DNA from: Eledone cirrhosa
Taxonomy: Eukaryota
Assembly: GCA_964016885.1 (NCBI GenBank)
Contig: OZ024741.1
Location: 169,570,001 to 169,634,000 of the forward strand
DNA: 64,000 nucleotides
Reading direction: 5' to 3'
Part shown: in pieces, positions 1 through 64,000 of the stretch
Position numbering within the stretch: position 1 is the stretch's first letter
How the letters are laid out: the number at the start of each line of letters is the position of its first letter
The notes under the pieces: model-generated
Seen by the model: the letters and a program-made list of their open reading frames with translations, nothing else
Database searches by the model: none
Told to the model about the DNA's origin: nothing
Program-made: the position numbers and the translations under genes

Positions 1-406
1 GTACTGTTTTCCTATTGTGTAAGCATGTCCATAGGTGTTAGACACATGGAATTCAAAAAGGTGTTCAGGGTTGTTGTTGGCAAGATGGTTAATAATTTTG
101 TGGGTGTCACCAAGTTAATTGCCAGATGTCGGAGCTTTAATGTATCCATAATGGTTTCATATTTAGGCACAAAATCTGTAGTTTGCAAGAGGGAACATTA
201 ATTATATTGTCCTCAGAATGTGACTGGTACTTTATTTTTATCAAGCCTGAAAGGTATAAAAGACAATGTTGACTTCAGCAGAATATGAACTTAGATCCAG
301 AAGAGCTATAATTCTATATGGCAAGGCATTTTGCCCAGTGCTATAACAATTCTGCCTATCTAATAGTAGTAGTAATAACCTTTTTGTTTGCTTTTTGTCA
401 TTATAG

Positions 407-485
407 TTATAAACATGAGAAGACCTTCACCGCCATTTGCTGGAATCCAAAAAATAGCAATGAAATTGTTTTCACTGATAACGAG
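407..485 (+). CDS. WDHD1: WDHD1 exon ([26 protein letters not shown]), last WD40 repeat
   Basis: ttatag acceptor, GAG|gtaat donor; resembles human KHEKGYAICGLAWHP..ISYTDAE. Confidence 0.85.
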
Positions 486-3400
486 GTAATTTTTTTGTTA
501 TCACTACCACCATCAGCACTATCATTACCACCATCATTATCATCACCATCACTATTACCACCATCATTATCATTACTATCGCCACCATCATTATCATCAC
601 TATCACCATTACTATCATTATTGCCACCACTATCACCATCATCATCACTGTCATTGACATCACCATCTTTATCATTATCATCATTGTCACTTGTATCCCA
701 TTTGACCTTGGGTTGAATGTGTCTGTAATACAGCTTCTCTGTATATTCTAGCCTTATGTCTTTTACAAAACTACATTCAACACACACACACACACACACA
801 TATATTTGTATAAAAATTATTATAGAAATGGCTTCTACAGGACTAGAACTGTTTTATTTGAAGGAAATCATCGTGGCTTTCCTGATGATTTCCTTAAAAA
901 AAAACAGTTCTAGTCCTGTAGAAGCCATTTTTATATTAAATTTTATGTTTACACTCTAGTAATATATTGAGTACCTTACTGTGGTTACCCCTGATTGAAC
1001 CCGGGACTCACACACACACATATATATATATATATATTTACACACATTCAATTCGTCCCCTCTTTTTCTCATGTATATGCTTATTTAAATATGTGATAGA
1101 TCTTATCTAGCATGTTACATTAGCAGAGGATTGGCAAAAATCATTATGACCCTTTACTTTCAACTCCTGCAGAGGTCAGCTTTGCCTTTCATCCTTCTGG
1201 GGTCAATCAATACAATCAATTTTCTTCTCTCAAAAATTGTTCGCCTCATACTTAGATTAGAAACAATTATTAAAAGCAGAATCGCTAGCGTCAGATAAAA
1301 TGTTTTGAGGTATTTTTTTCCAACATTTATGTTTTCTGTTCATATTCCACTAAAGTCAACTTTACTTTTCAGTCTTCTGGGGTGGGGGTGGAGGTTGTCA
1401 ATAAAATATAGTACCACAGAAGTACTGGAGTCGGTATAATCGATTTTCCCCTCTTCTCTAAATTGCTGGTCTTGTATCTAAATCAGAAATCATTAACTCT
1501 TAGGAGACGACTGGGCCTATCTGTTGGCTGAAAAGTTGAACGACGAAGAAGACGACTGGGCCGATCGGTCAGCCCGATAATACAAGTATCGAGATTAGCT
1601 GGCTGGTCTTCATACTGGCCAATCAGATTGCTTCTTGCATTTCTTGCACATCTGAGCCTTCCAATGGTGGCTTCCATGATAGTTTGCTGTGATCTATTTA
1701 TCATGCACTTTATTTTTGATAATTTTTTTTTTTTAAATAAGTGCATGCCCTCTGTAGGGCTTGTGAAAAGGGCTCCGTCTTGGCACAGAGACTCCAAATG
1801 AGGCTCTATCTCTAAAGGGTTATGGGTGGTAGATTGGCAGAATTGCTAGCATGAGACAGAACATCATGCAATATTTGTTCCAGGTGTTTACCTTCTGAGT
1901 TAAAATACCACAAAGTCAACTTTACTTTCCTTCTCTGATAAAATAAAGTTCCAGTAAAGTATTGGTGTCTGTATAATCACCTTTCTCATCCTCACAAATT
2001 GCAGGCATTAATCCTAAATTAGAAATTATTATTATTATGATCTGAGTTCAAATCCCGCTGAGGTTAACATTGCCTTTCATCCTTACGGGGTCGATAAAAT
2101 AAAGCACCAGTAACGTACTGGGGTCAATTTAATTGACTTTCCCCTCCCCGCAAATTACTGACCTTGTGCCTATACTAGAAATCATTATTATTATTATTAA
2201 TTCTTTGTAGGGTGGTGGGTTGGCAGTATCGGTAGAGCAACTGACAACATGCTTTGTAGCATAGAGTTACGTACCTTTACGTTCTGAGTTTACACCCCCC
2301 CCATCCTTACAGGGTCGATGAAATAAGCACAAGTAACACCCTGGGGTTGATTTAATCGACTTTTCCCTTCCCTTCAAATTGCTGGCCTTGTGCCTAAATC
2401 AGAAACCATTATTGAGTTCAAATCCTGCCAGGGTTAATTTTGTCTTTCATCATTTTGGGGTCGATAAAATAAAGTATCATTTAAGTACTGAGATCAATAT
2501 AATTAACTTTCCTCTCATAAACTGCTGACCTTGTGCCTAAATTAGAAACCATTATAAATATTGTTTGTTTTTTTGTTTTCTAGGGACAGATTGGATTATT
2601 TGAAAATGTTTTATCGACACCAAATAAAAAGCCTGTATGTATTGATTGTTTCTGTAAATATTGATTGATTCAGCTGAAGACTTGTCTAAATGTTAATATA
2701 TATTTAGATTAGAATCTCCAATAGTTTCCACCTCTCACTCTTTCGCATCAATTCTAAACAGATGCAGGTAACCAAGTACACATTATGGAATGAAAATATG
2801 AAATATATTAATGATTCCCTTATTAACTCTTTAGCATTTAAACTGGCTATATCTGGCCAGAATTCTCTCACCACTTTCTGTTCAAACCAGTTGTAACCAG
2901 TTGCTCATACAGACATTAAAGTATTATTCTCAAAATAAATAATATAAAAATCTCATAGATTTGATATTATGTGAGATAAAGCCTTTACTGTGAAAACACA
3001 TTAGTAAATATAGAGTAATGTAATTTCTAAAGAGTTAACTACAAGGTTTTACATAAAGATCAGAGTGACACAGTGTGGGTTTACATGAAAAACATGTAAA
3101 AAGGAAATAATGAGAATAAAATTGGCAACAATAAAATGAAAATAAAAATAAATTGCTCAATGAGTAAACTGAGTAATACACTTGGAAAAACCCACAAAAG
3201 TCATGGTCACCCTAATTACTATGACAAATGCTTTCTCCCAATTGTCCTTCTCCAATCTACAGATGCATACTCAGAGCAAGCTCATTCCCTCAAACTATAG
3301 TCATTACTTTCAACTACCATTCGAACAAATTTGCTGGAAGGCAGTACATTTCTGTACATCCTCAATAATGAAAATATTTATTTATTTATTAATTATTTTA

Positions 3401-4247
3401 AATTAACAGCAGTTAATGGATAAATGATGATTAAAGTGGAATTGATTCAGGAATGCATTTCTGTGTGTGTGTGTGGCATGTGAAAAAACAATATTTTCCC
3501 AATTTAAAAAAAAATGAATTTAATTTCATATTGGGGTGAATGGGTGTGGGTCAAATCAAGCGAGAGAACTCTTAAGTTGATCCAAAAATTTGGGAACGAT
3601 TTCAGACAATGCTTTGGGAGTGGGATTTGCCTTTATGCTAACTTGGTGACAGCAATGAACATCTTTCTATTTTATAACTTCTTCTCTGAAGTATATTGAC
3701 TTAACAAATTGATAAATACTTATCAATAACAGAAGAAAATGGACACTTTGGTGTAATGATAGCGTTTTTGCCCTGCTAACAAAAAAGTGTAGCTTTGAAT
3801 CCTGCATATGTTGATAGCCATTTTTACTGTCATTTAGGCTATTTTTGAATAATAAGAAAAACATTTGGTAAGCTTCTTTCTCATGAATTCCAAATTTCGT
3901 CCATGGTTTCTAAACACACATTTGTTTGTCTGTCTCTTGCTGTGTATGTATAACTTTAAAATAATGGAAGATGTGATGGGTACTTTAGTGATAATTTTTC
4001 TACCCAGCAAGCATGAAGGTGTGGGTTTGAGTCCTGCAGGTGCTAATATTTTTTTTTTCATTAAGGGGTTTATGTGCCCACCCTATTATTCGACTATTTC
4101 TCTATAGTAAAAAAAAAAAGAAGAAATATTTGGTGAAGCTTCTTATATCCTCATATATATACACATATATATCTGTAATATTGATGGTTGCTAGAATGAA
4201 TACCAAAGTAGAGTTTAATAATATTCTTTGGAATGTATATATGTCTT

Positions 4248-4303
<56 letters not shown>

Positions 4304-7300
4304 TCAACCATTTGTATTTATCGTTGTTGTGGCCACTGCATTCGGCTGTTTTCTTGGTGTCACACCTTATAACTGTTGTGTTTTACTCTGGACAATAATG
4401 TTTAGCTTCTACATCTATTGATTGTTTTGTGATTGCCTCAAACAATTCGATTAGTACCTGCTATATGGCAGCTGAAACTTCAATTCATACCCAATATTAT
4501 ATATATAGAGAGAATTTAAAATTTAGTCCCTAGTCAATCACTATAAATAATTGTTGAGAAAATCAGGTAAAGTATCCCTAGAGACTGAAAAGAAATGGGC
4601 AGATGTGTCTGCAAGGAATCAAACTCCACGTATCTCTCAGATGCTTGACATATTCATTAACCACTATGCTAATGTACCAGTGGCCACTGTTTCCAGCTAT
4701 TTAGAAGACCTTTAAGTTTGTAACTAGAAGTATAGACAACTCAGGGATTGAATTTGTGCACTCCAGGTCAATTATCACAATTCACACTTAATCAACTGTT
4801 ATTTAGGTTATGCTAAATAACAGTTGATTAAGTGTGGATTGGCAGTATCGGTAGAGGGTTGGACGCCATGCTTTGACCAATAGAGGTACAGTCCTTCCCC
4901 TTCTGAGTTCAAATCCCGCCGAGGTTTACTTTGCCTTTCATCCTTATGGGGTCGATAAAATAAAGTACCAGTAATGCACTGGGTAATTGCTGGCCTTGTG
5001 CCAAAAGTAGAAACAGTTATTTAGGTTATGCTATTAAATCAGTATATAATGATAATTTTTTCATCTTTGAAATTCAGACAAAATGTTGACTGTTGTTGAA
5101 TTCTTTTACAGAGCACAGAACAACCTGTGACCACTGCACCGAAACCCACCCCCACCACCCCTGCTGTGGACAACAGCGATAACATTGATGATGATGCTTT
5201 TGATGATATTGATGATGATATGTTGTCTGGTGCTGTTGGGCCTGAAATTCCTTCTGTAGATCTTGGAGAGCAGGACGACAATGAGTTTGGTGTTAAGCTA
5301 AATCCAGAAGCCATATTCGATGATGAGGCATCTAAAGGTAAAATGAATGTTATCTTGTTTATCTTTTCCTCTTGGTCTTTACTATGATTTGTTATTGACC
5401 TCATTAACCTTCTATGTTATCATCGGTACCATTCCACCATTATCTACAACACCATTATTGTCATCACTACTATTATCATAACAATACTATCATTGTTATC
5501 ATCATCATGTTTATTATTGTAATCAAAACCATTTTTATCTCTATTATCACTAACAACATTGTCAGTCATAATATTGTCAATAACACCATCATTTCCATTA
5601 ACACCACTATTATCCTCACTAGTGTAGGCACATGGCTTAGTGGTTAGAGCGTTGGGCTTACAATACTGATGTTGTGAGTTTGATTCTTGGACCGGTTGTG
5701 TTCTTGAGCAAGGCACTTTATTTCATGTTGCTCCAGTTTACTCAGCTGTAGAAATGAGTTCTGACGTCACTGCTGCCAAGCTGTATCAGCCTTTCCCTTG
5801 GGCAACATCAGTGGTCTGGACCGGAGAGACTGGTGACTGGTATACATGGGCAACTGCTGGTCTCCCACAAACAAAGGGAACCCTGTGGGTTAACCCTTTA
5901 ATGTTCAAACCGGCCAAAACCGGCCAGAATTCTCTACCTTTCTCTGTTGAAACTGGCTGAAACTGGTCGCTCAAATTGATGTTAAGGTATTGTTCTCAAA
6001 ATAAATACTTTCAAAATCTCATAGATTCGATATCATGTGAGATAATTATGTGAGGTAAAGCCTTTACCATGAAAATATAATAGTATATATAGAGTAATGT
6101 GAATGCTAAAGGGTTAATACTATTAAAACTGAGAATACCTTGGTCAAATAGATCTTGAAACATTAGTTCCCTTTAATCCTTTAGCACTTAAACTGGCCAT
6201 ATTCGGCCAGAATTCTCTCAACCTCTTTCTGTTCAAACTGGCTGGAACTGACCGCTCATACTGACATTAAGGTATTGTTCTCAAAATAAATAACATCAAC
6301 ATCTCGTAGATTTGATATTAAGTGAGATATTATGTAAAGTAAAACCTTTACCATAAAGATACAATAGTAAATATAAAGTAATATAAACGCTAAAGGATTA
6401 AAAGTCTGCTTTGTTGTGCACTGCACATACACTCAGAAAAAGTGTTGTCTGTCTAAGGTCCTTGTTAGTCAACAGGCAGGAAAGATCCAGTAATGATCAT
6501 ATGTACTGTGCAAACCATTATATAATACTACTACTAATAATAATAATTATAATTGTTTCTACTTTTGGCACAAGGTCAGCAATTACCCAGTGCATTACTG
6601 GTACTTTATTTTATCGACCCTGTAAGGATGAAAGGCAAAGTTAACCTCGATGGGATTTGAACTCGTAATGGAAAGGGCCATAACTCTATGCTGTTAAGCA
6701 TGGCGTCTGACCCTCTACCGATACTGCCAATCCACTGCGAATAATTATAATATTAAGATATACAGTCTGTTCACTTTCTACGCGAACTTGAAGTACGCGA
6801 ATTTACTTTAACGCCTCTTGAAAAAGTATTATTAAATATTCCCTTTGCACGAATAATGCACTATAGTGCGTATGGTTTAACATTTTTTTTATTCATCAGA
6901 AATATAATATAACATTAGAATTGACAAAGGAAATCATCAGAAATAATAATATAGTATTCTTTGATGACTTTCGGCCAGTATTGGCCCAAGCCATGTCTAA
7001 CTTAATAGCACCACCTGGCATTTTTATTAAATTGTTTCTCTCTCTCTCTAACTCCACTGACAGTCTCTACTGTATTGAATTGTTATTGTCCTTGAATTAT
7101 GCGAATTTGCTTTACGCGCCGCATTCATGAAGCACTTTCGTTTAAAAAGCAAGCATACTGTATAGATACTCTTTATAAAAGTGAGGGGTCATTAATAATT
7201 TAATCTGCTTTTAGATGCAGCTTCTAATATGTCTGATGGAGAAAGTATTGCTCCTGAACAACCAACTACTGCCGTTCCATACAATGAGCCAAAAATACTT

Positions 7301-7547
7301 CTTCAGAAAGCTTTCCAGCCTGGCTCTACACCTGACCATCTTACACAAAGATTTATGGTAAGTAGCAGCCACTATATATATATATATATAAATGTATCGG
7401 AAAAACAAATACTAGGCGTGAAGTATCGAAAAATGAAGAATTTTATCAAAATTTTATCATGTTGAGAAAAATACTTTGGTAAGCAATCTTACTTGTTCCA
7501 TTTTTGTTTGTACACTTATCTACACAAACAAACTTTACTCGTACATT

Positions 7548-7625
<78 letters not shown>

Positions 7626-7977
7626 ATCATCATCATCATCATTTTACGTCCGCTTTTCCCTGCTTGCAAGGGTGGGACGGGAACTGATTCTGGCTTGATT
7701 TCTACAGCTGGATGCCCTTCCTAACACCAACCTCATTTACAGTGAGTGCTGGGTGCTTTTTTGCCGTGACACCTCCACGACCACTTTGCAGTGGAATGAT
7801 ATGGACCCCAGTCCCTATCATCTCATTTCTACAGCTGAGTAAATTGGAGCAATGTGAAATAAAGTGTCTTGCTCAAGGAAACAACGCATCACTCGGTCTG
7901 AGAATTGAACTCACAACCTTTCGATTGCAAGGCCAATGCTCTAACCACTAAGCCATGTGCCTCCATATATATATATA

Positions 7978-8030
<53 letters not shown>

Positions 8031-11000
8031 ATATATATATAGACGGTAGTCACGGAATAGGCAGACCTAGAAAAACCTGGGACGAGCTGATAAACTCCGA
8101 CATCACACACTTACACCTCTCCAAGACAATGTCACTGGACCGAGACCTTTGGCGGTACTCAGTAACAGAGAAGACCCGCCTTACCTAAATATATAGTAAA
8201 ACCTACTCCAGCCAGTAGGCATCTCTAACAAATACACCCCGTCCCACCACCCCCACCCGATCCACACCACCCCGTTCTATGTAAAGTTATGTTGGTGCCG
8301 CGCCATCGAGGCCGAAACAAATGAGATCGTGTAGGTGTCACGACAAAAAAACACACAGTCCACGCTGTAATGTGGCCGTGTAGGCAACACGGTAAAAACC
8401 TCCCAGACCCACACTGTAAATGTGGTTGGTGTTAGGAAGGGCATCCAACTGTAGAAAACCTGCCAGACAGTCCTATGCGAGCAAGACAATCACTCTTGCC
8501 TCAAGTGGGACTACCCCCGTCCAAACCCATGCAAGCGTGGAACACGGACGTTAAACGTTGATGATGATGATGATGATGATGTGTGTGTGTGTGTGCTGTA
8601 TACATTAGTATGCAGACAAGGAAGTGTGGTTAAAACATTTGTTTCACAACCATGTAGTTTCAGAGTCACTTTCACTATAGTATCTTGGGTAAGTGTCTTG
8701 TGAGAATCTTGGATTAGCCAATACCTTGTGAGTGAAATTTGGTAGATGAAAACTGTGAAAGCCCATTGTGTGTGTCTATGTTTGTGTGTCTGTTTGTGTG
8801 TCTGTGTGTGTTTGTGTTTACATGTACTCTTTGTTTATGACTCATAATTTAACCATTCAATAAAAAAGATATTTATAAAATAAGTTTCAGACTTGAAAAA
8901 ATAGCTACTGCTGTTGGTATGATTGATTAAATCTCTTCAAGGCATTGCCCCGCAATCTCATGACTGAAAAAGAGATGGAAATTAAGCAAATTTTCAGATT
9001 GAACCAATTCCTCTTTCCATTGCCGATACTATCTGCTAGTCACAACTCCTTTCCTGGTGAGAGGAAGCCAGATATGAACTCAGAATGTACAGTGCCAGAG
9101 CAGATACCAGAAAGCATCCTGTTTAACTCTTTTACTACTCCACCAATACACTGGACTCTGTTAACTGAAACTAGCAAAAGAAAGAGAAAGTAATAGTATT
9201 AAGAAATACAACCTACATGAACGTCACAATATATGTATGTTTGTGAATGGTTAACAAAATATCAAATCAAGTCAAGTACACACACCTGACTGTTCGTCCA
9301 TCTGCCAGTCCCCACTGTAAAGTGGTGTAGATGTCGTGACAAAAAACATCCAGTCCACATCGTAGAGTGGTTGTCTAGGTGTCATGACAAAAAGCACCCA
9401 GTTCAAACTGTAAAGTGGTCGTGTTGGTATCATGACAAAAAGCACCCAGTCCACACTGTCAAGTAGTTATATAGGTGTCATGACAAAAACCGCAGTCCAC
9501 ACTGTAAAGAGGTCGTGTAGATGTCACGATAAAAAGCACCTTGTACACTCTGTAAATGTGGTCGGTTTTATGAAAGACGTCAAGTTTTAGAAACCAAGCT
9601 AAAACCATTCAAGTGTGAGCAAGGTCATCTGATTTGACTTAGCTCAAATCTGGACTACTTGTCTAACCTATGCTAGTGTCTTCTCATCCATCCTTTCACC
9701 TGTACGTCTGCCCAATATTTTGTTTGACTCCCCCTCAAGGGTAAGAAACAATAACTGGTGGGGTGATATAATGAATTAGCACCTATATTTTTTCATAATT
9801 TGCTTTTATTCTTTCTTTTTCTATTTTTCTTTTGTTTCTTTTATTGTTTATTTTTATGTATTTTTTATTTTTTCCTTCTTGTTTCATCTTCCATTTTTCT
9901 CTATTGTCTTTCTATTTTCTTTGTTTTATTGTATCTTCTCACCAATTCTAACTCTATCCACCCACCCTACATCACTGTTTCAATCTTCATCTGTCTCAAC
10001 ATATCCATCTTCACTATATTCTACAGAAGTGGAACTCTATTGGTATTGTGAAACAATACAATGCAGAAGGTGAGAACTCCATTGATATAGAATTCCATGA
10101 CACTGCAGTACATCACTCCATGCATCTCAATAACAACAATGTTGGCTACACCATGGCAGATATCTCTAAAGAATGTGTTCTGTTGGCAAGTCCAAATGAT
10201 GAAGAATCTGGCAGAAGGTCAGTTCTCATGTTTAGATACATTTTTTTTTACTTTATATAAATATACATATAAATATGTAAAAATATATATAAATTTGAGC
10301 AACTTCCATCTGTCACACAATATGTGTGTGTGTGTGTAAAAAGAAGGGGGTGGTAAACAAACTATAGCAAAACAGCAGCTCGCGTTTCATTTGCTATGCT
10401 GTGAGTGTGTATTTTTGTGTGTCTGTGTTTGCTCGTTTATATTTATATACTCATACATATAAATATCTGCATATGCACATACACACATATACGTCAGCGT
10501 GTTGAAAAATATTCTAGCCTATATAAATGATGATTATAATATATATAGATTTAATCCTTTTGATATAAATGCTGTTGAAACTGCCCTGTTTTAATGATGT
10601 ACAACTGCTCATTTTAAAATGTTCATACTTGTATTATAATCTTCCATCATAATTTTATTTAAGAAATTTTTGTTATGTAATGTATCAAGCATCATCATCA
10701 TCATCATCATCATCATCAACGTTTAACGTCCGTGTTCCACGCTTGCATGGGTTTGGACGGGGGTTTTCCCACTTGAGGCAAGAGTGATTGTCTTGCTCGC
10801 ATAGGACTGTCTGGCAGGTTTTCTACAGCTGGATGCCCTTCCTAACACCAACCACATTTACAGTGTGGGGCTGGGAGGTTTTTACCGTGTTTCCTACACG
10901 GCCACATTACAGCGTGGACTGTCTGGCGGGTTTTCTACAGCTGGATGCCCTTCCTAACACCAACCACATTTACAGTGTGGGGCTGGGAGGTTTTTACCGT

Positions 11001-14000
11001 GTTGCCTACACGGCCACATTACAGCGTGGACTGTGTGTTTTTTTGTCGTGACACCTACACGATCTCATTTGTTTCGGCCTGGATGTTGTGGCACCAACAT
11101 AACTTTACATTGAAAGGGGCGGTGTGGATGGGGTGGGGGTGGTGGGACGGGGGTGTGTTTTGTTAGAGATGCCTACTGACTGTAGTAGGTTTTACTTTGT
11201 ATTTAGGTAAGGCGGGTCTTCTCTATTACTGAGTACCGCCAAAGGTCTCAGTCCAGTGACATTGTCTTGGAGAGGTGTAAGCGTGTGAGGTCGGAATTTA
11301 TCATGTTGTCCCAGGTTTTTCTGGGTCTGCTTACTCCGTGGCTACCGTCCATCTTTATTGCCCTGCATTTTGTTATACAGCTGTCGTCTTTCATGCGCAT
11401 CACGTGACCATACCAACGTAGCCTTCTCTCGAGTAAACAACATCTGATCCCTCTTATTTCTAATTATTTCCTTAGTTCGTTTATGCTTAGCCGTTCACGT
11501 ATATTACTATTACACATCCAGCGGAGCATGCAAGCTTCGTTCCTCTCTAGTCTGCATATATCCTCTGCACACAATGCCCAGGTCTCACTGCCATGCAGCA
11601 TTGCTGTTCGTATGCAGGCATCATATAACCTGCCTTTCATTTTTAGGGAGAACCCTTTAGCGGCTAATAGTGGTATAAGCTCTCTGAACTTTTTCCCTCC
11701 AGTTCTGACTCTAGCTACTGTACTTTCAGAGCACCCTCCCCCACTGCTGATTTTGTCACCCAGGTAACGGAAGCTGTCCACTATTTCTATAGAGCCCTCT
11801 GCGCAGTTGAAAGAGCTAGTATTTTGTGGGCACTTGCTGCTACTTATTGCACCAGAGCACCGGCCACATGTGAAATCTATGTTCTTAGTTAGCTTACCTG
11901 TGATCCCACTACATCTTTTATGCACCCATACTTTGCATTTGGGACATAAAATGGAGTTTCTACCTACGCCTTTCCTACACACTGAGCATGGCCATTTCCC
12001 GGAAGGGACCGCCGCCTTATTTTCTTTCTAACAAACTAGAACTTTAGTCTTAGCCAGGTTAATTTTAAGGCCTTTTGATTCTAGGCCGTGCTTCCATGTT
12101 TGGAATTTCTTCTCTAGCTCGGTCATTGATTCAGCTATGAGCGTTAGATCATCTGCGTATAGGAGTTCCCATGGGCAGCCGGTCTTGAACTCCTCTGTTA
12201 TAGCCTGAAGGGCAATAATAAATAGTAGGGGGCTAAGAACAGAGCCCTGATGGACACCAACTTTTACGCTAAACTCTTCACTATATTCGTTGTTAATTCT
12301 AACCTTGCTGACTGTTTCTTTATACATGGCTTGTATAGCTCTCACAAGCCATTCGTCAACACCTAGTTTTCTAAGAGCCCACCAGATAATGGAACGGGGG
12401 ACTCTGTCGAAGGCTTTCTCCAAGTCAACAAAAGCTAAGTATAGGGGTTTACTTTTAGCTAGGTACTTCTCCTGGAGTTGTCGTACAATGAAAAGAGCGT
12501 CTGTGGTACTTTTGCCTGACACAAACCCGATTTCATCTAGATCAATTCTCTCTCTGATTAGTTGCGCTATTACTTTTTCCGTGACCTTCATGACCTGGTC
12601 AATTAATTTAATGCCTCTATAGTTACACCTATCTAGGGCATCTCCTTTACCCTTGTAACAGTTAATGATGATGCTGCTATGCCAGTCCTTCGGAACAACC
12701 CCATTCTGTATGACTTGGTTTACTATCCGGGTGACCATGGTGTGTCCCACCGTTCCAGAGGCTTTCAGCATCTCAGCAACTATTTCCGAAGGCCCAGCCG
12801 CCTTACCCGTCTTCATATCTTTGATTGCCTTACTTATTATACTACCTTCGACTAACACTGCTGGTTCCTCTATTGGGTCGATGTGGGGGAGACTGTCTTT
12901 CTCCCATTTGTTCTCCTCATTTAGAAGCCTTTCGTAGTGACACTTCCAAGCTACCTTCTTATCAGCGTCAGTGATGGCAAGTATGCCATCATCATTAAGT
13001 ACACACTTCTCCCCGACAATATCACGGTTTTCCTTGACACTTTGCCTAGCAATCCTGAACACCTCACGTTTTTGGTCCTCACGTTGTAGAACAAGCATCT
13101 GTTTACTAATGAAATGGTTTATTAATCTCATTAAATTCTTCAAATTTTCAAAATCAGTTGATACAAATAGGCAGTGTACTTCATTAGAAATATGCTAAAA
13201 AAAAGGTATATATATATATCATCATCATCATTTTACGTCCGCTTTTCCCTGCTTGCAAGGGTGGGACGGTTCTTATTCAGCAGAGCATCTCTCCACTCGT
13301 CACGGTCCCTCGTCATCTCCACCGTGAGCTTCAATGATCTGAGGTCTGTTCTCACCACCTCCACCCATGTTTTTCGTGGTCTACCTCTACCACGTCTTCC
13401 TTCAACTGGCAATTCCTGGCACTTCTTCACCCATTTGGTCATCCTCCATGTCCACACCACCTTAGTCTCCTCTCCCGTACACTACATTCTATCCCTCTCA
13501 GACACAGTTTCTCTCTCAACACATTTATGCTGGGTCGTTCATGCACATTTACACTGCACATCCAATGGAGCATGCTTGCCTCATTTCTCTCCAGCCGTCG
13601 CATATCCTCTGCAGTTGCTGCCCATGTCTCACTACCATGCAGCATCACGCTCCTCACACAGGCATCATACAACTGGCCTTTCGTACGCAGGGAGAAACCC
13701 TTCTTCGTCAACAGAGGAAGCAGCTCCCTAAACTTCTTCCAACCCGTCCTTATTCTAGATACTATGGCCTCGGAACACCCTCCTCCCATGCTAATCTGAT
13801 CTCCTAGGTACCGGAAGCTATCCACCACTTCTATAGCGCCCTCTTGCATTTGAAAAATGTGTCTATCAGTGCGACTTCTACTGTCTAATTTCCCTGTACA
13901 TCTACTGCATATATATATATCATCATCATTGTTTAATGTCCATCTTCCATGCTAGCATGGGTTAGACGGTTTTGTTCCATTTGATGCGGGAATGGTCAGG

Positions 14001-14654
14001 AGACCATGTCTCGCTCATACGGAAGTGTCTCTGGCAGGTTTTTTACAGCTGGATGCCCTTCCTAATACCAACCACTTTTACAGTGTGGACTGGGAGCCTT
14101 TTTACCGTGTCTCCTACACGGCCACCTTACAGTGTGGACTGTTGTGTCATCGACACACAGTGGACGGAACGGGAGAGGGAGGATGAGGTGGGGGTGTACA
14201 TAGGTGCCTATTGACTGTAGGTCTGTATGTAATGGCAGTTGGGTCTTTTGTACAACTGCATGGTCACCAAAGATCTCGATTCAGTGTCATTGTCTTAGAG
14301 AGGTGTAAGTGAGCTAGGTCAGTTTTTATCACCTCGCCCCAGGTTTTTTTTTTGTCTATCCAGTCCATAGCTTCCATCAATTTTCATTGCTTTGCACTTT
14401 TTATACAGCTGTATATATCATCATCATCATCATCGTTTAATGTCCATCTTCCACGCTAGCATGGGTCTGGACGGGAATTGTCCCACTTGAGGCAAGAGTG
14501 GTTGTCTTGCTCGCATAGGACTGTCTGGCGGGTTTTCTACGGCTGGATGCCCTTCCTAACACCAACCACATTTACAGTGTGGACTGGGAGGTTTTTACCG
14601 TGTTACCTACACGGCCACATTACAGCGTGGACTGTGTTTTTTTTTGTCGTGACA

Positions 14655-14689
<35 letters not shown>

Positions 14690-17600
14690 TTGGTGCCACA
14701 ACCAAAAGTGCCTAGTTTACACTGTAAAGTGGTCAAGTTCATGACACAACAAAAAGTACCCAGTCCACACTGTAAAGGGGTTGTTTTGGTGCCACAATAA
14801 AAAGCACCCAGTTCAGACTGTAAATATGGTTGGTGTTAGGAAGGACATCCAACCATAGAAACCAAGCCAGAAACAGTTCTATATGAGCAAGACACAGTCA
14901 TCTGATCTGACTTGTTTCACAACAGGACAACTCGTCTAACCCATACGTTAGCGTGGAAAAATGGCTGTTAAACCGTGATGATGATGATGATGATGATGAT
15001 AATGATGATGATGTGTCATCTTGGCAAGTACTGGGGTTGATATAATTCACTTTCCCTTCCCAAAATTGCTAGCCTTGTGTCTAAATTGGAACCACTATTG
15101 TCAGGGCGGTGGATTGGCAGTATCGGTAGAGGGTCGGATGCCATGCTTTGCTGCATAGAGTTACGGCCCTTTGTGATCTGAGTTCAAATCCCGCCGAGGT
15201 TAACTTTGCCTTTCATCCTTATGGGGTCGATAAAATAAAGTACCAGTCACGCACTGGGGTCGATTTAATCGACTTTCCCCTCTCCCCAAAATTGCTGGCC
15301 TTGTGCCTATATAAGAAGCCACTATTATCATTATTAATATTTTTTTTTCCTCTGTAGCAAACTGACTTGCTTACACTTTGCAGCCTGGGATAACTCCAAA
15401 GAATGGTCTATTACTCTACCAGAAGAGGAAGAAATTTTGGTAAATAACAATAATAATTCTATCGTTTTGATAATAGTGAATAATCCCCTCTCTATGTGTC
15501 TCTGTATAATAATAATAATAATTGTTTCTACTTTTGGCACAAGGCCAGCAATCATCCAGTACATTACTGGTACTTTATTTTATCGACCCCGTAAGGATGA
15601 AAGACAAAGTTAACCTCGGCGGGATTAATGGTAATGATTTGTGATTTAAGCAGAAGGCCAACAATTTTTGGGTAGGCAAAGTCGATTAAATTGATCCCAG
15701 TGCATTACTGGTACTTTATTTTGTCGACCCTGTAGGGATGATAATCATAGTTGTTTGTAACAGAAGCACAAGTTTAGAAATCTTGGTTGGCGAATGAATG
15801 GTAATAACTTCTAGTGCTGGTGCCACAATTAAATGCATCCTGTACACTATAAAATGTTTAGTGTTAGGAAGTGCAACCCATCTAGGAGGACAGTAACTCC
15901 AAATAAGAACTGACTCCGTCTCTGATGACCCATCCAACCTATGCCAGCATGGAAATCAGGCGTAAAATTGATGGTGATGATGATTGTGATGCAGCTGATG
16001 GTGATGGTAGTGATGGTAGTGATGATGATTGTGATTGTGATGGGGCTGATGGCTATGGTAATGGTGATGATAGTGATGGGGGTTGGTTGCTATAGTAACG
16101 GTGATGATTGTGATGGTGCTGATAACCATGGTGGTTGTGGTTACTGTGATAGTTGTTGTCTAGCTCAAGGCAAACTCTGAGCAGACCTAATGGTGACTAT
16201 AATGGCAATTATAACAGTGATGGTAGTCATAATGATGATGATCATTGTTGTGCAGTATTGATTAGAGTAGTAATGGTGGCAGTGATGATTGAAATGATGG
16301 CGGTGGCAGTATTGATAATGGTGATTGTGGTCATAATGTGATGGTTGTAGTATTTAATAAGGTGGTAACAATGATGGTTGTGTTAGTGATGATGATGGTG
16401 GTAGTGATGGTGCTGCTTGTGATGTTAGTACTGGTGATCATAATAGTAGTGATAATGGTGATAAAGATGGTAGTAGTAATAACTGTTTCTACTTTTGGCA
16501 CAAGGCCAGCAATTACCCAGTACATTACTGGTACTTTATTTTATCGACCCCGTAAGGATGAAAGGCAAGGTTAACCTCGGCGGGATTTGAACTCAGAATG
16601 GCAAGGGCCGTAACTCTATGCGTCAAAGCATGGCGTCCGACCCTCTACCAATACTGCCAATCCATCGATGGTGCTTTATATTATACATAGCTGTCTGAAT
16701 GCATGGGCACTCTGGGCAATTGCCCTGAGGCCCTATGGAAATTAGAGTCTCATTTTGGTTTATTTATATTGTGATTTTCTGTATTAACCCTTTAGCATTC
16801 ACATTACTCTATATTTACTGTTGAATTTTTGTGGTAAAGGATTTATTTTACATAATTATCTTACATAATATCGAATCTGAGATTTTGATATTATTTATCT
16901 TGAGAACAAATGAGTTAAAATCCCGCCGAGGTTAACTTTGCCTTTCATCCTTTCGGGGTCGATAAAATAAAGTACCAGTAATGCACTGGGTAATTGTTGG
17001 CCTTGTGCCAAAAGTAGAAACAATTATTTATCTTGAGAACACTACGTTGACATTGGTATGAGCAGTTGCTTATGGCCGGGTTGAACAGAAAGAGGTGAGA
17101 GAATTCTTGGCAGATATGGCCGGTTTAAATGCTAAAGGGTTAAACTATACATATTTGTTATTGGAAAATACATATTTATCATGTCTACTACTAAAAATAA
17201 TTGTTTCTACTTTTGGCACAAGGCCAGCAATTACCCCAGTGCATTACTGGTGCTTTAATTCAACAACCCTGTAAGAATGAAAGGCAAAGCTAATCTCGGC
17301 AGAATTTGAACCCAGAACGCAAAGGGCCATAACTCTATGCTGCAAAGCATGGTGTCTGATGCTAAAAATAATGAACAATATTAATGTTGATTTTTATAAC
17401 ACATGAGCATCGGCATTTGCCTCTGATTAAGTATCATGGTCATTTCTCCAACTACAAATGCATGTATATGTTTGTAGCTTGTGCTACATGATGTAAAAGC
17501 TTATATGTTAACATCACTTCAATTCTCTTGACAATTTACTCTGAAATATCCTGTACTATATAAAACTACATTAGCAACACATTCTTGAAAAATACAAAAT

Positions 17601-20600
17601 GGCACAATGACTGCATTACATTAAAAATTAAAATCTTTTACTTTAGTTTACTATAAATTTTCACAATGACCGTCAATAGTGATGATATTATAATTATTTA
17701 AATTAACAAACCCTATTTTAGCCATTTTCTATGAAATCATTACAGAGTGTTAAAAGCTAATAGGGGCCTCAGTGCATTGCCTTGTTAGGGGGGTTATGAT
17801 ACTGTTTATCTGTTTGATACTAAACTACCTGAAACTGCCTTGGGTTCTCATCATCATCATCATCATCATCATCGTTTAACGTCTATCTTCCACGCTAGCA
17901 TGGGTTTAGACGGGAATTGTACCACTTGAGGCAAGATTGGTTGTCTTGCTCGTATAGGACTGTCTGGCGGGTTTTCTACAGCTGGATGCCCTTAACACCA
18001 ACCATGTTTACAGTGTGGGACTGGGAGGTTTTTACCGTGTTACCTACACGGCCACATTACAGTGTGGACTGTGTGTTTTTTTGTCGTGACACCTACACGA
18101 TCTCATTTATTTAGTACTGGATCGTGTGGTACTAACATAACTTTACATCGAAAGGGGGTGGTGTAGATAGGGGTAGTGGGATGGGGGTGTATTTTTGGTT
18201 AAGAGGTGCCTACTGACTGTAGGTCCCGCTTTGTACTTAGGCAAGGCGGGTCTTCTGTATTACTGTGTAGCGCCAAAGATCTCGGTCCAGTGACATTGTC
18301 TTGGAGAGGTGTAAGTGTGTAAGGTCGGAATTTATCAAATCATCCCAGATTTTTCTGGGTCTGCCTACTCCGTAGCTACCATCTATTTTGATCGTCCTGC
18401 ACTTTTTTTATACAGCTGTCGTCTTTCATGCACATCACGTGACCATACCAACGTAGTCTTCTCTCGAATGAACAACATCTGATCCCTCTTATTCCTAATT
18501 TCTCACTTAGTTCATTTATGCTTTGCCGTTCACATCCAATGGAGCATGCAAGCTTCGTTCCTCTCCAGTCTGCGTATATCCTCTGCACACAATGCCCATG
18601 TCTCACTACCATGTAACATTGCTGTTCGTATGCAGACATCATACAGTCTGCCTTTCGTTTTTAGAGAGAAACCTTTAGCGGCCAATAATGGTATAAGCTC
18701 TCTGAACTTTTTCCATCCAGTTCTGACTCTAGCTACTGTACTTTCAGAGCAGCCTCCACCACTGCTGATTTTGTCATCCAGGTAACAGAAGGTGTCCACT
18801 ATTTCTATAGAACCATCTAGGCAATGGAAGGAGCTAGTATCCTGTGGGCACTTGCTACTACTTATTGCACCTGAGCACCGGCCACATATAAAATCTATGT
18901 TCTTAGTTAGCTTACCTGTGATCCGACTACATCTTTTATGTACCCATACTTTGCATTTGGGACATAAAATTTAATTTCTGTCTACTCCTTTCCTACACAC
19001 TGAGCATGGCCGTTTCCCATAGGGGACCAGTGCCCTATTTTCCTTTCTACATACTAGAACTTTAGTCTTAGACAAGTTAATTTTAAGGCCTTTTGATTCT
19101 AGGCCATGCTTCCATGTTTGGAATTTCTTCTCTAGTTCAGCCATTGATTCGGCTATGAGCGTTAGATCATCTGCATATAGAAGTTTCCATGGGCAGCCGG
19201 TCTTGAACTCCTCTGTTATAGCCTGAAGAGCAATAATAAATAGGAGGGGGCTAAGGACAGAGCCCTGATGAACACCAACTTTTACGCTAAACTCTTCACT
19301 ATATTCGTTATTAATTCTAACCTTGCTGACTGTTTCTTTATACATGGCTTGTATAGCTCTCACAAGCCATTCATCAACACCTAGTTTTCTGAGAGCCCAC
19401 CAGATAATGGAGCGAGGGACTCTGTCAAAGGCTTTTTCCAAGTCAACAAAAGCTAAGTATAGGGGTTTACTTTTAGCCAGGTACTTCTCCTATAGTTGTC
19501 ATACAAGGAAAAGAGTGACTGTGTTACTTTTACCTGACACAAACCAAAACTGCATTTCATCTAGCTCAATTCGCTCTCTGATTAATTGCGCTATTACTTT
19601 TTCTGTGACCTTCATGACCTGGTCAATTAATTTAATGCCTCTATAGTTTCCCCTATCTAGGACATCTCCTTTACCCTTGTAGCAGTTAATGATGATGCTG
19701 TTATGCCAGTCCTTTTGTATGACCCCATTCTGTATGACTTGGTTTACTATCCGGGTGACCATAGTGTGTCCCACCGTTCCAGATGCTTTCACATTTCAGC
19801 AACTATCTCCGAAGGCCCAGCCGCCTTGACTGTCTTCATATCTTTGATTGCCTTACTTATTATACTACCTTCAACTTGCACTGCTAGTCCCTCTATTGGA
19901 TCTATGTGGGGCAGACTGTCTTTGTCCCATTTATTCTCCTCATTTAGTAGCCTCTCGTAGTGACACTTCCAACCTACTTTCTTATCAGCGTCAGTGATGG
20001 CAAGTACACCATCATCATTACGGACATATTTCTCCCCGACAATATCACGGTTTTCCTTGACACATTGCCTAGCAATCCTGAACACCTCACGTTTTTGGTC
20101 CTCGCATTGTAGAACATGCTTGAACTTTCTTTCCTCTGCTTCTCTTCTTGCGAAGTACACTTGTCTCCTAACTTCCCTCCTGGCCACTTGATCGTCTTCT
20201 CTACTTCCCCCATCCTGCCATACTTTCCAAGCCTGCTTTTTGGCCTTGATTGACTCCTCCACCTTACTGTTCCACCACCAAGTTACTCTCCTCCTGCCTA
20301 TAGGTCTGCTCCAGCCACAGATTTCATCTGTCGCCTTCAGCAGGTTAGCTTTCAGGAATTCCCACTCTTCCTCTATATTGTGCGACTCTAATTGCTCTTC
20401 CTTACCGTCAAAAGCATCAAGTAATATGCTTTTAAATTTATTACTGCCTGTGGGGTCTTTTAACTTCCATATTCTTCTCCTTAGGGTAGTCCTCCTCTGT
20501 TGTCGAGTACGTCTCGTCCTGACTATGAGGTCGCTAACTATGAGGCTATGTTGGGAGGTGCATTCTTCATGGGGGAGGGATTTAGTGTTTACAACAGACA

Positions 20601-23600
20601 CTCTGTCACATCTTCTGGTAAGGATATAATCTATCTGACTGGCTTGTTCCCCTGATCTATAGGTGATCAAGTGATTGTCTCGTTTTTTGAAGTTTGTGTT
20701 ACAGATAGTTAGGTTATTTGCGTCACAGAATTCCAGGATTCTGGAGCCTTCCTCATTTCTAGTACCAAACCCATAGCCGTCATAGCCGTCACAATGTTGT
20801 CCAACGTGACCATTTAGGTCGCCAGCAATAATTATGTAATCACTGTCAGTTATTTGGGAGGGAGTGAGCATTAGTGACTCATAGAATCTGTCTTTTATAA
20901 CGCCAGGAAGTCCGGATTGGGGTGCATACGTGAATATTATTGTCACAGTAGTTCTATTTAGGACAAGTCTTATTTTAATTATTCTGTCATTCACTCTATT
21001 TACGTCTATTATCTTATCTACCCATTTTTCTGCTACCATGATTCCTACTCCACCCAGCCCATTGTCATTTCCTACCGAGAAAAGTTTATAGCATCGTTTT
21101 TTACCCACAATGAATCTAGCAGACCCACCCCTCCACTTGGTCTCTTGAATACAGCAAACATCAAGTTCCTTACGTTCAAGCATCTTTACAACCTTGTTAG
21201 AGCAACCTTTTAAAGTGCCTACATTCATGATACTAACTCTGAAGTTTTGGATTTCGTTCTGTGGGTGGAAAGGATGGGTTGGAGGTGCAGGGAGGGGTGA
21301 GGGAGATGGGGTTATGTTAGCCATCCGCGTTCGAAATAAAGAGGAGGAGTCCTTGCATTCTCGTCTGGCAACATGAGGTGAATTTGTCTTTATCTTTGGC
21401 ATTGTCATTGAGTGTCCAGATTTTTCAGACTCTCCAGAATTCCATAGTCCATCTAGAATATCGAAAAGCAACCAGGTCTAAACTTAAGAAGTGATATTAT
21501 AAGCTGCTGAATTATGATTGGACCAAATAATAATGGTGGCGAGTGGGGTCTGGGGGAGTTAGCGAGAAGGTTATTTTATAATAATATAATCCTAGAATTT
21601 CGGCCATAATTAAATGAGCATATAACAGTAATAAGAGTAAGAGTTTAATACAAGTAGAAGATCATTTTCGGGGGTCTGACAGAATCATGGGAGTTTAAAA
21701 TACAAGAAGATTGTTTTGAACAATCAAACAGAATTATCGAATAGCATTGAAAAGAAAAGATTGGATTTTGGACGATATAATACAGATAGATGAATGGACC
21801 AGGGAACATGGAGAGATGAGAAAAAAGTAGGATGAGTACATTACATTTCACAAAAGAGCGAATAGCATTGAAAAGAAAAGATTGGATTCTGGACGATATA
21901 ATACAGATAGATGAATGGACCAGGGAACATGGAGAGTTGAGAAAAAAATAGGATGAGTACATTACATTCACAAAAGAGCGAGCGAGCGGTGTAGCCAAGC
22001 TTAAGGGATCGACAAATTCTGAGTTTCGTAGCTCACAACAAGTTTATTTTATATTTGGAGAGAGGGGAGGGGTGAAGAAGAGGAGAGGGTTGGAAGAAGT
22101 TTCGAGAAGGTTATTTTATAATACTAGCAGTGGTACCCGGCGTTGCACGGGATAAGGTATTTTGGAACGCGGGCCGCCAATAGACCTAATCGTGGAGAAA
22201 CTGCATGCCTGGACAATATGTAAAGAAAATCAACCGAATACTCTGATGGCTGGATAATCTTTAAGATTTTCCTCAATGAAGCAGGAAAAATACAGGTTTT
22301 CACCTAAGGGATCAAGAAAATGAATTTTTTTTATGTGCATAATATGCCTTGAAATTTCGGGAAAAATCGGCTAGATGTAATGTCTCCAAAAAGCCCTAAG
22401 AAGCTGAAAAAATGAAGTTTTTCACCTAATGCGGGCCTTAGGCCATAAGAAATTGGATTTTCTTTGCTTACGGTATGAAGAAGAGACTGACTAATACATA
22501 GTTACAATTTCAAGGAAATCGGTCTGACATAACGCCTCAAAAAACCCCTAAAAATGTTAAAAAACGCAGTTTTTCACCTAATGCGGGGCCCTAGGAGATC
22601 AGAAAGTTGAATTTTTATGTGCATAACACTTCCTGAAACATAAGTAATACACATGTAAAGTTTGAAAAACATCGGCTGGGTACTTCTCAAATTTTAGGGA
22701 TTCAAACTCGCAGACAGTCAGACATACAGACAGATATTATAAGGACGCGACGTTATATGTATGTATCTATCTAAAAAGAGAAACACTAAGAATTATAGAG
22801 CGAGATCGCTAAATCGCCTAATGCGGACCCTAGCGCATTGAAAATTTGAAATTTTTTTTTGCTCAGAACACTCCCTGAAACATAAGTATTACATGTGCAA
22901 AGTTTGAAAACAGTTGGTTTGGTGCTTCTCTACAATACTAACCGGTAAAATAGTAACTTTTGTTCTCATAAAGGCACGTAAGTAAACAAACTGAAGCTAT
23001 TATAGCGAAACAGATATTATAAGGGCGCGACGTTATATGTATGTATCTATCTAAAAAGAGAAAGACCAAGAATTATAGAGAAAGATCGCTAAATCGCCTA
23101 ATGTGGTCCCAAGGGCATAGAAAATTAGAAATTTTGCTCAGAACACTCCCTGAAACATAAGTATTACATGTGTAAAGTTTGAAAACAGTCGGTTGGGTGG
23201 TTCTCGAGTTTTAGCGATTCAAACTCACACACACACAGACAGACATCCTCAGTTTCATATATATATAGACTAGCAGAAAACCACCCGGTGGGCGGTTTTC
23301 TGCTAGTATATATATATATTACACACACAGAAATGTATATATATTTCTGTGTGTATATATATATATATATATATATTACACACACAGAAATGTATATATA
23401 TTTCTGTGTGTATATATATATATATTACACACACAGAAATGTATATATATTTCTGTGTGTATATATATATATTTCTGTGTGTGTATATATATATATATTA
23501 CACACACACACAGAAATGTATATATGTTTCTGTAGCACTCCTCAATTCCCCCCTCTCTCCCTCCCGCTATCCCCCTCTTGTAGTCTGTCTCTTTCTTTCA

Positions 23601-25715
23601 CTCTCACTCTACGCGTGCGCAAAAAACATTCGCACGCGCGCACGTGTTTTAGCGTCTATTCACTCTCTCTCTCTCCCTCCCGCTATCCCCCTCTCGTAGT
23701 CTGTCTCTTTCTTTCACTCTCACTCTCTCTCTACGCGCGTGCAAAAAACATTCGCACGCGTGCACGTGTTTCCACTGTCGGACAGACAGACAGAGAAATT
23801 GCTGGTTATATATTATAAGGAGATAATCCTAGAATTTCGGCCATAATTAAATGAACATATAACAGTAATAAGAGTAAGAGTTTAATACAAGTAGAAGATC
23901 GTTTTCGGGAGTCTGACAGAATTATGGGATTTTAAAATACAAGAAGATTGTTTTGAACAATCAAACAGAATTATTGAATAGCATTGAAAAGTAAAGATTG
24001 GATTCTGGACGATATAATACAGATAGATGAATGGACGAGGGAACATGGAGAGATGAGAAAAAAATAGGATGAGTACATTACATTAATACAAAACTGCTTG
24101 TTTTAAAATCTTTATCATCATCATCACTGTTTAGCATCTATTTTACATGCTTGTATGGGATAGATGGGCTGTCACATTATGAGGCTAAACAGATCAGCTG
24201 ACCACATCTTGCTCATATACTCTGTTTTGGGAGAACATTTTTCAATGTCGAAAAGGTCCTTTTTAGAATACTCTGCAAAAGAGATTTCTTCCAGATATAT
24301 AGGCAGTTGCTTTATCTAAACAATCGGACAATATGTGGAACCAAAGTAACAAAAATTAAACTTAAATCGGATATACACTCACTTACAATATCAACTGTGT
24401 TGCTCTGTGTTTGCTGGTAATGGTTTGATTTTTTTTTTGTGTTTTTTTGGTTTTTGTCTTGTTTTTGGTCTTTTTTTTATGGAGAATGCCCTTCCACATT
24501 TCAGCATCTACAGGGAGCTTTTTTTCATAGTTTACAGGGTGGACTGGGTGCTTTTTTTGTTCGTCTAGTTTGTATTCATCGAAAAGCTTTCCATTGTAAT
24601 TTTACATTAGAAACTTCTTTAAGCTATGTTCCAAACACCAGCTTAGTAATGAGTAAGTTAGTAAAATCACTAAATCCCTTAAAATATTTGATTATTTTCA
24701 GTCTTTTGAAAATTATAAGCTTTAATTTTCATTAGAAATATGGTAACGAAAGTATTAAGACAGCTCTGATAGTATAGAACCTACTGACGGCTACCTACTT
24801 TTGTTTTTAACAGGCTATCACTGCCACTGACACATGGGTTGCTGTGGCCACTAGTATACGACTTCTCCGACTTTTCACCATCACTGGAGTTCAAAAAGAA
24901 ATCCTCACTCTTGCAGGTCCTGTCGTTTGTCTATCTGGTTTTAAAGACTTCTTGATGGTTGTCTACCATCGAGGTGGTGGTAAGTACACTACAGACTTTT
25001 TATTTGGGAAGATTGGTTTCTTTTATTTTTCATGGTTTTGTTTACAAGTGGATTATTGTTGACTTCCACCTTGTGTATGTATGTGCGTGCACACACACAC
25101 ACTTATATATATATATATATATAATTAAAATTAAGCTTCAGTATAGCTGTATACATACGTGTATGTGAATTTAGTATATCTAAAGATATGTATGGTATGT
25201 TTGATAAATAAACATTTCGAAAGGCCAGCTGTGAATAGAAAGGGTGACGGCCAGTGCCATCTAGCGGATTCCAACAGAAGCAGCGTAGGATAACTGTCTA
25301 TGCATTTCGAGCTCTGGCTCAAAATGCATAGACGGTTATCTTCCTACACATACATACGCACACACATACATATATATATATGTATATATTTGGCTTAGTG
25401 GTTAGAGCATTGGCCTTGCAATCGAAAGGTTGTGAGTTCAATTCTCAGACCGGGCAAATGTGTTGTTTCCTTGAGCAAGGCACTTTATTTCACATTGCTC
25501 CAGTTTACTCAGCTGTAGAAATGAGATGATAGGGACTGGGGTCCCTATCATTCCACTGCAAAGTGGTCGTGGAGGTGCCACGGCAAAAAAAGCACCCAGC
25601 ATTCACTGTAAATGAGGTTGGTGTTAGGAAGGGCATCCAGCTGTAGAAATCAAGCCAAAATCAGTTCCCGTCCCACCCTTGCAAGCAGGGAAAAAGCTGA
25701 TGTAAAATGAAATGA

Positions 25716-25765
<50 letters not shown>

Positions 25766-28700
25766 TTTTATTGTGTTCTTTTGAATTTATATCCAGTATC
25801 TGAAATTCTTCCGTGGTTTCAGGTCTTCCTGGTGAGCAGTGTTTGGGTGTTGATATTTATCAAGTGACCTCCAAGAAGAAATGTCTTTTGAAAGATCTAC
25901 TTCCCCTGAGTCCGAAGTCTTTTCTATGCTGGGCTGGGTAAGTCAATACTTTATTTCATGTTGCTCCAATCCACTCAGACTTGTCATACTGAATCTCCCT
26001 GAGAACTATATTAAGGGTGGATGTATCAGCTAAATGCTTAGCCACTTGCACATTAATTTCATAAGCAGTTTATTCCATTGTTCGAACACTTGAAACACTT
26101 GTTGTTGGAACTGATGGGGGTCCTTCAACAGAAGTCAGTTTATCAGAAATTTTTCATCACACTATTGTGATCCTATCAATGGTCTCTCAATCTCCCTTCT
26201 TCAGCTCTGACCACAGCAGGTTCTTCCAGAGAAGGAAAGAGAGGAAGTGAGAAAGAGATAGGGGGAAAGAGTAAACCCTCAGTACTGGGCTAGTACTTTT
26301 TTTTATCTACCGTGAAAGGATGAAAAGCAAAGTTGACTTTTGCGTGTTTTGAACTTAGCATGCAGAGAGCTGGAACGAATATTGCAAAATATTCTATCTG
26401 CCATTGTAATGATTCTGCCAGTTTTCCATCTCAAACGAAAGTACACTAATTCCACCCAGTTCACTTTGAGACTCCCATGTCACTTGCAATTGTAAATGTA
26501 GTGAACCAGTGACTGTTTTGTTAGGAATGTGTAATTGATGGTATTATTCTTCCTAAAATACACGACTTAGAATCATAAATAAATACATTGTTTGAATTTC
26601 TGTTGCTGAAGTGTCTTCCTTTGTTTCTTTAGATTCTCTGCTGAAGGTACTCCATTCTATATGGATTCCAGTGGCATGCTAAACATGCTGAACCGAAAGT
26701 TTGGTAACTGTTGGACACCAGCATGTGATACAAAGACTTTTGTAAGTATAGTAGTTGTCTACATGGGTGTATGGTAGAGAGGTTTACTTCACAATTAATC
26801 CCATAGTTCTGGATCTGATTCCACTGTATGGCCCTCTAAGCAAGTGTCTTCTACTAAAGCTTTGTGAGTTAAATTTGATAGACAGAGACTGTGCAGAAGC
26901 CGCTCATCTATCATCATTTTACATCCAATTTCCATGCTGGCATAGTTGGATAATTTGTTACAATCTGAGTCAATGCTTATTTAGAGTTATTGTGCACATG
27001 GCTTAGTGGTTAGAGCATTGGCCTTGCAATCGAAAGGTTGTGAGTTCAATTCTCAGACCGGGTGAAATGAAATGAAATGAAATGAATGTGGACTTAAATG
27101 GGCCGGAAGACCATGAATTTTATAACATTAAAATATTTTAGCACGGTTTCTATGGCAACCACTTTAGAGAGTGTATTGGGTGCTCCAACACTAGAGAAAT
27201 GTTATATTCTCAGCAAACCTAAAGGGTCTTATATCCACCCTACATTGTCTCCTTTTTATCAACCACTTTACAGAGTGTATGAGTGAAATATTTTATCATG
27301 GCACCATCACAGGTATGGTTGCTTTGTTCTCTGTATGACTAAGGAATCCTCGCTATGTTATCTCCATTCACGAAAGATAATATTTACAAGAGGGTGATTA
27401 AGATAGAGTAATGATAGTTACTTTCACTATCTCTAGCAAGATAGTGAAAGAAGCAAGAGACAGTATGATAGAGGAGCTAGAGTGATTGGTGCAAGAGGGT
27501 GGAGTGGGAGTAATGGAAGAAAGACTGTGATGGCAGCTATACATTCGCTGGCAAAAGAAAAATAGAGTAGTTGATGAATAGTTACTTCAAATTCATATAT
27601 TTCATTGTGTGTATATTGGACAAGAACAACCAAGAGACCAGGGTATTTCTAAACAATTAGCTTAGTAGGTTAAAAGTTCATATTTTGTCATTAGTACTAA
27701 ATTGTGTCTGTGGTTATGAGTAATGTTAGAGAAGACATAAATCAAATTTATCTAGTCCTCATACATATACATAGCAATAATAAACTTAGAACAGAGGATT
27801 GGATGTAAAAACTGTTATTAACTCTTTAGTATTTACACCTCTTTCTGTTCAAACCAGCTGTAACTGGCCACTCATACTGATGTTAAGGTATTGTTCTCAA
27901 AATAAATAATATCAAAATCTCATAGATTCAATATTATGTGAGGTAAAGCCTTTACTGCAAAAATACAATAGTAAATATAGAGTAATGTAAATGCTAAAGG
28001 GTTAAAACATGAAGTGTCCAGAAAGCTACACTTTATTACAAAAAATACAAAGAAAAAAATACCTTTGAGAAATGCAATTAGTAGGGCCAGAATCCAATGA
28101 CAAATATTTTCCCTACTGAAAAAGCTAAGCAAATAAAGAACGAGGCAAAACAATCCAGCTTGTAACATTCAATCTAATCCAGGGTTTTCTCCTCCATGTA
28201 AATACAGTAGTAAATATAGAGTAATATAAATGCTAAAGAGAATTGATGAGAGTACCAACTTCTACAAGTTTCTAAAAATACTGAAGTCTCAGTCCTCTGG
28301 AATTTCAGTATTCAGGCTTGGAAATCCATACCATTCAGCCAGATATTTTCATTATAAATTTTGTTGAAAAAACTTTAATTCTTATAGCTCCAGCTGCTAA
28401 AAACACCTAAAAAACATTTGAGAAACTCAGTAAATACTGGGACTTTGAAATAGAAATTACTAGAATGTGACATCTGAAAACAATTACATTAACCTTTAGT
28501 TATTAGGGCACTAAGACTGATATCCAAGGAGGAAAATGATTATATAGCCCAAATTTTTGGCTGCCCTAAAATCAGTGAATTGCAAAAAATCATTCACATA
28601 GGTACTATAAACGTGGTTGGTGTTAGGAGAGGCATCCAGTTGTAAAACTCCTTGCCAAAATACAGTTCCGTTTGAGCACGAGGTACGGCACGGCCAACTG

Positions 28701-31700
28701 GCCAGACTTGTCTCATGATGTGGATAACCTGTCTAACCTATGCAGGCATGGAAAATAGATGTTAAATGGTGCTGATGATGACTGCACTCATTTCATGAAA
28801 GTTTCTCTCCATGACACAAAAATTACACATACAAATTATAAATGCATTCAAATATATACACACAGCCACAGGTTGTAGACTGTATCTTCTGGATAAATTT
28901 AGCAATCTTACAACTTATGGTATATCACCTCTTAACACTGACAAGCTTGCTGTCTCTTGAGACTTCTGGGAGTTGTTGGCAGCTTGTACAAACAAAAGCA
29001 AAGCCAAAATATAATAATAATAACAATAATCTTATTATAATTGTTGGTGTGTTTCGTCCATTCGTTAATACATTATACTTTAGTTACATACACACACATC
29101 TACACATAAATGCATAAACAGATACACAGACCACAGAAGTGCAAACACACACACACACAGATCTACTCATATATATTCATAAATAGACACATCATACAAA
29201 ATAATTATTACATACACACACATATCTATGGTTGAGGAAGGAAGCGGCTGGTGAAACGCTATAGCGATGAGTGTTCCAGAGTAGCTACACTTGTATGTAT
29301 GCGTTTGTGTGAGTGTATGTGAGCGTTTGTGTGAGTGTATGTGTGTGTTTTATGTGAGTGTGTTTGGGCATTTATTTTTATAGACTCATACATATAAATG
29401 TATGAGTCTATAAAAATAAGGAGGCATATGGCTTAGTGGTTAGAGCATTGGCCTTGCAATCGAAAGGTTGTGAGTTCAATTCTCAGACCGGGTGATGTGT
29501 TGTTTCCTTGAGCAAGACACTTTATTTCACATTGCTCCAGTTTACTCAGCTGTAGAAATGAGATGATAGGACTGGGGTCCATATCATTCCACTGCAAAGT
29601 GGTCGTGCAGGTGCCACGGCAAAAAAGCACCCAGCACTCACTGTAAATGAGGTTGGTGTTAGGAAGGGCATCCAGCTGTAGAAATCAAGCCAGAATCAGT
29701 TCCCGTCCCACCCTTGCAAGCAGGGAAAAGCAGACGTCAAAATGAAATGATATGCCATATACACATACATACACACAGTTGTGAGGAATTGTGTATGTAC
29801 AGAGACAGGCAATGAATGAAGAGATAATATACAACTAGATAAATGTCTCTTAAATAGCTCCTCTTAATCTTTTCATCCGTGGAATTTCCCTGGGTCTCGC
29901 TAGTAATAATAATAGTAATAAAAATTATAAAGATCTGGCAATAGAAACAGGTCAAATGTGGATGATGAAAAACAGAGGACCCCGTACTGTCGAGATCCTC
30001 CACAAGATTGGAGCCTTGGTGGCCCCCTCTGAGGAGGGAGCCCCATGAGGTTGGGTGGCTGTTGCAGCGGGTGTGACTGGCCATCGTCCACGAAGCGCAG
30101 CACTTCTGCCCTCTTGCTCTAGGTCCAAAGACCAATCACCCTCCCCCTTCACCCCTCCCTCTCTTCTGCAACACCAGAGCTCTTGCTATCCCCTCTCCTT
30201 CCTGTTTTTTTTCTTTATATTTCCCTATTCTTTCTTTCCTTTTGTTTCCTCCCTGTTTTTTTTTATTACTGCCATCATTATAGTTGTCATACGGGGTCGA
30301 TAAAATAAAGTACCAGTAATGCACTGGGTAATTGCTGGCCTTGTGCCTAAAGTAAAAACAATTATTATTGTTCGGGCACCATGCTTTGCAGCAAAGAGTT
30401 ACGGCCCTTTATAGTCTGAGTTCAAATCCCGCTGAGGTTAACTTTGCCTTTCATCCTTACGGGGTCGATAAAATAAAGTACCAGTAATACACTGGGATAA
30501 TTGCTGACCTTGTGCCAAAAGTAGAAACAATTATTATTATTATTAATGGCGGTGAATTGGCAGTATCAGTAGAGGGCCGGACGCCATGCTTTGCAACAGA
30601 GTTACTGTCCTTTACGATCTGAGTTCAAATCCCACCGAGGTTAACTTTGCCTTTCATCCTTACGGGGTCGATAAAATAAAGTACCAGTAATGCACTGAGA
30701 TAATTGCTGGCCTTGTGCCAACTGTAGAAACAGTTATTATTATTATTATTGTTATTGTAAATAATTGTTTCTACTATTGGCACAAGGCCAGCAATTATCT
30801 CAGTACATTACTGGTACTTTATTTTATCGACCCCCGTAAGGATGAAAGGCAAAGTTAACCTCGGCGGGATTTGAACTCAGAATGGCAAGGGTCATAACTC
30901 TATGCGTCAAAGCATATATAAATACATATTGGCAGTATCGGTAGATACTGCCAATTCACCGTTATTGTAAATGATATCATGTTTATACAGTTATGTAAAT
31001 GATATCATGTTTATACAGTTATTGTAAATGATATCATGTTTATACAGTTATGTATTTATATATGCTTTGAGAATCATAAAAAAACTCACAATAGACAGAT
31101 CTATAACTAAAACTCCAGAACTTACAAATGTATAAAACTTACAAAACATAGCACTACTAGGCACAGTACATATATTATGAAGAGTACTCTTAATACTCCA
31201 TTGTAGCCTAGTGGTAAGGGTGTTGGACTTATGATCATAATGTTGTGGGTTCGATTCCTGGGCTGGGTTGTGTGTTGTGTTCTTGAGCAAAACACTTCAT
31301 TTCACATTGCTCCAGTATACTCAGCTGAAAATGAGTACCAGCAATAGCTGGGTGTGTAACCCTGCGATAGACTGGCGTCATGTCCAGTGGGAAGTCTTGT
31401 ACTCCCAGTCGCTTCACGCCATGACACTGGGATAAGCATCGGCCTAACGAGCCTTAAATGGTTGAAGACAGACTTTAGACTTTTAGACTCTCAATACAAT
31501 AGAACCAACAACTTCAAAGCAACTCTGCACTGACGACATGTAATAAATAAAATAATAATATGTTGACATCAATATGGTTGCTCTGAACACCAACACACCA
31601 ATAGCAACATCACCATCACTATCACCATCACCAACTTTACCTTACATCTCATTGTGCTCCTCTATATTTCAGGCTAAAGGAAAATCAGACTATTTCTGGA

Positions 31701-32384
31701 TTATTAGCATTCTGGAAACTCAACAACAGATCAGGTAAATATTGTTAATATTCTCTTTATCTCTGTTTGCCTGTTTGTCTCTATGTGTATAAATATATAT
31801 AGACACGGATGCACATGCACACACACACACACATATATATATATATAGGGAGCTCATAGATATAAGGGTTTCTCCCTGCGTACGAAAGGCCGGTTGTATG
31901 ATGCCTGTGTGAGGAGCGCGATGCTGCATGGTAGTGAGACATGGGCAGCAACTGCAGAGGATATGCGACGGTTGGAGAGAAAAGAGGCAAGCATACTCCA
32001 TTGGGCGTGCAATGTCAATGTGCGTGAACGACCCAACATAAATGTGTTGAGAGAGAAACTGTGTCTGAGAGCGATAGAATGTAGTGTGCGAGAGAGGAGA
32101 CTGTGGTGGTATGGACATGTGATGTGCACGGAGGATGATCGATGGGTGAAGAAGTGCCAGGAAATGCCAGTTGAAGGAAGGCGTGGTAGAAGTAGACCAC
32201 GAAAAACCTGGGTGGAGGTGGTGAGAACAGACCTCAGATCGCTGAAGCTCACGGTGGAGATGACGAAGGACCGTGACAAGTGGGGAGATGCTGTGCTGAA
32301 TAAGACCCGTTCCACCCTTGCAAGCAGGGAAAAGCGGACGTAAAAGGATGAAAATGATGATATATATATATATATACCCACACA

Positions 32385-32438
<54 letters not shown>

Positions 32439-33100
32439 GAAAAATGCACATAAAAACGATGATGATGATATATATATATATATGTATGTATATGTATATA
32501 TACATATTGATTTATTGTTATACTTTGGGAGGATCATATATATATATAATTCAGAATGGTTTTCTGAAGCGGAACATAAGAGAACCATTGTTAAATAAGG
32601 TAATCAATACATTAGTAGTGAAGGTACATGTTTCTTTATTTCTTTCAGTCATTTGAATTCATTTGGAAAGTCTTTCCTGATTACAAATGAATATAACAGT
32701 TCTAGTCATGTAAAAGGCATAAGTGGTTGTGTAGGTGTCACGACAAAACGCTCCCAGCCCACACTGTAAAGTGGTCGTGTAGGTGTCACGACAAAACGCT
32801 CCCAGCCCACACTGTAAAGTGGTCGTGTAGGTGTCATGACAAAAAGCACTCAGCCCACACTGTAAAGGGGTTGTGTAGGTGTCACGACAAAAAGCACCCA
32901 GTCCACAATGTAAAGTGGTCGTGTAGGTGTCATGACAAAAAGCACCCAGCCCACACTGTAAATGCGGTTGGCATTAGTAAGGGCATCCAGCCGAAGAAAC
33001 CAAGCCAGAAACAGTTCTGTGAGCAAAACACTGTCACCTGACCCAAATAGGACAACACCCGTCTAACCCATGCTAGCATGGAAAAATGGATGTTAAACAG

Positions 33101-33134
<34 letters not shown>

Positions 33135-36100
33135 ATATTGTCATTGTCGTGTTTCCTCCTTGCTTTTTTCCACTTGCTGCTTTACTGCAATGAGTTGCCA
33201 CTTCTATTGCAGATTGTTACCATTTCCATTTGTGACTCCTGGCAAAAGCTGGTGGTGTATGAACTCAAAATATACAGAGTTGGACCAGATACAGCAAAGT
33301 ATCTCTTCAAGAATTTTAATAATCCATTATCCATGAACTGGTACTTTATCAACACTGAAAGGATGAAAAGCAAAGTTGACCTTGGTAGGATTTGAAATAA
33401 TACCAAGGCCTTTTAACTGATGTCCTAATCAATTTGCCACCTTACTGTGACAAAACCAAGTTCATTTAAATTTGTATTTAGTTTTTAAAAAATCCTTGTT
33501 CTTCGACTGTGCGGTTAAGGAGTTCACTCCGATTGCATGGCACCATGGGAAGGTGTTTTGTATTATTGATTCAGGTTGATCAATGCCTTGTGAATGATAT
33601 TTGGTAGACAGACACTGCAGAAGTCCATTGTGTGTGTATCCGCATATGTTTACATTTGTGTTTTTCTCCTGTAAATTAGTGGTGCCACAAAAAGAGATCA
33701 ATAAAATAAGCAGCAGATTTTTAAAAAATAAGTACTGGAATCGATATGATTGATTAAATTCCTTTAAGATGGTACCCCAGCATGGCTGCAGTGTAATGAC
33801 TGAAACTAGTAAAAGAATAAATAATATTTCTGCACAACACAATGTATATTAGAAAATTTAATGTAGGTACAACTATAGTTTTAAATTATAAACTTCACCA
33901 TGAAAAAGGTATCAGTGTTAATACACTGTTTTTATTTTTTTTATTTTTTGCATGCAGAAAAGCAGATTTACCTTTAGATGTTTTGCAATTAGTTTGCTGT
34001 TCATCAGAAGACAGGTAGCCTTATTCTTCTGCTTATGAAGAGAACTTAGAATAACTTATATGCTATTTTTGTCAATCACAAATCTAACCCTAACTGAAAT
34101 GGCCTGTCTAATTTTTATAAAATGACTGTAAAGATTTTGTTAGAAATATCTTTACAGTTGTTCTTTTTTATAGTGAGGCATATAATTTATAGCTGTAGTT
34201 ATACTTACATTAAATTTATTTTTTGTTTTCTTTCTCTGTCCCTGTCTTCAATTCAGGTGTGTCTCCTGTAAAGGTTCTCGTTTCCCACCGACCGTTCCAC
34301 GTCCTATATTGAGAATGTTGCCACTGCAGATACCCATGTGTGAACTCAGCACGGAAAAGAGCCAATATGAAGTATGTTTTTATTGTTATTTACTTTCACT
34401 TCTATATTTTACTTGCACTCTTTCTTTTTCTCTTTCTCATTAAAATTGCTATCACTATTGACCCAGGGCTACCTCAATTTGAATAAATGCAGTGTCAACA
34501 TATTAGCCAAAGGGTTGCTAGTTCTTATCACAATACTCACACAATGCTGCTATCAATGGAACATTTGCTTCTATGTGGAAATAGAAACATGCTCTAACCC
34601 ATAATGTGCCACAGGATCAAGTGCAGTGGGGTTACTGAAAGCTTTGTTTCATTTTCATGAAGTGTATCAAGGACCACATGTGGCATGTCAAAAGCACATG
34701 TGGCATATTTAGGATATATGTAATATCAAGAATACATAGTGTGCAACATGTGAAGGCATGTGGCTTAGTGATTGGAGAGTTAGATTTGCAATTGTGATGT
34801 TGCAAGTTCAGTTCTAGGACCGGGTGATACATTGTGTCCTTGAGCAAGACACTTTATTTCACGTTGCTCCTTCTGCCAGGAATTACGACCGGTAGATAGT
34901 ATCAGCAATGGAAAACTAATAGAAACATTGTTTCCTTCGTCCGATTTGATGAGTCCACCCCCACTCGGCAAGCGAATGAGCTTTGGAATCTTGTCAATCG
35001 ATCGGAGCAAGCATGTGAAGAGATGTAGCATCGTGGCACTGAACGAGGCACATGTTAGTTGCACATGTTGCATTATTAATTTTTAACTGAAACTAAACTA
35101 GAGAACTATTATCAATTGTTACATTCCACACTGTAAAGTGGTCGTATAGGTGTCACAACAAAAAGCACCCAGCCCACACTGTAATGTGGTCGTGTTGGTG
35201 ACATGACAAATAGTGCCCAACCCACACTGTAATGTGGTCGTGTTGGTGACATGACAAATAGTGCCCAGCCCACACTGTAATGTGGTCGTGTTGGTGACAT
35301 GACAAATAGTGCCCAGCCCACACTGTGATGTGGTCGTGTAGGAGTCACAACAATTACTGTAAATGCGGCTGGCATTTGGAAGGGCATCCAGCTGTAGAAC
35401 GAAGCCAAAATCAGCCCTAGGAGAGCGAATCACAGTCCTCTGACCTGATTCTCTCCCAAAGGGTCAGCACGTCCTACTCATGCTAGAGTGGAAAATGGAC
35501 ATTAAACGATGATGATGATGATACCATTTCCAAATATGATATATAATATTTAATTGGTTACACAGTTTTAGTTTACATATTTTATTTTTCTGTTTTATAT
35601 CTAATACCATTGATGTTGCAAAGCCACAGTTTTTCTCTGAGGAATTTGTAATGACCAGGTAAAACTAGTTGAGTTTTTTTTTCAGTCAGTTTTAGAAAGG
35701 GAACCCTGTGGGTTAACCCTTTAATGTTCAAACTGGCCAAAACCGACCAGAATTCTCTACCTTTTTCTGTTGAAACTGGCTGTAACTGGTCACTCAAACT
35801 GATGTTAAGGTATTGTTCTCAAAATAAATACTTTGAAAATCTCATAGATTCGATATTATGTGAGATAAAGCATTTATCATGAAAATACAATAGTATATAT
35901 AGAGTAATGTGAATGCTAAAGGGTTAAACATGGTGCTCCTTCTTTACAGAGCGGCTGAATTATCAACATCATCACCATCATTTTACATCTGTTTCATATG
36001 CTTGCATGGGTTGATCAGGTTGTTGTATTCTGAGACTGACATGTCAGATGACTACTTTCTCATACGTTCCATTTTGGCGGGGTTTTATGGCTGGAGTCCC

Positions 36101-37131
36101 TTCCTAGTGCCACCCACTTTACAGCATATACTGGATACTTGGATACATTTATGTTGGCTCCAGCACTAAGGTGATTGTTGTGTCCTCAGTCGGGCATATG
36201 TTTAATAAACGTGTGTGAAAAGCATATTTACAATTTATCCATGTATGTATATATATATACATACATACATGGATAAATGTAAGGTGGACGTGTAAAAGAC
36301 ACGGCGAAAAGCACCCAGCCCACACTGTAAATGTGGTTGACGTTAGGAAAGGCATCCAGCCGTAGACAGCCAGCCAGAAACACCCCTATTTGAGCAAGAC
36401 AAGGTCACCCGACACAACTTGCCTCAAAATAGGGCTCGTCTGACCCATGCTAGCATGGAAGATGGATGTTAATTGATGATGATGATGATATATTAATTAA
36501 AGGTTAATTAATCTCTAATACTTAAACGTCTCAATGAGAAAAATCTCTCAGAGAAGCACTATTATATATTAAAATAAGTGAGAAAAACTCAAACAAGATA
36601 GACAAAAATTATTCTATATAACCTTGCTTATATATAGATCTCAATATCATGGTTTCGTATGGGGAAGAATTCTTATTGGAACCACCAATAATTGAAGAAT
36701 CTGCATACTCTTCATCATCATCATCATCATCATCATTTTATGTCCGCTTTTCCTTGCTTGCAAAGGTGGGACGGGAACTGATTCTGGCTTGATTTCTACA
36801 GCTGGATGCTCTTCCTAACACCAACCTCATTTACAGTGAGTGCTGGGTGCTTTTTTGCTGTGACACCTCCACAACCACTTTGCAGTGGAATGATAGGGAC
36901 CCCAGTCCTATCATCTCATTTCTACAGCTGAGTAAACTGGAGCAATGTGAAATAAAGTGCCTTGCTCAAGGAAACAACACATGACCCGGTCTGAGAATTG
37001 AACTCACAACCTTTCGATTGCAAGCCCAATGCTCTAACCACTACTTCAGGGGAGTTTAATTCTTCAAGAGCTAAGAGAAATTGAACAAAATATAATACAT
37101 TCTGTTTCTTTTGCTGATGCAGCATGGTGGA

Positions 37132-37183
<52 letters not shown>

Positions 37184-40100
37184 CACCCCCGTCCCATCCA
37201 CACCACCCCTTTTGATGTAAAGTTATATTGGTACAACATCCAGTCCGAAATAAATGAGGTCGTGTAGGTGTCACGAAAAAAAAAACACACAGTCCACGCT
37301 GTAATGTGGCCATGTAGGTAACACGGTAAAAACCTCCCAATCCACACTGCAAATGTGGTTGGTGTTAGGAAGGGCATCCAGCCGTAGAAAACCCGCCAGA
37401 CAGTCGTATACGAGCAAGACAACCCATCTTGCCTCAAGTGGGAAAACTCCCGTCCAAACCCATGCAAACGTGGAAGATGGACGTTAAGCGATGATGATGA
37501 TATATATATATATAATATTATATAGTTTAACTGAATTTCATGATAAATATCCAAAGTAGGTAGAGCACTCAATCTCAAGAATGAGTTGTGTTATATAGTT
37601 ATTTATTGCACTAATAATTCATGCTTCCGTATACATGTGTTTCTTTAACTGTGTTAAATTGATTTGTCATACTGAGTTTGCCAAACTTTCAGTCCATCAA
37701 CTTGATAAATCAACTTGACATAGTCAAGAAGCACATGTATATTGAAGCATGAATTGTTAGTGTAATAAATAACTATATATATATGAACAAGAAATATAGA
37801 TTGTTCATTAGCTAGTTTGATAGACAGACAAATAGATAGATAAAAATTTAGATAGATAAAGAGATTGACATACATTCTTGGTGTAAATGTTTTCATTGTA
37901 TTTCAGGAAAAGTTCTGGCGTATGAATTTTATTCAAAGTTCATTTGATCATTGTATCCAACAAGGCGAAGAATTGGACAGTGGATATCAAGAGGAAGCAA
38001 TGAGAGGCGTGAAAGAAGAACTCATGAAGTTATTTGCAGTAAGAGTTGAAATTCATATAACTCCTTATATTTATGTCTTACTTTCTCTGTCTGCCTGTCT
38101 CTCTAACACTTATATTTTTAGTAACACCTTTGTTACCATATTTCTAACAAAATACATTGCTTATGAATTTCAAAATATTAAAATAATAATCAAGAATTTG
38201 AGAGATTTTGTAATATAACTAACTTTCCTATTATTTAGCTTGTGCTTGGAGCATAACAGAAGTTCTTTTATAAAATTATGATGGGGTGGTTTTAGCTATA
38301 TATAAACACTTGAAAATAGATTTGTATTATAGAAGTTGAGGCAGTTTCAGGCTGTTTGGTATCAAAAGAGTTAAACATACCTTAGGTGTTTTTTGGTTTT
38401 GAACTTCAAAGGTTCGGAGTATTCTGAGCTGGTTGAACTCTGAAAACAGCAGAGCATGTCTTCCTCCAGAGATAGGTATCAAAGGATTTGTTGGAACTAG
38501 GGTTGACTCATTGCTTAGGTGACTTGAACTGGCTGCAAAAGAAAGGGAAAAAAACTTCTTCTTACCCCATTTACTCCCGAGAAGGTTGTTGGGGCAGAGT
38601 CATCAAACACTCCTTCCAGGAGCTCCTGTCAGAAGCAGCCGTCTTCAACTGATTCGGCTGGATCCCTAAGCGCGACCAGCCAAGCTCATGGATGTTATCT
38701 AACCATCTTGCTTGTGGTCTACTCTTGGGTCACCTGCTGGTTGGTTTGGCCTGTAAAATCTGTCCAGTGATTCTTTCCTGAGACATTCTAACCACATAAC
38801 TGTAATATCGGAGCTGTGATCTCTCAATTTTCCGAAAAAAAAGTTTTTGGGAAATTATATGAGGCTGTTGAGAAAGTGAGTCACTACAACTGTTTCAAGA
38901 GAAAAGACAAATGGTGTTTCTAACGCAGTGAAGTGTGTCCATCAAAAGGGCTCGAGTGTTGAGGTGGACAGGGATGTCTGGCCTGGTCTGGTGTCACAAT
39001 ATCAGTATCCCTAATTTTGTGCTGTTGTGCAGGAGTTTCATTGCCTACATCAGTGGGTGGCTCCCAGGTAGTTCTGATGTTGTGGTGAAAGGAGACAAAA
39101 TACTTAGTGTTGCTTCACTGCCTGATGAGACATTCATTCCTGCATTTAGTGATAGAGTACAGCAACACACTCAGCACACAAATGTTTACCTCAAGTATGA
39201 AAAAAATATTCTGTAACTGTAAATCACCTAATATGAAATTTAAAAAAAAAATTGAATAAAAAAGAGAAAAAAAAATTAAATCAATTTATTTTAAATTTCA
39301 AAATATATTTTAAAAAAAATTTTTAATTAAAAAAAAAATAATTAAAATAAAATAAAAATTAATTTGAAAAACAGTTTTTTGAATTTAATAAAAGAAATGG
39401 TTTACAGATTCTGAGTCTCCAATATATTTTTTTTTTTTAATAAAAAGGCATGATAAAAATGTTAGAAGGGCTTTAAAAAATCCTCACTAAATTTCCTTGT
39501 TGTTTTTTCTGTCTGTGTATCTATTTGTGCATCAATGTTTTCATTTCTTAAAGCATTCCATTGAATTTCTCTGTTTCAGCTTTCAGTACGGTCTGAACGA
39601 GAATGCAGGGCTTTGGATATATGTAAGTTAATGCCTGATGAACACACTCTGCAACTGGCTGTCAAATATGCAGCAAGACTGACCAGGATGCAACTTGCTG
39701 GCCGCATCAATGAAATGGCCCATAGGCGGCACATGGCTGAAGAGGCCAAACAAAGGAAGAGGCAGACTAAAATGGCAAATGGAAATGACTATTCATCGTC
39801 TTCTGCAGAAGAGGAAGAGGATGGTAGTCATGATGATGATGATGGCAGTGTTGTACATAAGAAGATACTGGCAAAACCGAGGTAAATAGATGAGTTGATG
39901 TTTTCCTTTTTCTCCATTTTTTTTTGTCCACCAGCCTGGGATGGTATTGTATTTATCAACCCTGAAAGGCAAAGTTGATCTCAGCAAGGTTTGAACTAAA
40001 AACTCTGAAAATTAGAACAAATAGTACAAGGCATTCTAGTCGATGCTCTAACATGTACAGACTTCTCTTGTGGTTTTACAGCCAGTTTTTCCCATATTTG

Positions 40101-43100
40101 CATGGGTTTGGTGGCCCCCTTTTCTACAATGTAAGAGTAGAACTTGGATTTTGTTTGTTCAGTTTGGTAAACTCAAATGAACAGAGTTATATGCATGCTT
40201 CAGAGGTGATTTGAACTTATGACTATATGGAAACCACACATCCTTTTGCCAAAAATTGCTACCTGACCATTTATTCTCAATTTCTATTTTAAGGCCAGAA
40301 AACAATAGGGGTTGGATTCGACCATCTTTGGTTAAACGGCAGAAATCTGACAGAAGTTCACTGAACGGCATGATAAAGAAGCAGCAGCAGCAGAGTCATA
40401 AGGAGGAAGAAGAGGTAAAAGAAAAGGAGGTATCTGAAGATCAGGAAGTGGAAGTCGTAGATGAGGGCAATGATGATAATGATGATAATATGAGTGGAGA
40501 CAATGATGAGAAATCAGATGAGGAGAAAGAGAATAGCCAGGCTGCTGCCAGTGAAACACCTAACTCAGGTGAGTGTGATAGTCTTGTTCTGCAGTGATAT
40601 ATGTTGATGGTCTTTGGCAGAATACTGTAATCTGTGAGTTGTTGGTCTCTAAGAAATGTAGGTTTAGATGATTGGTTCATGGAAATAGCTATGTTTGATA
40701 TGCAGAAAAGGAGTAGGGAGAAACTCCATACAGTGTACCCAGTGTAAACTATGCACGTACAAGATCTGTAGTGGGATCACAAGCAGACTAACACAGAACA
40801 GAGATTTAGGAGGACAAATGCACAGGTGTAGTTACTTGCAGAACCAATGAAATAAACCCTTTCCATCCAAGGAAAGCTCCATAGAAATAGCTGATAGTTT
40901 CTATTTCTGAGGCGACCTAATTAGCAGTGGAGGAGGTCACTCTGAAAGCATATAATCAGAATAAGAATAGAATGGAAGAATTTCAGGGAGCTACTACCCC
41001 TGCTGGCAATGAAAGGATTCACTTTCTGTGCAAAGGTAGATTGTATGATGCCTATGGGCATTGAATGCTGAGGATATGTAAAGGGTTGATTAAAATGAAT
41101 CAAGCATGCTCTATTGGATGTGTCATGTTAGTGTGCAAAGCACAGATGATAGTAAAAACTGAGCATAAGAAGAATCAGATATGCTTAGTAGGAGAGAAGG
41201 CTGTGCATATAAAAGTATTATAAAACAATAATTAACACAAGATATAATAGGTTGGCGCTAGGAAGGGCATCCAACTGCCAAAATCAAGCCAAAATCGGTT
41301 TTGTATGAGCATGACATGGTCACCTGACTTGGCATTGCTCACAACAGGATAACTCGTCTAACCCATGCCAGCATGGAAATGGATGTGACGATGATGATGA
41401 TGATAATATAAAATTTAAAAAAGATTTAGCATTACCCATCCACACATAGGTATGAACCCTTTAGTTAAGTCAATTCAGAACAGCCTACATTTCTGCTCCT
41501 CTACCATAGATTATATACTTCAATATTAGTCTTACTTTGAAAGATGTTATATTTTCTCTCACTTTCTCTTGTTCCCATAACCCTGAAATATTAAGTCTAA
41601 TATTTCTAAGGTAAAATTTCAATATCTTTGTTACTGTTAGTATTGATGTTTAATGTTCCTACTACATTGCTATAGCCAACTATAAACCTTGTTCTTAAGA
41701 CTAATATTTTAATTTTTATCTCTTTTCTGTTGCAGTTGAGAGTGCATCTCCTCCACCAAGAGTTTTGCCATCATCAGGCACTGTGACAAACCCTTTCAAA
41801 GTAAGAATTTTGGAAGGGGTAATCATCTTATTGTCTTTTTTTTTCTTTTTTTATATAAATTTCCACAGAAATTGTTTGGCTAAGTTTCAGATATATAAGA
41901 CTCAGCACTTCATAATTGTTTAGTTCTGTGTCTTATGAATCTATTTTCATCATCCTTTGTTTGTCTTCCGCTCTGTCAGTAATAGTCCACTCACCCTCTG
42001 AACCATTATCAGTTCTGTTCTGTCCGGCCTTCTCTGTTGCTTCACCTTCATCACTCATATCTTGCTCCCATAAATTATGGCACTTCTCACACATGCAGTT
42101 ATTTAGTCATTATTCCTTTCCATTTTACATTCATACCGAGATTGACTTTTTTTTTTATTACCCTTTCAAAATCAATAAAATAAAATACCAGTTAACAAAA
42201 TACTGATGATTCTAGTCTTGACGTTGATGCTCCAGTATGGCCACTGAAAGAACAAGGCTGAAACCAGTCAAAGAAAAGTCTGTGTTTGTCTGGATCACAG
42301 TACTGTTTATCTTTCTAAAGTTGATAAAAATATCAATCAAGTACTGAGGCTTGATGCAGTAGGATGATATAAGAGTTGACAGTGGCCTCACTTAGAGTCT
42401 AATAACTGAAACCAATGGACTGGTTATGTCATTATCAGTGGATTGGCAAAATCGGTAGAGCATCGGACAATATGCTTATGCATGCGTTACAGCCTTTTAT
42501 GTTCTGAGTTCAAATCCAGTTGAGGTTAACTTTGCCTTTCATCCTTACGGGGTCGATAAAATAAAGCACCAGTAATGAACTGGGCGTGATTTATTTGACC
42601 CCCCACCCTCCATAATTGTTGGCCTTGTGCCTAAATCAGAAACCATTTTTATCATTATCACCATCATTTTTATGTCCACTTTGCCATATTGGCATGGGTT
42701 ATACGGTACTCTTTGAGGCAGTTTTTTAGAGCCCAAGACCCTTCTTGATAGCAACTCTTTTAGTTTCTTCTTATGACACACAGGGATTCAGTGTACCTAT
42801 TTTAAACTGGATACACACGGCAATGTGTTTGTAAAATCTCATTATTGACTCCCCTTTTCCAATTGATTATGTCAACAGATTGGAACCCCACAGAAACCCC
42901 TTCCTGCTATGAAAGGGACACAGGTGTTTGATTCCATGATTCGAAGTAAACCAACAAAGCTATTAAGTTCTCCAGAAGCTACTAAGAAGACAGGCTCACG
43001 GAAGGTAAATCATTTTACAGCCATCATCGTCACCATCACCATCATTATCTACGTCCTCATTACCATCACCATCACCACCATCATCATCCACCATCACCAT

Positions 43101-46100
43101 CACCATCACTATCGTCATCATCATCATCCACCTCCTCATCACCATCACCATCATCGCCACCATCACCATCATCATCATCGCCACCATCACCATCCACCTC
43201 ATCACCATCACCATTCACGCCGTCATCACCATCATAACCATTACTACTATCATCTCAATTATCAGTAGCACCATCAATATTATATGATTGCTATTAATTT
43301 AATGAATCATTAATTTCCATTCCTTATCTTCACAGTCTCTGCCAAACCAGCCAACTCTATTTGCCAGTGCCAAACCATCTAACAAGAACAATTTAACTAC
43401 AAAACCAGCAAAATCAAAGAAATCCAGTGAGAAGATGTAAGTCCAGTGGTTCCTCCTTCTCCCCCTCCTCCTCCTCCTTCTCCAACTTATTCAGGAGGGT
43501 CCTGGGGTCAGAGTCCTCAAACACTCATTCCAGCAGGTCCTGTCAGAAGCAAGCGTCTCTTACTGATCCGGCTGGATCCCAAAGGGAGACCAGCCAAGCT
43601 CATGGATTTTATCCAACCATCTTGCTCAGGGTCTACCTTGTCGGTTGGTTTTGCCTGTAAAATCTGTATCAATCATTTTAATTTCCCTTATTGTCCATCT
43701 TCTTCCCCCATCACTGCCTCTGCCTATGTATATGTGTGTGTCTTATTATTTTTTTTTACAAGGGCGGTGGATTGGCAGTATCAGTAGAGGGTCGGACGCC
43801 ATGCTTTCCAGCATAGTTACGTCCCTTTACGATCTGAGTTCAAAGCCTGACGAGGTTGACTTTACCTTTCATCCTTACGGGGTCGATAAAATAAAGTACC
43901 AGTAATACACTGGGTAATTGCTGGCCTTGTGCCTAAAGTAGAAACAATTATTTTTTTTTACATGTTTTTTCAATGCGTTTGTGTAAATTAGTGAAAATTC
44001 TTTGTATTAATTATTCTGTAATGGGAGTTGGTGAACATAGCCATTCAATACATAGAGATTGATAAAATGAATACCAGACAAAGTACTGGAGTAGGGGAGG
44101 ATTAATTATTATCATCATCATCATCGTTTAACGTCTATCTTCCACGCTAGCATGGGTTAGGCCGGAATTATCCTACTTGAGACAAGATTGATTGGGTGAC
44201 CGAGTCTCGCTCGTATAGGACTGTATCTGGCAGGTTTTCTACGGCTGGATGCCCTTCCTAACACCAATCACATTTACAGTATGGACTGGGAGCCTTTTTA
44301 CCGTATTTCCTACATGACTACTTTACAGCATGGACTGTGTTTTTTTTGTCGTGACACCTACACAACCTCTTTAGTTTAGACTGGATGTTGTGGTACCAAC
44401 ATAACTTTACAGAGAAAGGGTGCTGTTGGTGGGAGTGGGAGGATGGAGTAGGGGTAGTGGGTTGGGGTGTATATTTGGTTAGGAGGGGCCTACTGACTGT
44501 AGGTTAATTTTACATGTAGGTAAGGCGGGTCTTCTGTATTACTGCGTGATTACACTTAAACCTTTTGAAGGTGGTGCCTCTGCATAGCTCCAGGCACAAA
44601 ACTGAAACTTATAATTGAAATAAAAGGCTATTCATAGACATACACATAGATGTGTATGTTCATAGATGAGTAACACCTTTGGAGTTATAGGGGATCTGTT
44701 GTGACATACAGCATGTCTTGGTTAGTTAAATCTGTTGAAGCCTGTTTCTCTCCACATCTGAATTTCTACAAGAGGGAGAGTGGAGGAAGTGAGAAAGAAA
44801 TATGAAGAAAAATCGACCCATTGGTTCTTTTTTATTGACCTCTAAAAGATGAAAAGCAAAGTTGAACTCTGAGCACAGAGAGTTGGTATGAATTCCTCAA
44901 AATATTCTATCCAATCTTTTAACAACTCCTCCTAATTCAACATGTACATGCACATTAAACTTTCTTTTTGTTTGTTTTTAAATTTAATTTGTGTTTTTTT
45001 TTGTTGTGTGTCTATCAGTGTTCCAGTGAAATCTGGGTTTCCTGTCTGGTTTAAAGAAAACAAAGAGGATCTCGAACAAGAAAACCCTGATATGTCAGCA
45101 GAGGAACTTAAACAAATGGCAACAGAAAGGTACAACGATCTTCCCAGTGAAGAGAAAGAGGTGAGTCAAGTCTTGTTTCATGCCTAAATATGGCTCAGGT
45201 GTGAAATGAAGGTATGCGGCCTTATGGTTAGCATGTTGGGCTCATTATCATAAGGTTGTGGGTTTTATTCCTGGACTATGTGTTGATTTGTGTCTAAGCA
45301 AGATGCTTTATTTCACTTTGCTCCAGTCCACTCCAGTTGAAAAATAAATTAGTACCAGCAGTAGCTGGGGGTTAACCCCTGCTTTAACTAGCTTCCAGTC
45401 CTGGAGAGAAGTTTTTTTGTGATAAGACATTAAAAACACTTGAGAAACGTATGCAGTCTAGTTTAATCTACGTAGGTGTCAGCTGTGACAACAGCTCAGG
45501 TGGGGTTAGAAACATGGTTCACAAATACTTATATACTGATACTCGCGTGTTGACACAAACATGGCTCAGACATTCACACAAATTAACACAGGTGTAGACA
45601 CAAACATGGCTCAGACATTCACACAAAGTAACACAGGTGTAGACACAAACACAGCTAACTTACTAACCTATTCACATAAATATGTCCCGCCCCCCATTCA
45701 CACAAACGTAGCTAACCTGTTCACACAAATATGTCCCACCCATTCACACAAACAGCTAACCCATTTGCACAAATACAACCTATCTATTCACACAAACACA
45801 AATGTTGTTCACACATTCACACAAATGTTGTTCATACATTCACACAAACATGACTCACAGATTCACTCAAATGTAGTTCACACATTCACTCAAACATGAC
45901 TCACACATTCACTCAAATGTAGTTCACACAAACATGACTCACACATTCACTCAAATGTAGTTCATACATTCACACAAACATGGCTCACACATTCACACAA
46001 ATGTAGTTCACACATTCACACAAATGTAGTTCACACATTCACACAAACATGACTCACACATTCACACAAATGTAGTTCACACATTCACACAAACATGACT

Positions 46101-48124
46101 CACACATTCACACAAATGTAGTTCACACATTCACACAAACATGACTCACACATCCACACAAATGTAGTTCACACATTCACACAAACATGACTCACACATT
46201 CACACAAATGTAGTTCACACATTCACACAAACATGACTCACACATTCACACAAATGTAGTTCACACATTCACACAAACATGACTCACACATTCACACAAA
46301 TGTAGTTCACACATTCACACAAACATGACTCACACATACACACAAATGTAGTTCATACATTCACACTAACATGGCTCACCCATACACACAAATGTAGTTC
46401 ATACATTCACACTAACATGGCTCACTCATTCACTCAAATGTTGTTCACATATTCACACAAACATGGCTCACTCATTCACTCAAATGTTGTTCACATATTC
46501 ACACTAGCACAAGTCTAAACACAAACATAGCTCACACTTTCATATAAACCAACAGCAAACACAGGCATGAACACACACACACATACTCACACACAATCTT
46601 CATTATTTATTACTTTATATCTGCATTCTGTGGTGGCCTGAGTGGGATGTGTCATCACAGACTGAGTCAGTTCTTATTCAGTTATTCAGAGTTACTGTCC
46701 TAAACAGGTCAGAGGTCCATGTTTCACTCATGTTCTCTTTTTGGCATTGTCTCTGGTTGGATATCTTTTCTTACAACAACCTCTTTATAGAGTATTGGAT
46801 CTATTTCACCATGGCACCAGCATTTCTAATCCTGTCAATACAAACCTGTATAATCATCATCATCATCATCATCATTTTACATCCACTTTTCCCTGCTTGC
46901 AAGGGTGGGACGGGAACTGATTCTGGCTTGATTTCTACAGCTGGATGCCCTTCCTAACACCAACCTCATTTACAATGAGTGCTGGGTGCTTTTTTGCAGT
47001 GGAATGATATGGACCCCAGTCCCTATCATCTCATTTCTACAGCTGAGTAAACTGGAGCAATGTGAAATAAAGTGTCTTGCTCAAGGAAACAACACATCAC
47101 CCGGTCTGAGAATTGAACTCACGACCTTTCGATTGCATGGCCAATGTTCTAACCACTAAGCCATGTGCTTCCATAGATCATTTGTATTAAAATATATATT
47201 TGAAATGTGATTAAATTATATTTCCATACAATAGTGGTGTTAAGTTTAATACTACAAGTAAAATAGTTGTATCAGATGAAAGAATGGTATTTAACTAATG
47301 TATTGGTACGCGATGGGGCCCACCCACAGCCCCGGCGGACAGAATGGAGAAGGCATTTCCCCAGAGGACGGCAAGGGAGATGCGCCAGTGGTGTTAGTGA
47401 TGGTGATAATAGTAGTATTTGTGAACCTAATAGTGGCAGTGATAGTAGTATTAGTGGTAGTGGTGTTAGTGATGGTGATAATAGTAGTATTTGTGAACCT
47501 AATAGTGGCAGTGATAGTAGTATTAGTAGTAGTGGTTGTAGTGGTGATGGTGATAATAGTAGTATTTGTGAACCTAATAGTGGCAGTGATAGTAGTATTA
47601 GTGGTAGTGGTTGTAGTGGTGTTAGTGATGGTGATAATAGTAGTATTAGTGGTAGTGGTTGTAGTGGTGTTAGTGATGGTGATAATAGTAGTATTTGTGA
47701 ACCTAATAGTGACAGTGATAGTAGTATTAGTGGTTGTAGTGGTAGTGGTTGTAGATGGTGATAATTATAGTGTTTGTTGTGGGTGGATGATTGTAATAGT
47801 TGTATTTGTAGTGGCTCAGGATGTTTGTTGGTGCTTAGTGGATATTATGGTCACGGCTGGTGGTTTTCCAATAGATGCAACAGTTCGAACACAGCAAGTC
47901 TTACATTGTTCCATTTCCATCTGTTGTAGATTTGGTCTCAGAAGGTCAGTGATAAATCTGAAGAAGAGAAATCTGCAAAGAAACGTAAACGAGCTAATGA
48001 GGAACCCCAGGGTGGCAGTGGTAATGGTAAAGCGTCTGGACAGAAAACTGACCGCAAGAAGAAAAAAATCCTGTCTCAAGAAACAAACTCTAAACTCTTC
48101 AATTTCATGTTCAAAAAAGACTGA
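407..48124 (+). CDS. WDHD1: WDHD1 / And-1 / Ctf4 (WD repeat and HMG-box DNA-binding protein 1), 3' part of gene, 19 coding exons; 5' exons outside window
   Basis: Spliced frame of 2677 nt with GT-AG introns and matching phases. Peptides are colinear with vertebrate WDHD1 as I recall it: [117 protein letters not shown] (HMG), [12 protein letters not shown]. Confidence 0.96.
2584..2634 (+). CDS. WDHD1: WDHD1 exon ([17 protein letters not shown])
   Basis: Polypyrimidine-tag acceptor, gtatgt donor, phase 0/0; resembles human GNLGLLENV. Confidence 0.85.
5112..5337 (+). CDS. WDHD1: WDHD1 exon, acidic linker ([13 protein letters not shown]...DDEASK)
   Basis: ttttacag acceptor, G|gtaaaa donor; Asp-rich linker at the expected position between WD40 and SepB. 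Confidence 0.8.
5890..6117 (+). mobile_element. piggyBac-type MITE (TTAA|CCCTTTA...TAAAGGG|TTAA); other copies at 2823-3038, 6173-6401, 16784-17143 (-), 27818-28005, 35713-35927
   Basis: TTAA on both sides, CCCTTTAGCATT-like TIRs, shared internal sequence of about 200 bp, no ORF. Confidence 0.8.
6761..7162. mobile_element. Tigger/pogo-type MITE
   Basis: TA|CAGT...ACTG|TA termini and repeated subterminal (t)acgcgaa(c/t)tt motifs. Confidence 0.55.
7215..7357 (+). CDS. WDHD1: WDHD1 exon (...[20 protein letters not shown]), start of SepB domain
   Basis: ttttag acceptor, ATG|gtaagt donor; conserved FQ.GSTP.HLT.RFM motif. Confidence 0.95.
8040..8580 (+). mobile_element. RTE family A 3' fragment
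   Basis: [11 protein letters not shown]...DRDLWRY peptide followed by the family A 3' UTR and (GAT)n tail. Confidence 0.85.
10027..10217 (+). CDS. WDHD1: WDHD1 exon ([34 protein letters not shown]...)
   Basis: ctacag acceptor, AG|gtcagt donor; conserved WNSIG and DxEFHD motifs. Confidence 0.95.
10691..13091 (-). mobile_element. RTE-clade LINE, family A, 5'-truncated (RT + PHD + C-terminus + 3' UTR, (GAT)n tail)
   Basis: ORF 12028-13143 has RT motifs ([23 protein letters not shown]); ORF 11464-11982 continues it. Candidate TSD CAAGCATC at 10686-10693 and 13092-13099. Confidence 0.93.
13219..13909 (-). mobile_element. RTE-clade LINE, family B, 5'-truncated, inserted in (TA)n
   Basis: ORFs 13439-13849 (FRYLGD, LHGSETW) and 13233-13460 (GRGRPRKTW); tail ...cccacccttgcaagcagggaaaagcggacgtaaaa(tga)n. 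Confidence 0.9.
15104..15315 (+). mobile_element. tRNA-derived SINE family 1 (representative); further copies at about 2040-2550, 4834-5018, 6553-6736 (-), 15521-15625 (-), 16483-16664 (-), 16911-17022, 30290-30915, 43762-43950, 52742-53112, 58058-58240, 59233-59772 (-)
   Basis: A-box-like tggcagtatcggtaga, B-box gagttcaaatccc, conserved core gcctttcatccttacggggtcgataaaataaagtaccagt (resembles the MetaSINE domain, from memory), (ATT)n tail. Confidence 0.85.
15358..15439 (+). CDS. WDHD1: WDHD1 exon ([28 protein letters not shown])
   Basis: tctgtag acceptor, TTG|gtaaat donor; resembles human SKLHCLHFSSWDSSKEW. Confidence 0.95.
22124..23269 (-). mobile_element. Non-autonomous Helitron (copy 1)
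   Basis: Minus strand starts TCTATATATA..., ends with hairpin CCCGTGCAACGCCGGG then CTAG|T; internal duplication of about 190 bp. Confidence 0.8.
23270..23823 (-). mobile_element. Non-autonomous Helitron (copy 2), head-to-tail with copy 1
   Basis: Minus strand A|TCTCCTTATAATATATA... ends GGTTTTCTGCTAG. The empty site can be inferred from the intact duplicate of the host sequence at about 21563-21620. No TSD. Confidence 0.72.
24814..24979 (+). CDS. WDHD1: WDHD1 exon ([38 protein letters not shown]...YHRGG)
   Basis: aacag acceptor, G|gtaagt donor; conserved RLFT..GVQKE...LAGPVV. Confidence 0.95.
25823..25937 (+). CDS. WDHD1: WDHD1 exon ([13 protein letters not shown]...[13 protein letters not shown])
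   Basis: tttcag acceptor, GG|gtaagt donor. Confidence 0.93.
26633..26741 (+). CDS. WDHD1: WDHD1 exon ([36 protein letters not shown])
   Basis: tctttag acceptor, gtaagt donor; conserved FSAEGTP and WTP. Confidence 0.95.
28410..28810 (+). mobile_element. R4/Dong-like non-LTR retrotransposon 3' remnant, split by a SINE-tail insertion at about 28607-28780
   Basis: Degenerate peptide [20 protein letters not shown]...VIRALRLI...[12 protein letters not shown] matches the REL C-terminus pattern of R4/Dong elements. Confidence 0.6.
29420..29752 (+). mobile_element. tRNA-derived SINE family 2 with RTE-B tail (representative); copies at 7624-7963 (-), 25391-25720, 36712-37043 (-), 46853-47172 (-)
   Basis: A-box tggcttagtggttagagc, B-box gagttcaattc, core ccttgagcaagacactttatttcac, 3' end matching the RTE family B tail. 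Confidence 0.85.
29977..30265 (+). mobile_element. Shorter remnant of the same CRE-like family
   Basis: Reverse-complement homology to about 55880-56185 (ggaccccgtactg.cgag...gggtgtgactggccatcgtc...accagagctcttgc). Confidence 0.75.
31673..31734 (+). CDS. WDHD1: WDHD1 exon ([21 protein letters not shown])
   Basis: tttcag acceptor, AG|gtaaat donor. Confidence 0.93.
31864..32360 (+). mobile_element. RTE family B 3' fragment
   Basis: ORF 31894-32343, closely similar to the 13219-13909 copy. Confidence 0.9.
34257..34371 (+). CDS. WDHD1: WDHD1 exon ([16 protein letters not shown]...EKSQYE)
   Basis: attcag acceptor, GAA|gtatgt donor; conserved [12 protein letters not shown]. Confidence 0.95.
37907..38038 (+). 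CDS. WDHD1: WDHD1 exon (EKFWRMNF...EELMKLFA)
   Basis: tttcag acceptor, GCA|gtaaga donor. Confidence 0.93.
38569..38826 (-). mobile_element. RTE-X/Expander(Rex3)-like LINE 3' remnant; shorter copy at about 43480-43665
   Basis: Minus-strand translation [19 protein letters not shown]...[19 protein letters not shown]...[13 protein letters not shown]. Confidence 0.75.
39580..39881 (+). CDS. WDHD1: WDHD1 exon ([18 protein letters not shown]...[22 protein letters not shown]...KPR)
   Basis: gtttcag acceptor, AG|gtaaat donor; SepB helical bundle motifs ERE.RA and LA.KYA. Confidence 0.93.
40294..40568 (+). CDS. WDHD1: WDHD1 exon, acidic disordered region (PENNRGW...SETPNS)
   Basis: ttttaag acceptor, G|gtgagt donor; open frame with matching phases. 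Confidence 0.82.
41736..41800 (+). CDS. WDHD1: WDHD1 exon ([21 protein letters not shown])
   Basis: ttgcag acceptor, AAA|gtaaga donor; conserved NPFK. Confidence 0.88.
42879..43004 (+). CDS. WDHD1: WDHD1 exon ([20 protein letters not shown]...GSRK)
   Basis: caacag acceptor, AAG|gtaaat donor, phase 0/0. Confidence 0.82.
43336..43436 (+). CDS. WDHD1: WDHD1 exon ([15 protein letters not shown]...KSSEK)
   Basis: cacag acceptor, AT|gtaagt donor; phase 2 matches the next exon. Confidence 0.78.
45019..45160 (+). CDS. WDHD1: WDHD1 exon, HMG box ([24 protein letters not shown]...LPSEEKE)
   Basis: tatcag acceptor, GAG|gtgagt donor; resembles human PKTGFQMWLEENR...LSTEERK. Confidence 0.93.
45790..46505. 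repeat. 46-bp higher-order minisatellite built from two 23-bp subunits
   Basis: cacacattcacacaaatgtagtt alternates with cacacattcacacaaacatgact. Confidence 0.92.
47388..47765. repeat. Degenerate (GTA/GTG)n array with a higher-order unit of about 66-70 bp
   Basis: Recurring gatggtgataatagtagtatttgtgaacctaatagtggcagtgatagtagtattagt. Confidence 0.85.
47930..48124 (+). CDS. WDHD1: WDHD1 terminal coding exon (IWSQK...KKRKR...[12 protein letters not shown])
   Basis: ttgtag acceptor; basic NLS-like KKRKR; C-terminus resembles human NQKLSAFAFKQE; TGA at 48122-48124. Confidence 0.93.
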   Translation: MWSQKVSDKSEEEKSAKKRKRANEEPQGGSGNGKASGQKTDRKKKKILSQETNSKLFNFMFKKD

Positions 48125-48329
48125 GGTACATCAAATATTGGAATAATATTTTATTATAGACTCTGTAAATATATATATATATATGTGTGTGTTGTGTGTG
48201 TGCATGTGTGTGAGTGTCTATCATCATCATCATCATCTTCGTTTAATGTCCATCTTCCACGCTAGCATGGGTATATAATTTGATATACAAAGAAAATGTA
48301 CTCACATGTGAAGTTTATATATGTATACA

Positions 48330-48461
48330 TACAGGGTGAGGCCCCCCCCCCCCTAAAAAAAATATATATATATATATATATACACACTTCAACAGCATTC
48401 TAATAAATATTGCCTGTACAGGTGCTCAAAGTATATATATATTTTGGGGGGACATCCTGTA
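48330..48461. mobile_element. Tc1/mariner-type MITE; related copy at 48714-48808 in the opposite orientation
   Basis: TA|CAGGGTG...CA(T/C)CCTG|TA termini and shared core attctaataaatattgcctgta. Confidence 0.65.
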
Positions 48462-48857
48462 TATATAGTCATACTTATAATTTTACAATGTGTGAATACA
48501 TGCATACATACATACATGCTCACATGCATGCAAGTATACTGCATATTGAGAATGTACATATGAGTGTGTGTGTGTGTGTTAATTTATGTGCTCTTATAGT
48601 TGTGTATATGTGTGTATATATAAAGTCAAACTTCTCTACATAATGTGTGTCACTGATCATTCATTTACATAGTTGTTGGGGTGTACTGTACACACACAAT
48701 ATATATATATATACACAGGGTGTCCCCAAAAGATGTATACACATTTTCATTACCTATACAGGCAATATTTATTAGAATGGTGTATACATGTTTTGTGGAC
48801 ACTCTGTATATATATTGCATGTGTGTTTGCTGAAGTATGCGCTTTCATAGTTTTTTA

Positions 48858-50152
48858 CATGTGTGAGTATATTTTCATACATGTGTGTGTATATTTTCAT
48901 ACATGTGTGTGTATATTTTCATACATGTGTGTGTGTATATTTTCATACATGTGTGTGTATATTTTCATACATGTGTGTGTATATTTTCATACATGTATGT
49001 GTATATTTTCATACATGTGTGTGTATATTTTCGTACATGTGTGTATATATTTTCGTACATGTGTGTTTATATTTTCATACATGTGTGTGTATATTTTCAT
49101 ACATGTGTGTGTATATTTTCATACGTGTGTGTATATTTTCATACATGTGTGTGTATATTTTCATACATGTGTGTGTATATTTTCATACATGTGTGTATAT
49201 ATTTTCGTACATGTGTGTTTATATTTTCATACATGTGTGTGTATATTTTCATACGTGTGTATATTTTCATACATGTGTGTGTATATTTTCTTACATGTGT
49301 GTGTATATTTTCATACATGTGTGTGTATATTTTCATACATGTGTGTGTATATTTTCATACATGTGTGTGTATATTTTCATACATGTATGTGTATATTTTC
49401 ATACATGTGTGTGTATATTTTCATACATGTGTGTGTATATTTTCATACATGTGTGTGTATATTTTCATACATGTGTGTGTATATTTTCATACATGTATGT
49501 GTATATTTTCATACATGTATGTGTATATTTTCATACATGTGTGTGTATATTTTCTTACATGTGTGTGTGTATATTTTCATACATGTGTGTGTATATTTTC
49601 ATACATGTGTGTGTATATTGTCATACATGTGTGTGTATATTTTCTTACATGTGTGTGTATATTTTCTTACATGTGTGTGTATATTTTCATACATGTATGT
49701 GTATATTTTCTTACATGTGTGTGTATATTTTCTTACATGTGTGTGTATATTTTCGTACATGTGTGTATATATTTTCATACATGTGTGTGTATATTTTCAT
49801 ACATGTGTGTGTATATATTCATACATGTATGTGTATATTTTCATACATGTGTGTGTATATTTTCATACATGTGTGTGTATATTTTCGTACATGTGTGTGT
49901 ATATTTTCATACATGTGTGTGTATATTTTCATACATGTGTGTGTATATTTTCGTACATGTGTGTATATATTTTCGTACATGTGTGTGTATATTTTCATAC
50001 ATGTGTGTGTATATTTTCATACATGTGTGTGTATATTTTCATACATGTGTGTGTATATTTTCATACATGTGTGTGTATATTTTCATACATGTGTGTGTAT
50101 ATTTTCATACATGTGTGTGTATATTTTCATACATGTGTGTGTATATTTTCAT
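48858..50152. repeat. 22-bp minisatellite, about 59 units
   Basis: Unit acatgtgtgtgtatattttcat, highly homogeneous. Confidence 0.97.
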
Positions 50153-50720
50153 ATGTAAAAATTATATAAATATTTTCATATTTTCATATGTTCATGGATA
50201 TACATATATAATGAAGTGCTTGTCCATGGAACATGGACAAGCACCCACATGTTGATTTATATGTATATATGTGTATGTGTGCTGCATATTGTATGTATTA
50301 AAATATGACTCCTTACTTGTGCGTATATATATAACAGCCATTTTTGTGCATATGTGACAGTGCTCACATTTACACATTCTTCTGTGTGTGTGTGTATGTG
50401 TGCCCACTTTAGACTTTCATTAGCACTCCACACTCAAGACTCCTTGTATTATATTGGTGGGTGTGTATGAATTTTCAATTTCAATATCTCCATCATTGTC
50501 ATCAGCAATGCCATCATCATCATCATCATCATCATAATTTACTCTTCATTTTGTGAGATTTTAATAAGAAAAATGAAACAAACATGTACAGTGTGTATGA
50601 GAGAGAGGGAAAGAGAGAGAGAGAGAGAGTGTACGATTGTGTTGGGAATAGAGAATGATTATGTTAAATTCTTGTGTGGGCGACTGTATGTGTATATGTA
50701 CATGTATGTGTGTGTTGCAT

Positions 50721-50770
<50 letters not shown>

Positions 50771-50775
<5 letters not shown>

Positions 50776-51364
50776 TCTGAATTTGTTTAGCAAGATTCTT
50801 TATCTGAAATCGTGTGTTGAAACCGATATTGTTATACTTTGGGAGGGTCATGTTGCCAATAAGAAACACACGCACCAGTTGCTTTCACTTCAATTTATTA
50901 TAATAAATTTATAATAAATTTATAAATTTATAAATTTCTGGTTGGTTGGTTGGTTCCACAACCAGATAGTTGTTTATATATTGTCATAGTTCTTTCGTCA
51001 CACACTCTGTGACCTCTTCAGTGACTGGGGATTCCTTTCTTTGTTTCTGTGCCTCTCCTTTGTTCTGTCCTACACCATTTTGTTTCTGTGTGTGTCACAC
51101 ACAGAAACAAAATGGTGTAGGACAGAACAAAGGAGAGGCACAGAAACAAAGAAAGGAATCCCCAGTCACTGAAGAGGTCACAGAGTGTGTGACGAAAGAA
51201 CTATGACAATATATAAACAACTATCTGGTTGTGGAACCAACCAACCAACCAGAAATTTATAAATTTATAAATTTATTATAAATTTATTATAATAAATTGA
51301 AGTGAAAGCAACTGGTGCGTGTGTTTCTTATTGGCAACATGACCCTCCCAAAGTATAACAATAT
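50771..51364. mobile_element. Fold-back PLE terminal fragment containing a perfect palindrome (50826-51364)
   Basis: 50771-51094 is homologous to about 63255-63577; 269-bp arms around a single T at 51095; flanked by (TA)n on both sides. Confidence 0.9.
51165..51207 (+). ncRNA. Minimal type I hammerhead ribozyme (mirror copy on - strand at 50983-51025)
   Basis: GTCA-CTGAAGA-G-GTCACA(gagtg)TGTGAC-GAAA-G(aa)CT-A-TGAC gives stem I GTCA/TGAC, intact core, stem II and a 2-bp stem III. Predicted cleavage 3' of 51203. Confidence 0.75.
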
Positions 51365-53459
51365 ATATATATATATATATATATATTTGTGCTTCAAAGC
51401 CTGAAATATCAAATCAAATACAATCACTTTAAAAAGCTTCAGGATGTTATTATTTTTAAGTCAAGATTTAAATTAAAATAAAAAAAAGACAATTTTCTAA
51501 TGATCTTCACTAATTTAATTCCTGTACGAAATTAAAAAAGCAAATTGTCCATGCTCAATTCATTTTAAGGCAAGTTGCTTTCTGGTTAAGGTACTGAATT
51601 TGATTCTTGAACAGGGCATTTCACGTTGCTTTCCTATGAAGTACAACCTTGTAAAATGCTAGCTAAACCTACATAGGTGTAAGCTGTAAATTTAATCTAA
51701 TTTATTTTATATGTTACATTTGCAGTTGTAATTTCTAAACCTTTTAAAAATTATTTTTATCATTTAATAAGTGATAAAGTTGGAGTGTCAATCAAAAATG
51801 TTTTTGAGATTGAATTTGTTCATTCTTTTTTTCCTGCACCAGTTATATATTAGGGTCAATTTTATTGACCAATCCCTTCATCTAAATTTCAAGCCTTGTG
51901 CCAATGTAAAAATAATGACTGTTATTAATATTGAAACTACAGTGGATGGCAGAATTGTTAGAGTATTGGAGAAAAATGCCTTGCAGTATTATTTGTTTTG
52001 GCTCTTTACATTCTGAGTTCAAATTCTACTTAGATCAACTTAGCTTGTTTCCTTCCAAAGTAAATAAAATAAAATACCAGTAATGTTCTGCGGTTGATTT
52101 TACTTGACAGCCGATCTACTGTACTTACATATAGTAGGCTAACATGGTTTAGTAAATCACAATTCCCCACACAACAGTATGGCTCCATTGACAGATGTAG
52201 TATCACATTGATTGGAGTACATTTTCAACTGAGAAACACCATATATTACTGTAAACACATACACACATACATGAACATCCTATTATTTACATATACTCAT
52301 TCTCTCTCCTTTTCTATCACCCTCACTTCTGTCTCCCTATCTTTCTCTCCCTCTAAAAAGAGATATCACAAAAAGATAAAACAGAAATAGATAGAATACC
52401 CAGGGGTTTAGCCCTGCGATGGACTCGTGTCCTGACCAGGGGAAGAGTTTTGTACTCTCAGTCTCTTCACATCATGAAACCGGGATACGCACTGGCCTAA
52501 TGAGTTTTCTGGCTTAAGACAGACTTTAGACTTAGACTTTAGACGTTGTGGTATTTAGTCAAATCTCCTTATATAGTCTTCATTTTCTAGTGAGGTCAAT
52601 TTTATTTCTTATTCTCCTTCCCCAGAGTCAATAAAATAAACTAGCAGTCAAGTACTAGCACCTCCAACCCATTAATCAACTCTATTTCGTCCTCAAAACT
52701 TGTGACCCTGTATCTATATTTGAACTCCATTATTTCATAGTGGCAATATCGGTAGAGGGTCGGACGCCATGCTTTGACGCATAGAGTTACGGCTCTTTAC
52801 AGTCTAAGTTCAAATCCCGCCGAGGGTAACTTTGCCTTTCATCCTTACGGGGTCGATAAAATAAAGTACCAGTAATGTACTGGGTAATTACTGGCCTTGT
52901 GCCAAAAGTCCAAAAGTAGAAACAATTATTTCATAGTGGCAGTATCGGTAGAGGGTCGGACACCATGCTTTGACGCATAAAGTTATGGCCCTTGCCATTC
53001 TGAGTTCAAATCCCGCTGAGGTTAACTTTGCCTTTCATCCTTACGGGATCGATAAAATAAAGTACCAGTAATGCACTGGGTAATTGGTGGCCTTGTGCCA
53101 AAAGTAGAAACAATTATTTCATAGTAATGGATATTTTAAAATAAATCATTTATTTTGGCTTTGATTTTAATCTTAAAACATTTGTTTTAATTCCATTTTT
53201 CATTTTCAACGATTTTTTTTGTTATCTTACAACAAAACAGAATCCTCCACACACAACCCAAAATATATTTCGTTTTTAATAAATAAAAAATAACTATAAT
53301 AAACATATTATTTTGATTTTATTTATTTATTTATATACTTATTCCAAGATAAGACACACTTCAATTTTAAAATAATCTTTTAAGTTATTGCTTGTGATTC
53401 AAACTTGTCTTCACTATATGCTCATTAAAAAATCGGTTGTATAAAAATCTGTTAACCAT

Positions 53460-55420
53460 GTCACAACAAAAAGCACCCAGTACTCACTGTAAAGTGGTCG
53501 TGTAGGTGTGTGTTACAACAAAAAGCACCCAGTACTCACTGTAAAGTGGTCTTGTAGGTGTCACAACAAACAGCACCCAGTACTCACTGTAAAGTGGTGT
53601 AGGTGTCACAACAAAAAGCACCCAGTACTCAGTGTAAAGTGGTCGTGTAGATGTCTTAACAAAAAGCACCCAGTACTCACTGTAAAGTGGTCGTGTAGGT
53701 GTCACAACAAACAGCACCCAGTCCACACTGTAAAGTGGTTGTGTAGGTGTCTCAACAAAAAGCACCCAGTACTCACTGTAAAGTGGTTGTGCAGGTGTCT
53801 TAACAAAAGCACCCAGTACTCACTGTAAAGTGGTCGTGTAGATGTCACGACAAAAAGCACCCAGTCCCCACTGTAAAGTGGTCGTGTAGGTGTCACAACA
53901 AAAAGCACCCAGTCCATACTGTAAAGTGGTTGTGTAGGTGTCACGACAAAAAGCACCCAGTCCACACTGTAAAGTGGTTGTGTAGGTGTCACGACAAAAA
54001 GTACCCAGTCCACACTGTAAGGTGGTCGTGTAGGTGTCAACAAAAAGCACCCAGTACTCACTGTAAAGTGGTCGTGTAGGTGTCACAACAAAAAGCACCC
54101 AGTACTCACTGTAAAGTGGTCGTGTAGGTGTGTGTTACAACAAAAAGCACCCAGTACTCACTGTAAAGTGGTCGTGTAGGTGTCACAACAAAAAGCACCC
54201 AGTACTCACTGTAAAGTGGTCTTGTAGGTGTCACAACAAACAGCACCCAGTACTCACTGTAAAGTGGTGTAGGTGTCACAACAAAAAGCACCCAGTACTC
54301 ACTGTAAAGTGGTCGTGTAGGTGTCACAACAAACAGCACCCAGTCCACACTGTAAAGTGGTTGTGTAGGTGTCTCAACAAAAAGCACCCAGTCCCCACTG
54401 TAAAGCGGTCGTGTAGGTGTCACAACAAAAAGCACCCAGTCCACACTGTAAAGTGGTTGTGTAGGTGTCTCAACAAAAAGCACCCAGTCCCCACTGTAAA
54501 GCAGTCGTGTAGGTGTCACAACAAACAGCATCCAGTCCCCACTGTAAAGTGGTTGTGCAGGTGTCTCAACAAAAAGCACCCAGTACTCACTGTAAAGTGG
54601 TCGTGTAAGTGTCACGACACAAAGTACCCAGTCCACACTGTAAAGTGGTGTAGGTGTCACAACAAAAAGCACCCAGTACTCACTGTAAAGTGGTCATGTA
54701 GGTGTCTCAACAAAAAGCACTCAGTCCACACTGTAAAGTGGTCGTGTAGATGTCAACAAAAAGCACCCAGTATTCACTGTAAAGTGGTCGTGTAAATGTC
54801 ACAACAAAAAGCCCCCAGTACTCACTGTAAAGTGGTCGTGTAGATGTCTTAACAAGAAGCACCCAGTACTCTCTGTAAAGTGGTCGCGTAGATGTCACAA
54901 CAAAAAGCACCCAGTACTCACTGTAAAGTGGTCGTGTAGGTGTCACAAGAAAAAGTACCCAGTCCACACTGTAAAGTGGTCGTGTAGATGTCACAACAAA
55001 AAGCACCCAGTATTCATTGTAAAGTGATCGTGTAGATGTCACAACAAAAAGTACCCAGTACTCACTGTAAAGTGGTCGTGTAGATGTCTTAACAAGAAGC
55101 ACCCAGTACTCTCTGTAAAGTGGTCGCGTAGATGTCACAACAAAAAGCACCCAGTACTCACTGTAAAGTGGTTGTGTAGGTGTTGCAACAAAAAGCACCT
55201 AGTCCACACTGTAAAGTGGTTGTGTAGGTGTCGCAACAAAAAGCACCCAGTACTCACTGTAAATGAGGTTGGCATTAGGAAGGGCATCCAGCTGCAGAAA
55301 CCAAGCCCAAATCAGTTCTGTATGAGCAAGACATGGTCACCTTACCTAGCATTGTCCACAACAGGACAACTCGTCTAACCCATGCTAGCGTGGAAAAATG
55401 GACGTAAAGCGGTGATGATG
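53460..55420 (+). repeat. 48-bp minisatellite (about 37-38 units) fused to a SINE/RTE-type 3' tail
   Basis: Unit gtcacaacaaaaagcacccagtactcactgtaaagtggtcgtgtaggt; runs into ...ggttggcattaggaagggcatccagc...catgctagcgtggaaaaatggacgt(gat)n. Confidence 0.95.
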
Positions 55421-55869
55421 ATTACTTCTGTGTACAATACACCCCCTATGTGTTTCAGTTTAATTCTTTACTCCTATCCAATATTAACCACATCAGTCTC
55501 AGAGGGACTATGAATGTCATAGTACGGCCTCTTCCTCTAGACCAGACAATTTAAAGAAGAAAAAATGCGGTTTGTGAGTTGGTGTATGGAATTGTCATCT
55601 AGAAGCCTAGAGCTTCATGCAATTTTTTTCCAAGGCTTCACACGTTTTTCAATTATCAGTGAAGTAAATTAAAACATGTCTACAGGCAATCACTAGATGT
55701 GTATTTTAGATTAACCCTTTAGCCATATCTGACCAGAATTCTCTCACTACTTTCTGTTCAAAATATTAATCACAATTTTTTTTTTAGGTCAAGAAACAGA
55801 ATTATTTATTTCGTCGTCAAATATTTGATTTAAAACGTGTTCAAATCTTTGATTCATTCGTGAAAATCA

Positions 55870-56540
55870 CAAGGTTAACAAGAAAAATTTGCAAAAAGGA
55901 AAGAGAATAGGGAAATATAGAAAAAAAAAGAGAGAAGAAAACGAACGCGAAGGGGAGGGGATGGCAAGAGCTCTGGTGTCGCAGAAGCGAGGGGAGGGTG
56001 ATTGGGCTTTGGGCCTAAAGCAAGAGGGAAGAAGTACTGCGCTCCGCTGACAAGACGTCAACAGCATTCCCCCAGACGATGGCCAGTGACACCCGTTCCA
56101 ACAGTCACCCAACCTCGTTGGGTTCCCTCCTCAGACGGGCCGCCGACGCTCCGATCTTGCGGAGGAGCTCGGCAGTACGAGGTCCAAGTACGCATGAGAT
56201 CTCGACGGTGACAAGTGCGAAGAGGAAGCGGTCGTACAAACCCCGGTATTTGTTTATTTTACGTTCAATTGCGAGGGGGGGGGGGGGCTGTGATGCCGGG
56301 GTTTGTGGCCGAAGCGACTAAGCTGGAGGCAGAGAATGTGTCGCAGCAGGTGGCGTCCCAGATGAGGAGATCTACCCCCTTCGAATGGGAATAGGGTGAT
56401 TCCGTCAGTCCGCTTGCCATCTCCGAGGTTAAGCCTGCTGGCTCCAGTTGAGATAAAAAACCAGCTGCGTTAAGGCTTCTTCTCAATATGTCATTGAGAG
56501 CAGCGTGTCGGAGGAACCGGCCTGCGTTGTGGCGGATTGA
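55870..56540 (-). mobile_element. CRE-clade non-LTR retrotransposon 3' remnant (restriction-like endonuclease)
   Basis: Frameshifted peptide RHAALNDIL...EPAGL...(DG)...LIWDATCCDT, then ERKINKY...VEISCVLGP...RVSLAIVWGNA, followed by a T-rich tail. Confidence 0.8.
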
Positions 56541-57024
56541 AATTTGCGAGTTGATTATTACGATCATGCCAAACTAAGGGCGGTGAATTGACTGAGTTGT
56601 TAGAACGTTGGACAAATATTTAGCAGTATGTACTATGGTTCTTTGCATCCTGAGCTCAAATACTACGTTAGTAAAGTAAAGTATCAGTTAATTACTGGGC
56701 TTGGTATAATCGCCTTTCCCTCCCCATAGAATTGGTGGCTTTGTGTCTGTGTTAGAAATAACTAATACCAGACTAGCGATACTACTGATATTTGTTTTAT
56801 CAATATAATGAGATTGAAAGTGTAATGTCAACATCTGCATAATGTACAATCAAAACGTTGAATAACAAAACTCAATTCAGTGTAATGTTATCTGCTATTA
56901 CTGGAAACTCGTCTACAAATCAATGAATGCTTCAACTTGTTTTTCCTCTCTTTTCTAAATACGAATCGTTGAGTCTACATAGGAAATCATTTTTATGTTG
57001 TTATTCATTGTTAAAAGGGTACAT

Positions 57025-57815
57025 TTTCAATAAAACACTCGTCTCCTGTCCTGTTAGAATTTTTTACCCGTTTTTTTTTTTTTTTTTTTGTGTGTGTGTG
57101 CTTTCAACTAATCTGACCTCCAAAAGCGTTGCAAATGACTTTTTTCGAAAAAAAGAGAGGAAGGGAATAGGAGGGGTATCTTCGGAGTTTTTTTTTTTCC
57201 TTTTCCAGGTTATTTCGTGTGCTTTCAACGAATCTGACTTCGAAATCACGCGAAAACAATTCCCCCTCAACACACAAACAGAAAGATTTCGCTGCTATTT
57301 CTAGCATGTTGGAAAGACACCCTTTTTTTCAGTTCTGATAGAAATTTTTTTCCCCTGGATTTTTCTGCGCTTTCAACTAATTTGACCTCCAAAAGAGTCG
57401 CAAAAGAATGTTTTTCCGGAAAAAAGGTGGGAATCCTCGGATTTTCCACGGTTAGATTTAGTGCTACTGTTACAATTAGGGTTTGGGTTAGGTTTAAGCT
57501 TAGGGTAAGGTTAGGTTTACACTTAGGGTTAGTTCAACATGCTAGAAATAGCAGCGAAATCTTTCCGTTCTAGGTAAAAGGAGTTATTTTCGCGTGATTT
57601 CCTAGTCAAATTCGTTGAAAGCATATGAAATAACGTGGACCCCCTTCCCATCATGAAAGAAAACTCCGAGGGTACTCTTTATCCCTATCTCCTTTTTTCT
57701 GAAAAAAAAAAGTTATTTGCTTTTGGGAGTCAGATTAGTTGAAAGCACACGAAAAAAAAAAAAAGAAGAAAGAAAATTTTGAACAAAACTGGAGACGGTT
57801 GTTTTATCAAGAATT
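57025..57815. mobile_element. Fold-back element with imperfect inverted arms of about 290 bp and an internal degenerate TTAGGG-like tract
   Basis: gaaagatttcgctgctatttctagcatgttg (57281-57311) pairs with caacatgctagaaatagcagcgaaatctttc (57535-57565); gtgctttcaactaatctgac pairs with gtcagattagttgaaagcac. Confidence 0.75.
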
Positions 57816-58767
57816 TACCGAGGTTTCTTTTCTTGGATACACCTAAGGAACAAATTTTCAAGCCTTTCTAAAAAGAATGAGTATAAACATTTAAAATGTA
57901 AGAAATTGCCGCTGATACCAAGAGAAACTACTTTGATAACATAATATCAAAGTTACCTCCCTTAAGCGAATAAATAAGACATTTTTATTAGTCAGATTTG
58001 TATCGTTCGATAAGAATCGATGTAAAGAATATTAAATACGACCGGATATGCAAGGCTCTGGCAGTATCGCTAGAGGGTCTGACGCCATGCTTTGCAGCAA
58101 AGAGTTACGGCCCTTTATGATCTGAGTTCAAATCCCGCCGAGATTAACTTTGCCTTTCATCCTTACGGGGTCGATAAAATAAAGTACCAGTAATGTACTG
58201 GTTAATTGCTGGCCTTGTGCCAAAAGTAGAAATAATTATTAAACTATAAAGGTTTACAGTTTTATATTAATTTGTATAATTAAATAAAATAAATAAATTC
58301 ATATGATTGTTAATTAATCGCTAAACATTTTTTGCGAAGCATCGTTGTGGAAATATCTAAAACGATGGAAAAGATCGTATAGTGCTCTGATTTATAATAT
58401 GGTTTGGCGTGGGTGAGTGTGGACTCTGGACTGTGTAGTGGAAAACGCAGGCTTAGTAACTTTCTTATGGCCAGAGCAAAAAATGTCAAGAAATAGGTAC
58501 GTCAGCTTGCCAGATGTTAAATTGGAATTATTTTATCTGGGAAAAGGAAGCGCACACCATAGGGCTACAGTAAGGGGCTCAACACCATGGTAACGGCTCT
58601 GTAGACATTTTCCTGTCATCTACTTAGAGGATATTGACAAATTTCCTTGAACTGATATATATATATATATATATGTTAAGACCCCCCTCCCTGTTATATT
58701 AAGCGTTAACCTAATATATCCCTTCCATATACTGTACCGATTGTGTTATTTCTGTTTACCTTTTACA

Positions 58768-58823
<56 letters not shown>

Positions 58824-59063
58824 ATGTATGTATGTATCTAAAAGGTAAACAGAAATAACACATATATATATATATATATATATAATACAAGGACGATTTG
58901 TTAAGCCTTCAATACGTTTATTGATTGGTGACGGGCGTTTCGCTATTGATCAGCTCAAAGTTCGATCTGTCTCGATTTGGCCAGACTCTGGAATCAAAAG
59001 CTCGTCGGACCTCTGTTATAGTAATGTCAGAATATATATATATATATATACATACATATATAT

Positions 59064-59132
<69 letters not shown>

Positions 59133-62110
59133 AAGAGAGAGAGAAAGAGAGAGAGCGAGAGAGACAAGAGAGAGAGAGAGAGAGAGAGAGAAGCACACTA
59201 TACATAAAGTATAGTTAATAATAAATTAATAATTGTTTCTACTTTAGGCACAAGGCCAGCAATTATCCCAGTACATTAGTGGTACTTTATTTTATCGTCC
59301 CCGTAAGGATGAAAGGCAAAGTTAACCTCGGCGGGATTTGAACTCAGACCGTAAAGGGACGTAACTATGCTGGAAAGCATGGCGTCCGACCCTCTACCAT
59401 AGTAATTGCAACTAAAACTAGAGATATCACATGGAAAAAAATCAAATCTGGAGTGAAATTCGGAGTTACCATATTTTAAAATCTGTTTTGATTGGTGATA
59501 CATACATACATACATACACGATGGCTGCCCCCTCGTTATTGAGTATGGCCATTGCACAATATAACATTATTAATGATTATTAATTAATTGTTTCTACTTT
59601 AGGCACAAGGCCAGCAATTACCCAGTGCATTACTGGTACTTTATTTTATCGACCCCATAAGGATGAAAGGCAAAGTCAACCTCAGCGGGATTCGAACTCA
59701 GATCGTAAAGGGACGTAACTATGCTGGAAAGCATGGCGTCCGACCCTCCACCGATGCTGCCAATCCACCGCCATAATTAATGCTATTGTGCAATGCCTGT
59801 GCGTGAAGATTTTATTTTAAATGAGGAAAGATTGTGCACTGCGCCAATCTCAATCTCTGAGCGACAGTAGCTATAACCCGAAAAGAAGAAAAGATCAACA
59901 TGATCGGTAACTACTGAGCCGCAGGTTTTATATTCCTGAGTAGCCTTCTCCTAGAAGAATGCTCTGACAATAGCTAGGGTCCTTCACTCCCAGTGGTTTA
60001 ACCGCGCGATCGGGTATTCAACCCGATTATTTCTATGTCCCCGCGCATATACACACATATGCGACAGGGTTACATGTTACCAGTAACACTCAAGAGTCAC
60101 CCGACATATGTAGCACTCAAGAGTGATCCGACATACATATATACATACATACATACATACATACATGGTGGCTGCCAACTCGTTTTCGAGTACAGCCACT
60201 ACTTTATATCCATGTAGGAGAACCCCTACCGATGCGCTGAACGAGTGTGACTTTTTAGTCCAGCCAGCGACTTAAAAACTCTGGTACAAACACTACACTT
60301 GTGGCAATTATTGACACACAGTGCTGGGCCCATGGTACCATGTGACGACAAGTGCAGAGAGATTTCCAGATATCAAGCAATGCCTGTGCTGTGAAGCTTT
60401 TATAGTGAGCAAAGGCACTGCACAAAGCCAATCCCACTCTCTTAACCAAGATGATATTTACCAAAAAGAAGAACAAGTCAACATCATTGGATACCATCAG
60501 GGTTGCAGGTGTTATATCAGAGTTTTCCTTCTAGAATTCTGCCTTGACAAAGGCTAAGGGGTCATCTCTCCCGGTAATTTTGGATGGTCATTGACTCTTA
60601 AGAGCTCCTTTGCCCTTTGACAGGTTTTGGTTTTAGTCCTGCAGGATGTCCAAAGTCACCCTCCTCACCAAGAAACCTTGGTGGGGTTGCCAGTTTAGTC
60701 GCCAACGACATACATACATACATACATACATACATACATACATACATACATACATCGAATGCCCCGTCGGTTACGAATTACCACGTGATTTGCACCTAGA
60801 AAGTTTCCCTCTGAGTCTCAAGTCCGGGCAAGGTTGTTTGTGGAAGACCAGCAGTCACCCATGCATACCAGTCTCCTCTCTTCACGCCACCGCCACCGAT
60901 GATGTCCAAAGGAAAGGCTATGGCTGATACAGCTTGACACCAGTGACGTCGCAACTCATTTTTACAGCTGAGTAAACTGGAGCAACGTGAAATAAAGTGA
61001 CTTGCTCAAGGACACAACGCATCACCCGGTCCGAGAATCAAATTCGCAACCTTTCAATTGCAAGACCAATGCTCTAACCACTAAGCCATGCGCCTTCACA
61101 TACATACATACATAATTACATACATAATTACAAGTACAATCCATTAATGGAAAAGTAAAAATATGTAAAACATTCTGCATCTAATCTAAAACATTCTGCA
61201 TGTACACATGTACAGATACAAGGCATATGCACATGCACACATATAACTGAAAAACATCCACATCCACACATACAATAACATCGATAGCTGCACACACATG
61301 CATGCAAGCAGACATGCAGACATATTTACGTAGTTGATGTGTAAATTCCAATGAGAGAGTCTTGTTTCTGTTAGAAACCGACTCTCTCTCTATTGGTAAA
61401 CATTTATAAAATTATACAACCAGAAGAACATACATACGCACGCGCGCGCGCACACACACACACACACACACATAGATATATACATACACACATACGTGCG
61501 TCCGTGACTTTATTTCTAGATAAATACCTCTAGATAAAAAAAAATATCACATATAATAAACGTGTATACTTATAGGAAGACAGCAAATGTCCGCATAGAT
61601 ACAAAATATTAGTTGTAGCATACCACCCCTTAGAAGTGTATTTGGATCCTCTTTCACAAACGAAGCACTGGATAAAGGAATCTGTAGAATAAAATCAAAC
61701 ATTTATTTCACAACGGATATTCGAACAAACTAGTAGACCAAATTATAGATTAACATAAACATAAATATAATTCATCAAATGCATTAGACATTATTCCCAT
61801 GAAATATATACAAAACGTGTTATATGAATAATATATGCATATAAACAATTGTGCTGACGAACACATAATATAAAATCTCATAAAACGCATTACAAAATAC
61901 ATTATAACCTAACACTACAAACGAACAAACCGAGCATTATAATAAATGTTCGGTAAACCGATACGTGCATATATATATGTGTGCATGTATGTATATATAT
62001 ACATACTACTGTACGTCTGTATACATATATGTATGTACGTATACATACATACTTACATTTAAGTAAGTGCCGTACTAAGAGTGAGAAATGAAATTTCGTT
62101 TCATTCTATT

Positions 62111-62164
<54 letters not shown>

Positions 62165-62355
62165 TAATAAAAGGAATTCCAGCTTTGTCTGATTTACTCG
62201 TTTTATTTACAATCCTTTAAAATTTATAATGGTATTAGAATGAAATAGTATGGTAGAATATTAAATGTTAAGTGTTAATTGACAGTCAAGTTTGCAATTT
62301 TCAACTGAAAATTTTCACAGTTGAAAATTGCCAACTTGACTGTCACCACAGAATA

Positions 62356-62394
62356 TGAACCTGAAGATTGCGAAAGCATGAAAGTACTTGTTCA
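62356..62394 (+). ncRNA. Minimal type I hammerhead ribozyme
   Basis: TGAAC-CTGAAGA-T-TGC(GAAA)GCA-T-GAAA-GTAC-T-T-GTTCA gives stem I TGAAC/GTTCA, GNRA-capped stem II and palindromic AGTACT stem/loop III. Confidence 0.75.
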
Positions 62395-62539
62395 ATTAAC
62401 ACTTAACATTTAATATTCTACCATACTATTTCATTCTAATACCATTATAAATTTTAAAGGATTGTAAATAAAACGAGTAAATCAGACAAGGTTAGAATTC
62501 CTTTTATTAATATAATCTTCTATACACAATCATACACAC

Positions 62540-62857
<318 letters not shown>

Positions 62858-63142
62858 TATTTACGTATCGAGAGAGAGAAAAAAAAGGGGAAGATAGGTG
62901 ATACATATAGTTATTTGCCAAGTAGCGTATGCCAAAGGTGCTCGATACTAGTGCCGGCAGTATTAAATATTCGAAGTGTTAATATTTAGTGGGCTAGAGA
63001 GTTAGCAGAGCCTAAGCACGTGGGAAAGTAAGAAATCGGAGAATAGAGCGTTAAAACATGTTTATTTAAAACAGCACCTACGTACGTTTCGCCCAGTTGG
63101 GCTTCTCAAGGGCATAAATAATCAAAAGTTTTGATTTTTTAT

Positions 63143-63182
63143 GCCCTTGAGAAGCCCAACTGGGCGAAACGTACGTAGGTGG
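63143..63182 (+). ncRNA. Minimal type I hammerhead variant with U3-A8 core (mirror copy on - strand at about 63074-63113)
   Basis: GCCC-TTGAGAA-GCCCA(ac)TGGGC-GAAA-CGTACG-T-A-GG. The core has U3/A8 in place of C3/G8; loop III is palindromic (ACGTACGT); stem I is short. Confidence 0.6.
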
Positions 63183-63254
63183 TGTTTTAAATAAACATGT
63201 TTTAACGGTCTATTCTCCGATTTCTTACTTTCCCACGTATATATATATATATAT

Positions 63255-64000
63255 TTCGTTTCTGAATTTGTTTAGCAAGATTCTTTATCTGAAAACGTGT
63301 GTTGAAACCGATATTGTTATACTTTGGGAGGGTCATGTTGCCAATAAGAAACACACGCACCAGTTGCTTTTACTTCAATTTATTATAAATTAAATTTATA
63401 AATTTAGGAATTTATATAATTTCCGGTTGGTTGGTTCCACAACCAGACGATTGTTCATATATTGTCAAAGTTCTTTCGTCACGCATTCTGTGACCTATTC
63501 AGTGACTGGGGATTCTTTTCTTTGTTTTTGTGCCTTTCCTTTGTTCTGTCCTACGCCATCTTGTTTTTGTGTGTGTGTTGTGTGCTTAGTTTGCGCATGT
63601 GTTACATCCGGGTGTCTGTGTGTGTTTATATTTGTTTATTTATTTGTTTATTTACATGTTACTGGTTGGTTGTTTGTTCTATGCGTGTGTGTGTTTTCAT
63701 TTTGTCCTTAATTGTAAGTTGTGATGTTGCTATTCCATTCATGCTTTCTATTTAATTTTGGTTGGAGTTCATTTATGTTTATTGCCTCTGTGATTTGTCT
63801 AAACATTGCGTCTTTTCTGTGTGTAGATTCTATTTTTATTTCTATGTTCTCTAATTTACCCTTATGTTCTATTTTAGAATGTTGGTAGAATACAGATGAT
63901 TCTTTACTATCTTGAAGCTCTCGCCAGTGTTCATTTATCCGTTCTCCTATACTACGAGCTGTCTCACCTATGTACACTATATTCTTTTGACTAAAGGAAT
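63255..64000 (-). mobile_element. Penelope-like element (PLE): 3' end of ORF with GIY-YIG endonuclease plus 3' terminal repeat; runs off the window
   Basis: ORF 63708-63977 VYIGETARSIGERINEH...H...H...RQITEAINI...PKLN is a PLE-type GIY-YIG C-terminus. The downstream region contains a hammerhead-like motif and ends at a (TA)n tract. Confidence 0.9.

What the first reader, a model, noticed from the sequence alone, without database searches (positions are those of the whole stretch)
50826..51364. Perfect 539-bp palindrome (269-bp arms, 1-nt loop) of a Penelope terminal repeat with a hammerhead on each strand
The arms read as exact reverse complements around T51095, turning at a short tgtgtgtg/cacacaca tract that suggests snap-back priming. 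The result is an intact CUGAAGA...GAAA hammerhead on both strands (51165-51207 + and 50983-51025 -), so a transcript in either direction could self-cleave or fold into a 269-bp hairpin that masks the ribozyme. Spacer-less palindromes this long are normally unstable, which implies a very recent origin or ongoing homogenisation (inference). It lies about 2.7 kb downstream of the WDHD1 stop.
Basis: partly seen in the sequence, partly recalled or inferred. Interest (0 to 1): 0.75.

Follow-up and report, generated by a model that had tools for sequence, protein, structure and literature searches.

The report
Head-to-head Penelope retrotransposon end stump
This perfect 539-base palindrome is two back-to-back copies of the ribozyme-bearing end of an abundant Penelope-like jumping gene in a TA repeat, an insertion pattern already described for this class, and its ribozyme is predicted to be buried in the hairpin rather than active.

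Summary
The palindrome is exact: 269-bp arms around T51095. It is the end repeat (pLTR) of an endonuclease-bearing Penelope-like element. A second copy at 63258-64000 (91% identical) runs into a GIY-YIG frame whose homologues are RT-EN proteins. The insert is 592 bp: the left arm carries a 53-nt tail, and (TA)n flanks both sides. Inverted pLTR, tail and (TA)n target are published features of these elements. This scan noted such palindromes before (138 findings, at least 28 genomes).

The hammerhead is the minimal pLTR type. Its core and stems do not vary across the family (0 of 33 positions, against 5 of 10 free ones). In a through-transcript it is predicted to be fully masked.

Snap-back at a TG/CA tract is not supported: the CA half is only the mirror image, and 6 of 6 fold-back joints in public runs show no microhomology. 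Homogenisation is not needed. Most likely both target ends were primed at two RT start sites; this is inferred. The exact window junction was not seen in reads. Verdict: real and ordinary.

The parts
50725..50771 (.). left (TA)n target tract, 47 nt
50773..50825 (-). one-sided 53-nt tail; ends 79 nt after the ATG at 50851, the same end as copy 2 (long boundary, inferred RT start site)
50826..51094 (-). left arm: pLTR in sense on the minus strand (3' UTR part, hammerhead, AT-rich 5' UTR, ATG at 50851)
50983..51025 (-). minimal type I hammerhead motif, minus strand
51095..51095 (.). 1-nt centre; 70 nt upstream of stem I and 108 nt upstream of the predicted cut site
51096..51364 (+). right arm: inverted pLTR ending about 26 nt after its ATG (short boundary; the last ATAT merges with the target)
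51165..51207 (+). minimal type I hammerhead motif, plus strand; N17 at 51203
51361..51386 (.). right (TA)n target tract, 26 nt
63258..64000 (-). second copy of the same family, 91% identical over the 322 nt shared; same long end; core decayed to CUGAAUA; runs off the window
63708..63998 (-). C-terminal 96 aa of the element's GIY-YIG endonuclease plus stop codon, in copy 2
32513..32537 (-). 25-nt stub of the same family, from the ATG to the short boundary, beside (TA)n

Best explanation
The palindrome is a short head-to-head insertion of the hammerhead-bearing end repeat of an abundant endonuclease-bearing Penelope-like retrotransposon in a (TA)n tract, likely made in one event in which both target ends were used as primers. 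Shown: family identity, orientation (ORF starts face outward), the two outer boundaries (+79 and about +26 from the ATG, each shared with another copy in the window), the target, and that both arms keep sequence 5' of the predicted cut site. Inferred: the RT-EN protein nicked both strands of (TA)n. It started reverse transcription at the +79 site on one end and the +26 site on the other, copied an uncut RNA to the same stop point in the CA-rich 3' UTR tract, and the two cDNA ends were joined without homology. The arms are therefore identical from birth. The hammerhead is a passenger, conserved for the parent element's sake; in this copy it is predicted to be masked in any transcript that crosses both arms.
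For: Copy 2 links the repeat to a GIY-YIG frame: 506 proteins at E up to 0.001. Of the 151 homologues show a YIG-type motif; 37 of the 50 with enough upstream sequence have the CX2-6CxxC linker; 5 of the 6 of 400 aa or more have an RT YVDD-type motif. The 96-aa frame scores 74 bits on a profile of 12 full-length homologues and is the only hit among 1,543 open stretches of the window. Boundaries recur at copy 2 and at the 32.5-kb stub. The family is abundant: 3,756 of 16.3 million contigs in X1, 123,570 of 12.47 million reads in X22, 114,613 of 12.79 million in X23. Of 15 listed joints, 6 are fold-backs, 3 of these 6 occur in two runs, and all 6 have zero shared letters. Folding predicts masking. 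Published: inverted pLTR with junction palindromes and tail (PMC3846280, PMC8557442, passages). A purified PLE protein cleaves and extends both strands from two internal start sites that bracket the tail, on uncut RNA (PMC11167929, parts 1-2 of 4).
Against: The exact window junction (51095/51094) is not among the 15 joints listed (1 more not shown), and no listed piece spans the stretch. Four of the 6 read joints are near-symmetric (offsets 0, 3, 5, 8 nt), which a single cDNA turning back explains equally well. The arms are identical, so they cannot tell one template from two. The tail is 53 nt against the published 30-40. That the tail encodes the ORF start was not confirmed by homology: pairwise E 0.095, 656 of 5,000 shuffles as good, profile test negative with 1,080 of 2,000 shuffles as good. 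RT and linker of this family lie outside the window. Rfam gives no hammerhead hit.
Confidence: 0.72

Rival explanations
1. Same element, but one cDNA only: reverse transcription began at +79, the cDNA end turned back on itself at the truncation point and was copied back to about +26.
For: Turn offsets are small: 1 nt here, 1 nt at 63128, and 0, 3, 5 and 8 nt in 4 of 6 read joints. Arms are identical. Self-priming was proposed for such junctions in PMC3846280 (passage).
Against: No microhomology at 6 of 6 joints by the tool, and at most 1 nt on recomputation with the window's letters; the source copies' own letters may differ. It does not explain why the short arm stops at a boundary that a separate stub also uses. 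Two joints have offsets of 61 and 91 nt.
Confidence: 0.25
2. Assembly or library artefact (fold-back chimera).
For: The exact junction was not seen in the four runs laid, and no long reads were available.
Against: Both arms stop at the element's own boundaries and rejoin different unique flanks through (TA)n. A second palindrome of another family in the window has mismatched arms. Fold-back joints of this family recur in two samples, and one in two studies.
Confidence: 0.05
3. An older palindrome kept perfect by arm-to-arm gene conversion.
For: Zero mismatches. Both arms share a minority letter at 51074, where G has 92% of X1 depth.
Against: That letter is not private: it is the majority in X4. 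381 of 3,756 X1 contigs are at least 99% alike, so a near-identical subfamily exists. Nothing needs conversion.
Confidence: 0.06
4. A host-used element: a WDHD1 read-through hairpin or ribozyme switch, a source of double-stranded or small RNA.
For: It lies 2,702 bp downstream of the presumed WDHD1 stop; a through-transcript would form a -480 kcal/mol hairpin.
Against: An AATAAA lies at 48402, 280 nt after the stop, and two more lie inside the left arm on the plus strand. A 1.4-kb tandem array intervenes. The copy is young.
Confidence: 0.04

Closest known systems
EN+ Penelope-like insertions with inverted pLTR and tail (Adineta vaga Pen2/Pen3, PMC3846280; scheme in PMC8557442 fig. 2 legend; passages read)
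   Same: Head-to-head inverted pLTR, palindrome at the junction, pLTR that includes the ORF start, one-sided tail, (TA)n target without a readable TSD.
   Different: No ORF body between the repeats. The tail is 53 nt, not 30-40. The arms are equal at the centre to within 1 nt.
Neptune/Nematis-type PLEs (CX2-5CxxC linker, C-terminal GIY-YIG; PMC8557442)
   Same: C-terminal GIY-YIG with the YIGET, R, H, E and N positions in copy 2; homologues carry the linker and RT; microsatellite target.
   Different: The family's own linker and RT are outside the window. The best homologues are only 45-55% identical. No tree was built, so Neptune versus Nematis is not resolved.
[quoted passage not shown]
   Same: Type I, 4-bp helix I, 6-bp helix II with G10.1-C11.1, an extra base after A9, vestigial helix III. 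The paper also notes pairs of such motifs 100-700 bp apart on opposite strands.
   Different: The extra base is G (consensus H). Loop 3 is AA, with GA and AG variants, and is not self-complementary.
PAc (Poseidon of Anolis) in vitro (PMC11167929)
   Same: Two internal RT start sites that bracket the tail, both strands extended, uncut RNA used as template.
   Different: Different clade. There the hammerhead overlaps the ORF start; here the cut site lies about 135 nt upstream of the ATG.
Non-LTR retrozymes (bioRxiv 10.64898/2026.07.22.740005, part 1 of 5)
   Same: Non-coding, type I hammerhead, related to pLTRs.
   Different: No head-to-tail tandem of monomers; one ribozyme per strand; the sequence is continuous with a coding element (copy 2).

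Membership tests
EN+ Penelope-like element | C-terminal GIY-YIG endonuclease in the same element | tested here: met
   Copy 2, 96 aa, 49% to P0001; 74 bits on a full-length PLE profile. Pfam alone did not detect it; homologues P0002 and P0030 hit GIY-YIG below the curated cut-off.
EN+ Penelope-like element | RT domain upstream of EN in one ORF | tested here: inconclusive
   Off the window and no genome held. Present in 5 of 6 long homologues and in 12 of 12 full-length ones.
EN+ Penelope-like element | pLTR spanning 3' UTR, hammerhead and ORF start | tested here: inconclusive
   The order EN stop, UTR, hammerhead, ATG frame is shown in copy 2. The ATG frame is intact in both copies, with 1 silent change in 79 nt against 22 in the 243 nt upstream (p 0.02). 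Homology of that peptide to PLE N-termini was not significant.
EN+ Penelope-like element | Inverted 5'-truncated pLTR and one-sided tail | tested here: met
   tail 53 nt
Neptune/Nematis type | CX2-5CxxC linker before GIY-YIG | tested here: inconclusive
   Off the window; present in 37 of 50 homologues with enough upstream sequence
Neptune/Nematis type | (TA)n or microsatellite target | tested here: met
   All 3 window copies adjoin (TA)n
Minimal PLE hammerhead | CUGANGA and GAAA core, NUH triplet, helices I and II | tested here: met
   invariant at 33 of 33 constrained positions
Minimal PLE hammerhead | Palindromic 15.2-16.2 and loop 3 for dimer formation | tested here: not met
   The closing G-C is present but loop AA is not self-complementary; intermolecular helix +2.4 kcal/mol, GA variant -1.7
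Minimal PLE hammerhead | Self-cleavage | not testable with these tools
   Needs an in vitro assay
Non-LTR retrozyme | Head-to-tail tandem monomers, each with a hammerhead | tested here: not met
   One motif per strand, no tandem

The most novel reading that the evidence does not exclude
This family records the unsolved integration step of Penelope-like elements: both target ends are primed at two fixed sites (+79, +26) on one uncut RNA and joined blunt with no homology. Its hammerhead is under purifying selection although the template is uncut, and it pairs as a dimer through tandem purine-purine mismatches (AA, GA, AG) in place of the palindromic helix III thought to be general.
Probability: 0.3. 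Interest if true: 0.5.

Novelty: new member of a known kind. Interest (0 to 1): 0.2.

Why it matters
As a single locus it matters little: it is one clean example of a published insertion pattern, and it should not be annotated as a miRNA hairpin, MITE or WDHD1 regulatory RNA. The family data add two small, testable points to an open question, namely how Penelope-like elements make inverted ends and what their hammerhead does. Fold-back joints lack microhomology. The ribozyme's core and stems are invariant across subfamilies while loop 3 varies only among purines.

Tried and rejected
No whole genome is held, so there was no copy census and no full-length family member. Rfam at gathering and at E up to 10 gave no hammerhead, only generic miRNA-hairpin scores below threshold. 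Isolated hammerhead folds are not more stable than shuffles (z -1.26, 0.49, 0.28). A 36-codon open frame through the hammerhead is not the element's ORF: copy 2 has a stop in it, and the real ORF stops 133 nt before the point matching the turn. The tail peptide resembles the N-termini of P0149 and P0152 by eye but failed three tests. Run search: no RNA holder listed. Only 136 nt of one arm could be laid on reads, on 4 of 24 listed runs. RAD libraries sample copies near cut sites, so no palindrome frequency or copy number follows from them. Look-ups of earlier findings by sequence and by nearby place gave nothing. The host was not determined. I read an octopus repeat paper on a guess from sequence style (PMC13282606, passages); it had 0 occurrences of palindrom or hammerhead. 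None listed a paper that settles double priming against fold-back, but the library lacks most subscription papers. Supplement file 1 of PMC4209133 could not be searched and may list motifs with purine loop 3.

Full report
Observation. The arms 50826-51094 and 51096-51364 are exact reverse complements (269 of 269) around T51095. Its parts are stem I GUCA/UGAC, core CUGAAGA, one extra G, stem II GUCACA/UGUGAC, GAAA, G-AA-C and the triplet CUA with N17 at 51203. The full descriptor hits only these two places in the window and none in 40 shuffled windows. Rfam does not recognise it. The presumed WDHD1 stop is 2,702 bp upstream.

The insert is larger than the palindrome. The left arm continues for 53 nt (50773-50825) to a 47-nt (TA)n tract, and the right arm runs into a 26-nt (TA)n tract. 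On the minus strand the left arm and tail end in a frame that opens with an ATG at 50851 and runs 79 nt to the end. The right arm stops about 26 nt after its ATG. No target duplication can be read in (TA)n.

Family identity comes from the window itself. A second copy at 63258-63575 matches all 322 nt at 91%, ends at the same +79 base before (TA)n, and continues upstream into a 96-codon frame that runs off the window. That frame is the C-terminal half of a GIY-YIG endonuclease: 49% identical to P0001, with 506 relatives at E up to 0.001. Among the 151 homologues held then, 92 had a YIG-type motif, 37 of the 50 with enough upstream sequence had the CX2-6CxxC linker, and 5 of the 6 long ones had an RT motif. 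A profile of 12 full-length homologues scores the frame at 74 bits and finds nothing else among 1,543 open stretches. PMC8557442 (passages) gives that linker as the mark of the Neptune and Nematis clades and links it to microsatellite targets. The family's own RT and linker are outside the window, so the clade label is inferred. Copy 2 also fixes the orientation: the palindrome is head to head, with ORF starts facing out. A 25-nt stub at 32513-32537 ends within 1 nt of the short boundary. Whether the ATG frame is the true ORF start is likely but unproven. It is conserved between copies (1 silent change in 79 nt against 22 in 243), but three homology tests were not significant.

Public runs. 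Only 136 nt of one arm were laid, on 4 of the 24 listed runs. The family is very abundant: 3,756 of 16.3 million contigs in X1 (possibly the source sample), and about 1 read in 100 in two RAD libraries from other samples of the same species label. Of 15 listed joints, 6 change strand, with offsets of 0, 3, 5, 8, 61 and 91 nt. Three occur in two runs (51091/51091 with 54 and 30 reads; 51082/51085; 51077/51085, the last in two studies), which argues that such fold-backs are genomic. All 6 have zero shared letters. The window's own junction is not among those listed, so this locus is not confirmed by reads.

The ribozyme. Variants at 3% or more fall at 5 positions of the 43-nt motif: N17, both loop-3 bases and two loop-2 bases. 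That is 0 of 33 core and stem positions against 5 of 10 free positions (Fisher p 0.0003) and 13 of 93 flanking positions (p 0.02). I set the classes from the standard numbering after seeing the table, and only reads at least 85% alike were counted. The motif fits the minimal PLE hammerhead of PMC4209133 (parts 1-2 of 4, supplement passages): short helix I, long helix II, extra base after A9. That paper found no monomer cleavage and low dimer cleavage, and already noted such motifs 100-700 bp apart on opposite strands. Two departures: the extra base is G, and loop 3 is AA, not palindromic. The predicted intermolecular helix III is +2.4 kcal/mol for AA and -1.7 for the GA variant seen in 42% of X22 minus-strand reads. 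In the full 539-nt RNA the hairpin is -480 kcal/mol and stem II has probability below 1e-17; stems I and II both form only if the transcript starts after about 51025. So masking is predicted, and cleavage in a through-transcript is unlikely.

How it arose. Both arms keep 108 nt upstream of the predicted cut, so the template was not cut there. PMC11167929 (parts 1-2 of 4) shows for a purified PLE protein that both target strands are cut and extended, that reverse transcription starts at two internal sites bracketing the tail, and that uncut RNA is the main template. The two outer ends here, each shared with another copy, fit those two start sites. I therefore favour priming from both target ends and homology-free joining. 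The wording that one RNA molecule serves both ends, which would explain near-symmetric turns, I took from earlier finding e1-9925061 and could not test. A single cDNA turning back remains a real rival.

Age and stability. Zero mismatches bound arm divergence below 1.1%, and near-identical relatives exist (381 of 3,756 contigs at 99% or more), so youth suffices. Long spacerless palindromes are recombinogenic, yet a review counts 718 longer than 200 bp in the human genome (PMC7999016, passages). A second 1-nt-loop, hammerhead-bearing palindrome of another family sits 12 kb away with 3 mismatches in 110 bp.

Comparison and verdict. Head-to-head inverted pLTRs with junction palindromes and a tail are described in PMC3846280 and PMC8557442 (passages). 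This scan holds 138 findings with these words in at least 28 genomes, and 351 notes in this genome fit a similar look-up; these are unchecked notes, not support. The finding is real, a new member of a known kind, and interest is low (0.2). What it adds is read-level evidence of homology-free joints and of selection on a hammerhead with a purine loop 3.

Noticed in passing
window 63018-63238, extension to about 62865: Second head-to-head palindrome of another family: 110-bp arms, 1-nt centre at 63128, 3 mismatches, between (TA)n tracts. It has a hammerhead-like motif on each strand with the variant core UUGAGAA (PMC4209133 reports a U3-A8 variant) and a self-complementary helix III (-9.8 kcal/mol as a dimer). 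It abuts the 3' end of copy 2.
   Followed up: partly
window 63258-64000 (-): Longer 5'-open copy of the family with the GIY-YIG C-terminus intact and the hammerhead core decayed (G8 to U).
   Followed up: yes
window 810-946: Palindrome with 63-bp arms (58 matches) and an 11-nt loop, with a CTGATGA near the centre; unassigned.
   Followed up: no
window 4778-4841, 23257-23319, 29372-29419, 62280-62345: Short palindromes with arms of 22-29 bp, some at repeat or (TA)n edges.
   Followed up: no
joint 51024/51029 and loose ends at 51026: One fold-back joint (17 reads, X22) and many loose ends fall at the 5' edge of hammerhead stem I, perhaps other subfamilies that share only the ribozyme.
   Followed up: no
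window about 48750-50150: A 22-nt tandem array of about 1.4 kb between the WDHD1 stop and the palindrome.
   Followed up: no
window 47315-47821: 72-nt-type low-complexity repeats with long open frames just before the presumed last WDHD1 exon.
   Followed up: no
window 4828-58232, at least 8 copies; 25390-25449: A 186-nt dispersed repeat with a tRNA-like head (SINE-like); one Rfam tRNA hit at 25390-25449.
   Followed up: no

Follow-up and report, generated by a model that had tools for sequence, protein, structure and literature searches.

The fold-back locus and its setting

The window, the whole 64,000-nucleotide stretch of Eledone cirrhosa DNA that was analysed, contains exons of the host gene WDHD1 (AND-1/CTF4) at 333-48121 on the plus strand, for which the proteins of Octopus vulgaris and O. 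sinensis match best among those with a name. The fold-back is found about 14 kb downstream of the last of these coding exons, in a region of microsatellites and transposon fragments. Open reading frame (ORF) fragments of LINE type, with endonuclease and reverse transcriptase (RT) motifs, are present at 11464-13951, 18530-21477 and 31849-32343; by resemblance these are presumably RTE-like. There is also a tRNA-derived SINE-like repeat at 25390-25449, 61001-61110 and at least eight similar places, with a weak Rfam tRNA match at 25390. Long minisatellite arrays at 48673-50255 and 53484-55378 contain open but repetitive reading frames. Short fold-backs with arms of 22-63 bp, in which no hammerhead was detected, are found at 810-946, 4778-4841, 23257-23319 and 29372-29419, and some of these may be smaller scars of Penelope-like elements (PLEs).

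The features of the locus are as follows.

62113..62159, no strand: (TA)n microsatellite, left half of the target (sequence reading)
62162..62307, minus: inverted 5'-truncated copy of the element's 3' end, 146 bp, with no tail and without 49 bp that include the entire hammerhead (global alignment, 4 mismatches in 146 bp)
62280..62282, minus: deletion junction, with a 3-nt TCA microhomology (= 62343-62345 and 62392-62394) and 4 equivalent placements (alignment)
62306-62317, no strand: perfect 12-bp palindrome TGAAAATTTTCA containing the turn filler (sequence)
62308..62317, no strand: head-to-head turn, a 10-nt filler that differs from the family's upstream sequence (loose-end consensus at 62317)
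62318..62512, plus: forward 5'-truncated copy of the element's 3' end, part of the pseudo-LTR (alignment, family reads)
62346..62394, plus: 49 bp unique to the forward copy, rightmost placement of the deletion (alignment)
62356..62394, plus: minimal type I hammerhead motif, predicted cut after U62389 (CUU) (descriptor; without an Rfam match)
62513..62543, plus: 31-bp one-sided tail common to family copies, then TA-rich repeat (family loose ends at 62539/62540)
62545..62856, no strand: (TA)n/(CA)n microsatellite, right half of the target (sequence reading)

An initial annotation of the sequence had described a nested double fold-back, with 121-bp outer arms around a 28-bp inner hairpin and a hammerhead left unpaired. 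The pairing itself was verified. The outer arms (62162-62282 and 62392-62512) have 3 mismatches, at 62180/62494, 62182/62492 and 62184/62490, and the inner hairpin (62280-62307 and 62318-62345) is 28 bp long with 1 mismatch (62293/62332) and a 10-nt loop. Folding of 62162-62512, the check which that annotation had proposed, gives a minimum free energy of -209.5 kcal/mol for the 351 nt and a z-score of -32.8 against 100 shuffles. The minus strand of the fold-back folds just as stably (-208 kcal/mol), as for any DNA palindrome.

The nested design did not survive the alignment. The left part of the structure corresponds to the forward copy at 62318-62512 minus 49 bp, so that a single inverted duplication with one deletion explains both stems. 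Bases 62280-62282, which had been counted in both stems, are the microhomology of this deletion, and the two 'nested' fold-backs are therefore one duplication. The hammerhead is single and unpaired because its mirror copy was lost with the 49 bp. The arms, hairpin and motif of the earlier description thus stand, while these three bases were counted twice and the 31-bp tail was overlooked. This tail has no counterpart at the left end of the structure. Since (TA)n is present on both flanks, a target-site duplication is unreadable at this locus; unreadable duplications in microsatellites have likewise been remarked upon for PLEs (PMC8557442).

The hammerhead motif

The motif at 62356-62394 was found as initially annotated, with a GAAA-closed stem II and a palindromic AGUACU. 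Its stem I is formed by UGAAC and GUUCA, the core reads CUGAAGA followed by GAAA, stem II consists of 3 bp and a U-U pair, and the CUU triplet ends at 62389. Type I features are therefore present throughout, namely the CUGANGA and GAAA core, helices I and II, an NUH triplet and the palindromic helix III/loop 3. The motif is in the sense orientation of the element, in its terminal repeat, 118 bp upstream of the tail. The plus strand of this locus has a single core and the minus strand has none, and the window holds no tandem unit of it. A type I descriptor matches the window three times (51021-, 51169+ and 62361+), each time within a fold-back; in 200 first-order shuffles the mean was 0.07 matches, with at least one match in 14 of the 200 and three or more in none. 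The Rfam hammerhead models gave no match at gathering score across the 64-kb window. Over 62100-62600, none of the 32 Rfam matches listed at E values up to 10 is a hammerhead. Matches to miRNA-precursor models in that search were rejected, being far under their cut-offs and reflecting the hairpin and TA repeats.

It had also been proposed that the motif, present once and mostly outside the long stem, could fold within the hairpin RNA. There is indeed no antisense copy to sequester it, and the energies agree: forcing stems I and II in the 351-nt hairpin costs 0.2 kcal/mol (-209.3 versus -209.5), and the pairing probabilities are about 0.32 for stem I and about 0.97 for stem II. Helix III has only 2 bp, and adding even its first pair leaves the isolated motif unfavourable at +1.1 kcal/mol. 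Two copies of the motif co-fold at -6.6 kcal/mol through an 8-bp duplex of AAGUACUU, which agrees with the dimer-type arrangement suggested at the outset. In the modelled dimer a U at position 17 would pair with A14, and this may hinder cleavage. U17 belongs to the slowest class of NUH hammerhead triplets. No usable passage on measured effects of a CUU triplet was found in the published literature.

Comparison with the minimal hammerheads of PLEs shows the same 5-bp helix I, conserved core and tiny palindromic helix III suited to dimers, and the same situation of a single motif within a truncated element. There are three differences. Helix II is long in the PLE motifs and short here (3 bp and U-U). 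The G10.1-C11.1 pair is usual in PLE minimal hammerheads (PMC4209133) but absent here, where U62368 stands opposite U62379. The triplet is CUU, unlike in those motifs, although CUA is found in about 20% of the depth of one public sequencing run, X5. This run, which has a different organism label, has the CUA at 62389 and, in about 18% of its depth, an extra A in loop II at 62372; these variants are ribozyme subfamilies. PLE minimal hammerheads have been reported singly or on opposite strands 100-700 bp apart, and a single one showed no detectable cleavage in vitro while dimers were weak (PMC4209133).

The listed family variants are sparser in the motif than in its flanks. Of 26 listed variant places, 2 fall within the 39 nt, where 4.5 are expected (P = 0.13, or 0.37 without 8 private or artefact places), so that the deficit relative to the flanks is not significant over the full length. 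None of the 26 falls in the inner 28 nt at 62361-62388 (P = 0.03, or 0.08 after filtering), and among the variants listed there is no compensatory change in a stem. Given the 2-bp helix III, the CUU triplet, the U-U at 10.1/11.1 and the lack of an Rfam match, cleavage by the monomer is unlikely. The ribozyme is most likely a passenger from the parent element, with putative cleavage, if any, as a dimer or assisted by protein, and it likely does nothing at this locus.

Family copies and neighbouring insertions

Four of the 16 listed public runs (X1, X4, X5 and X14) were compared with the element. Matches to the family were obtained in 2082 contigs of X1, 1629 contigs of X5, 2434 reads of X14 and 4 contigs of X4, mostly 90-99% alike. 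Sequence continuing upstream past 62317 is present in 23 X1 contigs and 43 X5 contigs. Their consensus sequences are nearly identical to each other and do not resemble the loop at this locus, which indicates that the element is longer and has been truncated here. At the other end, the family terminates at about 62540 in TA-rich repeat (29 records in X1, 26 in X5 and 469 in X14). Among 15 joints listed, 5 join opposite strands at other positions, each in one X5 contig; family copies thus commonly fold back, at variable positions. Turns near 62308-62317 with shorter loops are seen in one X1 contig (depth 357) and two X5 contigs. Truncation may be favoured at this point, which is 38-48 nt upstream of stem I of the ribozyme; a hotspot is not claimed near 62317, because near turns are easier to detect than distant ones. 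Among the pieces listed, none covers the whole 351-bp stretch or carries the deletion junction.

The family reads also date the differences between the arms. At all 4 arm mismatches one arm holds the family majority base, which in X1 accounts for 99.6% of the depth at 62182, 99.6% at 62332, 98.6% at 62490 and 98.0% at 62494. The mutations therefore post-date the duplication; the left arm carries 1 of them and the right arm 3.

Pile-ups of read ends in X14, at 62175, 62224, 62280, 62326, 62397 and 62496, were considered as element ends flanking the ribozyme and rejected. All 6 listed places are AATT sites, 98% of the reads continue into dissimilar sequence, and the pile-ups are products of library digestion. 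The family may already carry a name in consensus collections (the PMC8557442 consensus files, Repbase or Dfam).

A second family in the window, unrelated in sequence, is built in the same way. It forms a perfect 269-bp palindrome at 50826-51364 with one hammerhead motif per arm; one arm adjoins (TA)n and the other carries a tail of about 54 bp. The insertion as a whole (50753-51364) turns with a 1-nt loop in a short TG/CA repeat, has its tail on the left only and is flanked by (TA)n. It is a 5'-truncated insertion of the PLE family found at 63238-64000. Its arms have 0 mismatches yet are 9% diverged from that other copy, and it is young or homogenised.

The copy at 63238-64000 links this second family to PLE proteins. 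Positions 63238-63576 are 91% like 50753-51095, the tailed arm of the palindrome, and lead into the end of an ORF at 63711-63998 on the minus strand. Its peptide has 49% identity to the protein P0001 over 91% of its length (E = 2.5e-14), and P0001 has an RT motif RYVDD, a Cys-rich linker and the endonuclease motif YIGET. The peptide has 506 relatives at E values up to 0.001. Among P0001 and the 150 relatives listed, mostly fragments, the YIG motif is present in 95, the Cys linker in 9 and RYxDD in 7. Pfam GIY-YIG was matched by 2 of 8 longer relatives tested, both below the curated cut-off. Neither the peptide nor P0001 gave anything significant in Pfam, and P0001 gave nothing significant in PDB. 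On the minus strand, 63238-64000 is a PLE 3' end with the end of a GIY-YIG ORF, a tail and a degenerate hammerhead near 63465-63506. The Cys-rich linker in the relatives of this element suggests a Neptune or Nematis type, going by sequence motifs. It is clear that Penelope-like elements form such palindromes in this genome, which is not proof for the family at 62162-62543: the GIY-YIG evidence is limited to the neighbouring, unrelated family, and its peptide has no Pfam GIY-YIG match.

A third fold-back at 63018-63238 has 101-bp arms and a 19-nt loop and adjoins (TA)n on its right. It contains a hammerhead-like motif with a UUGAGAA core, a 4-bp helix II, a palindromic helix III and a very short helix I; the core matches a U3-A8 variant described in PMC4209133. 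Three unrelated PLE-type insertions lie along TA microsatellites within 1.9 kb (62113-64000), and this cluster is a local pile-up on the preferred target.

The exact hammerhead pattern was found at 0, 0 and 0 loci in the metagenome, viral and prokaryote collections, respectively. A degenerate pattern gave 12 metagenome loci, which were set aside as chance matches; in none of the 12 do stems I and II both form, and blastn with the element and tblastn with P0001 gave no match among them. Within the 30 upstream nucleotides visible and the exact-pattern scans of the three collections, no RT or endonuclease ORF was tied to the exact family.

Origin of the inverted copies

The locus is very probably a dead 5'-truncated insertion of a Penelope-like retroelement in a TA microsatellite, in which the element's 3' end is present twice, head to head. 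This interpretation follows from the head-to-head inverted copy, the one-sided tail, the (TA)n target and the minimal hammerhead of dimer type, which are published hallmarks of PLEs. An inverted 5'-truncated copy, a one-sided tail of 30-40 bp and (TA)n targets are described by Craig et al. (2021, PMC8557442). A 31-bp tail, palindromes at junctions, head-to-head order, microhomology deletions and proposed self-priming are described by Arkhipova et al. (2013, PMC3846280). The supplement of PMC8557442 includes Octopus PLE families with a preference for (TA)n, namely Hydra-1_Obim, Naiad_Obim and Naiad_Ovul.

The endonuclease-bearing (EN+) PLEs (Neptune, Hydra, Penelope/Poseidon and Nematis) share with the locus the head-to-head 5'-truncated copy, the junction palindrome, the 31-bp one-sided tail, a hammerhead near the 3' end and a deletion bounded by microhomology. 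They differ in that no ORF remains here and that the deletion happens to strip the ribozyme from the inverted arm. The (TA)n target is as in Neptune, Hydra and Naiad. Because Naiads lack canonical hammerheads, Neptune or Hydra would be the more likely clade. A further parallel is the Poseidon element PAc of Anolis, whose AT-rich target is cut on both strands and whose tail extends from one start site of reverse transcription to a second (Frangieh et al. 2024, PMC11167929). By analogy, such a mechanism could give one tailed and one untailed arm at this locus. PAc differs in belonging to another clade and in having a ribozyme that overlaps the ORF start; this ribozyme requires protein for cleavage, and insertion in vitro does not depend on the ribozyme (PMC11167929).

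The following course of events would account for the structure. A PLE protein with RT and GIY-YIG domains would nick the (TA)n tract and start reverse transcription inside the 3' region of the RNA; the tail would represent the stretch between two reverse-transcription start sites, as in the lizard element. Copying would stop at 62318, and the second arm would arise by fold-back or self-priming through the short palindromic filler or, alternatively, if the opposite strand were primed separately. The 49 bp would be lost via microhomology slippage, in copying or in later repair, and the arms would thereafter drift by point mutation.

It might instead be supposed that a polymerase jumped over the folded hammerhead during insertion and so produced the deletion; the scar would then record the folding and leave a hairpin with a free ribozyme, possibly processed if transcribed. 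The deletion does end at the 3' base of stem I (62392-62394) and removes the entire motif. However, losing the whole motif to a microhomology deletion would not be exceptional by chance: of the 154 deletions of 20-100 bp that at least 3 nt of microhomology would allow in this arm, 22 (14%) also remove it, and random placement of 49 bp does so in 7.5%. Moreover, the folds of the deleted 49 bp as DNA are weak (-3.9 and -3.7 kcal/mol) and lack stem I, and the case is a single locus, some 14 kb after the final coding exon of WDHD1. A guided skip is therefore considered improbable, and there is a similarly slim chance that ribozyme-bounded skips and a preferred turn near 62310-62317 recur genome-wide. 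If they did, such scars would be a fossil record of the ribozyme fold during Penelope copying and would allow a test of the role of the ribozyme and of which strand is the template. No description of the loss of a hammerhead from an inverted PLE arm was found in the literature, where a deletion at one locus would hardly be reported.

Two further explanations take the hairpin itself as a unit. That the 351-bp structure is mobile, as a hairpin-shaped non-autonomous element or a MITE/foldback DNA transposon with a ribozyme in its loop, is suggested by the long inverted arms, the short unique centre, the high copy number and the X1 and X5 contigs that also turn near 62308-62317. It is nevertheless very improbable: the family extends upstream past the turn, the position of the turn differs in other copies, only one end has the tail, fixed ends with common terminal inverted repeats are absent, no listed piece spans the whole stretch or has its deletion junction, and two further fold-backs of unrelated sequence in the window adjoin (TA)n likewise. 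The initial annotation had likened the rod to viroid or retrozyme architecture, which would mean a viroid-like RNA or non-LTR retrozyme, transcribed, self-cleaving and circularising. Animal non-LTR retrozymes do share the type I hammerhead, the low GC content and a probable PLE ancestry, and this motif lies in AT-rich sequence, is able to fold its stems I and II within the hairpin and co-folds as two copies. But retrozymes are head-to-tail tandem arrays that give circular RNA, with repeats of 150-450 bp and canonical hammerheads (PMC7229834; bioRxiv 10.64898/2026.07.22.740005), whereas the locus consists of one palindrome in head-to-head order. As the motif occurs once and in one polarity, with neither a tandem unit nor a second copy in the window, no unit can be excised at both ends. 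The family element is longer and its turns are variable, the rod is a palindrome in the DNA, either strand of which folds in the same way, and the single PLE minimal hammerhead cited above was without detectable cleavage. A viroid or retrozyme architecture is accordingly not supported, and such a unit is considered extremely improbable.

The stretch at 62162-62543 is thus most likely the ordinary remnant of a PLE insertion, whose inverted arm lost its ribozyme through the 49-bp deletion. Read in this way, the fold-back matters little in itself, as a further decayed Penelope-type insertion in a lineage for which a catalogue of PLEs exists; for Octopus vulgaris, 31 Penelope-like families with recent activity have been tabulated (PMC13282606). 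The large family with its varied turns is a marker, and an assembly-wide census of it could address the origin of the inverted arm. Such a census could also show whether the hammerhead guides truncation or deletion, a question left open in PMC8557442 and PMC11167929.
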